DNA from: Octopus vulgaris
Taxonomy: Eukaryota
DNA: 64,000 nt
Reading direction: 5' to 3'
Assembly (NCBI GenBank): GCA_951406725.2
Contig: OX597842.1
Location: forward strand, 29,016,001-29,080,000
Shown here: positions 1 to 64,000 of the stretch, one piece after another
Numbering within the stretch: the first letter of the stretch is position 1
Layout: each line of letters begins with the position of its first letter
Program-made: the position numbers and the translations under genes
The notes under the pieces: generated by a model
What the model was told of the DNA's origin: nothing
The model's input: the letters and a program-made list of their open reading frames with translations, nothing else
Database searches by the model: none

Positions 1-40
<40 letters not shown>

Positions 41-81
41 ATGTACGTACGTACGAATGTATGTGTGTATGTATGTATGTA

Positions 82-114
<33 letters not shown>

Positions 115-296
115 GTGTGTATGTATGTATGTGTGTGTATATGTATGTATGTATTTGTGTATGTATGTATGCATGTATGTATGTACATATGTATGTATGT
201 GTGTATATATGTATGTATGTATGTGTGTGTATATGTATGTGTTTGTGTATGTATGTATGTATGTATGTATGTATGTATGTATGTATGTATGTATAT
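1..296. repeat. Compound (TA)/(TG)/(TATG) microsatellite; similar large tracts at 4390-4700, 5400-5680, 13685-13922, 40025-40492, 50005-50200, 55860-56030, 59825-60280, 60658-61070
   Basis: Direct inspection; these produce the YI/VC/HT pseudo-ORFs. Confidence 0.97.
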
Positions 297-716
297 TCTT
301 TTATTCTTTTATTTGTTTCAGTCCTTTAATTGCGGCCATGCTGAAGCATCGCCTTTATTCAAACAAATCGACCCAGGACTTATTCTTTTGCCGAACCGCT
401 AAGTTATGGAGACATAAACATGCTAACATCGGTGTCAGTTCTCACAGGTTGTACGGTGTACACACATACACATACCACATCCACACACACATATGTGTGT
501 ATGTGTGTGCGTGGCCCTTCCTAATGTCAACCACTCTACAGTGTACTGGGTGCTTTTTATGTAGCTCCAGCACCAGTGATTTTTACCTGGTACCAACACC
601 AATGGTTTTTTTATGTGGTACCAAGGTTTTAGGATATTAATTCTGTGGAGGTGGGCAGGTCATCTTGACTACAGCAATGTACCACATATTTCTGTCTTTT
701 ATTATCTCCTTCCGGA

Positions 717-950
717 AGGCGGCATGCTGGCAGAATCGTTAGCACGCCGGGCGAAATGCTTAGCGGTATATTCGTCTGCCGTTACATTGTGAGTTCAAAT
801 TCCACCGAGGTCGACTTTGCCTTTCATCCTTTCGGGGTTGATTAAATAAGTACCAGTTATGCACTGGGGTCGATATAATCGACTTAATCCCTTTGTCTGT
901 CTTTGTTTGTCCCCTCTATGTTTAACCCCTTGTGGACAATAAAGAAATAA
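717..950 (+). mobile_element. tRNA-derived SINE family C (Meta-domain-like body)
   Basis: TGGCAGAATCG / GAGTTCAAATTCC boxes then GTCGACTTTGCCTTTCATCCTTTCGGGG..AAATAAGTACCAG. Confidence 0.7.
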
Positions 951-1270
951 GAAGAGTGAAATGTGTTTCTTTTGACATTCACAACAACAACTAACATATT
1001 TTGCATCTGGTTCTCCCCTGATATATTGGGAACAAATATGCAAATATTTGTAGTGTCTAATTTTACATCCACTACATCGAATGTGTGTCATCTACCAAAT
1101 CCACTCACAAGGCTTTCATGAAACCAAGACTATAGTGAAAGTCACACACCTAAGGTGACATGCAGTGAGATGGAACCCAGAACCATGTGGTTGGGAAGAA
1201 GGCTTCTTATGACACAGACTACCTTCATTATTCTACAGTTTTGTTACAAGTAATCCCTGAAATCAATGTA

Positions 1271-1549
1271 TGTTCATACCAGAGAGAAGCTGTATCATGT
1301 TCATATCTGTGGTAAATAATTCTGTTAAAATAGTCACTTGACTAATGGCTTCAGACAAGAGAGAAGCCATAACATTACAATATCTGTTGTAATTTATTTT
1401 CTGTAAATGGTGTTTTAATTATACATGAATATGTTCATACCAGAGAGAAGCTATGTCACGGTTATATTTGTGGTAAATCATTCTCTCGTAGACCTAACTT
1501 AACTGTATGTCAATGCATTCCTTCAGGAGAGAAGCCATGTCAGTGTGAC
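1271..1549 (+). pseudogene. Decayed C2H2 zinc-finger array
   Basis: Repeated VHTREKL..HICGK-type units (HTGEKPY linker derivatives) with stops; cut by the RTE tail. Confidence 0.7.
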
Positions 1550-3278
1550 ATCATCATCATCGTCATCGTTTAACATCCGTTATCCATGCTGGCATGGGTT
1601 GGACGGCTCGACTAGGGTCTGGGAAGCCAGGAGGCTGCACCAGGCTCCAGTCCGATCTGGCAGTTTCTACAGCTGGATGCCCTTCCTAATGCCAACCACT
1701 CCATGAGTGTAGTGGGTGCTTTTTACGTGCCACCAACAGAGGAGGCTGGTAATGGCCACGATCGGTTGGTGCTTTTCACTTGACACTGACACAGAATCCA
1801 GTCAAGGCGGTGCTGTCATCAGCCACATTCGGATGGTGCTTTTTATGTGCCACTGGCATGGGTATCACGACTACAATTTCCATTTGATTTTCATTTTGAT
1901 GTTGATGTACTTGACTCAGTAGGTCTTCTCAAGCACAGCATGTTGCCCTACGATCCAAGGTACTTTTGAGTGAGCTGGGGCTGGTTCTGTAAAACTGGTG
2001 TGGGATACAGCCGTGAACTCACTTTATTTGCTGGGTCTTTGCAGTCACAGCATATCTCCAGAGGTCTTGGTCTTTCGTCATTGCCTCTGTGAGGCCCAAC
2101 ATTCGAAGGTCATGCTTGACCACCTCATCCCATATCTTCCTGGGTCTACTTCTACCCTGGATTCCTTCAGCTGTTTGAGAGTGGCACTTCACACAGCTCT
2201 CCTCATCCATCTGTTGTACATGACCATACCAGTGCAAACGTCTCTTTTGCACGCCACATCCAATGCTTCTTATGTCCAGCATTTCTCTCAGGGCACTTAC
2301 ACTCTGTTGTGTGTGCACACTGACATTACACATCCAGCGGATCATGCTAGCTTCATTTCTTTTGAGCCTACGCATGTTCTCAGCAGTCATGGCCCATGTT
2401 TCACTGCCGGGAAGCATGGCAGTTCGCACACATGCATTGTACAATCTACCTTCCACTCTGAGCGAGAGGCCCTTTGTCACCAGTAGGGGTAGAAGCTTTC
2501 TGAACTTTGCCCAGGCTATTCTTATTCTAGTGGTAACACTCTCTGAGCACCTGCCTCCACTACTAACTTGGCCACCCAGGTAGCGGAAGCTATCAACTAC
2601 TTCTAGTTTCTTCCCCTGGAGTGTAATGGAATCTGTTTTCTGAGTATCAATGGTGTCTATTGCCCCTGTGCATCTGCTGCACACAAAAGCTATCTTCTCG
2701 GTTAATTTTCCTTTGATATTGCTGCACCTCTTATGTGTCCATAGCTTACACTGGGTACATCTTATGGAGTTTCTACCTACACCTTTTCTACAGATTGAGC
2801 AAGGCCACCTACCTGAAGGGGTGTGTGGTGAGTTTGCCTTCCTACTTACTAGAACTTTGGTCTTTGCTACATTGACCCTAACACCTTTTGATTCTAAACC
2901 TTGCTTCCACACCTGAAATTTCTTCTCTAGTTATGGTAGTAATTCTGCTATGAGGGCCAGGTCATCAGCATAGAAGAGCTCCCAAGGGCAACCTGTCTTG
3001 AATTCCTCTGCTATTGCCTGGGGGACTATGATGAATAAAAGGGGACTGAGGGCTAATCCTTAGTGGACCCCTACTTCTAACCGGAATTCTTCACTATACT
3101 CATTGCCAATTCTAACCTTACTAATGACCTCTCTGTATAGGACCTGTACAGCCCTTATTAACCATTAGTCAATCCCCAGTTTCTGCATCGCCCACCTGAT
3201 AAGGGATTGCGGGACCCTGTGAAAGGCTTTCTCCAAGTCCATAATAGCTATGTATACGGGTTTATCTTTGGCTACATT
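1549..3278 (-). mobile_element. RTE-clade LINE, 3' portion (RT C-terminus and 3'UTR), decayed
   Basis: ORF 2019-2912: VNVAKTKVL..LEVVDSFRYLG..RIRIAWAKFRKL..GSETWA..RRLHWYGHV..GRSRPRKIW; ..YADDLAL motif upstream; (GAT)n tail at 1549. Confidence 0.92.
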
Positions 3279-3293
3279 AGTGTTGCAGATTTC

Positions 3294-3330
<37 letters not shown>

Positions 3331-3331
<1 letters not shown>

Positions 3332-3738
3332 TCTTTTACTCTTTTACTTGTTTCAGTCATTTGACTGTGGCCATGCTGGAGCACCACCTTTAATCGAGCA
3401 AATCGACCCCGGGACTTATTCTTTTTGTAAGCCCAGTACTTATTCTATCGGTCTCTTTTGCCGAACCACTAAGTAACGGGGACATAAACACACCAGCATC
3501 TGTTGTCAAGCAATGCTAGGGGGACAAACACAGACACACACACACACACACACGCTTATATATATATATATATATATATATACGACGTGCTTCTTTCAGT
3601 TTCCGTCCACCAAATCCACTCACAAGGCTTTCGTCGGCCCGAGGCTATAGCAGAAGACACCTGCCCAAGGTGCCATGCAGTGGGACTGAACCAGGAACCA
3701 TGTGGTTGGTAAACAAGCTACTTACCACACAGCCACTC
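3331..3738 (-). mobile_element. tRNA-derived SINE family A; other copies about 297-435, 1090-1215, 5682-6080, 16323-16670, 18008-18752, 19958-20297, 21498-21865
   Basis: Minus-strand head TGGCTGTGTGG (A box) ... GGTTCAGTCCC (B box), CCTTGGGCAAGTG core-like segment, internal microsatellite, conserved tail. Confidence 0.88.
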
Positions 3739-3741
3739 ATA

Positions 3742-4010
3742 TATACAAAATAAGAAAATGGAGAAATACATCGAAATCAAATATCAATTACCAGATAATA
3801 CCCAATCACATACTTTAGTAAACCACCACAAAAGAAACTTTAAGGTCATTACTGCTTTATGTACACTCCTTTATGTACACTATTTTGTTCTACTTTATTA
3901 TGTTTGTCCTTAAAGTTTCTTATGTGGTGGTTTAATAAAGTATGTGAGTGGGTATTATCTGGTAATCGATATTTGATTTGGATGTATTTCTCCATTTTCT
4001 TATTTTGTAT
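3742..4010. repeat. Inverted repeat (about 100-bp arms); same family as 40491-40620
   Basis: atacaaaataagaaaatggag...ctttaagg mirrored by ccttaaag...cttattttgtat. Confidence 0.8.
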
Positions 4011-4194
4011 TATGAATTTGTGGTAAAACATTTTACCTTTGCCCATATAATACAGTAAATGAATTAATTGCATCGCAATTCTTAACATTTATGTATTAAC
4101 TTTGTTGGGTGCTTCACTTGCAGTATATTGGATATATGTTATCCCATGGAGGGTTGCATTTACAACCCCTATCTCAATTTGTATATATATATAT

Positions 4195-4389
4195 TGTTTA
4201 TCGCTCGAAGATTGATCGTTATTTCTAAAGGGCCAATCAAACAAGTCCATTTTCTTTAAAGGTGTAGCGTTTGTAAGAGTCTAGATTGAATTGATATATC
4301 GGTTCCATTCTAGCAAAAACTGTCTCTGAATGGCAACGAGAAACTCAGAGTAACAGATTTTGTTGAATTTTCTGCAGCTTTAAATAAAG
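4195..4389 (+). mobile_element. Single-arm fragment of the same PLE family with a decayed hammerhead (4315-4361)
   Basis: Near-identical to about 63212-63409; core mutated to CTCTGA; next to (TA)n. Confidence 0.75.
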
Positions 4390-4445
4390 TATATATATAT
4401 ATATATATATATACATACATATGTATGTATGTATATATATGTATG

Positions 4446-4575
<130 letters not shown>

Positions 4576-4581
4576 TGTGTG

Positions 4582-4635
<54 letters not shown>

Positions 4636-4649
4636 TGTATATATATATG

Positions 4650-4698
<49 letters not shown>

Positions 4699-6084
4699 TA
4701 CATGTATATAAATTAGAGAAGAACCACCATGTAGCAATTCAACAATGATATACTTAAATCATACCATAGAGAAAAAAATTAAAGATACGATAAAACATTT
4801 ACCTAGAACTAAATAAAGTAGAAAATAATTAATAAATAGTATATAATTAGTGAGGATGTGTTTCAGTTTTCATTTGTGAATGTATGTTTATGCACATGTA
4901 ATATATTATATATATGTAGTGGATTTGGCAAGCATGAAGTGGATTCGATCCACCACAGCCAAATTTAAATTAACAATGCAACAGAAGATAGAGATATAAG
5001 CACAGTTATATGTGCAGCCTAAGAACAAGCATTAAGGACTAACTGTGTCAAGTGCAGAATAGACAACAACAACAACAACAGTAGCAGCAGCAGCAACAAA
5101 TACAATAACAGCAGCAGCAACAGCAACAGCAACATGGTTAGCAAAATAATTTGAAATTTTTCTTTTTTTCGTTGCCATTTTGGGTTTTTTTGAAAGGGAG
5201 CGAGGGTGGGGCAGGAGCAGGTGTAGGGCTGGCGGGGTTCGTTTTGCAGAAAGATCAACTCCTTGATATTGAAATGACAAAGTTGACCTTTCGGTGACCT
5301 TTGCAGAGGTCAATTTAACAGTTTAATAGAGAAGATGGCAACTGGGAGAATATGATTGAACAAGTTTTATACACACTGCACTTATGTTACATCATTAGCT
5401 GTGTGTATGTGTGTGCATATATATATATGTGTGTATTATGTGTGTGTATATGTGTGTGTGTGTCTGTATATGTATGTGTGTGTGTGTCTGTATATGTATA
5501 TATGTGTGTGTGCATATATATGTGTGTGTATATATATGTATATGTGTATGTGCGTGTGTGAGTATATACGTGTGCGTGTGTCTGTATATATATATGTGTG
5601 TGTGTGTGCGCATGTATGCATATGTATATGTGTGTGTATCTGCATATGTATATATGTGTGTGTGTATGTATATATGTGTATACTCTTTTATTTGTTTCAG
5701 TCATTTGACTGTGGCCATGCTGGGGCACCACCTTTAATCAAGCAACTCGACCCCAGGACTTATTCTTTTGTAAGCCCAGTACTTATTTTATCGGTCTCTT
5801 TTGCCGAACAGCTAGGTAACGGGGACATAAACACACCAGCATCGGTTGTCAAGCGATTCTAGGGGGACAAACACAGACACACAAACACACCCACGCATAT
5901 ATATATACATATATACGACGGGCTTCTTTCAGTTTCCGTCTACCAAATCCACTCACATGACTTTGGTTGGCCCAAGGCTATAGTAGAAGACACTTGCCCA
6001 AGGTTCCACACAGTGGGACTGAACCCAGAACCATGTGGTTGGTAAGCAAGCTACTTACCACACAGCCACTCCTGCACCTATATA

Positions 6085-6405
6085 AAAAGGAGCACTCTGT
6101 CAGTTACGACGACGGGGGTCCCAGCTGATCCGATCAACGGAACAGCCTGCTTTGCTTGTTAGATTCCATGCAAGTGACTGAGTACTCCACAGACACATGG
6201 ACCCCTTTACATAATTCTCAGGGAGATTCAGTGTGACAAGCCTGGCCCTTTGAATTGCTGGTACAACTCATTTTTGCCAGCTGAGTGGACTGGAGCAACG
6301 TGAAATAAAGTGTCTTGCTCAAGGACAGAACACATCGCCAGGAATTGAACTCACGACCTTACGATCATGATCTGAATGTCCTGACCACTAAGCCATGTGA
6401 CTTCA
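6085..6405 (-). mobile_element. tRNA-derived SINE family D; related heads about 46760-46870 and 31270-31375
   Basis: Minus-strand TGGCTTAGTGG..GAGTTCAATTCC..CCTTGAGCAAGACACTTTATTTCAC. Confidence 0.65.
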
Positions 6406-6770
6406 CTAAAGAAAAAATGTGTGTGTGGAGGTGCAATGGCCCAGTGGTTTGGGCAACGGACTCACAGTCGGATCAGATTGCGGTTTCAATATGTGTGTGT
6501 GTGCGTGTATGTACACATATTGATATGTGTTTAGGTGTATATATATGTATGTCAAACATTGAATGGTCAACCACCTGTTCTTTTAGAAACCCAAGGGAGT
6601 GCCAAGTGAAGAATGGCCACAACATTTTCTTTATATTTTTATTTTTATATTTTATTTTTTTCCCTTTCTTTCTTTCTCATTTTCAAGAACACACAGTACA
6701 TGTATGAATGTTTATGAAAATGTACACACACAATAGGTTCCTCCATGTGTGTATATATGTGAGTGTATGT

Positions 6771-6821
<51 letters not shown>

Positions 6822-6916
6822 TATAAGTTAATCCAAACAAGAAAGCACAAGAAAACACAACAACGCGAGGACGTGGAACAAGTATAGTGTTATTGGACGC
6901 TCAGGAAAGAAGGAGG

Positions 6917-6951
6917 GTTTAACGTTTCAAGCGGAGCTCTTCGTCGGAAAC
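6917..6951 (-). ncRNA. Minimal hammerhead motif within a PLE-like remnant (about 6820-6975)
   Basis: Minus strand GTTT-CCGACGA-A-GAGC(TCC)GCTT-GAAACGTT-AAAC; stem I GTTT/AAAC, palindromic AACGTT; next to (TA)n. Confidence 0.55.
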
Positions 6952-7292
6952 ATAGGAGAAGGAAAGATCCAGGTACATAGCAACACACCTACTATTGAAA
7001 AACAAACCCTCTTTTTCCTTCTCTCTTTCCATTTCTTACAAGGGTCATCCAAAAAATACAAAAACACCCAAAAAAAGAAAAAAGAGAAAAATACACAGTT
7101 TTAAAACACACACACTCACATTCTCTCTCTTTCACCTTCTCCATCCCTCTATCTCCCTATCACTCCCTCTCTCTCTGTTTCACCTTCTCCCTCCCTCTAT
7201 TCCCCATTATATACACACACACACACACTCTCTCTCTCTCTCCCCACTTCATTTACCAATAATATAAAAACAGGCAAAACTTTTAAAACTGA

Positions 7293-7335
7293 CATTTCTG
7301 ATGAAACTACAGGAGTAGTTGAAAGCGTTGATATG
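7293..7335 (+). ncRNA. Minimal hammerhead motif, unrelated family
   Basis: CTGATGA-AACTAC(AGGA)GTAGTT-GAAA-GCG-TT with a perfect 6-bp stem II; stem I weak. Confidence 0.55.
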
Positions 7336-7364
7336 AAGTAATAATATGTGATATATAAATAAAT

Positions 7365-7672
7365 GTGGAGGCGCAATGGCCCAGTGGTTAGGGCAGCGGA
7401 CTCGCGGTCATAGGATCACGGTTTCGATTCCTAGACTAGGCTTTGTGAGTGTTTATTGAGCGAAAACACCTAAAGCTTCATGAGGCTCCAGCAGGGGCTG
7501 GTGGTGATCCCTGCTGTACTCTTTCGCCGCATTTTTCTCTCACTCTTTCTTCTGTTGGCCTGCTTGCTTAGCCAGTGGGGTGGCGTCATTTAAAGGCTAA
7601 AACAATGCGAAACGCATTGTGACCAGCGATGTGTAGCAACATCTGATAGCCTGGTCGGTCACAGTGATCACG
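7365..7672 (+). mobile_element. tRNA-derived SINE family B; inverted copy 21195-21488, fragments about 6425-6490 and 50520-50775
   Basis: TGGCCCAGTGG A box, GTTTCGATTCC B box, body shared with the reverse complement of 21195-21488. Confidence 0.85.
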
Positions 7673-7775
7673 TTGATATATATATGAATATATATTTTCA
7701 CAACCATCCAGCATTCTGAACATCTTTTTTCTTTCATATATATTAAATCTGTACATCACCCCCAATACTTCTAAT

Positions 7776-7824
<49 letters not shown>

Positions 7825-9209
7825 AGGTAATGGTGTCATTGAGACCCAAAGTCGTCAGGTAATGCTGAATAAGTGCCATAGACTGACCATAGTTAAGTTC
7901 CAGGTTCAGTGATTTGGGGAATAAGGGGTTCAACGTTGGTCATCTGTCAGTGTGTGTAAATAAGAATTTTTTGCGTAATGCGATAAAAAACCAAGTCTGT
8001 GTAGATATTAGAACATTTATAGATAGAAGGTCTTACACCTGTTTCCAGGATATTTATTAATTATATTCCTTCATTGGAGATGATGTGGGAGGATTGTTAA
8101 TTAATAGTTAATTTAGATAGGATACAAAATAGAGAGTGAGGTGGAGGAAAGAAAATAGATGTGAGATATGTAGGGGTATTGAATTTGTAGATCCCTTTTT
8201 TAGGCAGAATGGTAGATATGTAAGATTCCAATACTTTGTGAGAAAAATCCAGCAGTATTTAAAATTGTTTATTCCAAGTATAAAGTTTATACACAATGTA
8301 AGATTCCAATACCTTATGAGTAAGATTCAACAGTATTTAAAAGTGGTCATTCCAAGTACAGAATTTATACACTATGGTTTTTTTAATATCATTATGCAAA
8401 AAATTCTTATATATATATACATATACATATATATAAAAGTAATCAATTTAATGTCAGATTATAGAGTGATCAATGGTTCTGCATTCACAAAGCATTTGTA
8501 GATGCAAAACATTTGGTCACTCTATGACTGGACTTCAACTCAATAACTTCAATAAATTACTGCCCAATGTTTACACACACACAAACATATATATACATAT
8601 ATAAATTTTACTTTCAATAGCTAGAAGTGAGACATACTTCTGATGACCCCCACACACACATATAACTCCATCCCCAACCTCTTGACACCTTCCATACATC
8701 ATCTCTTACTTTGTGAGGGTTTTTCCCCTTGCATCTTCTCACCAACATCTTATTTTCATCCCAGATGCTCCCATCCACTCTTAGGTAAAAGTATGTTAAC
8801 TGTGTATCTTCCCTATAGCAAAACATTTCTTCCTCGGTGCAAAATCACATCCCAGGCCCTTTATTAAACTCTCTCCTCCCACTTAGCGAAGAGAACTGCT
8901 TTTTCTTTCTCCTATTTTTTCATATCTTACAAGTTACTTGTCAACCCCTCACTGGTGCTGGTAGTAAGAAACAAGCCCCCAGTGCACACTGCGAAGTCGT
9001 TAGCGCTAGGAAGGGCATCCAGCTGTGGAAACAATAGCAAAGTTGACATGTATTGATGAGGAATATGAGGGAGGGAAGGAGAAAGCAGGAAGGAAAGACG
9101 AATGGATGGATGGTTGGACGTGTACGTACATAGATAAATGTACACGGACATTCTTAAGTACAGACAAACATGTTTATATCACTTTTAATTAAACTGCGAC
9201 CATCCCGAA

Positions 9210-10694
9210 GTATCAGCTCGTAGGTTCCGTTCAGGAATGGAACACCAGAACTTATTTTTCGTTTGGTAGTTATAGTGTTGGAGTCTTTCGTTGCAGGAAT
9301 GTAAACAAACTAACAATGGTTTTCGAACACTTATGGGAGAAACACACACGCGTCTCCATCCCACCTCGCTCCATCATCACTGTCTGACAAGTTTTGTTGG
9401 TTTCTTTCCGTACCTGACGCTTTGGGGGTTCGGTAACAGGATAGCGTAAAAGAAGCAACAGACACGAAAAGAAGAAGTCAGTTTCTAGTTTTCTATCTTT
9501 TGTCCTCATTCGGATTGTTTGTTTGTTTTATTACAATTCACATTTTCAGAAAGTAATTATAGCAATAAAAATCATAGAATTTACCACTTGAGTTTTAGCA
9601 TCAGACAATTGTGGAATAATATAAGGTTTACAAAGGTCGGATATTTAGTTCGTTTCGTTGACATTCCGTGTCGCTTTTCTGAAGTGTCCTTAACTTATAT
9701 TTCCCGCGAAATCCAATCCTTCGGGTGATTAACGTTAATCCACATTAAACTGGATTTATTTATCATAAGAGGTAAGATATAACACATTTCTTTAATAAAA
9801 GCCAATGAACCCGGCTACTTGACAGTGAAAGTATTAAATATTGCTAGTCTGACATCGATATAAATTCTTTAATTAGGCGAATAAAATCTAAATTGTATTT
9901 TCTTTGGTATTGCCACGAAAAAGCACCAAATTTTTAATTTCTTTTATTACAGTAAATATTCCATTTGCTAATTGTCCCCATCCAAAGCCGTCTATTGTTT
10001 TATCTTAAAATTATCACTTGCTACATATCTCTGCTGTTTTTCTCACAAAATGATCCACGTTAATAGTTTAAATGTTTTTTTCTCCGTTGCAATCGTCTTG
10101 ATTGCTCTCATATATATAATCAATTAATCCCAATTATAGATTGTATATTCTAATTAAAGTGTTTGGTTGTTCGCTGGAATTGAGCGGATTAGCAAACGTC
10201 GCTTTGTTGTTCCTGTGACTGGTCAGAAGCGTGACAAAGCGACATTGCTTCCACTAATTGAAAAATACATCAAACCTGGCTCAGTTATGTACAGTGATTC
10301 TTGGACGGCTTCCAAAGATATACAAACGTTGGGTTCTTAGCATTACATGATAAACCATAAAGAAAACTTTGTTGACAGCATACATGCACCCGGCGATTTT
10401 TAATAGCCTAGTATTCCTTCAAACTATCTACCCCTGTACCTGGCCAATTATTTATTTATCTCTGCTAGAGAAAAATGAATGATGCTGCACCAATTTTTTT
10501 AGCTTATATTTTGACTTCGTTACCCATTAAAAGAATTGCATTATGTTTTTAACGTATCTCTCTGTTTTTATATAATATATTGCGTGTGTAGGCATGTATA
10601 AATTTATATATAGAGAGAGATTTTAAAAGTGTGCCCTATATATGGTTTTCTTACCTGGCAACCCTATCCAAACGTGTCCCTTATGAGCCGATAC
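9210..10694 (+). mobile_element. Merlin (IS1016/ISXO2-like) DNA transposon remnant; transposase fragment about 10161-10380
   Basis: VWLFAGIERISKRRFVVPV..RDKATLLPLIEKYIKPGSVMYSDSW..*HYMINHKENFVD; imperfect inverted ends GTATCAGCTCGTA / TATGAGCCGATAC. Confidence 0.7.
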
Positions 10695-10839
10695 AATTGA
10701 TGATACAGCATAGAATTCACACTTGATCAATGTTTGATAAAAGTTACACATTTCTCCAAACTAATCTACAATAAATGTTTGTCTTGAAGTTTTATAATTT
10801 GATGACATTTTTTAATATACAAAATACCTGATATTACAA

Positions 10840-11198
10840 AAGATAACTCTGAGCACCTTTTCAAACTCCACCTGTCTAACACCCGTGGACAGAAAACAGC
10901 ACAGCTCCCATGACTTTCAGAAACATTTTTTCATGCTAAGAGTTGCTGAAGCATGGAGCAAACTGCCAGCATCAGTTGTTAGTTGTTGGAGCACTGCATC
11001 CTTCAAAACTTCCATGCTTCCTGAGATTTGCCAACACTACACTTGATTTTCTCCTCTCCATACACATGCATGTATGTATCTGACTCGTACACTGTTCACT
11101 TCCCAGACATTTGTACATTACAGCATATACTTTATATGCACTGTCTGACAAGTTATGGTGCACCTGAGCACTGTATACAATAATTTCATTATTATTAT
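10840..11198 (+). mobile_element. CR1-like LINE 3' end with (ATT)n tail
   Basis: NTRG..FFMLRVAEAWSKLPASVV..SFK motif and 3'UTR. Confidence 0.6.
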
Positions 11199-11529
11199 AG
11201 ATGCTAAGATAGAGTGATGAGAGATAAACGAAGGGATAAGTTTGTTCATTAAATGCTAATGATGGTGGTTATCTAATGAATACGTGATGGAGCCATTGAG
11301 TAGATGGTAGCCATGTGAGAGGGAATGTGTGGAAAATGTATTTCCTAGTCACTGATAAAATGTTAAAATATAACAATGGTAGGAAATACTTGACAGAAGG
11401 TCTTCATTGACAAAACCCCACAGAGGCAAGTCTTTTGCTCCCTAACTTGTTACATTCTACCACCTATTTCTAAGTTAGCACTCGCTCTCCACTCCACATT
11501 TCACAGCATCTATTTCCTTGTATTTATTG

Positions 11530-12460
11530 CACATGTACATCTCCTACTTTTCGTGTTGACGTTCCTCTAATATTGCTGCACATCTTATGTATCCATAACT
11601 TGCACTGGCTACACCTTATCGAGTTCCTGCATATTCCTTTTCCATATTTCAAGCAGGGCCATTTCCCTGTAAGATTTCTCTGCTTACTAACTTACTGAGT
11701 CTTTGGTCTCTGTTAAATTAACTCTAAGGCCCACTAATTGCAGACCCTGCTTACACACCTGAAATTTCTTTTCTCTTGCTGGTATTGATTCAGGTGTAAG
11801 ATGATCAGCATAGAGGGTCTCACAGGGGCAGCCCAGTATATGTGTGTGTGTGTGTGTGTGTCTGTATTGTGGTTAGTGACTAAATTATAGTGATGTTTAT
11901 GTTTGATCTGTAGTGGGTGCTTTCTCAAGGCACTTTGACCTCTCATAGATACATTCACGCAGCAGAGAAACGATATTCTTGTGAAATATTTGTCTAAAAG
12001 GATTGCACAACATTTACTGAATCTTGAGTCTGTGTGCTGCCCCAGATTCCTGAATTCTGTTCTCATCACCTTCTTCTAAGTAAAATGCATTTGACCTCAT
12101 CTATTTTCTGTACATTTCTTGTGTTTATTGCACGTGTACATCTCCCACACACAAAGACTATTTTCCATGTTGACATTCCTCTAACATTGCAGCACCTCTT
12201 ATGTGTACGTGGCTTGCATGAGGTACACCTGATGGAGTTTCTACTTTTGCCTCTTCCACATGTGAAGCAGGGCCACTTCCCTGAAAGGATTTGTTTGCTT
12301 TCAAACTTATTAAGACTCTAGTCTTTGTTCCATGAAATATAAGTTCCACAAATTGCAGTTCTTGCTTCCATACCTGAAATTTCTTTTCTCATGCCATTAT
12401 TTATTCAGCTAAAACAAGAAGGCAATCAACATAGAGGGGCTCCCAGGGGCCTCCCAACAT
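11530..12460 (-). mobile_element. Two older RTE fragments (about 11530-11840 and 12100-12460)
   Basis: Degenerate similarity to 2690-3000 (WPC..C, HKRC, KTRVL). Confidence 0.65.
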
Positions 12461-12603
12461 TAGGTTTAATGTCGGATTATAGAGTCTTCAATGCTTCTGC
12501 ATTCACAAAGCATTTGTAGATGCAAAACATTTGGTCACTCTGTGACTGGACATCAACTCAATAACTTCAATACATTTACTGCCCAATGCTTACACACAAA
12601 CAT

Positions 12604-12770
12604 ATCTATTATATAAAATCCGTTATGTCTGTCTGTCTGTGTGTCTTCTAGGATCTCGGGCATCCTCCATCCGATTGCACTCAAATTTGATATGTAGATA
12701 CCGTCGGTGTGTATAAGTCTTTAAAAAATTACAAAAATTGATTGCAGGTGAGAATTCGATCAGGAAAGCC
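12604..12770 (+). mobile_element. Helitron-like non-autonomous 5' end; similar termini on the minus strand at about 20330-20529 and 20840-20945
   Basis: TCTAT(A)TATATAAA start followed by (GTCT)n. Confidence 0.45.
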
Positions 12771-13359
12771 ATGGGAATATGCACTTGTACATGCAAGTAC
12801 ATCAGCTGTTCTGACCAATACTACATGTACGCGAGAAAAGTGCACATGCAGTTTGCTCAAGAAAAGCCGGCTGGCTTGAAGTTATGCCACAAAATGCAGT
12901 ATATCTAAGAGAGCCAAAAGGTAAGATGCAAAAAGCGATATTCTCTTCAAACTTGGTATGAAGGAAGGAAAGACTATTTGGTTTCTCAAGAAGTTTATTT
13001 TTTGCCTTAACTTTGTTTAACTTAATCAAAAATTTTATTGAAGTAAAGACATGCTTAATTATTTTTCAATGAAAAGAAAACACTGATTACTCTTTATTCA
13101 GCAGATATGATTCAGCACCGTCCATTTTTTGCACATGTATTTTCTTTCCAGCTTATTAAGGCTTTAGTCTTTGCTAAAAATATCTTTTATCATGCTGTTA
13201 TTGATTCAGGATCTCACAGGGGCAGCCCAATATATATATATATATATATATATATAATAATTATTTGAGGGAATATTAATCCTAACTTACAGGGAAAAAA
13301 AATTCAATTTAAAAATACTAAATCAAATTTCACACAATATAATATATATATATATATAA

Positions 13360-13685
13360 AATTAGAAAAAAACCCACCTTTTATCAATCCAAAATGAACA
13401 ATTGAATTACACCATCTAGAAAATCACATATAATAGAAATATTAAAATAACAATAAAATACCAATGATTAAGTAAATTGCAAAATAATAATAAAAACATA
13501 TTCTACGAATTACATACGTTTTTATTATTTTTTTGCAATTTATTTAATCATTGATATTTTATTGTTATTTTAATATTTCTATTATGTATGATGGTGTAAT
13601 TCAATTTTTAGATGGTGTAATACATATATATATATATATATCAATTGTTCATTTTGAATTGATAAAAGGTGGTTTTTTTCCAATA
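13360..13685. repeat. Inverted repeat (about 140-bp arms) between (TA)n tracts; related to about 4710-4840
   Basis: ccaccttttatcaat..aaaatgaacaattga / tcaattgttcatttt..attgataaaaggtgg plus inner arms. Confidence 0.75.
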
Positions 13686-13686
13686 T

Positions 13687-13745
<59 letters not shown>

Positions 13746-13921
13746 GCACATATATATATATATACACACATATATATACACACACACACATATATATATA
13801 CATATATATATACACACATATATACACATATATATATACACACATATATATACATATATATATACACACATATATACACATATATACATATATATACACA
13901 CACACACATATATATATATAT

Positions 13922-14418
13922 ATACCGGAGTAAACACATAAATGTGAAACAAGGTGGAAAAAAGAGTACTCAAATACCAGTGGTAGAGTAATATGCTTTA
14001 TTTAAAGCAGCAGAAAATTCCACAAAACCTGTTACTCTGAGTTTCTCGTTGCCGTTCATCAGACAGTTTTTGTTAGAATGGAACCGATATATCAATTCAA
14101 TCCAGACTCTTGCAAACGCTACACCTTTACAAAATGGACTTGTTTGATTGGCCCTTTAGAAATAACGGTCAATCTTCGAGCGTTAAACAAAAATGAGCTC
14201 AAAAATATATATGTATATATACATAAAAATTATAAATATAAGATTGACCATTATTTCTAAAGGGCCAATCAAACAAGTCCATTTTTTAAAGGTGTAGCGT
14301 TTGCAAGAGTCTGGATTGAATTGATATATCGGTTCCATTCTAACAAAAACTGTCTGATGAACGGCAACGAGAAACCCAGAGTAACAGATTTTGTTGAATT
14401 TTCTGCTGCTTTTAAAGT
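13922..14418 (-). mobile_element. Short palindromic copy of the same PLE family, with two hammerhead motifs (14024-14071 minus, 14345-14392 plus)
   Basis: 13922-14180 matches the reverse complement of about 63220-63481; inverted arm about 14240-14418; bounded by (TA)n. Confidence 0.8.
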
Positions 14419-14427
14419 ATATATATA

Positions 14428-14470
<43 letters not shown>

Positions 14471-14482
14471 TCATACATATAT

Positions 14483-15230
14483 ACAGGGTGTTCCAGAAGT
14501 CTTGGGCACATTTTGACTTTGAATATCTCGCAAACTATTAAGGACATAAAAACGCATCTGATATATTCTGAAAGTTTGCAATTTCAAGTTTTTTAAGGAA
14601 TGTTCAAAGAAGTTCAATGTGAGCCCCGTTGGGGACACGGCACACATCAAGTCCAATGCATTCCAGCATTGCATTGTCGATAGTTGCAATTGGGACCTTC
14701 AGTTCATCCACGTCTTTTGAAAGAGGAGACACATAGACCAATCCTTTCACAAAACGAAATCGCAAGGTGTGAGATCTGGAGACCTGGGAGGCCAGGGCAT
14801 AAGAATGCAATCATCTCGCCCAGACCATCCATCTGTCTGGAAGTGTTGTGTTCAGAGACTGTCTAACCCTGAGTCTCCAGTGTGGAGACGCCCCGTCCTG
14901 TTGGAAAATGAAGTCCCTACTGGCTCTTCTGATCGATTTACGGGGTCTTTGCTTGAAGGCAGTTCGAACTCGCTCAACCGTATCATCTGAAGTTGAGGGG
15001 CACCCTGTTCCCTTAGCTGGGTACAAATAGCCATCCTTCATGAATTTACCATCTCAATATGGACTTCCTTTCTGGTGCCTCTTTTCGGAATTTTGTGTGA
15101 AATGCATGTTGAACAAGTGTCCATGATTCAGTTTTTGCAAATTCAAGGATGCAAAACGCCTTTTCTGGTTGAGTGAACACCATTACTGGATCTGAAAAAT
15201 ATTAAAAAATCATTAGCATTGCAAAACTAT
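14483..15230 (-). mobile_element. Tc1/mariner (rosa/DD41D-like) internally deleted transposon
   Basis: EKAFCILEFAKTES; TVERVRTAF..PRKSIRRASR; FQQDGASPHW..VRQSLN..WPPRSPDLTPCDF; end TA-CAGGGTG. Confidence 0.85.
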
Positions 15231-15237
15231 ACTATAT

Positions 15238-15403
15238 ATATATATAATTAAATATAATTAAGGGTTAAGCAACAAGTTGCTTCACCGTGGAGTCATATTT
15301 GTAGTAAAAAGGAAATGAGCTGTCTTTTGGCTGCTATTTCTAAATTTTCGGTATGTGGTGAAGCAACTTGTTGCTAAACCCTTAATTATATTTAATTATA
15401 TAT
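15238..15403. repeat. Inverted repeat (about 48-bp arms)
   Basis: taattaagggttaagcaacaagttgcttcacc / ggtgaagcaacttgttgctaaacccttaatta. Confidence 0.8.
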
Positions 15404-15522
15404 AAAAAAACTTTTTTATAAAAGTTTCTACCGATGATGGTTTTCTTTCTATACCGAAATTACTTGGTAAAATTTATTAATTATTAAATTAATAATTCTT
15501 TACCCTGTATCTGTGTGTGTGT

Positions 15523-15581
<59 letters not shown>

Positions 15582-16253
15582 TAGAAAATGGGACATGAAT
15601 GCAAAACATCCGGACACCTAGGTGGTACAAAAAGGGACAACAAAACATCCAGACAGACGATACAAAGAAAACAAGGATGGGTCATACGAAGTTCTCTTTC
15701 CTCAGTCAAGTACCAGATTATCCTTGCAATTTCGACCGATTATTCTTGAGGGTGCTCCAATCTGGCCAGCCCCAAGGAAAAACTAAGCTAAGAGCTTTAG
15801 ATTCCTTGGAAGAAAGCAGCAAATGTATACAAAAGCAAGGACGGAAAAAATGGACAAAAATGTGGTAATTGTTCAGTTTAATGACATAAAAAAGTAAATA
15901 AAAATTAAGGGGGAGATAAGTAGTAAAAGCAGTTTACTTTTTACACAGCATAAGACTAGGGATCACCACCAGAAAGTGAACAAAGGTCTTATTTTTCTCA
16001 ATGGAATTACACCTGAGAATCTCATGGAGATATGAAACAATTCGTCTGATGTCCCAAATTATCGTCTCAACTTCCATTTCACTCACATCCACATATTTTC
16101 TTCATTTTCTGTTCGTTCTGATCATAAACAATTGATTGTAAAGTAAAGAATGTCCAAACATCTTTAAGTTGACTTGTTTATGTTCCTTTGCTTCTTTTAC
16201 TACTTACCCCCCCAATTTTTATTTACTCTTTTTACACTAATAAAATGAACAAT

Positions 16254-16299
<46 letters not shown>

Positions 16300-16839
16300 A
16301 ATACACACACACAGACATATATACTCTTTTACTTGTTTCAGTCATTTAACTGCGGCCATGCTGGAGCACCACCTTTAATCGAGCAACTCGACCCTGGGAC
16401 TTATTCTTTGTAAGCCCAGTCTCTATCAGTCTCTTTTATTGAACCGCTAAGTGACGGGGACATAGACACACCAGCATCGGTTGACAAGCAATGCTAGGGG
16501 GACAAACACAAATACACACACGCACATATATATATATATATACATATATACGACGGGCTTCTTTCAGTTTCCGTCCACCAAATACACTCACAAAGCTTTG
16601 GTCGGCCCGAGGCTATAGTAGAAGACACTAGCCCAAAGTGCCACGCAGTGGGATGGAACCCGGAACCATATATATATGAGCAAAATGCTCCCCATCCAAT
16701 GGACGGTGCTGAGTTGTCAAACATTTAAACCAAATTTTCTCAAAACAACTTGTTCGACCATCCCATAGGCCTCCCCCCTTTGAGAAATACTGATTTAACC
16801 TAAATTTGAGACACCAGCAAAAGAAGAAATAAAGAGGCT

Positions 16840-17565
16840 CAGGGATATCTGTAGTCAATCATTCTGTGAATGAAAATACTTAACTAATCATAAGTTAACT
16901 CATACCAGAGAGAAACTATGCTGCTGGAATATCTGCAGCAAATCATTCTCTCAAGAAGGTGCTATCATCATCATCATTGTTTAGCGTCTGCTTTCCATGC
17001 TGGCATGGGTTGGACGGTTCAACTGGGTCTGTGAAGCCCAGTCTGATCTGGCAGTGTTTCTACGGCTGGATGCCCTTCCTAACGCCAACCACTCCGTGAG
17101 TGTAGTGGGTGATTTTTACGTGCCACCGACACAGGTGCCAGACGAGGCTGGCAAACGGCCACGATTGGATGGTGCTTTTTATGTGCCACCAGCATGGAGG
17201 CCAGTCGGGTCGGCGCTGGCAACAGCCACGTTCGGATGGTTCTCTTACGTGCCTACGGCACTGGTATCACAGCTACAATTTCCATTGATGTTGATCGATT
17301 TCGATTTCGATTTTGATAATATATACTCATATATAGTATTGCTGTATATACTCATAAATGTATTCATACAGGAGAGAAACCATATCACTGTGACATCTGT
17401 ACAGGAGAGACAACTGTGACATCTGTGACAAGTCATTCTTTCATAGAGAGAAATAATAAACTAAACACAAACATATTCATTCAGGAGAAGATTCTTATGA
17501 CTGTGTAATCTGTGCTAAATCATTCTCTCAATAATCTACCTTAACTAAACATATACTTATTCATA
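16840..17565 (+). pseudogene. Decayed C2H2 zinc-finger array interrupted by an RTE 3'-end insertion (about 16964-17310)
   Basis: HTREKLCCWNICSKSFSQ; IHTGEKPYHCDIC; IHSGEDSYDCVICAKSFSQ*STLTKHILIH. Confidence 0.75.
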
Positions 17566-18570
17566 TTGATCAATAACAATATCAATGATAAAACAGATGT
17601 CCTGCTGAATAAAATACTGCAAATGTATTACTTTTTAGAAAATAAATTCATCTTTCACATTTTCCTCATTTGCATCAACTCACTAATTACGATTTGTGTT
17701 TTTTATTCTAACAATATTGATTATATTAATTTGCTCTGTTTTCTTGAGGAAATATTATTTTGACACAAATGTATTACACTCCAGTTCCCAGCCGTGATCA
17801 GTTATCCTCTGCTGGACACGCTCAGGGATCCCAGGATCTGCACCCTTTGTGCTACTGCCCACATATTCTGGCCCTAGCTGGAGGCTTATTGCTGTTTGTC
17901 ACAGTTTTGGGTGCAGAGTGGGAAATATTTTTCAAAAGCTTTATCCGTATCCTACCTTCTGTCCAAATACATCTCAGCTCAACCCATGCAATGGATAATA
18001 CAACCTACTCTTTTACTTGTTTCAGTCATTTGACTGTGGCCATGCTGGAGCACCACCATTAGTAAAGCAAGTCAACTCCAGGACTTATTCTTTGTAAGCC
18101 TAGTACTTATTCTGTAGGCCTCTTTTGCTGAACCGCTAAGTTACAGAGACGTAAACACACCAGCATCGGTTGTCAAGCAATGTTGTGGACAAACACAGAC
18201 ACACAAACACACACACACACATATATATATATGTACATATATATGATGGGCTTCTTTCAGTTTCCGTCTACCAAATCCCCTCACAAGGCTTTGGTCAGCC
18301 CGAGGCTATAGTAGAAGACACTTGCCCAAGATGCCACGCAGTGGAACTGAACCCGGAACCATGTGGTTGGTAAGCAAGCTACTTACAACACAGCCACTCC
18401 TGTGCCTATATACGACGGGCTTCTTTCAGTTTCTGTCTACCAAATCCCCTCACAAGGTTTTGGTCGGCCTGAAGCTATAGTAGAAGACACTTGCCCAAGA
18501 TGCCACGCAGTGGGACTGAACCCAGAACCATGTGGTTGTTAAGCAAGCTACTTACCACGCAGCCACTCCT

Positions 18571-18610
<40 letters not shown>

Positions 18611-18967
18611 CAAGCTTCTTTCAGTTTCCGTCTACCAAATCCCCTCACAAGGTTTTGGTCGGTCTGAAGCTATAGTAGAAGACACTTGCCCAAGATGCCA
18701 CGCAGTGGGACTGAACCCAGAACCATGTGGTTGTTAAGCAAGCTACTTGCGCCTATATTCAGATATTATATAAACTATGGAATATTGAACAATAACGTTC
18801 TACTATCTTCAGAAACGTGATAAGCCACTGTTGTTTAGCCCCAGGTCATTTCTGACAAGGTAGATCTATTAATGAAATTAGGTTGTGTTCACGACGGCCA
18901 CGACTTATAACTTAGCAACCACGGTTGAAGCTCTCTGAACTTTCTTCAGCTTGTTGTTATTCTAGCA

Positions 18968-19183
18968 CAGTGGTTTTCAACCAGGGATCCGCGGAACCTT
19001 AGAGTTCCGCCAGTACAGTCCAGGGGTTCCGCAAGTTTCAAAAATGCTAAAATCGGCAGTAATTTTTAATTCTCCTGTGCAGATATGTGTGCATAAGACT
19101 ATTAAATTATTGCACAGGGGTTCCTCGAGCCAGTGGAATGTTTCCTTGGGATTCCGCTCCAGCAAAAAGGTTGAAAAGCACTG
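18968..19183. mobile_element. hAT (Charlie-type) MITE
   Basis: TIR CAGTGGTTTTCAACC / GGTTGAAAAGCACTG; 8-bp TSD TTCTAGCA / ATCTAGCA. Confidence 0.82.
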
Positions 19184-22028
19184 ATCTAGCAGCTATGCTT
19201 TCGAAGCATCTACCTCCACTTTTGACTTGGTCACCCAGAAAACAAAAGCTCTCAACTATTTAGTTCCTCACCCTGGCATGTGACGGGGTCTATTTTGGGG
19301 ATCATTTGATTCTTTCACCTACACTTAGGAAAAAAAAAAGGAAAACTCAGATTTTTTTGCATGGAATCAAGTACCCTGACCCAATATGGTGCAAACTCCT
19401 TATTTTTGCTTGCACAAAAGTGGGGTGGACCCCCCCACCCCGCTCGGTGTCATTGGAAATATATATTTTTTTTCATTGGATGATGATGATGATATATATC
19501 ATCATCAACCTAGTGCAGCATTATGGTTTGCCAGCTCATGTCACACTGTGCCACCCATGCCAGTAAAAAATTTCCGCTAAAGGATGATAATGATGAAAAC
19601 ACAACACTGACAAAATCAATGGTCAATTTAATTTTTTATTCATTATTCCCATTTCTTTATTCTCTCGTAATAAATTCCTCAAAAATCCAGCACAATCCTC
19701 TTCAGAAATCAAAGTCCTTGTTGAGTTGATATATTTACATATACACGATATTCAGGTTCATGTTCATGAAATTGAAGTTGACAATGTCAAACGTGAAGAG
19801 ATAAAAAAACATCTTTTAGCAGAAAACATAGTCATAATTACAAAAAAAAAAAAAGAAATATTAAATTTCTAAATATCTCAGAGAGACAGATATTTTGAGA
19901 CAGAATACAACTGCTCTATCGTTCCACCACTGCTTATGTCTCTCTGAGATACTGTTTACTCTTTTACTTGTTTCAGTTATTTGACTGCAGCCATGCTGGA
20001 GCACCGCCTTTAGTCGAGCAGATTGACCCCCAGGACTTATTCTTTGTAAGCCTAGTACTTATTCTATCGGTCTCTTTTGCCGAACCGCTAAGTGACGGAG
20101 GACATAAACACCAGCATTGGTTGTCAAGCAATGCTAGGGGGACAAACACAGACACACACACATACATATATATACATGTATACAACGGGCTTCTTTTCAG
20201 TTTCTGTCTACCAAATCCACTCACAAGGCATTGGTCGGCCCAAATCTAGAGTAGAAGACACCTGCCCAAATCTAGAGTAGAAGACACCTGCCCAAATCGC
20301 AAAAAAATAGGGATTTTCATAGAAAAAAAGCACCTTTTTGATGTAAATAATTTTTGGTGTTAACATGGTCCAATTTGAATTTTTTTCTTCTACGGAAGGA
20401 AGAGCAAGCCTTCTTCTATCATACTCTCAATTTTGGTCAACTTGCGCTGCAGGGTCTTGGAGGAGATAGTGTTAGTTGAAGGCTACCAAACCTGGCATAC
20501 ACAGACAACTTCACCTTTATATATATAGATAACTGGTATGTGTTCACAAAGTAGAAACGATTAATAAGAAAAAACCCTCCAGGCTGCATCCTGAAAATTC
20601 ATTTCTTTGCCGAATTTCTACAATGTTTACGGCAATTCGTTTTTATATCTTGATTTTTTATTTTTCATGCAATTTACGCATGCTTGCACGCGTAGTGAAC
20701 ACAGTTCACGTCAAACAGCTGACTGAGTAAAGTTCACTATTCAATGCATGGGATAAGGCCTAAACGAACACATTATCGATTTTTGCACTTGCAAGATGAA
20801 TTTCGGAACAGAAATAGCACAGTTCAATTTTCATTCGCCTAAACTTTAAGTGACCCATTTTTGGTGGTTCTACGATTTTCTGGCTAGGAGATGTGCTGGG
20901 AAGTTAAACACACAGATACACAAGTTGAGTTTTATATATATAGATATATGCAATCATAAAGTTTTATTTTCTGCTGATAAAAAAAAAAACTTCAGTAATT
21001 AGTAACTAACAATGATCCTAAAGCTAGAATATAAAATAGAGATAACTCTTACTTGCACTCCCATCCCTGAGTTTTATTCAAACACCACCACATTAGAGGG
21101 AGCCTGTCTTAAACCACAACAGGACAAAGTGAAATACCCACAGGTATCATATATTACATAGAAAAAGTATCTGTATATGATATATATATCACCATGATCA
21201 CTGTGACCGACCAGGCTATCTGCTGCTGCTACACATCACTGGTCACAATGCACTTCGCATTGTTTTAGCCTTCAAATGACAACAGCCTGCTGGCTAAGCG
21301 AGCAGGCCAACAGAAGAAAGATGTGGCAAAAGAGTACAGCAGGGATCACTACCACCCCCTGCCAGAGCCTCGTGGAACTTTGGGTGTTTTTGCTCATTAA
21401 ACACTCACAACGCCCGGTCTGGGAATCGAAACCGCGATCCTACGATCGCAAGTCCGCTGCCCTAACCACTGGGCCATTGCGCCTCCACATATGATATACT
21501 CTTTTACTTGTTTCAGTCATTTGACTGCGGCCATGCTGGAGCACCGCCTTTTAGTCGAGCAAATCGACCCCAGGACTTATTCTTTATAAGCCTAGTACTT
21601 ATTCTATCAGTCTCTTTTGCCGAACTGCTAAGTAACGGGGACGTAAACATACCAGCATCGGTTGTCAAGCGATGTTGGGGGGACAAACACAGACACACAA
21701 ATATATATATATATACACGACAGGCTTCTTTCAGTTTCCGTCTACCAAATCCACTCACAAGGCTTTGGTCGGCCCGAGGCTATAGTAGAAGACACTTTCC
21801 CAAGGTGCCACACAGTGGAACTGAACCCGGAACCGTGTGGTTGGTAAACAAGCTACTTACCACACAAAGAAAAGACATCAATATTTATATACCTGACATT
21901 TCACTTTCAGCTTTAAATGAAGGTAGATAACTATGAATATATGAGAGGATCTTAAAACTGTTTACACAATAATGGGGAAGAGGTTAGATACACAGCAACA
22001 ACAACAAATAAACATTTCAAAGTTTATC

Positions 22029-22034
22029 TTTATT
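22029..22034 (-). terminator. Candidate AATAAA polyadenylation signal of the ANK-RING-DD gene
   Basis: AATAAA on the minus strand about 240 nt after the stop. Confidence 0.45.
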
Positions 22035-22273
22035 TCAAAAGTTAATTTCTAAGAAGAAAAGAACCAATCCAGGAAGGGAATCTCTTATGTTTTGATAGAT
22101 TTGCTAGAATTAGCAGCCAAATCCCCCTCAATTCAATTATCACATTGGACAATGTGATGTTGTGTTCCCTACACTAAGGATAAAGTCAGGAGGGTTCTGG
22201 CTGGAAGGCCTTTGATCATGAGTCTCTGTTTAGTCAAGGTTGACCTTGGACTAAATTACATTTACACACAAGT

Positions 22274-22470
22274 TCACTTTTCTTCTGATAGTAGACATTG
22301 AAGTGCCTCAGAGCATTCAGCTTCCTCAAGAGCTTTTCTGAGTGTTCGCATCTCTGGATCACAACTTGTGGACCATGTGTGTAGCATCTGGAAGCCCTGC
22401 TCTTCAATGTTATAAGGATTATTATACCTGATATTCCCCAGTTTGATATTTTTGATTCCTAAATTCCTGC
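22274..22470 (-). CDS. Terminal coding exon, rest of the Death domain ([33 protein letters not shown]...[22 protein letters not shown])
   Basis: ttgcag acceptor, TGA at 22274-22276; Death-fold pattern R.LG......I...NP....EQ...ML..W....L..AL. Confidence 0.88.
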
Positions 22471-25400
22471 CTGCAAAACATAAAGCAAAAAGAAATAATT
22501 TCAAAATCATTAACGATTACATAAAAGATGTGTACTGTAGTTTGTCATAAATGTAACAAATAAATTATGTCAATGAGAAATAGTTAAGAAACATAAAAAA
22601 ATAAATAAAAGATGTTGTCCTCTGTTTCTAAGAATGTTAATTAAATAATAACGAAGAGGTGGAAATACAGGATGAAAATGGTGAAGATTTTCAAGAAAAT
22701 TAATTGAAAATTACACTTGTGAAAATTTATTGTAAACAGATGGTAGGAGAAGTGTTTGTGTAGGCAAAAGTGTATGGAGAACCTAAAGAATGAATATAGA
22801 CCATCAACAGTCAATCCATTTGATCCACCCATCCATTGTCTCTGCTCAATATTCTTGGGAGGATTGTAAAGACAGAGTCTTCAGGCATCTCCTCCATAGG
22901 GTCCTATCAGAAGCAGCCGTCATTAGAGCTTTTGGTTGGGTTCCCAAACATAAACAGCTAAGACAATGGCTATCACCCAACCATTTAGCTCTTGATCTAC
23001 CCCTAGGACCCCTGCTCCATTGGTTTGGCTTGAAGAATCTGTCTTGTCATTTGTTCCTGCAACACGTCCGTAGTACCAGAGATGTGGAGAGGAACTGGCT
23101 CAACCTGGAGATATTCCCAAATCTCTAGACTATACATCCTATTTAGTATCATTACTCCAGAGACCCTTTAAAGGAATCCCATTTTGGCCGTTTGATAACA
23201 TTCCATAGTTAATGCCTGAAATAGTTGTCTGTGATGTTTCTCCTCTCCTGACTAATTGATAACTAAAGCATATCAAGAGTTAGAAATATCTACAAGATAT
23301 GGTTTGAACTATCAAACAATACCAGTACTATTAGGCATATCTGGGCCAATTCAAATACAAAGAGACAAGATACCAGAATGATCTCAACTACACAAAGTAT
23401 TGGGTTATTATCTCATAAATAATAATGCATTTGTTTTATACGTATTTTATTTCACAAAATTAAGATAATCAGAGTTCTTTTTTAATCTAAAATATACTCT
23501 CCTTCATTTTCTACAATGCTCTTCCATCTATCTGGCGCACTTGCAAGGCCCCTCTTCCAAAATTGACTTGTCCGTGACGAAAAATACTTCTCTACTACCG
23601 ATCTGACCTCATCTACAGGTAACATATTTTTTACATCCAAATAAGTTTGAAGACTGTGGAATAAAATATAATCAGATGGTGCAATGTCCTGTGAATGTCC
23701 TATTCAAACTACTCCAGCCTTTGGAATGTCATCCTCGCTGATTGTGGCCGAGCATTATCCTGATGCTGAACTTTTGTTCTAGTGCTGACTTAAGCCACTC
23801 AAGCTGCTTGCAGTAGATCTCCTTTGTTTTCATTTGGTTGGGGCTTAAAAGTTCAAAGAGGACTAAACCTTTCATATTTCCTTTCCTTACCCACTGTCTT
23901 CGCTGCTTGACATATTTATAGAGAACCCATTTCTCGTCACCAGTCACTATTCAGTTTAAAAGAGGTTCATTCGTGAGACAGGACCACAGAGAAGAGCACA
24001 CATTCACTCAGTGCGTGATCCATTGACCCAATTTGCTGACTTTTTTCAATAGAATGCAAGTGTCGATGAACAGTTGAATGACCGAATGAATAAGTGTTAT
24101 TTCCAGGGATACAGGCATCCAGCAACAGGACCTCCGTAATGCTATGATGGACCGTGAAGTCTGGCGTAGCATGGTAAATTCCATTGTCTCGACCACGGTC
24201 GAACAATGATGATGATGATGTTATTTCCTATTTACTTCCATCAAGAAATCAAAAGAAAGGACATCTGTTCCCTTCAACTGTTGCTTTTGTCATCTGGAGA
24301 TCAATGTTTTGAAACCTATTTCCAGACAGATTCAGTGCTGAGTCACTGAAGCAGAATTTTCTAGAACTATCATCAAGAAGTTTCTAAACTTTCCAAGAAT
24401 TTCTAGAACGTTCTGGCAACATAGATACCAGTGTAAAAAAAGGGATGATAAGATCACCAGTTCAGTTTATTTCTAACTATCCAAGAACTGCATTCATCAC
24501 AGATGGCATCAAGAGGTTGTAAGCATCTGGCAGATACATTCTGCTGTGTCTGTGGTGAATTTATCAAGACAACAGCGTAAAAGCACTGTGAAACAACATC
24601 AGCTGAAATGTGTGAGGTCTACAAGGTATATATTGTGACGAAAACAAAGTTTGAAGGAGATACTAGCCATTCTCGTATTTTCTAGGGTTAAGCAAATAGG
24701 AAATAACAATTGGACAAAAATCGTTGTTACCCAGTGTAACAGAGAGGTGTTAAGTTAAACCAAGCAAAGAGGAGAGTTTTAACTTGCAGGAAAGAAGACA
24801 GGAATCACCAACATAAACACCATCCACCTACGTACAATCAACCATTACATGTCAGTGAAGAGTGGTTCACAACTAAATGGACACTGGACAGTGGAGTGGC
24901 TGCAATGTGCCACTCACTATACACAGGAGCATGTAAAAAAGGATGCACTTAATGATGTAGTCCTATACTACCAACTGAAAGACAGAGATGTCCCACCTGA
25001 AACACTTTCCATCGTATTTCTGATTAAAACAGGCATTTTGCAAAGAAAAAACAACAAAACGTAAACTTAGTAAAAATATAAAACAAACAAAAAAAACTGG
25101 TCATTAACTCACCAGTTTACCCTTAAATGACATATTTTAATTTGCTCTCTCAAAAGACAATATTAAATCTATTGTGTCCTCTAATTTAGCCATTTTACTG
25201 GCCCTGCTAATCTCGGTGGATATTTTATGATGTTTTAGTAATACCAACACCTTTAATAGAATCACTTTACAGCTAGCCTTTCAATTGGAAAGTAGGAATG
25301 GGATCTTCTCTTAGTCATGCTGACAAACAAAAGCGGACACTTATTGAAATCAATTAAGTACTGTTATTTTATACTCACCAACTTGCTGCCATCTGATTCC

Positions 25401-28400
25401 TAACAATTTTGCAACATCTTGGAGACACTTCTCCTCTAACTTTGGAGTTTCTGAAATAAATATTTGCAACTGTTATACTTGAGAGTAAAAATTCTTTATT
25501 AATAATCTATATTTTATTATAGTGGGACATACCTGTCATCATCGCTGGTCATCGAGTGACCACTATGTTTTTGGTCAACATGTTTATGCTTTCTCCAGTG
25601 GGACCAGGTAAATAGCTCAATACTTAGGTCTACAACAAAATAGACTAACCTTCCTCAATTTCCTTTCTCTATTAAGACATCTTAAATAATCTAACAATGT
25701 TACAATTATCTCATTTAATTATCACTTGATAACACTGTTTTTCTTTTAGTTTTCATTTTTTCTTCTTATATATGTGCCACATGTATTTGAGATGTTAGAA
25801 GACTTCTTAATGAAGCAGATTTCTTTCCAGGTGGGCAATGATTAATTCTACAGAGGGGAGCAAAAACATATCAGGTATCCAAAAACACTTTATGCTTTCA
25901 CAAAATCTTATTAACTATATATAATTGTTCATCCATACATTATAGCAATAAAAAAACCTGAAATGTTGCATAAAAACTGATACTCAAGAATTTTATAAGC
26001 AAGGCAGGGATACAGATCAAACTGGAAGCATCAAATCTTTTATTTGCTAGGAAATGTTGGCTTAGCTATTGCCTTTAACCTATCTTCAGTTTGTGCCATG
26101 ACCTCTATACCTCTACTCTTACTGGACAATGAGGTAGCATACCATCGTCCAAAAGATTTTAGAGGTTTCTCTTTAACCCTTGGCATGGTTTTGTATGCTG
26201 TTTTGAACTTCACTTGCTTCAACTAACCTTTTGACAAATGACTGCATTAATTATTTGGTTTAAACCCCATTCTTGACCAAAGAATTAGTTAATCCAGTCC
26301 ATCCAGAACTATTTGCATACCCTTTTGGTCTCTTGTTAGTATTGTTATATCATCCTTTAAATTCCTTCTTGGGTGATTTCACTCGAGCCAATTCTTCTGA
26401 TCAATCTGCTGATCTAAGTAACATCTCCATAACAAGCACAAACCAAATGACTGATATTGTGCAACCTACAGCAATTCCAGTTTCCAAACGATGTCTGTTG
26501 TGAAATTTTCTGTCAGGAACCACATTTTGAAATTATTACAGCAGCTTCTAGCCAGATCTCTAATCTTCTCTCATATATAAAAGAAGTTCATTGGTTCCAT
26601 CACTAATTTGTGTGGTACAGAACCATAAGCATCAACCAGATCAGGTCATACAACGTTCAAATCCCTTTTATTCTTCTTTGTGTCTTGTATTGCATTGCAG
26701 ATTGAAAAATCATGTTCTACCCATCCAGTGGTTCTGGACATTCCAGCATCCTGGACACTCTCGGTCTCATAGTCATTATTTTGGAGATGTGTAGCTGATC
26801 TCTTGGCAACTGGACCCATATAAATCTTGCCATCTACATTCAAAATTGAAAAGGGTCTGAACTGCTCAATCAGTTCTGTTTCAGCTTTCTTTGGTAAGTA
26901 ATTTTTTTCTGCCTTGTACTAGTCATCAACCATTTCACCTTTATGCCACAACTCTTTAAGTACAGCTTATAACATAATTGTGTACAATACCTATACACTT
27001 TCTATGATACATCATCACCTCCTGGGGCACTCTTTGCTTTTGCCTTCTTCACTCAGCTATATAATTGTTTCTGCTAGAAACCACCAAGTTGAGATTTGAT
27101 TCGTAGTTTTTTGGGGGCATTTCAAACTGTCCATGAGTGGGAATGGATTATCTCACTTAGGATCAGTGTAGATCTCCTGTATGTGCCCCTCCAGTTCATC
27201 ATCATCACTTCACATCCTCTGTCCATGCTGGCGTGGGTTGGACAGTTTGACTGAGGCTGGTAAGTTGGAAGGCTGCACCAGACTCCAGTCTGATTTGGCA
27301 TGGTTTCTACGGCTGGATGCCCTTCTTAATGCCAACCATTCCCAGAGTGCAATGGGTGCTTTTACATGCCACCAGTATCTGCTACGACTGCAATTTTACT
27401 TGGCTTGATGAGTTGTCTTCTCAATACTTGGCTTAAAGGTCATGTTCTAAAACACCAAACAATCAGTCTCACCAAAAAGCCAACTGAAGTCTCACCAAAA
27501 TAGACAGAAAAGCGAAAGGTTTTACTTGATATGATTGGAAGAGATGATTCAGTTGGACAGCAATATAGTGTGGTAACGAGGGTTTTGAAAAATGAATGTT
27601 AATTATGAATTCTTCGATTAATACAAGTGGATAGATCTGTAGGAGAGAGTATGAAGTCAATTAGTTTGACATGTTATGTAACTTGTAATTGTTTTACTGA
27701 CCCGTGAGGAATGAAATGAAAAGTCAACCCAAGAAGGTACTGAACTCAGAGAATGAATGTTAATAATAATAATAAAAGCTTAATTCAACTACTAAAACAT
27801 TGTTTCTTTTTAAATGATACAATGTAATGACCAAGGTTAATCATCTGACAATGAGAGTAACCTGCAGTTAGCTAACATGGACATTCAGGCCTATAACTAG
27901 CAGAAATAAACCAGTAATGGCATGTTGTGGTTTCATGTAGTAGTGTGCAAATTGAAAACAGTTGAACGGGAATGGATAATATTAGTTTCAGATTTTGGTA
28001 CAAGGCCAGCAATTACAGAGGAGGGGACTAATTGATTACATCAATCCCAATACACAACTGGTACTTGCTCATCCCCTTGGCAGAAATGGACAAGATTAAT
28101 AGCTGCAAAAATAAAGCAGATTGTAACTGGTGAAATTTCAAATTAGTAAATAATAAAACAAAAAAGTTAAATATATATATATTGAGGTCAGTAGGGATAG
28201 CTAAAAAAGCTTTTCTAGCTATCCCTACTGACCACTAACCATACCTAAGTTGGATTTCATTTATTACATTTTATCCTGCTGCTCTTAGCATCTGCAAACA
28301 GCTTCCGAGTAACCTCACAAGGTTTCTTAACGAGCTGCTCTCTAATTCATTTACTTTCCTTTCTTCTTTCAACATGTCTGATATTTCTTTGCATAAGTTA

Positions 28401-31400
28401 GAGAGGAACGTTTAATTTTGTTGAATACATAACAATCTTTCTTGTACTTGTGCCACAATAAAATGCACCCAGGATCCTTTATAAAGTGGATGGTGTTAGG
28501 AAGGGCAGACCATCATAGAAAAGCTGGAATGTTTTAGTGGGACATGATCCTCAACCAACGAAGGTGGACAGTAACTGCTAATAAGAACTGACTTGGACAG
28601 TGACCCCCCCCACCATCTATTCCACAGGAACATGGAAATCAGATGATACATGATGAGGACAATGTCATTTATTGTATCTTGCAGCTAGTATCTATTAAAA
28701 AGAGAATGCGAGAGAGAGAGAGAAAAACAACAAAGAAGCAATGGCTATCTCAGTAGCAAGCCAGTGTTTTCTACTTCGATAAAGACAATGCGTTTAATGG
28801 ATGTAATGATAGATTTCCTATCAGTGACAAAAAGACAGGATGTTGACACTTGGAATGCATTTCATTGTAAGTCTGCCAGATTTTGAGAGACTCCTGCTAA
28901 AACAACAACAACTTATTAGTAAACACAGTATAAATGTAAAACGAAGGCCTTGTCGTTAAAGCACTTGTTCACCCCCAACCAAATAACATATTTTAGTTCT
29001 CTATTCCAAAAGACATCATTAACTTTTGTCTGTTCTAACCTTGGTGGGCATTCTCTTAAATTTCAGTAATTTCTTCAAAAGAATTATTAAACAGATAATT
29101 TTTCAATTGAAAATTAAGATTGGAGCCTGTTCTCAGTCCTTCTGACAAACAAAATATGCTCAAGTGAAGTAAAACTAATTTGAAATCACTTACGGACTTA
29201 TTTTATACTCACCAACTTGCTGTTGCTTAACTGCCACCTTCTTTGATGTGCTATGGGAGCGGTTTTCCTCCAAATTTAAACTCTCTGAAATAAATATTTA
29301 AAAGTTTTACAATATATAGTTAAATTTTTTAAAATTATTTTTCTTAATAGTCTATATTTTATTATTGTCAGACATTCCTATTATCAATGGTCAACTGGTG
29401 ACCATTATGGTTCTGGCTAATATTTTTATACTTTCTACCGTGATACCATGTTAAAGCTCAACATTCAGGGCCACCACAAAATAGACTAACCTTCCTAAAT
29501 TCCTCCCCTTTTCTCTCTCTATTAAGACTACATAATCTAACATTTCTGCGAATATCTCATTCAATTATCACTTGATAACACTGTTTTTCTCTTCATTGTG
29601 ACTTTTCTTTCCTACAACCTGTTCTCAGTCATTCACACAAACAATATAGCTCAGGTGAAAGTAAAATTTATAGAAATCAATTACGGTTATTTTATACTCA
29701 CCAACAGATTCTGCAACCATCTTGACTGCTTTTTCTTCAGACTTTGGACACACTGAAATAAGCATTTCAAAGTTTTATACTTCATAGTAAAATTTCTTTG
29801 TCTCTTTTAATAATCTATATTCCATTTTTGTAAGGCATTCATATCATCAATAGTCAATTGGTGACCACTATGCTTTCGGTCAACACTTTCTAAGCTGTTA
29901 CTATATAATAGTTCAATATTTAGAACCACAACAAAATAGGCAAACCTTTCTAAATCTCATCTTTCTATTAAGACATCCTATATACTAATCTAACAATTCT
30001 GAAATTCTCTCACTTAGTTATCACTTCATAACACTCTTTTTCTCTTAGTTTTGTCTTTCCTTTGTTATGTCTGTGCTGGTCACATGACATGCCATTGTCC
30101 TCTCATCTCGAACCTTCACTAACCAATATTCTTCTCATCTTCTGCTAAATTCCAGTGTCAACCAAACTGGTCTTCAAAGATCTGGCCACAAAGGCATGAC
30201 ACATTGCTTCAGGAAGGATAAACATACCCCAGCTCTCATTTTTATATGTTACTGTTGGTAATCTTTAATTTTAACTGCCCACATCACACTTCACCAGAAT
30301 ACCACCTGATTCAGAAAAGATCTGAAGATATTTCAATGTCATTCATCCTCCTTAATAAGCAGCTTTTTCTTTTTCCAGGTGAGCAATGATTAGTTCTACA
30401 CAGGTGGAGCAGAAAGTGATAACAGGTATCCTGAAACATTACATTTGTATAAAACCTCCTTAACTTAAAACTGTTTATCTACACGTTATTGCAAAGGAGT
30501 TATATCTGAAATGGGACACTAGAATTCATTCTCAAGAATATATAAGACTCGCTAAGAGTCAGATCCTTAAACTCTCAGTTGAGATTTTGTCATTGAAATT
30601 CTTACATTACAAAGCTGACTGTGATGTTGTAGGAAGTACTGTTGTCCTTAATTATCAGTTTCCCAAGATACTTATAAATCATTAACCTCATATAAAAGCT
30701 GACAACTGAATATAAAAAGTTGATGTTTACTGATGGGACCTTGGAGATTTATTGATATTTCATTTATATTTCAGTAAAACGTATTAGTCTTATGTTGCAG
30801 ACAGTACTCTTTTGATGTGGGACAGGTTTCCTACATGGATAAAGACAATATTCAGTGGGTGTAGTCATGGATATACTATCAAAGGGAAAAGACACTTGGG
30901 ACATCTTTTATCATACGTCTGTCAGATTATGACAGATCTGGGTCGATACGACATTATTCCATTCCATAATGTCATGTGACAAACAGACAGATCATCAAAT
31001 CATATTCTTACCAACTCTCCTTTTGCTTTCTATACATGTTTTACACTTGGGACATCTTTTAAGTTGGATTTTGCTACAATCTTCACATAAAACAGTATGT
31101 GCACAGGGTTGTAACTCCATGCTGGCTTCTTTCTCTTCACAAAACATACATCTGTGGAAAAAAACATAAAACACATCCCACCTATAACATTCATTTCTAA
31201 CAAATATTACATGTTTGTTTTATGTTTACAGTACAGAATATTATGAAACACCAGACTGACCAGAGTGAGGTGCATGGCTAAGTTGTTAGGCTTTTGGACT
31301 CCTAGAGTAAAATTGCGGTTTCAATTCCTGGACAAGGCGATGTGTAAAGTTCTTTAGCAAAACACTTCAGTCTAGGCTTGCCCTGCATACAAACCTGCCC

Positions 31401-34400
31401 CTTATTATAGGTGAGTCCATGTTCATTGATCTACATCTTATCAACTTCAGATGTGTTCCTCCAAAACAATTTTATTTGCCTCAGTTGATTGGATCAAAAC
31501 CCAAACGAGTTAGATTCACCTTCTACTGAGCTATGTGCATACTGTTTAGCTTCTTATAAGGACAGGTGTGATAAATTGAGCTCTTCGTCATTCACCACCT
31601 GATACACACCTGAAGTTACATATTGTAGGTCCCTTAAATCACGACTCAATACCAGATGAAAAAGGGATGCAAACTGGTCTGAGGATATCCTCTTCCATGA
31701 ACCATGACAGATTTAAATCGAGATACAAATTATTGTTTAAAAATAGCCACAGTTTATGCAATAAAGTTCCCTATTTTTCATTCCTAAGTTAAAAGTACTG
31801 ATTCCAATCTCATTTGTTAAACCTGGACACATTCTTTACTGTGCAATGGTGTTTTTAGCATGGCTGGCTACATTTTCTTTCACAAAGACCTCTTTCATTA
31901 CCTTGGAGGTGGTGCGATGGTCTATGCTTGCTCAAGCTTTTCAGAAATTGCTTGTGAAGATTCAAACCAGTCACAAGAGGAAGTTTTCTGCGACATAAAA
32001 GCACATCAACATTTACCATCCTCGAAACTTTTTAGAGCTGCATCTATGAAAATGGTCACCTATGTTCTCATACTTGTGATTTCAATTACCCAATATTGAT
32101 TAGGAAATCTTTCACTGGCCACAAAATGCAACCGATTCCCTTCATTTAATGTTAGATTCAAACTAACCCCAAGTAGTCCTCTCTCCCTTAAAAGGTAACA
32201 ACACTTTCGATCTGCTATTTACCACTGCTCCTGAAATTATCAGCCTCAATAGTGATGAACCCTTAGGTGACTCTGATCATACTCCAATCTTGCAAAAGTA
32301 TTTCTAATGGATAGAAAGAAAAGCCACCCTAACCTCCAAACTGCTTCGTTTTCCTGGAACTCCGACTGTACTGAGGTATAGTTCCCTGACTGGCTTCGAC
32401 TTTACAATTCTGGAGATGTCAAGACTAACCTTCAGCACATCCATCCTTAATTCATGAATAAGTGTCGGTGCCATAGAAACGTTTTAGAAGCCTGAATATG
32501 TGAGAGACTGCCAGGAAATATCGATGAGATGCTGGACGTGATAAAAGAACAGGGGATAAAAGAAGAAGGGGCAACATGGTACCCTGCCATATTAAAGGAG
32601 TGACAAATGTACCGTTTTCACTGCTACTGAGATCAAATTCCATAAAACCTGTTGAATTCTGCAATATCGCAATGCTAATTGAAGCATATGTGCAATTATG
32701 CTTCCTCTTGTCTTGGTGGTGTTATTCATCTGCTTCTCAAAGGGTGCACCCTTCTTCTACTGCACCAGCTTTTTGTCCTCTTCTAATTCAGCTTAGCCCA
32801 GTTTAATGGAAAGTTGCCATTATCCTCCCCCGTTCAAAAAGGGAGTGACCAGACATCCCCTGTTGATTACCATCCAGTCAGTCTCACAGAATTAATGGAT
32901 CTACAGGAAGACATTTTGGAACATCTGGAACCCTCATAAGCTTATTCAAACTCCAACCATTTCGATTTATCCCTAACTGTTGCTGCATTGAATTTCTTCA
33001 CAGATGGTGGTTCATGGGTGGATATTATCTCTATCAACTTCACCAAAGTCTTTAATTCCATGCCACAGTGATCAATTACGGCACAACTGTCTGGAATGGG
33101 TGCGAGGACTAAATTATATAACTGCTTAAAATACTTACATTCTCAGTTGAAAAGACAGAGTCACAACACTAAGCTAACATTCTGCACCCAACACAGAAGA
33201 CCTACAAGGAACTACTCTTGGTTTTCTCTTGCTACTTCTATGTAAATATAGAAGATAGGAAATATAGAAATAATAGCCAAGTGGTGGTTTTCAGCCATGT
33301 GGCATAGAGAAACAGACGGACATAGCAATGACGTGAATGGCTCTAAGTCTAATCGACTAAGAAGCAAAGAGCAGGGTTAGCAAGCTGTTTTTATGAATGG
33401 AATGCTGGACATTCTAGAAACTTCCAAGAGAAACGCTAAGATACTTGAATAATTAAGAATCACATCTTATGACACAGATGCTGCGAGAAACTTCGTGAAG
33501 GGAGGTTACTCTATATGCTTTCTTGCAAGGGAGATCATTCAACTATTTAGCTACATAGACCACTACACTTCTGATGTACCTTTTTATGACTCTTTTACTG
33601 TTAGCCTTTCTGTTTTTTGTGTTTTATTCTATGTATCGTGCATGTACACCTAGCTTTCATAACGGTCTTTCTTTACTTGACTAAGCACTGCTTTCCATCC
33701 CCTCTTTTACCCTTTCCCAGTAAGTTGTAGTACACCTCAGCTCTGTATACATTATGTTATTACAATATTTGCATAAAAGATTATTTGCTAATTAATAAGT
33801 CCAACCAATGCTTGTCTATCGGATAAAACAGAGCTATATTTATACAGTTCAGAAATCAACATCTAAAGACAATATCTGAATGTCAACAGACAAAGAAAGT
33901 TATGCATATTCTCACAGAGAATAATGTGTCTTGTTCATCAGCAGCTAACAAATATATGGCAAAGTAACAGCTAAAACTTATGAAATACAGGAGTCTAATG
34001 TGACCAAGAAGCCTAAAAGACTAAGAATGGTATAGGTGTTACAAGAACGATTTATGTTTCCTGGCAATTTTATTCTGTGAAGATGTGTGTCAGTGTTCTA
34101 GCAATATTAACAGAAATATGTGTGTGTGTGTGTATATACACTTGGTGACCCTGCCAGTGCTGGGGCCACATAAAAAGCATCCCGTCCACACTGTAAAATG
34201 GCTGGCATTTGGAAGGACATCCAGCTGTAAAAACCATTCCAAAACTGGCCTTGCCTGCGCTGGTGTTACTCAGTCCACTCTGCTGGGCATGCCAAAACAG
34301 ACAGAAGTTTGGTGTAGACTTCTGGCGGGCTCCCTTTCAAACCATCCAACTCATGCCAGGATGGAAACGGACGTTAAGCAATGATGATAATGATGTTGAT

Positions 34401-37400
34401 GATATATATACACACACTGTTTGGGTGTGTAGTTTATTTTCTTATGAAACCTTTCATAATAATGAACTGATTGGAACAGAGAAGAGAGAGAACATGTTGG
34501 TAGACAGATAAATTCCATTTGTTTTTATGTAACAACTTCAAAATCTGTTCATTCACTTCACTGTTTAGTTCTACATTTTCTTATTGGTCACAAATCTTTA
34601 AAATAGGGAACTAAGAAAGGTAGATGGGTGGTGGTAGACAGTGAGGTACAACTACCAACCCAAACAGTGCTCTTCATTGGATCACATAACAACTGCATTT
34701 TGTTTATTGTTCTTCATACTATTGTTGTGTGGCCTTTGATCAAGACACTATGGCAGTATAATGTATTGGTAGAATTAAAATTAAACAAACATAAACATGA
34801 TTATATACAAAATAGAAAATAAACTGTCACTGCCAATGAATACTTACTGTCGTGGCAGGAATAATTCTTTAAATTTTTCTTTCAAATCTGCATCCCCAAT
34901 GAGGTCCAATGGAGCTACATTCTTATTATTTTTCGTGTACAAGTTGGCCCCCTGGTGGGCTAGATAGCCAGCGACTGCTACACCAGAGAGCCTCTTTTCG
35001 ATCGGCAACCCAAGCTTAGCACAGCACTACAAATGACAAAGTATAAAATGATGATTACAATATTTCACAAATATACTTCGTAGATACCCAAATTACACAA
35101 CAGTTCAACTACGTATACAAATAGTTTGTATCTCCAGCGCTTAAACTGATTGCACAATATTAAGTTCCGACATCATCTCTAATTGAATCCATTTCCCATT
35201 TTCATTTGTTTTTAGTCTATTCTCAACATTATGACATATTTTATATATATGGTCATTATATTAAACAGAACAAACATTACTGATTAACATCAAGTTTATT
35301 GGTAATTAATGCGTAAATAATTATTTGCCAATCACAAATATCACAAGATATTCAATAAAAAACAATTTAAAACCAAATCATAGCATCAAGTCAAATATAT
35401 GGAATATAATGGAACAAACGTCACAAATATTAGAACACAACAAACTATCTATTCAACTAGCTTGGTGAATCCATAAATGGCCATCACACAAGAAATATGG
35501 AGGAGTATTGTATATATAAATATAACACAACAACATGACAGCAAACAAGTTACATGAGAACTGAGAATACTTAGAACAGACACAACAACAAAAGCAACAC
35601 CACACAGACATATCCAAAAATAACAATGTTTCCATAATTAATAAAGAAACCTCTTTGGATAATGAAGGTGAAGTAAAGGAAGTAAGAATTAGTGTCACAG
35701 TTGAGGCAGCACACCAACACATTATAGTTAATAAACTGCTCAAACTGTTAGACAATTCCAGTTGGGTGGGTAGCTGACTGCAAGAGTGGCTTCTTCTCAC
35801 CAAAGTAGACATTACTACAATTTACATATGATCATCAAATGTCTGAAATAGAGTCACACATCAGTAGTGACCTTTATTTATACGGGAATCAAAGAGTCGA
35901 TTGAATTCTGAAACAGTAGACAATATATACCATCAGATCTCCCGATGGATACATGTTGATGCATTTGTTTATATATATATATATATATATATACAGAAAG
36001 AGAGAGAGACAGACAGAGAGAGAGAGAGAGAGAGACTGATAAATAAATATGTAGTTGAACATACACAACCTACATACAGGAAAACACACCAAGGACCTTC
36101 CTTCATTGTATCCATTCTCTAGTGTTCTAACATTCAACATTCTGATGACATGTCTACAGGAAACCAGTGGATACACATTGTGTGCAAGATGTGTGATAAA
36201 GAGTCGTTTCGGGAAGAATTCTTCCCAGAATGGTCTGGATGCATTTATCATGGCACCAGCATTATAAAGGTTATCGTCTATCATGTCCCACAGACCTCTC
36301 CTCCTCCCTGTTTCATTGTTATTTGGGAATGTCTCCTCTTTGTCATTGGTCACCTTTCCTTCACACTGTGATGGCTGTGTTTATATAGCCAACAAGATGG
36401 GTTACCTCCTTTACAGGGGAGAGAGCATGCCTTCGAGGGTGAAAGGAGATGGAATATAGTTAGTTACATAATATAACTAGGGTTATCTGGATTGACTGGA
36501 TTACTTAATACTAATGGAAGAGAGGTGGATGGGAGTGAATAGACATGGCAAGCAATGTCTGCCCGTTTCTCTATTTCTCTCTCTTTATCTTACACACACA
36601 CACACAAGCTCACACTTCTACTCATCCTCCTCATCATCATTTAATGTCCATTTTCCATGCTGGTGTGGGTTCAATGGTTCAGCAAGGGCTGGCCAACTGC
36701 AGAGCAGCTCAGGGTCCAATTGCCAGTTTTGGCATGGTTTCTGTGGTTGGATGCCCTTCCTAATGCCAACCACACACACACATTCACAAACAATTTTAAA
36801 AACTTACCTCATCTAAAATGGTAATACGTTCCTCCTCAGAACGAAATTCCTGTTTCTCTGCTGCAATATGCAAACAATTATTGCCATCCTTCTCGACGGC
36901 ATTCATATTTGCACCGCACGTGATAAGTTTGTGGACTATTCCGATGTGGATTGCAGACACGGCTTCCAGTAAGGGTGTTCTTTTACGATTGTTCGCAATA
37001 TCCAGTTTCACTGAATCCTTTGTGGAAGTAAAAATAGAAATTGAAAATGTACATGAAAATTAGGGTGGATGTGTCATTGCTGTCTTCTACTGGGTACTTG
37101 ATCAACCTGATCATGTACATTTGATGTTTGTTAGTGTAGTCAACCTTCTGTAAGGTCCCTCTATAACACGCTATGGATATTTGTTAGGGACATGATAAAT
37201 CTATTAAGATGTCATAAACAGATTGTTTCAGCCTCATCTTCATTTATCCCTCACTATATAGTATGTTTTAGGGGACTAGAACAAGAGTGAAAATATAATT
37301 AGCAGATCAAGTCTAGTAAAGACGAATTATATACTTAATGTAAGCCTTTCATGTTGCTATGTTAATAAGGGATCCATAAAAAGGGGGAGTTGGTTAGTGT

Positions 37401-37596
37401 CCACATCCTTACATCACTGTATATACAGATGCATAAATATATTAACGTTATGGATGTAACACGCACACATATATATACATGCACATATATATACACGCAC
37501 ACACATTCATATAACAATCAAAATTGCCACTGAAAAAATATATATATATAATATATAAATATATGCATATATACATAAATATATGTACATACCTAC

Positions 37597-37627
<31 letters not shown>

Positions 37628-40059
37628 CATGCATATATGGGTACAAGACATAAAAAAAACGAACACAATGAGAAACGAAAACATAGAAATGAACTTTTCT
37701 TCGAACAACTACAAAAAACAAACAGATCTCTTGGATCCACTTTAGACAGCCTCTCCTTCTCTCACGCGTTCTCTACATTTAGGAGCCTTTCATAGTGGCA
37801 CTTCCAAGCCTATTTCTTTGCAGAGTCACTAACTGCAACGGAGCCATCATCCATGTGAACACACTTCTCTCCCACAACATCACAGTTTTCCTTGGCAAGC
37901 CAAAACACTTCAAATCTCTGCTCCTCACTTTGCAAGACATTGGCAAACTTCTTCCTTTCTGCTTCACTCATGGCTGAGTATACCTGCTTCCTAGCTTCCT
38001 TTCTAACTGCCAGATACAACTCCCAGCTGCCACCACCCTTCCCATCCTTGTCCCTGTCAATTACCCTTTTCCACCACCACATCACCCTACGCCTGGCTGG
38101 GACATTGCACCAGCCACAAATTTGGTCTGAAACTCTCAGCAAGTTGTCCCATTGGAACTTCCACTTATCCTCAATGCTGCAAGTCTGAAATTCCTCCTCC
38201 TTCCCATTATATGCTTCATTTAGGACATCACTAAATTTCTGACTAATTGAAGGTTCCTTCAGCTTCCATACTCTTCTTTTCCAAACTGGCTTGCTTCTTG
38301 GAATCCTTCAAGCCAGTAGCTTGAACTCCCTAATGAGTAACCTATGCTGTGGGCTACATTCTTCTCTATTGAAGGCCTTTGCATTTATGAGCAGACATGA
38401 ATCCTGCTTTTGGGTGAGAATGTAGTCAGTTTGGTGAGCATGTACCTTGGATTTATAGGTTATCAAGTGGCTGGCCGGCTTTCTGAAGCAAGTGTTGCGA
38501 TTATTTGGTCATTTGCACCACAGAACTCCAGTAGCCTTGCACTCCCCTCATTTCAGGAACCAAATCTGCATCCTCCATGGAAGATACCTCGGTGCTGCCC
38601 AACATATCCATTGAAATCACTGGCCACGAAGATAAGGTCACAGTCATTTATCTTTGAAGTGGCCAGCAGAAGAGTGTCATAGAAGTAGCCCTTCAGTTCA
38701 TTTGGCAGACCCAGTTGTCTGTGTGTGTGTGGGGAGGAGCGCATAGGATGAGATGATTGTTGCTGTGCCTACATTGACTGCAGCTATCAGCATCTGAAAA
38801 GGTTGTTTATGGACACCTGTAAATAGGAGTTAATCAGGTATTGTCACCACCAGCAGTGGAGGGTGCCGCATCCTGGCATTCATGCAATGCAATGTTAATA
38901 CAAATACAGGTAAATAAGTTAGGTAGACAAATACAGTAAGGGTAGTTAATCCGCTGAGTTAGGTAGGGAGAGGACAAGGGAAGTTGATTCATCATGTATT
39001 GATGGTAATGGATTAACGAAGCAATAGGGACTGAGTGCAGCGTACCCTCATTTAGCTTTGTTGCTGGGGACAAGGACCTTTAACTTATCTCTGCTGCATA
39101 ATCTGAGTGTGCAATGTGTCTGGCAAGAGTAACTCTCTCTCTGGGTATACATATATATATATATACACATACATAGACATTTATACATATGTGCAGAGGG
39201 AAAAAAGCAGCCAAGAAGCGAAATAAATTATTGGATACAAGATAAAATGCAGACACCAACAATTTACACATAACACACACACACACACCCACAACATGAG
39301 AGACAGACATTAAAAGATGATGATCATCATTATTTACATTATTTACATTATTTACATTTGATGGATATTTGTCCTCATCTTGTTTGTTGTTAACACAATG
39401 TTTCGGCTGATATACCCTCCAGCCTTTGTCAGGTGTCTTGAGGAAATTTCGAACCTATGTTCTCATTCCAAAGGTATTTTTCAATGTTATTATTATTATT
39501 ATTATTATTACTATTATTATTATTGTTATTATTATTCAAGTCACTGCCTGGAACTGAACTCGGAATCTTGAGGTTAGTAGCCTGTACTATTAATGATGAT
39601 ATATATAATCTGATATATATGGGTTGAATTCATAATGACCTTGTTTTGTCTGACCATTGAAGATAGTACTGTCAGCAGTGGTGGTCAGTTGGACTGTCAA
39701 CACCACTACTACTGTCATCATTGTTATCACCAATATAATTATTCTTCACAGACCCAAGACCTGCCGTTTAAAGGCTGCTGCAGTGAAGTTGATTAAACCT
39801 ACCCACCACAATTTCACTGGTATTTTGATGATATTAATATCGAATATTAAAGACAGGATATAATTATGTATTTGTTAACTAACCTGGGCCAGCATTGAAG
39901 CCACCACATCATAGTGTTGCCTGAAAGTTATAGAAAGAGGAAAGGAAAAAAGAAAATTATAATCAGATTAATTAAAACAAATTTAATTGGGTCATTACAA
40001 CCTAATTACATCAATAATTACTTACACACATATACATATTATACATGTATGTATGTATG

Positions 40060-40097
<38 letters not shown>

Positions 40098-40224
40098 CAT
40101 ACATATATACACACATACATACATATACATATATATATACACATACATACATACATATATATATATATACACACATACATATATATATATACACACATAC
40201 ATACATATATATATATATACACAC

Positions 40225-40255
<31 letters not shown>

Positions 40256-40346
40256 CACATACATACATATATATATATACACACATACATACATATATAT
40301 ATATATACACGTACGTATATACACAAATACATACATATATATATAT

Positions 40347-40435
<89 letters not shown>

Positions 40436-40454
40436 TACATACACAAATACATAC

Positions 40455-40489
<35 letters not shown>

Positions 40490-42835
40490 CACAAAATAAG
40501 AAAATGGAGAAATACACCTTAATGAATAATCAACTACCAGATAATACCCAATCACATAATTTATTAACCAACTACATATGAACATCAAGGTCAAACATAA
40601 TAGTACAGAACAAAACAATGCACATCAATGAGTAATATGATACAATAAGTAAAGGAACCGAAACATGTAAAATTCATAAGAAAATTAAAATTTATCTAAT
40701 ATAGTAGCGTTTTCAAACCTCTTTTTTACAAATATATATATATTTATATATATATATATATATATAAACAAATACATATACCCGAAAACAACCACGCACA
40801 CATATATGTATATATATACATACACATACATACTGTTAACTAAAATAGTATTAAGAATCATTAAAATTAAGATAATATTAATTGTTAATACAACGAAAGG
40901 GGTTGGAAGGGTAATTCGTAATATACAAAAAAGAGGGGCCTAAAAGGGTAGAAAGAGGTAAGGGTTAATAAAAGGCAAAGGTTGGAAAATATTGAGATAA
41001 AATTTATAAGAAGGGTATAAACTCAAAACCCAGATTTACCATAACCAGTGTAAAGAAGATGTAGGTTATTTGCATAAGATACATAATTAAAAATTACACC
41101 ACATATTCCGTAAACAATCAGAAGACTAGGAAACCGTCCAGATATCAACACTTGTAAATTTTATCTGAATATTTTCCAACAGTAATCAGACACAAGAACA
41201 GGAGTAAAGAGGGAGGACAATTTATTAAATGAACCCCCTGGATATTACTGGTACAGATTTTGAGCCCAGGAGTTGAACTTGGAACACAAACGGATCAAAG
41301 TAAGGGGATGATTCTGCATTTAGCCCAGGGCCAGAGGAAAGAGGAAAATTTCAAGAGAAGGGGTGGTGAGGTGTTTTACATGGAATGAAAGGAAGAAGGG
41401 AGAGGATTTGAACCTGTAACGTTGAGGTAACGAAGGATGAGATGAAGTAAAGAATCCAGTCAGGTAACAACAACAACAACAATAATTATGATGATTAATT
41501 AATGAAGTTAGATTACAGTGTCATTAGAGTGTGAGAGAGAGAGAGAGAGGGGTGAAGCATGACGACCCATGGTGGGATTATGACATGAATGACTCGAAAC
41601 AAGAAAACAAAGATTAAAGAAACAGATTTGGATAATCCAAATCCATTGGGGACTTACTTTTGAACTGCCAGATGGAGAGGGGTGTCACCCTCGAGGTTCA
41701 CCTTATTGACATCGATGCCATTCTGTTTCAGGAGAAAATCAACAACATCCTTGCGTCCATGAGCAGAGGCAAGATGTAGAGGGGTGAGACCATGGTTGGT
41801 CACAGCATTAACATCCGTGCAATTCTGTTGCAGGAGAAGTTCAACAACGTCCTTGCTTCCATAGCGACAGGCAAAATGGAGAGCTGTCCAACCTTCGTTC
41901 TCCACAGCATTAACATCCGTGTCTTTATGTTTCAGGAGAAGTTCAACAACGTCCTTGCTTCCATAGCGACAGGCAAAATGGAGACCTGTCCAAACAGCTT
42001 TCTGCACAGCATTAACATCCGTGTCTTTATGTTTCAGGAGAAGTTCAACAACGTCCTTGCTTCCATATTGACAGGCAACATGGAGAGCTGTTGCACTAAA
42101 ATTATTTCGCTGATTAACCTAAAAAAGATAAACAATAAAGACATTAAAGATGGTGTTTATTGGGGAAAGAAGGAAAAAAATGAAAAATGTCAGAAAAACA
42201 GAATCAGATTAATTTAAACAGGTGGAATGAAAGGTGAGGGGAAAATAAATGAGATTTATAATGTATCTATACACACACACATTTGTGTATGCATATATAT
42301 ATATATATACACTCTCGCACATACATATATACATAAATACCTATATATACATACGTGTTTTATATCTTCACGGATCATTTGTTTATGCATTTTTGTGTAT
42401 ATATGCGTTTATGTGTGTGTATATTTGTGTATGTATGTACAGGTCTGTGTGAGCTGAAGAAAAGTTTTTAATTAAAAAAAATATAAATATAAACTGTTTC
42501 ATATACATAAAACACAAACCAACATACATATCATTATACACACACACACATATATATATATATTCGCTGACCTGTAAATTGTTATTTTCTTTGCTATTTA
42601 ACAGGACTTTGACTACATCTTCATATTTATTCTCCACAGCCCAATGTAGAGGTGTTTCGCCCCATGAGTTCTGCTTATTAACATTTGCTCCTCTGGAGAC
42701 TAAGAAGGCCACAGCATCAGTTTTGTGGCTGAAAGGAAGAAAAACAAACATAAAACATCACATTCCCTTAATAATTACATTAAATATACACTCGTGTTCC
42801 ATTAAATGCATAAAAACCTATGTATACTACAGCCT

Positions 42836-42868
<33 letters not shown>

Positions 42869-44732
42869 GTATTATGTAAAGGCAAAACTACACAATTGTG
42901 CCCCAGGCGAATGTTTCCTTGTAACTTCTAGAAAAAGGGATGTTTTTCAATGAAATTTCTTTCCCAAATATCCTTCAGATGGCAAATATTCCAATTATAT
43001 CGGAATTTGTTGTAAGAAAAACCTTTTCGGTGGGTGGAGAGAAAAATTTAGGAAAGTTCCCCCGAGTCGGCTTTGTTTCCAAAATAATAGATATTTTCAA
43101 ATGAAATTTTCAATAAAACCGTTTCAGATGGTGAAGATTTCGATTATATCGGAATTTAATATGAAGAATATTTTAAAAATTGGTGGATTCGCACAGATAT
43201 ACACTGACACAAAACAGAAAATAAGAAGATGAACTTTGGGAAAATAACCGTGATGTGTGTCAGTATGTATGTGTGCGAAACCATCAAATTTTTAAAGTTT
43301 TTTCATGTTAAATTCCGATATAATCCTAATCTACACCATTTGAAAGGGATTTGTAGAAATTTTCACAGAAACAAAATATCCACTTTTCTGAAAGTTATAG
43401 AAAAACAAAACGGATTTGGGTGAATTTTGAGAAAGTCAACTCCTCAACGTTTGAAAATTTGTTTTTACAACAATTTCCGATATAATTGGAATCTTCATCA
43501 TCTGAAGCATTTTTGTCAAAGAAATTTCATTAAAAAATATCAATTTGTCTCAAAGTTATAAGGAAACAAATTCGTCGTGGGGCCCAGTTGTGTAGGTATG
43601 CCTATACATATGGACGCATATATATATATATGTTAATAAAATATATGCATATATATAAACATATATGTACGTACCTACCTCTACATGTACATATACACGC
43701 ATATATGTGTACAGGACACCAAAAGGACGTCGAACACATAGAGAGACGAAAAACATAGACACAAACCAAGGAACAAGACAAGCAAAAAAAGGAAATACAG
43801 GACAATAAGCACAACGAAAAATCCCCTTCTTCAGTCGCTAAAGTTTCATCTACTAAACGTTTCGAAGGATAAAAGCGAGACGTATACTTCGAATGAAAAA
43901 TTCCTTCCCGCGAAAAGCAAATCAATTAAAATTCTGAGATCTTGTCGCAGAGGGGTAAAAAAAAAAGGCAAGACGGTAACGACAGTACAAACATATAAAC
44001 AGTAAAATATATATATAAACAGTGGAAAAATAAATATATAACAGTGAGAGACAGGACAAGGAGAACAAGATAAGAAGGGCTGTTAACGCCAGACATATAT
44101 ATATATATATGCTTTATTTTAAGCAGCAGAAAATTCAACGTACATATATATATCACCGGTATATATCGCTAGTTGAAATGTCAAAGTCAATAATATTATA
44201 CAGGTGTGTATGTGTATATATATATATTTATATATATATATATGCATGTATGTGTATGTATGTATATAGAGAGACAGACAGACAGAGAAATATGAGCCAC
44301 TGAAATACGTATAATCGTTAATACACAGTAAACAAATGTGTACGTGTGTGTGTATACTCATATTAATAGGTGAGGGTATAAAGTATAAATATTTTTATCC
44401 CAGCGAGTGTACAATACAAAACAAGGATTAAGTACCGTTGTTAGTATCTACATATTTGGTATACATTGAAAAATGTATTGTAACCCTTTTGCGAAAGATG
44501 GAATGTCTGAAAATTATAGACAAACTAATTGATAGCAGATTTCTCATCAATCTAAAAGAAAAACAACAGCAGCAGCACGTCGTAATTGGCGGGAAAACTA
44601 CGTCTGCAAATGTAATGTTGTCATAGCAACAGACTATGCAAGAGAAAGTTTGTTGTTAAGGGCAACGAGGCGTATTTTTACCGCCAAAGGAAACAGTAAA
44701 GTATAGCGGTCATATAACACACAAATATTTAT

Positions 44733-44781
<49 letters not shown>

Positions 44782-44826
44782 GTGTATGTATATATATATA
44801 TGTGTGTGTGTATACATATATATATT

Positions 44827-44859
<33 letters not shown>

Positions 44860-47800
44860 ATATAAGTTAAACTCCAGTGTTTGACTCGAGCAAAAAAAAA
44901 TTGTGCAATAGGTGTAAAATAAAATGTATTAAACGAATATGTAAAAAAAAAATACACTCTGGCGAACGAGGGGCGGTGGAGACGACTCGGAAAATTCACA
45001 CGATCAATCTCACAGGATCCGAAAACTACATGTTGTTTTATACCTGTTACACTTTTTGTTTTCATTTTTGCGACCGGTTGTCGAGTGGGGTTACCGGATC
45101 GTGTGAATCATCCGAGTCCGCACCCCACCCACCCGCCCCGTCACAAAAATTGAACAAAAGTAGAGTACTGGGTGTAAAATAATGTGTAAAATACGAAAAT
45201 GAAGAACAAAAAATTCGCCGACGAACGGGGAAGTGGTGAGATTTGAATTTTCCGAGTCGTCTCCCCACCTCCCGTTCGCCATATTTTTCTTTTTCATATA
45301 CGTTTACTACATGTTGTTTCACACCTATTGCACTATTTTTTTTCCTTTTTTCTTTGCTTGGGCCAAACACTAGATTTTAACCTAGTGTTTCCCTCCTCTG
45401 TCTTCTCCATCTGAAGGAGCCATGTCCCTCTTCTAACGCAAGACACCTTTCTCTCCAGCAATATTAGCTCCCCCACTTCACCACCTCAACCAGTCGAGAG
45501 GTCTTTGTCTCGCAATTAACTGGTGACCTCACTGGTTTGGATGGCATGTAAAAGGCATCCAGTACACTCTGCAAAGTGGTTGGTGTTAGGAAGGTCATCC
45601 AGCCATAGAAACCAAACCTAAGCAGACAGTAGTGTTTGGTGTGGTCTTCTGACTTGTCTGTTCCTATCAAACCCTCCTACCCATGCCAGCATGGAAAAGG
45701 AACATTCGATGACAATGATGGTGTGTGTGTGTTTGTGCAAAATTCTGGAACAATTTGCGACTGCAGTAGCTATAGAAACTAACAAGAACTTCAAAACATG
45801 TTTTATTGTCCAGAGATGACCTTATGAAGCACAATTCAAAATATAATAGATCTCAAAATGTGTTGAGTGAGTTGCAGATGGAGGTGAGAAATAATTTCTG
45901 TAAGAAATTTACAGATTATTTACTGTCAAAACAAGCTAGAGAATCTTTCTTGTTGCTTTAGATCTCAAATAACATTTTCTTTGGAGAAAAATTGATCGAT
46001 CTCCCCATAATCAATATGAAGAGAAGACACTGAATCAGAATGGGTCAATCTTAAGAACTGTTGGCTCTCAAAGAATATTTCCATACTTTGTTATATATAT
46101 ACTGATATGTATGCATGTATGTATGTATAGGATGACTCACGAGTCATCTTCGTAGTCATAAAGCGAGACAGATGAGTGACAACCTGGCCACTGGTGGTGG
46201 TGTAACGCACCATACTAATCATATCTGTTTTGACAAAAAATAACGAAAAAGATTTTTGTGATTCAATGAAGAGGATTCATGGAGAAAATGAGAAAAAGAT
46301 GTTATTTGGTTACTACTATCATGTTGTTATCGTGTCACACTGCCACTATTATGGTATCTTTGGATATTCAAATAGTCTGGAATTGCAAAAGATTTCAAAA
46401 CAAAAGCAGATCTGAAGATTTTAATTAATTCAAGCCTTACCTTTTCACAGCATAATGTAAAGCTGTCTGACCTCCTATGTTACTCATGTCTATATTGGCT
46501 CCAGATTCTATCAAGAAGTCTATGAGACTTGTGCTGCCCTGTTCACAAGCCGCCATTAAGAAAGTTTTACTGTCTGAACCTTTTTGGTTGACCTGAAGAG
46601 AAGAAAGAGAAGATATATAAAATATATCAAAGGAGAGAGAGAGAGGAGGGAAGAATAGAGAGAGAGAGAGAGAGAGTAAAGAAGATGCTGGAGTGAAAGA
46701 AAGAGATATGAAAGACGAAGAAAGAAAGATACACACACACACACACACCAGTGTGCAACATGAAATAAAATGTCTTGCTGAAGAATACAACACACAGCCC
46801 AGACTGGGAATCAAACTCACTATCTCCTGATTGTGAACCTGTTGCCCTAACCATTGAGTCATGCGCCTTCATATACATATACACACATACACACACACAT
46901 GTATGTATGTATGTATGTATGTAAGGGTGGAGGAACTCTTGAGAGTCAACAGCCTTCCAATAAATGTCTTAAGGCTGTATCATGCACGGGAACATAGAAA
47001 TAATTGGACTGAATACCCGATCGCGCGGTTAAACCATTGGGAGTGAAGGACTCCTAGCCTTTGTTTGGGCATCCTTCTAGGCGAAGGTAACTCAGGTAAC
47101 TGGGATAACTCCGGCATAAAACCTGCAGCTCAGTGGTTGCCGATGATGTTGAATTGTTCTTCTTTTCGGATTATGGCTGCTGTTGCTTAGTGAGTGGGAT
47201 TGACTCAGTGCACAGCCTTTCCTCACTTTAAAAAAAATCTTCTTGCACAGGCATTGCACGATAACAACATTGATTAAGCTTCGTACAATGGCCATACTCG
47301 ATAACGAGGGGGCAGCCATCATATATATATGTATGTATGTATAGTTCCAGTCATTCAAGTCCCACCACTGGTCTAAGTACAGTAAAGCTACAACTTCAAA
47401 TTCTCACAAACATTTAACTTAGACATTGTTACCTAATTAGATTACTATATCCATACTTTGTTATATATATACTGATATGTATACATGTATGTATGTATAG
47501 GATGACTCACGAGTCATCTTCGTAGTCATAAAACAAGACAGATGAGTACAATCAGTACAAATATACCATTTCATGGTAGATGGAAGAGTCTTTCTTATGA
47601 AACATAAGATGTCTGTCTTAGGGAAAAAAAAATCAGTTGAGAAAATCTACCAGTTTATTACTGGTATGTATATCAATTATGAATTGAAGAGAATACTGAC
47701 AAGATTTCAAATGTGGTATCTGATAGGAGACACACAGGTAAATAAGAGAAACCATCTACACAAAGCAACTGTAGGGATTAGGCAATAAGATGGTGTATAA

Positions 47801-49762
47801 AGTAACTGAACAGGGGAAGAGCTATAAAGGGTCAAAACCTCAGAAATAATTGTGTAGATTCTAAATATATCAGACTCGATTTTAGTTTAGTATTCCCTGG
47901 TAAAGCTCATGAAATTCTACACTGTGTTATCACTGATGCCTGGCATAGTAGCACTTTCATTTAATGCTATAATGATGAAGGAGATTTAAATGATGGTGAG
48001 AGAAGAACAGGATGTTTGAAATGAAGCATGGATCTTCAGATGTCATATGTCTGGCGAAACAGGAACATAAGATCTACTTGGAAAAGAATGAAAGCAAATC
48101 TACAAGAAAGGTGTAGAGCACAGGTAAATCAAGGTGAAAAAGGCTTAGAAAGACTGTTTAGTTCATGCTAAGCTCAAGGAAAAGATTGAAAATCTATTTA
48201 TGTTAGTCACTGAATCTATTACAAAGTAATTACTTGTAATTAGACATCTGTGACATCTTTGGAACGACACCAATCACAACTAAATATGAGCAACTATGGA
48301 AAAGTAGACACAAATGAAAAGAAACAATGAAGAAAATAAGAAATATTCTGAAAGTAGGGATCAGAATTTTGAGCCTAAATGAGGCAGCAGCAGTGTCAGG
48401 GCTTACATTAGTTTGTAGCCATACAATATGTAAGAAGGTGTGAGTGGTTCATACACAACTGTATTACACCTGTACAAAAAAACACTATCGACTTCACCTT
48501 GAGGAAAACACCTACCCTCACTAAACTGGCAGACATTCACCCACCATTGAAATACATGTATGATGGTCATCAAGAAATTAAAGGATGTTTTTTCTGCATT
48601 TCACCATTTGTCAGCTGTCTTCCCTCCCAAATTAAAAGCCACATTTTCTGGTCTCTTACCTAGAGTATCTCTATAGATTTTACAAAATCATTCCACCCAC
48701 CACTCCCTAACCATGATGGTTCTATACCAGTGCTTCTTAAACTTTTCAATTATGGCCCTTTTTTATTTACTAAGAGTTTTTCAATGCCCCTTTTCTTGCT
48801 ATGATTCAATATCTCTGATTTTTAATGTTCTCACGGGTCAGATTAATTTACCTTTGGGTCCTAGTCTTGACATGGGTGACTACTTACCACAGCACCACCC
48901 CACAATAAGTGAACATTTGATGCATCACCACTTCACTTTAGTTTCTGATCCAAACTCAACTACACATTGAGTTTTATATATTTGTACGACCATAGCCACC
49001 TTGGCTCCCTGGTCCTTATAAAATTTTCCACAAACCCTACCCAAGGGTAGCACTACTCTCTTAGGAAGCCCTGTTTTATAATTCTTGCTGATAGTGTCCT
49101 ATCTGCTGACTACCAGCCAGTCATTCTAACTTCCAATATTTCAATTATGAAGTAAAAAGTCATAAACAACCATCATCTTTGTCCCTTTGGGTATCTTTCT
49201 CTATTCAATGAGCCCCAGAACAGTTCCATAAAACCGGTTCAAGCAGAGGTCTGATTCCTACGTGACTCCCCAGTGTTTTGGTTATGTTTGACAACTTCTG
49301 CAAAAGAAATACTGTAGCCCATGACATCGGTAAAACCTTTAACTGTGTATGGCAAGAGAATTTCTTGACAAAGTCATCATTTATCTATTGGGTCCATCTG
49401 TCCCCCATCTCTTGGACTGAATATTTCCTGCCAGAATACTCCATTGCAGTGTGTAAGGATGGGTTTCTCTCTCACTCACATTCCATCAATTCTGGCATAC
49501 CTCATTGTCTGGTTGAATATTTATAAAAAGTGACAATGATGAGGATTAGAGGAAAGAGGTAAAGAAAGAAATGAAATATTAAGGACAAATATATCTGGTT
49601 ATTTAGGAACATTTAATATTGTGTATAAAATAATAAACAAACATTTAACATTGAAGAAGCAATATAAAGTAAACTTACTTTATCAGGATTTTCTTTGATA
49701 AATCGTTTCACATCTTTAAAGTCCCCATTCCGAATCTTGCTTATAATCTCATTTACATCCAT
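22274..49762 (-). CDS. Spliced gene: ankyrin-repeat + RING-HC + Death-domain protein (Mind bomb/MIB2-like C-terminal half fused to a Death domain); putative E3 ubiquitin ligase, about 603 aa with all exons
   Basis: Exons 49679-49762, 46441-46592, 42572-42728, 41658-42118, 39884-39920, 36808-37017, 34848-35026, 31012-31151, 29702-29752, 29213-29284, 25379-25450, 22274-22470. All have AG/GT boundaries with matching phases (0,2,0,2,0,0,2,1,1,1,1) and sum to 1812 nt with no internal stop. TPLH-type ankyrin motifs, [42 protein letters not shown] Death domain. Confidence 0.88.
22830..23210 (-). mobile_element. Decayed RTE-like LINE 3' fragment in the last intron
   Basis: ..[21 protein letters not shown] motifs. 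Confidence 0.5.
23398..24090 (-). mobile_element. Mariner (DD34D-like) transposase remnant
   Basis: [10 protein letters not shown]; FELL..YCKQL; QDNARP; related terminal fragment at about 56030-56150. Confidence 0.8.
24105..24218 (+). mobile_element. Very short 5'-truncated LINE 3' end with target-site duplication
   Basis: [24 protein letters not shown]...* plus (GAT)n tail, flanked by TGTTATTTCC at 24095-24104 and 24219-24228. Confidence 0.75.
25379..25450 (-). CDS. Coding exon 11, Death-domain helices 1-2 ([24 protein letters not shown])
   Basis: tatttcag acceptor, gtgagt donor, 72 nt; L..VA..LG..W pattern continues in phase into the terminal exon. Confidence 0.85.
26030..27140 (-). mobile_element. 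Decayed RLE-type (HERO/NeSL-like) LINE reverse-transcriptase fragment
   Basis: GSVPHKLV; [22 protein letters not shown]; [13 protein letters not shown]. Confidence 0.6.
29213..29284 (-). CDS. Candidate exon 10, 72-nt phase 1-1 paralogue of the Death-domain first exon ([24 protein letters not shown])
   Basis: tatttcag acceptor, gtgagt donor, open frame; same length and QQV|G end as 25379-25450. Confidence 0.6.
29702..29752 (-). CDS. Candidate exon 9, 51-nt phase 1-1 paralogue of the Death-domain first exon ([17 protein letters not shown])
   Basis: tatttcag acceptor, gtgagt donor, open frame; flanking introns homologous to those of 25379-25450. Confidence 0.6.
31012..31151 (-). CDS. Coding exon 8, RING-HC finger ([46 protein letters not shown])
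   Basis: C-x2-C-x11-C-x-H-x3-C-x2-C-x7-C-x2-C; ccacag acceptor, gtaaga donor, 140 nt. Confidence 0.92.
32700..33250 (+). mobile_element. Highly decayed CR1/L2-like RT fragment
   Basis: DYHPVSLT; [15 protein letters not shown]; QGTTLG remnants. Confidence 0.5.
34848..35026 (-). CDS. Coding exon 7 ([59 protein letters not shown])
   Basis: ttgtag acceptor, gtaagt donor, 179 nt; resembles the split last ankyrin repeat of Mind bomb proteins (A..A.FL...GA.L...N.....PLDL). Confidence 0.88.
36808..37017 (-). CDS. Coding exon 6, ankyrin repeats ([20 protein letters not shown]...[12 protein letters not shown]...ILDE)
   Basis: caaag acceptor, gtaagt donor, 210 nt, phase 0-0. Confidence 0.88.
37750..38760 (-). 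mobile_element. RTE-like LINE fragment (AP-endonuclease to RT linker) in intron 5
   Basis: [27 protein letters not shown]; QHRLL; [27 protein letters not shown]. Confidence 0.75.
39392..39437 (-). ncRNA. Decayed minimal hammerhead motif in intron 5
   Basis: Minus strand GACAC-CTGACAA-A-GGCTG(10 nt)CAGCC-GAAACATT-GTGTT; stems I and II intact, core G8 mutated. Confidence 0.55.
39884..39920 (-). CDS. Coding exon 5, 37-nt exon ([12 protein letters not shown]) completing an ankyrin repeat
   Basis: ctttcag acceptor, gttagt donor; bridges phase 2 to phase 0 and supplies the second helix of the repeat. Confidence 0.8.
41658..42118 (-). CDS. Coding exon 4, about 4.5 ankyrin repeats including three near-identical 34-aa units
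   Basis: tttag acceptor, gtaagt donor, 461 nt; (T)[16 protein letters not shown]...DVNAV three times, then LTPLHLA and [11 protein letters not shown]. Confidence 0.93.
42572..42728 (-). CDS. Coding exon 3, ankyrin repeats ([31 protein letters not shown]...)
   Basis: tttcag acceptor, gtcagc donor, 157 nt, phase 2 to 0. Confidence 0.9.
42940..43545. repeat. MITE-like element with direct and inverted subterminal repeats
   Basis: ttcagatgg..attatatcggaattt at about 42975 and 43125; inverted at about 43310 and 43475. Confidence 0.6.
46441..46592 (-). CDS. Coding exon 2, ankyrin repeats ([19 protein letters not shown]...[10 protein letters not shown])
   Basis: ttcag acceptor, gtaagg donor, 152 nt; ankyrin consensus [13 protein letters not shown]. 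Confidence 0.9.
49679..49762 (-). CDS. Coding exon 1 ([28 protein letters not shown])
   Basis: aaag|acATG acceptor, 84 nt, gtaagt donor; resembles a first, capping ankyrin repeat and joins exon 2 in phase 0. Confidence 0.75.
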
Positions 49763-50085
49763 GTCTTTTGAATAAAAAGGAAAGTAAGATAATTTTTAAA
49801 AACTTAAAAAATGAGGTAAAGAGCAATTTAAAGAAGACTGCGTTTCTCAAATCTCCCATGAAATGACATAAATATTAAAAACTTCAGCTTATCTCAACAA
49901 TTATTTATAGCTGAATGTTCTTCTTGACACTAATAAACCTAACAACAGTCATTGTGTTGCATCTTTTGGTTTGCTACATTGCTCTGCTTATCACAGTCTC
50001 ATTGGTCACACACACACACAAGCACACGCACACACACACACATGCACACCCACACACACACACAAGCACACACACACAAGCACAC

Positions 50086-50187
<102 letters not shown>

Positions 50188-50460
50188 GCGTGTGTGTGTG
50201 TTTACATTTGTTGTCTCTGGCAATTTCTTAGCTTTCGGTGATTAGATTGTTATCATTTCTCCCGTTGACGAATAGACCATTGGAATAAGAGATCCCCTAC
50301 TTGAGCAACAGGTAAGGATTAAGGACATGAAGGGGATCCAGAAATAAAAAAAAGGCATCAAATACATATTCATCTAACCCATGCTAGCATGGAAAACAGA
50401 CGTAAAAATGACTACCATACATGCATATGCAAACATATGTACATCTATGTATATGTATAC

Positions 50461-50516
<56 letters not shown>

Positions 50517-50777
50517 AAAGGCATGTGGCCTAGTGGTTAGGGTGTTGCGCTCACAGTGGCTAGATTGTGGGTTCAATTCCCATACTGAGCAGTACCTTGT
50601 ATTCTTGAGCAAAACACCTCATTTCAATTTGCTGCAGTCCACTCAGCTGTAAATGGATCACCCTCCAAGAGACTTGTGTTGTGATTAGGGGGAACACTCA
50701 CTGGCCTGCTTGAAAGATGAAATGATGCAAAGCACATTGTGACCAGGGATGTGTAACAGCATTTGATAGTCTGGTCA

Positions 50778-51490
50778 ACACACACGTCTATATACACGCA
50801 TACCCGCACGTCTATATACGCACACACACACATGCGTGCACAATAAACGGTTCATACACACGTCTATATACACACATGTGCAAGAAAAAACACGGCTAAA
50901 GGCAAAAATACAGGAAAATGTGTAAAAAAATATGTAAAAAGACAATGAGTAAAACACGTCCTATATACGCACATGCTCGCATGCACACACACACACACAC
51001 ACACATGTCTATACACGCCCGTTCCGCACACATGCACACATCCACACATCCACACACAAAAGATTCCATATACACGTCTATATACGCACAGGGAAAATGC
51101 AGGGTGGAAGGTAGAATAGAGAAATAATATGTGTAAAAAATATATGAGCAATAAACCTATAAAACAATATCTCTATAAATATGTAAAAAATATATATAGA
51201 TATATATATATATATAAAATATAAAGAAATATAAGTAAAAAGTATAGAGAGATAAAAAGCTTGTACGTGGACACACGTGCATGCGAGTATGTGTGTATAT
51301 AGACGTGTTTTAGTCTTTGTCGTTTTTACACACTTTTTGCCCATTTTCCTCTATTTTGCCTTTTGCCGTTTTTTCTTGTACATGTGCGTATATAGATGTG
51401 TGTATGAACCTTTTTGTGTGTGTGTGCGCGTATATAGACGTGTGTGTGTACGTGCATACGGGTATGCGTGTATATAGACGTGTTTTACTT
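50778..51490. repeat. Foldback-like inverted repeat built from ACACGTCTATATAC units
   Basis: Motif repeated on + in 50780-51090 and on - in 51290-51485; longer arms also mirror. Confidence 0.7.
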
Positions 51491-52010
51491 TTATTACTTA
51501 TTTTTTTATATGTATTTTGGATCTTTTCCTCTTGAACGGCACATGTCAACACAATTTCTAGTTAACTAAACACTTTTAAACTTCGTATACTGGTAGAATG
51601 TGTTTATAAAACATCATTTTTTCTTGGCTTTATTGAGAAAATTCTATAGTTTGTAAGATATTTCCACTGTAAAATCGAGCATTTCGGCAATTTTAACCAA
51701 TCACTGGAGTCTATTTGGGGTGAAAACATTCCGTGCTGTATGAATATGCCCCTCGTTTAAGAAACAGATTGGGTTTATTTACATTTGCGAAGAAAAAAAG
51801 ATACCCTTCCCCACCCCTTTTTACACATGCCACTGGCACAGGTGCCAGTAAGGCGACGTTGGTAACGATCACGCTCGAATGGTGCCCTTTTACATATATA
51901 TATATGTATACGACAAGAAATAATTTTTGTCTCCTTTTTATGGAAACAAAGGGTTTATAGGACTGCAAAAAAAGAAGTGCTCAAATGTAACTGAGACAGA
52001 GATAAAGAAA

Positions 52011-52791
52011 CATTGATCATAAAATAAACATCAAATTCGAGTCAATGACTTTATATATAACACCGTATCTCCAAACATTTCATCATATATAAATATTACC
52101 ATGGCTCTTAAACATACAGAGTATACATATATAAAAAAAACATATAAAGTAGACATAAAAATCATCAAAGGTAAAAAATATATATGTGAATAAAAATGCA
52201 GGTGTATAGAACGGCCTATCAAGAAGGTATATACAATCGACTAAGAATTCTAAAGCGTGTCATGCTACTAAAAATCCAAATAAAATATCGACTAAAAAGA
52301 AAAATTTTCTTACTCCCCTCAAATGAAAGAGTACGTGAAAAAAGTTTGTTTCATAAAACCCATGGTAGGTTAGAGTCCAGGAGCAAGAAGAGTTCCACAA
52401 AATCAAGTGAAACACACCTATGGCCATTTCAGGAGTTCATTGCCGCAGTTCGATTACGAGTTAAAGCGCATCTTGGCAATGACCCCCACATCATGATGAA
52501 CAGGAATCTCAACAAATTCTTTGTTTAGTCGATTGATATTTTATTTTAGTTTATTTGGATTTTTAGCAGCAAGACACGCTTTAGAATTTTTAGCCAATTG
52601 TATATACCTTCTTGATAGGCTGTTCTATATATCTGTGTTTTTATTCGTGTATATATTTTTTACCTTCTGTGTATTTTATATATGTATACTTTTTATGTTT
52701 AAGAGCCATGGTAATATTTATATATGATGAAATGTTACGGTGTTATATATAAAGTCGCTGACTCGAATTTGATGTTTGTTCTATGATCAAT
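52011..52791. repeat. Inverted repeat (about 280-bp arms, about 230-bp spacer)
   Basis: attgatcat..catcaaattcgagtca...cgactaaa mirrored by tttagtcg...tgactcgaatttgatg..atgatcaat. Confidence 0.8.
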
Positions 52792-52839
52792 ATTTATATA
52801 TATATAATGTATTTATATATATATATGCCCAGGAAAAAC

Positions 52840-53975
52840 CACTACAGATTTTCCTCCAGAGTTTTCTTGCGAATGGCAAGCTGCCAAGCAAACTTTAGAA
52901 GGGAATAATATGCCCAATCCATGAAGGAGGAAGCAGAGCAGGTGCCATAACTTATAGGCCTATGTCTCTGACTTCACACACAAGCAAAGTCATTCCTGGA
53001 AGAAAGTGACTTGCTGAGTGATAGCATGGTTTTCGACCAAGTAGGAGTTGCCTGACACAGCTCCTATAGCACAATGACTGGGTGCTGAAACAGTTACTTA
53101 ACAACTCAAATGTGGACGTAATATACTTTGCAAAAGCTTTTGATAAAGTTAATCATGATATGATATGCCACAAACTATGTGATCTTGGCAAAGGTGGAAA
53201 ACTTGGAGAATGATTACATGACTTTCTGAAAGACAGAAGTCAGGCAGTTGTAGCCAGTGGTACCACCTCAATGGTACCACAAATAGTGAGTGGTGTTCCA
53301 CAGGGAACTGTCTTAGGGTCACTGATTTTCATAGTGGCCCTCTCAGATATGCTCTCCGCTGCCCTGATACCCTTGCTAGCTACGGAGACGACACGAAATT
53401 TTTGCAGAAAATGCAAAACCGTAGTGATGTTGCATGCCTGCAGCAGTAGCTGGATGCAATTTACAGATGGTCTGAGGACAATAATATGCAGTTTAATGCT
53501 GGAAAATTTCAAGCCCTGCACTACCAGCACCCAAATTTGAACGGAAAACATACAGGGTATACTGGCCTAGTGGGAAATTACAATCACGTGTGTGATCTGG
53601 GTATCGACATGAGTGATGATACCTCTTTCCAAGTGCACTTTAACAAGATGACGACAAAGTGCAGATGGCTGGATGGATGGATCCTGAGAACCTTCAGAGC
53701 CAGGGACAAAGAAACCATGATGGTCCGCTGGAGGACATTTATCCTCAGCTGCCTGGACTACTGCTCCTAACAACGGTCACCCCACAGTGTAAAATTAACA
53801 GTGGACCTTGAAGCAATCCAGCGAAGCTACTAAAAGAATATCATCTCATTGCAACAGCTCAACTACTGGGGAAGGCTGAAACAGGTAAGACTTTACTCCC
53901 TAGAGTGAAGGTGGGGAAGATATGCAGTGATATACATCTGGAAGATCCTGGAAGGGATTGTACCAAATTTTGGCT
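52840..53975 (+). mobile_element. CR1/L2-like LINE reverse-transcriptase pseudogene
   Basis: YRPMSLTSH; FAKAFDKV; VSGVPQGTVLGSLIF; MQFNAGKFQAL; DLGIDM; LDYCS. Confidence 0.88.
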
Positions 53976-54016
53976 TATATATGACAAGATTTAAGACGAG
54001 AAAATTTTTTCTTTAC

Positions 54017-54225
54017 CTTGAATCAGAAGTTTTCAGTTGGATAAGTTTGAGTTTTAAGATTTTCAGCTGAGTAAGTTTGTTCGGAGTTTTAAAATTTGAG
54101 TTCTCTCGCTGAGTTCTCTCGCTGGTATGAATAAAATGATATTAGATTCATCAGTTTATATAATTGTAGTAAAAGGAAGTAAGTCGTCTCAGCCAATAAG
54201 GCTATTCATTGTGTTTTTCGCGGAA
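54017..54225 (-). promoter_or_regulatory. Candidate promoter and non-coding first exon of the ANK-RING-DD gene
   Basis: TATATAAA (54155-54162, minus) about 30 nt before an Inr-like TTCATAC near 54128; GGAAGT, CCAAT (54193) and TTTCGCGG (54216) upstream; CAAG|gtaaag donor at 54017; spliced leader places an in-frame TGA upstream of ATG 49762. Confidence 0.4.
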
Positions 54226-54498
54226 TTTTTTTATCTATATATTCTATCTTCCTTTTATTACGTTCACTCAATTTCATGCTACTCTAACTGACCTGAATTT
54301 CTGTGACCTTGGATGTTGTTTACAACTTATCCTCTCACAGTCTAATTCAATTCATTTAGTACACACACACACACACACACCTATGTATGGAGATTATATG
54401 AAGCCCACTTAAACCATGACAACTTGTTAAAATTTTTATCATTGGTTTTATTGGGCAACACCTATATGGAAACATGATCATACACACACACACACACA

Positions 54499-54548
<50 letters not shown>

Positions 54549-54999
54549 TTGTAAACATGTGTGGCCTAGTGATTACATTATGGCATTGCCGATCTTGTGT
54601 TCATGATTTCGAATCCCAGAGGGTGGTGCTTAGAAGTCCTCAGATGAATACCTCATTTCACATTGTTCCCGTCAACTGAGCTGTAAATAAATAACCCTGT
54701 GATCGACTGGTGCCCTGTTTCAGGAGAATATCATGATCTGTGTCGCTTATACACCTTAGTCCTCAGAATAACGTGAAGAATTGCAGTGTGACCAGCAGGG
54801 CACAGCAATGGATGATCATCTGGACACTACAGTGATTTATATATATATATATATATATATGTTTGTGACTGTATAAAATAGGTACAAGCGTGGCTGTGCA
54901 GTTAAGAGATTTCCTACTGCTATAGCAAAGGTTTCTGCATCAATTTTGTATGTTTTACTGTTAGTGTTAGTACAGTATTCTTTCTCAGTTCTATTTAAC

Positions 55000-55790
55000 C
55001 ATGATGCATTGAGGTTGAAATCCCTCTTTTCATTCCAAATTTTTCACCAGAATGATTGTAGAGTTTCTCGGGAGGGAACTTTCTTAATGGTAATGTTTTC
55101 CTTCCTTGTCTCTCTCTATAATGCTTGTGGGTTGGAAGCAAACTCACGATTGATATTGGCTTGTTCAAAAATTTGCATGTGATAGCAAAGTTTCTCGCTT
55201 GTCGTCCTGAGTTCATGTTTTAAAGATTTTTGAGAAGCCTAATTTCTGAAGATTGGTATTTAGGCAGTATGTTCCATATCCACAGGGCCCCAATAACTAC
55301 AGGTATAAGCCTGAACTTGTAATCTGGATAGATTAACTGCAGATTTCTCAATAGTTCAATGTAGGTATTCTCTTTTTCACTCATCTTCAGATTTATGTTA
55401 ACATCTGTTGGGCAGCTAATTTCCACAACTCTACACAGTTTCTCTCCTCTATCCCAAATCATTATATCAGGTCTTTTGTGCTTACATTTTACTGAGGTCT
55501 TCACTGGGACATTCCACCAGTGGCTATGGTTTCTACTGTACTATGGGTTCTTATTTCTTTGTCCGCAGGGTTATCCTTGACAGATTTCATTATAGAGTGT
55601 CCTTGCTACAACATCATGTCTCATTGGTAGAGAACCGTGATGACATTTTTGGACAATGACGTGTGATGTGGCTGATATCGTCAGTGTTAATTCCACAAAG
55701 TAGGTGTCGGTTGCCATATTTTACTGCTTCTCCTGCATCTCTACCCCTTTTGCGCATCAGATTGATATTTCCTGGAGGTAGTTACCTGGC
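55000..55790 (-). mobile_element. R4/Dong-like (RLE) LINE C-terminal fragment
   Basis: Zn-knuckle remnant, HDVVAR, then KRPDIMIWD..VVEISCP..KENTY.EL..IPVVIGAL restriction-like endonuclease. Confidence 0.8.
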
Positions 55791-55889
55791 TATTGGTCCA
55801 TGATAGACTGCTTTGATGATCAATGTTACTATCATCTCTGAGCTTTTTACTAACATACTATGTACATATGTGTGTACTATGTATATATG

Positions 55890-55923
<34 letters not shown>

Positions 55924-55961
55924 TGTGTGTGTATGTGTGTGTGTGTGTGTATATATATATG

Positions 55962-56019
<58 letters not shown>

Positions 56020-57197
56020 CACACACATATATCGGGTCATCCCATAAATAATGGAGTTTTTTTATGCTTCTTTTATTTTCCAAAATTACGATAAGCAAAG
56101 TTGTATTTTAATCTAAAATATACCCTCCTTCATTTTCTACAATGCTCTTCTCCGTCTATCTAATCCAAGGGGAATTTCACTGTAAGACTACCTTTCTCTT
56201 TATAAATGTCCCAAAAATGTCACACTGCCTTGGCTTTGTTGTCTCACTTTATTCAACATATACATACTCACACACGACCCGCGTTGGACCCCCTCGCTCA
56301 TACTATTATTGAACCGGGAGTCTAACAGTGGTCCTCCTGTAGCACCTACATAGCCTTACCTGCCATTTAGGTCTTCTGGATACCAAGACCTCTCAAATTG
56401 TGTGTGTATATATGAATGTATGCATGTATATAGAGATAGATTACACTGGTGGATTTGTGGAACGGGTAAATTGCTGCTCAAGGTGATGGGTAAGTTATTT
56501 TTTATTAAAAATAACTAATTGGTGAACCTTTTAACTCCACCTCGTGGATACAATCTGGATGACCATATATTATTTTGTCCATGGCCACATTGGTGCCTCC
56601 GAGTTATCCATTTGGTACTTGTGAGACAGCTGGAAGCATCTGAGCAGATATGCAAGGCTTTTGCACCCTCTCTTCTAATGGCCCTTGCATTCATTTAAAA
56701 GACCTTTCCTTGCTTTAAGATGTGGAGCATTTTTAAGAAGGCTTCCAGATGTCTGAAGAACTCTGACTACCCCACCTACTCTGAAGTATAAAGGAACGGT
56801 CCCTTGAACGAATGGCTTACACCACTGGTCATGTCCAGCACTACCAACGTATCTACTATGTCCTGGTTGATGGTATGAGATCCAGTCCTCTCTGAATTAA
56901 CACAATTACTCCACGACCCATTACCAGAAGTCTTGGAGATGTATAAACCTGTAGCCACTCAAGATGGTCACGAATGCTGGTCTGCCTGATAGCCACAACC
57001 TCCAGTACTCTGGAGTAGGTGTTCCAACTTCCAAGGTAGCCATGTGCCTTCACACTGTCTATTCTGAATATGATCATAATTGATAAGAGAGGATGAGGGT
57101 GAAAAGAAAAACCCTGTTTCTGTGGAGAAACAAGTATTCTGTCCCTCTGGTGATTTGTGGTTGTATCTACAATTATTTCTTTATAGAAACTTTCATT

Positions 57198-58380
57198 ACA
57201 CCCGCTCAGGTAGGTGGCCCTGCTCGATTTGTAGAAAAGGTGTAGGTAGAAACTCCATAAGATGTACCCAGTGTAAACTATCGACACATAAGAGGTGCAG
57301 CAACATCAAAGGAAGGTTGACCATAAAGATAGCTTCCATGTGAGGCAGATGCACGGGGGCAATAGACAGCACAGATACTCAGAAAACAGATTCCATCACA
57401 CTCCAGGGCAAGAAACTAGAAGTAGTAGATAGCTTCCACTACCTACGTGTGCAAGTTAGTAGTGGGGGTGGATGCTCAGAGAGCGTCACCACTAGAATAA
57501 GAATAGCCTGGGCAAAGTTTAGAAAGCTCCTACCCGTACTGGCGACAAAGGGTCTCTCGCTCAGAGTGAAAGGTAGATTGTACGATGCATGTGTGCGAAT
57601 TGCCATGCTTTACAGCAGTGAAACATGGGCTGTGATTATGGAGGACGTGTAGGCTTGAAAGAAATGAAGCTAGCATGATCCGCTGGATGTGTAATGTCAG
57701 TGTGCATGCACGACAGAGTGTAAGCGTCCTGAGAGAAATGTTGGAGATAAGAAGCATCGGATATGGCGTACAGGAGAGACATTTGTATTGGTATGGTCAT
57801 GTACTACGGATGGATAAGGAAAGATGTGTGAAGAAGTGCCACTCCCAAACTAGGGTAGAGGTAGACCCAGGAAGACATGGTAAAAAGTGGTCAAGCATGA
57901 CCTTCGAATGTTGGGCCTCACACAGGCAATGACAAAAGACCAAGACCTCTGGAGATATGCTGTGACTGCGAAGACCTGACAAATAAAGTGAATTCATGGC
58001 TTGCAGGACGGCCTGCTGTGCTTACCTTGGATCGTAGGGTGACCTGCAGTGCTCGAGGAGACCAACTGAGTCAAGTACATCAACATCAAAATAAAAATCA
58101 AATGGAAATTGTAGTTCGGATACCCATGCCAGTGGCACGTAAAAAGCACCAACCGATCGTGGACATTGCCACCCTCCTCTGGCACCTGTGCCGGTGGAAC
58201 GTAAATTCACCACAAAACTCATGGAGTGGTTGGCGTTAGGAAGAGCATCCAGCTGTAGAAACACTGCCAGATCAGACAGTTTGACAGGGGTCTGGGAAGC
58301 TGATCCTGGCTTCCCAGACCCCGGTTGATCCGTCTAACCAATGCTAGCATGGAAAACGGACGATACACGATGATGATGAT
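57198..58380 (+). mobile_element. RTE-clade LINE, 5'-truncated second copy of the same family
   Basis: SGRWPCSICRKGVGRNSIRCTQC..RIRIAWAKFRKL with stops and frameshifts; same 3'UTR and (GAT)n tail. Confidence 0.92.
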
Positions 58381-60818
58381 ATATACATAAGCATATACAT
58401 GTGCATGCAGTATGTGCATGTAACAATCATAGACTAATGCACATATATATGCATATAAAGTATTTGTGCATAAAGCATGCTAATTAATTAGTGAAAGAAA
58501 GTAAGGCAGTGCCCATAGCCTACACAAGGCCTCAAAACCTGAGAAAGAGAATTAGATGAGATAAACAGGAACAGTATATTACTGCTACTTAATATTTTCA
58601 ACCAGTGGTGGGATAGTGTGAAAAGTTAACCCAAAGAGTATGTCATGGGTGGAGTGTCTTTGATTCTACGTTTGAAGGACCTGGGCTGAATTGTGACTAA
58701 ACAGCTACAACTACTCCAAAACTGACCTTTCCTTGCAAAAAGGACCACCACTATCACCATGACCCCAACCACCATCACTTCTGCAACCTATACCATCACC
58801 ACCACCACCACCACCACCACCTGCATCATCAACACTACTACAACCACAACAACAACCAACCTACACATTTCTGCTCAGACCAACTCTGTGATTTATTTAA
58901 ATGCCTTGTGTTGGGCCCTTAATGGGATCAGTGCAGTTCCCAGGTAAGGTAGCTATATCTAGTAGATTATCTAATGACCCTGAAAGAATTTGACTTCAGC
59001 TGGATTTGATCTCAGAACATAGAGAACCGCAACAATTATTGCAAAGCTGTCAATTGGCTATCGTGAAGACCCGATAGAAAAAGGAGCTAAACCTCACTCA
59101 GCTCACGCCTTACTCTTATAAGAAAGAAAGGCTATTGTAGATAATGTAATTTCAACATTACTCATAGACAAAAGACAGGATGGTCACGGCTAGAACGTCT
59201 TTAAGCAAATGATTTCTGGATTAGAAATGATCTGGAAGCTGGACAACAACATCTAAAATTAGAACTCATTAGAATTAAATGTTCAGTAGAGATAGCACAA
59301 GAGGTAGACGTGGCCGCATTTCCCGCGACACACATCGAACCCGTGCTCTATGGTGTCAGCTTGATGCAGTCATATGTATATCAGGGACAATATATGTGTG
59401 GCTGCAATTCAGCCATTTGATCAGATAACTGGAAGAGAGGGCAACAACAATAACAATGCCAACAATATCAAATACACACACACACACACAAAACACCACC
59501 ACCACCAGCAACAAGATAATCATCGTTAATTTTAGAGAGGATCACTTTTCTTATATTATCGAGAATAATGAACAGACCTGGCGTAATTTCATATCGTCAA
59601 CCAATACTGCCACACCTGAGATGTTAGTCACGTTGTGATTGAGAAATCGGTCAACATAAATATTACTTTACACACTCTGCTATCATATTTTCTTATGCAA
59701 CAATCAATTTCTATCCTGTTTCTTTATTTTGAGTTCGTTTCAAATATTTTAAGAATTTTTATCCTGATTTCAAATGTCGGACAGAACACTGAATCGGAAA
59801 ACTGATACGTCTAAAACTGGTGGTGCATATGTATGTGTGTATATATGTGTATGTATGTGTGTTTGCATGCATGTATGAATCTGCATGTATGTGCAGATGT
59901 ATTTATGCATGCATGTATATATGTATGTGTGTGTGTATGTTTGTATGTATGTGTGTAGGTATGTGTTTGTAAGCATGCAAATATATATGTATGTATGTAT
60001 GCATGCATGGATGCATGCATATATGGATGCATGCATATATGGATGCATGCATGCATGTATGTATGCATGTATGTATGTATGTATGTATGTGCATATGTAT
60101 GTATGCATGTATGAATGTATGTATGTATGCATGCATGTATGTGTGTATACATGTATGTATGTATGCATGCATGTATATATGTATGTATGTCTGTATGTAT
60201 GCATGTATGTATGTCTATGTGTATGTGTTTGTAAGTATGCAAATATATATGTATGTATATATTTACGTATGTCTGTCTGTATGTTAGGTCACTTACAAGG
60301 CTCTCATAAGTGCTGCTGGTAACATGGAATCCAGTACAACCAGTTGCATGGTTGGGTTGTCAGGACTAAACTGGCAACCCCACCTGGATATCCAGATGAG
60401 GAGCAACAAAATTAAAAACAAGACCTGTTGAAAGGTTGGATGAACGGCTGTCTAGCAATAGCAGCTGAAAAGGCTGGAATTAATTCCAATTTTAATAAAA
60501 TGTTGTAGTGCGAAACAATTGTACCAAATTACCGGAGTCATTCTTTGTACTTACTTTTGATTATAATCACCCCATAAATTTTTAGGGATAACACCATACA
60601 AAATTCTGGTGCATCTAAATTAAATACCATATTCATTTGAATCTATATTGTTGCTGAATATATATATATATATATACATATATCTGTGTATATATGTATA
60701 TATATATATGTCTATATATATATATACATATATATATACATACATATATATACATATATACACACATATATGTATATATACATATATATATATACATATA
60801 TGTGTGTGTATATATATA

Positions 60819-60862
<44 letters not shown>

Positions 60863-60912
60863 CATATATATATATGTGTATATATATATATACACATACA
60901 TATATATATATG

Positions 60913-61074
<162 letters not shown>

Positions 61075-61086
61075 TGGAGTAAGCAC

Positions 61087-61133
61087 AAAACTGTCTGACA
61101 AACGGGAACGTGAAACTCTGAGTAACAGCTTTT
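61087..61133 (+). ncRNA. Variant hammerhead motif of a sister subfamily (core G8 to A)
   Basis: ctgt-CTGACAA-ACG(GGAA)CGT-GAAA-CTC(T)GAG-TA-acag; changes fall in loops or restore stem II. Confidence 0.6.
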
Positions 61134-61160
61134 GTTATATTTCTTCTGCTTTTAAATAAA

Positions 61161-61194
<34 letters not shown>

Positions 61195-61221
61195 TTTATG
61201 TTAAGCAGCAGAAAATTCAAC

Positions 61222-61269
61222 AAAATCTGTTACTCTGAGTTTCTCGTTGCCGTTCATCAGACAGTTTTT
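61222..61269 (-). ncRNA. Minimal type I hammerhead ribozyme motif (inverted-arm copy)
   Basis: Reverse complement of 63334-63381. Confidence 0.72.
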
Positions 61270-63333
61270 GCTAGAATGGAGCTGATATATCAATTCAATC
61301 TAGACTCTTACAAACGCTACACCTTTAAAAAGAAATGGACTTGTTTGATTGGCCCTTTAGAAAAAAACGGTCAATCTTCGAGCGATAAACAAAAAGGTCA
61401 AAAATATATGTATATATATAAAAAAGCTTATAAAAAATTATAAAATCCGAGGAAAAAACCTTACATTGAATAAAATACATATTGACATTAATGAAGAAAG
61501 TATAAATTAATTCATAGGAATTAAACCTGTTATAAATATTACACTGCAATACATATTTTTATTAAAATGTGCATATATATATCAACATACACAAAAAGGA
61601 TGCGCGCCAACGCCATACATATACAGACGTATGAATATAAATCTAAATATACACATAAATGCATGTGTACATATATTCACGCAAAACCATCTCGCACGCA
61701 AGTTAAAAATCATGTATGTAGCGATTCTCATATACTGAGTAAGGGGGGAACGAAAGAAAAGAAGAGAGAGAAAAAGGAACGAAGGAGGGGTGGGGAAAAA
61801 AACGAAATAAGAAAAAATTATGTATACAATCTGTGTAACGGCGTTATTGGCATATATGGAGACAAGTATACAAACAAGTTCGTATGGATACATATATACA
61901 GTCGTGTATATGTGTGCTTAAGCACAAACATACTCTCACTTACACATACACAGATACGCATGCTTACAAATACATATCCTCGGCTATACACATACTTATA
62001 TCAACATTTTAATTTTGACAACATTGCTTTTTTTGAAAATAACATTGCTTTTTTTAAAAGAATGGGTGCATTAATAAAAATATATACGAAAGACATATAA
62101 AATAAAATATAACACCCTATTTTGGATCATTTATAAATAATCAAGGTAATATAAATAATCAAGGTAATCCTATACAAGAAGTGAGCTAATGAACTTATGT
62201 AGGCACGCGGCTAAATTTAAAATGTCGAATATAAATATACCATATGGATAGAGTATATATTTTGTATTTTTGATCTTTGAAATTTTGATTTTGACTCTTG
62301 AACGATGAGCGCTACAATGGATTTTGTTTTCCAAGCTATGCGGATCTTAATCCGTATAGCAAAGTCTTGTGTTTCTACATATACATCAGGAAAAAACCTT
62401 CGACCCTGTTTTCAGGTTACTGTATTGTATAGGATTACCTTGATTATTTATATTACCTTGATTATTTATAAATGATCCAAAATAGGGTGTTATATTTTAT
62501 TTTATATGTCTTTCGTATATATTTTTATTAATGCACCCATTCTTTTAAAAAAAGCAATGTTTTTTTCAAAAAAAGCAATGTTGTCAAAATTAAAATGTTG
62601 ATATAAGTATGTGTATAGCCGAGGATATGTATTTGTAAGCATGCGTATCTGTGTATGTGTAAGTGAGAGTATGTTTGTGCTTAAGCACACATATACACGA
62701 CTGTATATATGTATCCATACGAACTTGTTTGTATACTTGTCTCCATATATGCCAATAACGCCGTTACACAGATTGTATACATAATTTTTTCTTATTTCGT
62801 TTTTTTCCCCACCCCTCCTTCGTTCCTTTTTCTCTCTCTTCTTTTCTTTCGTTCCCCCCCTTACTCAGTATATGAGAATCGCTACATACATGATTTTTAA
62901 CTTGCGTGCGAGATGGTTTTGCGTGAATATATGTACACATGCATTTATGTGTATATTTAGATTTATATTCATACGTCTGTATATGTATGGCGTTGGCGCG
63001 CATCCTTTTTGTGTATGTTGATATATATATGCACATTTTAATAAAAATATGTATTGCAGTGTAATATTTATAACAGGTTTAATTCCTATGAATTAATTTA
63101 TACTTTCTTCATTAATGTCAATATGTATTTTATTCAATGTAAGGTTTTTTCCTCGGATTTTATAATTTTTTATAAGCTTTTTTATATATATACATATATT
63201 TTTGACCTTTTTGTTTATCGCTCGAAGATTGACCGTTTTTTTCTAAAGGGCCAATCAAACAAGTCCATTTCTTTTTAAAGGTGTAGCGTTTGTAAGAGTC
63301 TAGATTGAATTGATATATCAGTTCCATTCTAGC

Positions 63334-63381
63334 AAAAACTGTCTGATGAACGGCAACGAGAAACTCAGAGTAACAGATTTT
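63334..63381 (+). ncRNA. Minimal type I hammerhead ribozyme motif
   Basis: ctgt-CTGATGA-aCG(GCAA)CGa-GAAA-CTC(A)GAG-TA-acag: stem I CTGT/ACAG, GNRA-capped short stem II, stem III ACTC/GAGT, GUA site. Confidence 0.72.
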
Positions 63382-63480
63382 GTTGAATTTTCTGCTGCTT
63401 AAAATAAAGCATATTACTCTACCACTGGTATTTGAGTACTCTTTCTTCCATCTTGTTTCACATTTATGTGTTTACTCCGG

Positions 63481-63532
<52 letters not shown>

Positions 63533-63579
63533 GAGAGAGAGAGAGAATGGGTGAGAGAGAGAAATTGTGAAGTGGGAGG

Positions 63580-63870
63580 GAGAGAGAAGGAAACAATGAT
63601 AATCCGTGAGTTGGGGGTGTAAAGAAGGTTTTCCGAAATTAAGGGAACCAAAGTTTCGGGCTTTAATGACTATCAATAGATAGTGTGTCTTGTGTTTGCT
63701 TCAGACCAAATAAATTCAGATTTATGGATTAGATAATGACTCTAGACCGAAATACAATCATAATACTCTCCAAGGAGATTGTTGAAGGCATGCTGCCCTA
63801 ACTGCTGTTCACTGATGAAAACAAATTTCACATTGAATAGACTGTGAACCAGCAAAATGGCCAGCCTTGG
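63580..63870 (+). mobile_element. Decayed Tc1/maT-like transposase fragment
   Basis: LLFTDENKFHIE*TVNQQN resembles the first catalytic-Asp motif. Confidence 0.4.
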
Positions 63871-64000
63871 AGTGTACCTGGATCCATCGGGGTTCGATTG
63901 GTAATTTGATGTCAAAATCCACTCGGATATTCCCCTCGTTATTTTGAGATATATTGTATTGAAGTTCGTTTTGGGATTCTTGTGTTGTTTTTTATGTATG

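Follow-up and report, generated by a model that had tools for sequence, protein, structure and literature searches.

A minus-strand gene for ankyrin repeats, a RING and a Death domain

The window analysed here is a stretch of 64,000 nucleotides of Octopus vulgaris contig OX597842.1 (forward-strand positions 29,016,001 to 29,080,000), whose minus strand carries a gene of twelve coding exons. Exon 1 (49679..49762, 84 nt) contains the ATG, and the N-termini of P0010 and P0050 are homologous to it. Ankyrin repeats are encoded by exon 2 (46441..46592), which matches P0001, the publicly available O. vulgaris model for this gene, by exon 3 (42572..42728), by exon 4 (41658..42118; Pfam Ank_2, E 4.9e-49), an array in which self-BLAST found internal 102-bp repeats, and by exon 6 (36808..37017; Pfam Ank, 28.2 bits). 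Exon 5 (39884..39920) is 37 nt long, and exon 7 (34848..35026) holds the end of the ankyrin region. Exon 8 (31012..31151), ending in phase 1, encodes an intact C3HC4 RING with eight zinc ligands (Pfam zf-C3HC4_3, PF13920, 34.8 bits versus a cut-off of 27).

The next three exons are named A, B and C in transcription order (A 29752-29702, B 29284-29213, C 25450-25379 on the minus strand). Exon 9 (A) encodes a 17-aa spacer unit and is a shortened copy of the first Death-domain (DD) exon, while exon 10 (B) encodes a 24-aa unit and is a full-length copy without the LG..W signature. In exon 11 (C) the Death domain truly begins, and its first helices are encoded there, as judged on paralogues in which C is identical in 22/24 aa. 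Exon 12 (22274..22470), which matches P0001 at 100%, encodes the remaining Death domain (profile positions 23-81) and the stop codon. By itself, exon 12 scored 16.2 bits with Pfam Death (PF00531), under the cut-off of 22.6; in the Pfam scan no match was found for B, nor for C alone, while A was too short to scan. With exon C present, the paralogues P0013 and P0005 scored 31.9 and 35.8 bits. P0001 skips A, B and C, and no Pfam Death match at E 0.05 was found in it. Thus, the public O. vulgaris model, which is corrected here, has no recognisable Death domain without these exons. Exon 1 and a portion of exon 6 are missing from P0001 as well. The twelve-exon model with A, B and C has an open frame of 603 aa, and the four skip forms examined (BC, AC, C and none) are all in frame.

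Tandem copies of the first Death-domain exon

The first-pass annotation had described A, B and C as a triplet of symmetric exons, and this observation was confirmed in coordinates, lengths, phase, acceptors, donors and translations. On the minus strand, C and B are 72 nt and A is 51 nt in length, all in phase 1-1, and all three have the acceptor TATTTCAG and a donor in which GTTG at the exon end is followed by gtgagtataaaa. The window contains a 19-nt donor word exactly three times, versus 0.02 times expected (100 shuffles). The phase-1 symmetry suggests that each copy could be skipped independently. It is also true, as had been claimed, that LG..W survives in one of the three exons: it is present only in C and is gone from A and B.

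The homology of the three units, for which a dot-plot had been proposed, was borne out by self-BLAST. The exons lie in homologous units of 0.45-0.9 kb, namely unit A (29618..30565, exon and homologous intron), unit B (28781..29614) and unit C with its flanks (24936..26018). The segment 24936-25768 resembles 28781-29614 (E 4e-89), 29126-29610 resembles 29618-30063, and 25341-25777 resembles 29668-30076, while 30348-30565 resembles the flank upstream of unit C (25803-26018). The DD first exon may have been copied together with about 1 kb of flank, and a core of about 490 bp may have been copied again in a second step. The copies would have lost LG..W, and helix 1 of the Death domain, K-x-L-x-x-V-A, would have turned in register into K-x-V-Q-T-x-A.

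In a MAFFT alignment, the exons are 54-63% identical versus 77-80% for the flanking introns, compared pairwise over about 310 nt upstream (B-C, Fisher p 3e-5). In the exon-intron comparison called for by the first-pass annotation, the exons thus look more diverged, but this depends on the alignment; the gap shrinks with a freely gapped one (B-C 63%, A-B and A-C 75%). Although positive selection was weighed as an explanation, it is not claimed for the exons, since third codon positions are equally different (13/23).

Are the copies joined in transcripts? Joints were taken from contigs of four runs (X1, X2, X7 and X8) presumed to be RNA; only RNA-type runs were compared, and joined forms in the DNA might also account for such joints. 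The contigs were aligned at 92% likeness, the short side of the joints was 19-29 letters, and the evidence comprises 15 of the 44 joints and 24 of the 651 loose ends, so that joints skipping C may be among the rest. The joints listed whose CT..AC ends coincide with the predicted exon limits are B-C in 3/4 runs, A-B in 2/4, RING-A in 3/4 (with a variant as first base in one row) and RING-B in 1/4. Among the loose ends listed, the C-D connection appears in X7 only, as loose ends. The joints are not locus-specific because close paralogues may supply them; the RING exons of five other O. vulgaris proteins are 78-96% identical, four of these 93-96%, and in the model of P0013 the RING exon is followed directly by B. 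All four runs contain contigs that match the RING-to-A intron at about 99% (5-9 differences per 630-719 nt), and the contigs over exon 12 in X1, X2 and X8 have at least 6 differences from the window within 22371-22423. An A-to-A back-joint in X2 was considered as a circular RNA and set aside; it has a differing letter at the joint, which would be expected if a paralogue had A-type exons in tandem.

In paralogue models, A, B and C are included together. The DD first exon is present in 47/48 O. sinensis and 12/12 O. bimaculoides models having DD exon 2, or 59/60 in total, a count in which some models are represented by both an older and a newer version. It is missing from one O. sinensis model (P0220) and from 9/17 O. 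vulgaris models. Because P0001 has gaps at exons 1 and 6 too, the absence of C from O. vulgaris models looks like the omission of a small exon. C itself is likely constitutive. At one O. sinensis locus, 21 isoform models display 15/16 combinations of four A units, with the DD exon in all, and O. bimaculoides isoforms likewise differ by single units. According to these gene models, A-type units are skipped combinatorially in paralogues, and may be skipped at the present locus too. It should be mentioned that isoform models of near-identical paralogues can stem from cross-mapped reads.

The number of spacer units per family member ranges from 0 to 6, and at least 3/17 clusters have no spacer at all. 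B is identical in 24/24 aa to two paralogues and in 15/24 to O. bimaculoides. The earlier proposal that duplicated DD first exons make up the RING-DD linker is supported, as is that of a variable spacer in so far as paralogue gene models are concerned, but the linker is no novelty of this gene, as B occurs in O. bimaculoides and the units across the family.

The spacer and an LC8-type motif in the family

In the AlphaFold2 model of the paralogue P0005 (RING-A-B-C-D), residues 183-224, corresponding to A and B, have pLDDT below 50 and no helix, while a helix starts from residue 230 in exon C and the DD blocks reach pLDDT 86-96. A and B do not resemble DD helices; they lack LG..W and have no predicted helix in the P0005 model. 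A and B likely form a predicted disordered spacer between the RING and an intact Death domain. By prediction on this one paralogue, such a disordered context would fit an LC8 client.

The LC8 consensus is given in the pertinent part of PMC3078936 as [D/S]-K-X-[T/V/I]-Q-[T/V]-[D/E], in disordered segments. I scored the core pattern [KR]x[TVI]Q[TV] and found 17 occurrences in 738 linker residues versus none in the 5460 residues of these 17 proteins outside the linker; in 5000 shuffles the mean was 0.29 and the maximum 4. The core is found in 10/14 clusters with a linker. It is in register in 14/18 spacer units at other loci versus 0/16 DD first exons, which have L at position -1 in 16/16. In these 18 units, identity is 30% over the non-core positions; pairwise, it reaches 69-78% at V-Q-T and only 11-28% at six of the other eleven positions. 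K/R occupies position -3 in all 17 anchor triplets, and D/E position -4 in 13/17 distinct motifs. At +2, 5 of the 17 motifs have D/E/P and 9 have V, L or A; a hydrophobic +2 is described as poorly accommodated by LC8 in section 9 of PMC6607443, whose abstract also states that many anchor-bearing peptides fail to bind. The motif counts are not independent, owing to common descent, and the pattern was seen before being tested. A complex prediction of the LC8 dimer L007 (DYNLL-type) with residues 180-240 of P0006 scored 0.62, but an unrelated control scored 0.52, and the prediction is counted neither for nor against binding.

In the present gene, the core is absent from both copies: A reads KAVKM, with the codons AAG ATG (K and M) at the Q and T positions where paralogues have KAVQT, and the identical B of P0013 scored 0. 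Since A lacks the core, the exons of this gene are likely length spacers only. In its own cluster, the core is kept in 5/24 units, with Q and K at the anchor in a ratio of 12:12. The earlier account of the spacer had left out this motif, which is seen here in spacer units of the family and not in this gene.

On balance, A and B are probably tandem copies of the DD first exon, likely spliced in as a predicted disordered RING-DD spacer, and across the family such units are likely predicted docking sites for the dimerising hub LC8, the motif being missing from the copies of this gene. Skipping of copies would change the spacer length and the number of predicted LC8 sites, and LC8, by bridging two chains, would help self-association of the RING and the Death domain. 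A broader scenario is tentative: in an octopus-restricted ANK-RING-DD family, copies of the helix-1 exon might have become putative LC8-docking cassettes, in which duplication, point loss of the Gln anchor and skipping in varying combinations could adjust LC8 valency and hence dimerisation and ubiquitin/DD signalling. CPKC cassettes of one paralogue may also supply the fourth zinc pair that its RING lacks and make ligase activity splice-dependent. If true, one could trace here how an exon of a folded domain turned into a short linear motif, with the source exon, full-length decayed, shortened motif-bearing, and motif-less copies coexisting in one family, and there would be splice-coded control of oligomerisation in these octopus proteins. 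KAVQT versus KAVKT or KAVKM would then be natural control pairs for peptide tests. Taken by itself, this gene gives a modest result, a spacer that lacks the motif.

Alternative readings and related systems

It is rather unlikely, although far from negligible, that the units are an inert spacer of variable length in which the VQT words come from one ancestral copy and bind nothing. The core-less A and B, the even Q:K ratio in their cluster, the hydrophobic +2 of 9/17 motifs and the clusters without any spacer would all suit it, and symmetric disordered exons often arise from tandem duplication according to the portion of PMC3632108 consulted. In contrast, the high identity of V-Q-T at other loci, against that of the six variable positions, and the invariable K/R at -3 would not be expected of an inert spacer. 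It is very improbable that the units matter otherwise, as lysine-rich self-ubiquitylation acceptors beside the RING or as zinc-binding Cys pairs (CPKC/CPRC). A and B of this gene are indeed lysine-rich, and the RING exon of one paralogue lacks its last CxxC while the Pfam RING match extends over the following CPKC unit (profile 4-48 in P0041 and 4-45 in P0035 versus 4-39/40 in P0036/P0040). However, the bit scores overlap (23.5 and 29.8 versus 24.6 and 28.0), the present gene has an intact RING and CPKS in A, and V, Q and T are the most conserved positions at other loci. As for this RING completion, a single-sequence AlphaFold model of P0035 had a pLDDT of 40, too low to be informative. An ESM Atlas search with residues 340-563 of P0216 gave no usable feature match (best TM 0.37).

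The first-pass annotation had also offered a splicing switch, in which the choice of A, B or C gives a working or broken Death domain; C-less isoforms would then be decoys. The frame does survive skipping of C, P0220 and 9/17 O. vulgaris models lack the exon, and the joints and loose ends considered are a fraction of the total, but this reading is improbable: the A-B and B-C joints, like the paralogue models with all three exons, indicate co-inclusion rather than mutually exclusive splicing, 59/60 O. sinensis and O. bimaculoides models keep C, and the gaps of P0001 elsewhere make the C-less models look like missed small exons. It is hardly credible that at this locus the two copies, A and B, are dead pseudo-exons and the joints stem from paralogues, so the refutation that the first-pass annotation had named is not borne out. 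P0001 skips them and the joints are not locus-specific, but their splice sites are intact and equal those of C, their frames are open, B is kept in two paralogues and O. bimaculoides, and the contigs resembling the RING-to-A intron occur in all four runs.

At the level of titles and abstracts, mostly in open journals and excluding supplements, I found no description of the linker of the octopus ANK-RING-DD family, and likewise no paper joining LC8, a death domain and a ubiquitin ligase. Gene-family tables in the supplements of cephalopod genome papers may bear on the novelty of the linker. In Myosin Va, a small alternative exon (exon B) in a flexible segment decides LC8 binding, according to the part of PMC3078936 consulted; there it is one exon, whereas here a variable array derives from a Death-domain helix, includes motif-bearing and motif-less copies, and has predicted LC8 binding. 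ASCIZ and KANK1 are described, in the partial sources consulted, as having several LC8 motifs in a disordered segment, whose valency tunes activity; in the octopus family, duplication and splicing of single exons between the RING and the Death domain would determine this valency. Phase-symmetric, tandem-duplicated, alternatively spliced exons with short motifs are known for disordered modules (relevant part of PMC3632108); here the source is traceable to a folded-domain exon of the same gene.

Mind bomb proteins (MIB1/MIB2) likewise have ankyrin repeats followed by a C3HC4 RING, and relatives carry the name 'MIB2-like' in databases. Mind bomb has N-terminal Mib-herc2/ZZ/MIB repeats and several C-terminal RINGs. 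Pfam found no such N-terminus in four window exons, P0001 and P0216, and the present gene has one RING followed by spacer cassettes and a C-terminal Death domain. Among the Foldseek matches listed for the P0005 model, only ankyrin matches occur; of these, the nearest natural fold, at 30-31% identity, is the ankyrin region of MIB1 (8v0e; E 5e-4 to 8e-4, ranks 3 and 10). Tandem, homologous duplicated exons of equal phase are also known from Dscam, where they are mutually exclusive. In contrast, A, B and C appear to be co-included and independently skipped, and only one of them encodes the domain.

Three homologous exons between the RING and the Death domain

Twelve exons on the minus strand, from 49762 to 22274, yield an open 603-aa protein with ankyrin repeats, a C3HC4 RING, the segments encoded by three exons A, B and C, and the last exon (D; 22274-22470), in this order. 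C is the first exon of the Death domain (DD). The first-pass annotation had placed the three exons correctly; A (29702-29752, 51 nt), B (29213-29284, 72 nt) and C (25379-25450, 72 nt) all lie on the minus strand in phase 1-1. They share an acceptor word and a donor word, the 19-nt donor word occurring three times against 0.02 expected. The homology around them spans 450-890 bp, and their upstream introns are 77-80% identical. Since 25803-26018 matches 30348-30565 as a fourth match between units, the alignments suggest an initial duplication of roughly 1 kb, followed by a second one of a core of about 490 bp, which placed A and B next to each other. The B and C exons are 54% identical without gaps and 63% with gaps, and 13 of 23 third codon positions differ, while their introns are 80% identical; intron homogenisation or constraint is possible.

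The RING exon (31012-31151) and the last exon are 100% identical to an O. vulgaris record, P0001 (CAI9744100.1), a public model. Compared with the window at 22274-49762, this model has neither exon 1 nor A, B and C, and it contains exon 6 only in part. A Pfam search for Death found no match in P0001, and gave 31.9 and 35.8 bits in paralogues containing C. In the AlphaFold2 model of the paralogue P0005, whose residues match this gene's at 24/24 positions in B and 22/24 in C, residues 183-224 (A and B) have a pLDDT below 50 and the DD helices begin in C. The A-B spacer is thus predicted to be disordered. Disorder encoded by symmetric exons in tandem has been described before (PMC3632108).

Despite its MIB-like ankyrin region, the gene did not test as a member of Mind bomb. 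Its ankyrin exon 4 contains 102-bp tandem repeats (41667-42091, 84% identity), and ankyrin number differs between paralogues. RING and DD types are mixed among paralogues (22274-31151 compared with P0005, P0013, P0029, P0073 and P0089); this gene combines a CMxCE-type RING with an ETPKL/GRNLG-type DD, and other paralogues carry the remaining pairings. These shuffled pairings suggest recombination within the gene cluster.

Probable inclusion of A and B in transcripts

Contigs were taken from four runs, each of a different study, and compared with the window at 92% likeness; the joints examined were 15 of 44 (short sides of 19-29 letters) and the loose ends 24 of 651. Among the joints listed, those with CT..AC ends lie exactly at the predicted exon boundaries. 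The RING-A and B-C joints were each found in at least three of the four runs, A-B in at least two and RING-B in at least one, and loose ends represent C-D in at least one run. The RING-B joint is no proof of A skipping here, because the RING exons of four more O. vulgaris proteins are 93-96% identical to this one, and one of these proteins is modelled as RING-B without A. All four runs have contigs that match this gene's RING-to-A intron at about 99%, but exon 12 contigs in three runs have paralogue-type or allelic letters. Owing to these joint limits, similar paralogues and letter differences, the joints demonstrate inclusion of A and B in the family and make it likely in this gene. Mutually exclusive splicing of A, B and C, one proposal of the first-pass annotation, is ruled out by the A-B and B-C joints and by models containing A, B and C; the exons do not form a mutually exclusive array.

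At 22371-22423 in exon 12, contigs of X1, X2 and X8 carry at least six other letters at nearly all depth, and the window's own version was not among the contig matches listed. Two intronic joints, 25196|29126 (all four runs) and 25735|30045 (at least two of four), connect flanks of different units; they may reflect paralogues or haplotypes with deleted units, or cross-mapping.

Single units also vary between models in related species. The 21 models of one O. sinensis locus realise 15 of the 16 possible combinations of its four A-type units and never omit the DD exon; nine models of LOC115225502 differ in A units and B; and O. bimaculoides isoforms likewise vary by single units. Such gene models usually derive from RNA reads, and cross-mapping between near-identical paralogues could inflate their variety. 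B is old, since the O. bimaculoides protein P0028 (RING-B-C-D) contains it (B 15/24 and C 11/24 residues identical to this gene's). In a separate paralogue (P0127, P0218), a 24-aa unit behind a VQT-type unit retains KCLQ and W..V of the first DD exon, and judging from these residues is an intermediate stage of its decay. In P0030, P0032 and P0035-P0061, an alternative acceptor of the first DD exon removes five residues.

An LC8-type motif in the spacers of the family

A search of 1.84 billion representatives returned many further family members; all ten looked up were from Octopus. The linkers have 0-6 units in register with the first DD exon, and many of them hold words like EDKGVQTD, EDRCVQTE, EVKETQTL and SDKGVQTV. 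According to PMC3078936, LC8/DYNLL acts as a dimeriser and its consensus is [D/S]-K-X-[T/V/I]-Q-[T/V]-[D/E] in disordered segments; Q is the usual anchor (PMC12057147). Proteins with a RING and DD exon 1 (75 in total) fall into 17 clusters, and I scored the core [KR]x[TVI]Q[TV] in the member with the longest linker in each. The linkers of these proteins, 738 residues altogether, contain 17 matches and their other 5460 residues none; 10 of the 14 clusters possessing a linker have the core. The 82 other matches of the representative search contain 6 cores in 28310 residues. Over 5000 shuffles the mean was 0.29 and the maximum 4 matches, which is no probability because the pattern was noticed before testing and the units share ancestry.

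At other loci, the core is in register in 14 of 18 distinct units, delimited by hand-set lengths, two being identical over the first 14 residues; the count omits units of B type, two single units (of 12 aa and 22 aa) and any protein without a RING or DD. Pairwise identity there is 69-78% at positions -1, 0 and +1, and averages 30% outside the core of motif-bearing units. This conservation among diverged units, rather than the shuffle, is the telling point. None of 16 first DD exons has the core in register; position -1 is Leu in all 16.

Candidate function of the spacer and other features

Duplication, open symmetric exons, co-inclusion and motif distribution are established, and I consider it reasonably probable that the family has a skippable disordered spacer, a constitutive exon C and putative LC8 docking that was lost in this gene. 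Spacer units would be skipped independently of each other, with C always included. LC8 dimers would bind putative sites on two chains and favour self-association of RING and DD; with the motif lost, only spacer length would vary in this gene. In its mode of working the spacer would resemble myosin Va exon B and multivalent LC8 clients; it is here a candidate LC8 client. No published account of this octopus family's RING-DD linker was found in the limited literature covered. The interest lies mostly in the family rather than in this gene copy.

An inert spacer is possible but rather doubtful. It would fit this gene's own cluster, where only 5 of 24 units have the core and anchor Q and K stand at 12:12, and this gene itself, whose A has GTC AAG ATG (V, K, M) at the anchor positions and whose B has no LC8-type core. 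D/E stands at -4 in 13 of the 17 distinct motifs, but at +2 only five have D/E/P and nine have V, L or A; according to PMC6607443, LC8 poorly accommodates a hydrophobic +2, many anchor-bearing peptides fail to bind, and dimeric partners bind much tighter. However, the V-Q-T positions are conserved among otherwise diverged units at other loci.

That splicing switches the DD on and off is improbable: the O. sinensis and O. bimaculoides models retrieved number 63, the second DD exon is present in 60, and 59 of those keep the first one with it, P0220 being the sole exception. The switch would account for nine of 17 O. vulgaris models that lack DD exon 1 (20 models, the second exon scored in 17, P0077 being missed by the pattern), read here as annotation gaps because coding exon 1 and a portion of exon 6 are missing from P0001 as well. 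Lysine or cysteine roles of the units are very improbable, even with paralogues P0030, P0032 and P0035-P0061, where optional CPKC/CPKS units follow a RING exon without its last CxxC. Least credible are pseudo-exons, as P0001 would imply by skipping A, B and C, since A and B share the splice words of C and keep open frames. The loss of the last CxxC in those O. sinensis and O. vulgaris models is a deletion of five residues in the RING exon, and a CPKC cassette might complete the RING.

Elsewhere in the window, an inverted repeat of 990 bp (61189-62177 and 62425-63414; 99.5% identity, 250-bp spacer) is a recent palindrome or an assembly artefact. Two inverted remnants (1823-2930 and 57198-58162) are 84% identical, with a reading frame that we take to be LINE-like.

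Follow-up and report, generated by a model that had tools for sequence, protein, structure and literature searches.

A probable Hydra-like, head-to-head Penelope-like insertion in (TA)n of Octopus vulgaris and its possible origin from two primed strands

Inverted copies in described Penelope-like elements

In L1 twin priming, both target strands prime reverse transcription, leading to an inversion that is joined at microhomology and whose two parts do not overlap. Among Penelope-like elements (PLEs), the layout with an inverted 5′-truncated copy and a tail has already been described, according to the available text of Craig 2021 (PMC8557442) and Arkhipova 2013 (PMC3846280), and the origin of PLE inversions is named as an open question by Craig et al. 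(PMC8557442). Penelope-13_HM, a Repbase entry from Hydra magnipapillata, bears an inverted 5′-truncated copy of 966 nt at its 5′ end and one hammerhead per strand. A sequence-only reading of the octopus locus treated here took pLTR hammerheads and inverted 5′ segments in truncated PLE copies as established. As compared by table rows, this 3045-nt entry retains more of the ORF than the octopus insertion and differs from it in hammerhead sequence and host (PMC8557442). In Poseidon PAc from Anolis carolinensis (Frangieh et al. 2024, PMC11167929), two 3′ ends are separated by a tail, the target is AT-rich and the pLTR contains a hammerhead, as in the octopus family, whereas PAc belongs to another clade and carries its tail within the start of the ORF. 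In the Poseidon clade, a protein cuts both strands and extends them from two start sites that bound the tail, and the available portion of the PAc study offers no model for inverted insertions (PMC11167929). The minimal PLE hammerheads of Cervera and de la Pena (2014, PMC4209133) are of type I with a small palindromic helix III, as here; in contrast, helix II of the octopus motif has 2 bp and lacks the G10.1-C11.1 pair, and opposite-strand pairs of minimal hammerheads in Schistosoma lie 100-700 bp apart, compared with ~2.1 kb in the octopus insertion.

Elements of the Hydra clade (Craig 2021) resemble the octopus family in a CxH followed by KF, a type I hammerhead near the 3′ end and a palindromic stem III, and they also have in common with it a (TA)n target and an aquatic invertebrate host; nearly all Hydra families insert in (TA)n (PMC8557442). 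Hydra-2_aMil has the same hammerhead stems I and III as the octopus family (PMC8557442, file S2). Identity with Hydra-1_Obim was considered and rejected because that element has another hammerhead and a short UTR (PMC8557442), compared with a UTR of ~1.1 kb in the octopus family, in which stem II has 2 bp and the tail 72 nt; tails of 30-40 nt are given for published PLEs in the descriptions available. When four DNA motifs of the family were compared with the available part of the Craig 2021 supplement, three were unmatched and the fourth matched an unrelated Chlamys sequence. In O. vulgaris, 190 PLE families together occupy 6.83% of the genome, and recent insertions are recorded for 31 of them (PMC13282606). 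With PLEs abundant in this genome and the inverted layout published, the insertion is ordinary as an object, and its family may already be catalogued in Repbase or in the library of PMC13282606. A literature search, mostly of openly accessible papers, found no description of the octopus family or of a two-primer or twin-priming PLE insertion.

Anatomy and clade placement of the octopus insertion

The window is the whole 64-kb stretch of O. vulgaris DNA that was analyzed, and all positions refer to it. The insertion occupies 61194-63482, and arm alignment places its inverted arms at 61194-62177 (984 nt) and 62425-63409 (985 nt), separated by a spacer of 247 nt. The arms differ by 3 substitutions (61200/63403, 61281/63322 and 62040/62562) and one 1-nt indel, an extra base in a C-run near 62860, which bears out both the near-identity and the spacer length that had been reported from the letters. 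The arms are two 5′-truncated copies of the element's 3′ part. The longer copy (62178..63482, + strand) comprises the end of an ORF, ~1.1 kb of 3′ untranslated/pLTR region, a hammerhead and a tail, and the shorter inverted copy (61194..62177, − strand) is 5′-truncated at the position that equals 62425 and has a tail-less AAAG end beside (TA)n. The sequence-only reading had spoken of a foldback PLE; the Penelope-like nature and the inverted 5′-truncated copy stand, but the arms are not the terminal repeats of a special foldback element. Encoding neither RT nor endonuclease, the insertion is most likely a passive by-product.

A (TA)16 tract (61162..61193), which is common to an older short copy, abuts the left arm, and a (TA)22 tract (63485..63528, by sequence reading) forms the target on the right, where the element extends 72-73 nt past the arm to 63481/63482, its last TA being common to the microsatellite. 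The one-sided extension of 72 bp to (TA)n noted earlier is thus recovered, and target-site duplications are unreadable within (TA)n. At the inversion junction (62176..62177), the end of the left arm and the colinear family sequence have a 2-nt (AA) microhomology: family contigs from four public runs match from 62176, with differing letters before it, and the arm ends at 62177, hence the overlap. The spacer also contains the hairpin that had been claimed for it, a stable 11-bp structure in the family's untranslated region (62335..62360, + strand) that lies away from both inversion junctions and has a folding energy of −16.7 kcal/mol (z −5.9; 0 of 200 shuffles equally good). A tandem duplication of ~17-18 nt was observed near the 5′ ends of both arms (62134-62167 and 62435-62468), and, by eye, the right flank at 63780-64000 looks like a decayed Tc1/mariner transposase fragment.

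The reading frame at the start of the spacer, RSELMNLCRHAAKFKMSNINIPYG followed by a stop, represents the last 24 codons and the stop of an ORF (62177..62251, + strand), the first of these codons starting on the final base of the left arm, 62177. The stub ends in E-x4-C-x-H-x2-K-F, a Hydra-type C-terminus, with the CxH placed after a conserved E and N as is characteristic of the Hydra clade; the PLE identity that had been claimed for the spacer accords with this ORF end. This pattern, which was composed after both the stub and the Hydra rows had been viewed, has no further match in any of the six frames of the window and a single one in 200 shuffles, and it fits 7 of 9 Hydra rows in fig. S7 of Craig 2021, the other rows being gapped and the figure text being without layout (PMC8557442). 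The 24-codon stub had no match in Pfam. Contigs of all four public runs extend upstream of 62176 with identical differing letters, which in the frame of the stub, by eye, contain no stop and end in Leu-Asn-Gln, compared with Leu-Asn-Lys before the same Arg-Ser-Glu in Hydra-2_Amil; therefore, the ORF continues in other copies. Because the insertion holds only the last 24 codons, without an RT or endonuclease core, and no master copy was recovered, the clade placement draws on one short motif together with non-coding traits. Among the traits of EN+ PLEs, a tail on one end was found in one arm of both large foldbacks of the window, a 5′-truncated copy lies adjacent to an inverted 5′-truncated copy, and the pLTR hammerhead motif is present; no partial tandem forming direct pLTRs occurs in this truncated insertion. 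The Hydra-clade habit of inserting in (TA)n is seen on both flanks, and all five family loci of the window touch (TA)n. The regions that would hold the single-ORF domains of EN+ PLEs (PLE-type RT and GIY-YIG endonuclease) and the RWK and DKT motifs and CxCX5C linker of the Hydra clade, which has no CCHH, are absent from the insertion. Judged from sequence features, the locus is very probably a Hydra-like head-to-head Penelope-like insertion.

Several other element types were considered and rejected. The Naiad clade has an N-terminal endonuclease and no canonical hammerhead, whereas a canonical-order type I motif is present here and the ORF ends in the endonuclease-type Hydra motif. Non-LTR retrozymes consist of non-coding tandem hammerhead units, whereas this insertion has no head-to-tail units and carries the end of an ORF. 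In foldback DNA transposons and MITEs, terminal inverted repeats define both ends symmetrically; here, the ends are asymmetric, the junctions vary among copies and solo arms exist. Scans with DNA patterns gave 0 matches in viral contigs and prokaryote genomes, and two scans of metagenomes gave 0 matches and 1 match, respectively, the latter (L001) being dismissed as a chance 23-nt match inside a bacterial gene.

Origin and age of the head-to-head arrangement

The further family loci of the window illustrate how its copies are put together. A second head-to-head insertion (13922..14418) consists of a tailed arm running from 14236 to 13922 (− strand) and a tail-less arm running from 14240 to 14418 (+ strand), with 3 nt between them; its arms are set apart by 5 substitutions and one 3-nt deletion over ~176 nt and have letters in common that are absent from other copies. 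A solo tail-less copy lies at 4194-4389. The older neighbor at 61072..61162 is more diverged (79-84% identity) and is composed of a 16-nt inverted tail end (61072-61087), which matches the tail end at 14 of 16 positions (0.02 such matches per shuffled window), and a tail-less piece of ~75 nt whose hammerhead is decayed. These halves derive from non-overlapping parts of the element. In each of the three two-part insertions of the window, a tailed end is combined with a tail-less one. A 33-nt fragment of the tail-less end (44107-44139, − strand) resides inside an intron of an ankyrin-repeat gene; within 44094-44165, TA filler comes after this end, and then CCGGTA(TA)n on the + strand, and this segment may be a minimal two-ended insertion, although it is too short to prove it. 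Outside the window, the octopus family is abundant: 3114-12081 family contigs were found per run, and in each of the four public runs they cover all 30 bins (summed contig depth not being equivalent to copy number). Tail-less ends followed by (TA)n were found in at least 28, 76 and 40 contigs of runs X1, X2 and X3, respectively, among the 24 of 747 loose ends listed.

Both outer ends of the insertion are 3′ ends of the element, one from the inner site and one from the tail end, each lying against (TA)n; two cDNAs, each primed by one of the target strands, would be expected to show this polarity. We lean, with modest conviction, toward reading the locus as a Hydra-like non-coding head-to-head insertion in (TA)n that arose from two cut strands each priming reverse transcription; for the two-primer mechanism taken by itself, the scales tip slightly in favor. 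According to this mechanism, the element's enzyme would cut both DNA strands, and each cut end would prime its own reverse transcription. The top strand of the left flank would prime at AAAG, the tail-less inner start site, and be extended by 984 nt, the bottom strand of the right flank would prime at the tail end and be extended by about 1305 nt, and the two cDNA ends would meet at AA and then be filled in. The parts joined in L1 twin priming do not overlap, whereas the octopus insertion duplicates ~985 nt, so that two passes over the template would be needed. Both templates likely came from one source copy, as two transcripts or as two pLTRs of one tandem transcript, since, at 20 of 20 positions selected because the letter of the window is the minority in family contigs of the public runs, the two arms agree in that letter. 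The two end types also occur independently, as evidenced by the solo tail-less copy and by the tail-less contigs ending in (TA)n. As the halves of 61072-61162 are non-overlapping, they cannot be copies of each other, which favors priming from both target strands. On the other side, the in vitro precedent belongs to another clade (Poseidon), and the support comes from three insertions in one window, the non-overlapping case being a diverged subfamily that rests on 16 nt.

Alternatively, a single cDNA primed at the tail end could have folded back or switched template, copied 984 nt and been trimmed by the endonuclease at the inner site. This rather unlikely route would account for the near-identity of the arms and their common minority letters, and it predicts what is seen in both large foldbacks, that is, a shorter arm nested in the longer one, which counts against priming from two strands. 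Self-priming has been proposed for inverted Penelope structures (PMC3846280), and resolution by the endonuclease has been proposed for the tail (PMC8557442). Yet the junction shows a 2-nt microhomology and no palindrome, the spacer hairpin being 65-160 nt away; moreover, a single cDNA leaves the non-overlapping halves of 61072-61162 unexplained, and the tail-less end that would result from trimming occurs on solo copies too.

The 3 substitutions in 984 nt correspond to an age of 0.42 My (0.09-1.24), and the 14-kb foldback to about 4 My (1.3-9.4), at 0.0036 substitutions per site per My, as used in PMC13282606, and on the presumption that the arms were identical at birth and free of conversion and sequencing error. 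The insertion is thus likely young as judged from arm divergence, and the recent origin that had been proposed for it corresponds to about 0.4 My. Palindromic arms can undergo gene conversion, and an older insertion with homogenized arms would look younger than it is. Such a history would be compatible with the ~23 hand-picked positions at which the copy departs from the majority of family sequences in the public runs. It appears highly improbable, because in 19 of 19 rows the non-majority letters reach a summed depth of at least 500 in at least one run (third letters being pooled, and a single row with two alternatives being omitted); such depth speaks more for a multi-copy subfamily than for private mutations. 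The arms of the 14-kb foldback have also drifted apart, so that conversion is not the rule here.

It was further considered whether the second arm stems from a chimeric foldback read or from a repeat that was joined wrongly. Inverted Penelope structures trouble assemblies (PMC8557442), arm identity is very high, and the locus is known from the assembly alone. Among the 32 longest of 119 contig pieces (4 runs from 4 studies) in a check of the junction region 62130-62225, which covered about 80% of X1 and 76% of X2, none bridges 62177/62178, and the depth of X1 at 62178-62193 is that of the two non-bridging pieces; this absence is as compatible with a private or polymorphic insertion as it is with an artefact, and the contig gap proves nothing. 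In contrast, the mirror stops exactly at the natural tail-less end of the family with the flanks unmirrored, the arms differ by 3 substitutions outside homopolymers, the older second foldback in the window repeats the end pattern, and, among the 12 joints listed for other family contigs, 2 are on opposite strands. An assembly artefact is accordingly hard to credit.

Hammerheads, tail, duplex potential and genomic setting

A strict type I hammerhead descriptor yielded three motifs in the window, with cores at 63343 (+), 61260 (−) and 14062 (−), all of the same family, and 0 matches in 100 shuffled windows. The minimal type I motif at 63339..63376 (+ strand) has a 4-bp stem I, a CUGAUGA core and a 2-bp stem II with a GCAA loop, followed by GAA and a palindromic stem III with a 1-nt loop, and its predicted cut lies after GUA at 63372. 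Arm alignment and the descriptor place an identical, outward-facing hammerhead in the inverted arm (61227..61264, − strand), and the sequence-only reading was accordingly correct in assigning one to each arm. At gathering scores, nothing in Rfam matched. Folded on its own to minimum energy, the motif forms stems I and II and not stem III, and an alignment of six window copies, when folded, showed no two-sided changes and failed to reproduce the hammerhead structure. A U4-to-C change of the core (CCGAUGA) at 63344 accounts for 18-64% of the summed depth of family contigs in the four runs, and the contigs carrying it may constitute a variant-core subfamily. In vitro, minimal PLE hammerheads showed weak activity and depended on dimers (PMC4209133), and the hammerhead of PAc required protein and was dispensable for insertion (PMC11167929).

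The optional tail (63410..63482, + strand, 72-73 nt) occurs on one end only and contains a bulged hairpin at ~63415-63436, in the form of CUC, a short inner stem, a 2-3-nt bulge, GAG and then YACU (UACU in the octopus window). By eye, it resembles the tails of Hydra-2_Amil (coral), Hydra-2_Ajap (sea cucumber) and, partly, Hydra-1_Crog (copepod), whereas the tails of the other three of six Hydra consensi are unlike it. The tail hairpin alone is weak (−5.9 kcal/mol; z −0.14 for the whole tail), and no family variants fall between 63402 and 63444 among the 40 of 44 rows listed. It is tentatively proposed, at somewhat less than even confidence, that a two-ended reaction makes head-to-head insertions and that a conserved bulged tail hairpin RNA places the two start sites. 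The insertion offers a clean, young record of inversion formation, in which the pairing of tailed with tail-less ends and the tail hairpin give testable predictions, and this octopus family, abundant and young, would lend itself to testing whether the tail hairpin places the start sites.

Either strand of the insertion is predicted to fold with about 2140-2148 of 2288 nt paired. A transcript folding into ~1 kb of dsRNA with a sense hammerhead had been suggested; a near-full fold is indeed predicted, but the sense hammerhead is paired along its whole length with the opposite arm in the predicted fold of either strand and is not free, so that the foldback would likely silence its own ribozyme. 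A read-through transcript, if made, would form a ~985-bp duplex that buries its own hammerhead. If such palindromes were often transcribed, they would be a source of long perfect dsRNA in octopus, an animal known for heavy RNA editing. A function as a long-dsRNA source, serving as an ADAR or Dicer substrate and kept for a role in the host or the element, would be compatible with the origin models and would draw on the near-full predicted pairing of either strand, on a possible intronic position and on the small RNAs of Penelope reported in a rotifer (PMC3846280). Such a function seems improbable, given that the structure is a routine product of insertion by this family and that a likely young insertion had little time for co-option. 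Moreover, the 23 positions that differ from the family majority show no A-to-G skew (A>G 3, T>C 4, G>A 5 and C>T 3), and the template is therefore not visibly hyper-edited.

The possible intronic position concerns the gene of an ankyrin-repeat protein with a RING-like segment (22277-46592, − strand), to which protein P0087 (labelled ankyrin-3-like, Octopus vulgaris) maps in nine coding exons; P0087 is matched at 100% identity by an ankyrin exon of the window, and the first codon lies in an exon further upstream, at least one exon upstream of 46592 being unmapped. The insertion lies either ~15 kb upstream of the first mapped ankyrin exon or within an intron. Elsewhere in the window, an ORF fragment at 55220-55540 (− strand), which had no match in Pfam, presumably resembles the restriction-like endonuclease of site-specific LINEs. 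Two related LINE-like ORF fragments, which we take to be of RTE type, were observed at 2019-2930 (− strand) and 57344-57652 (+ strand), the former having a PHD-finger match (Pfam E 2e-5).
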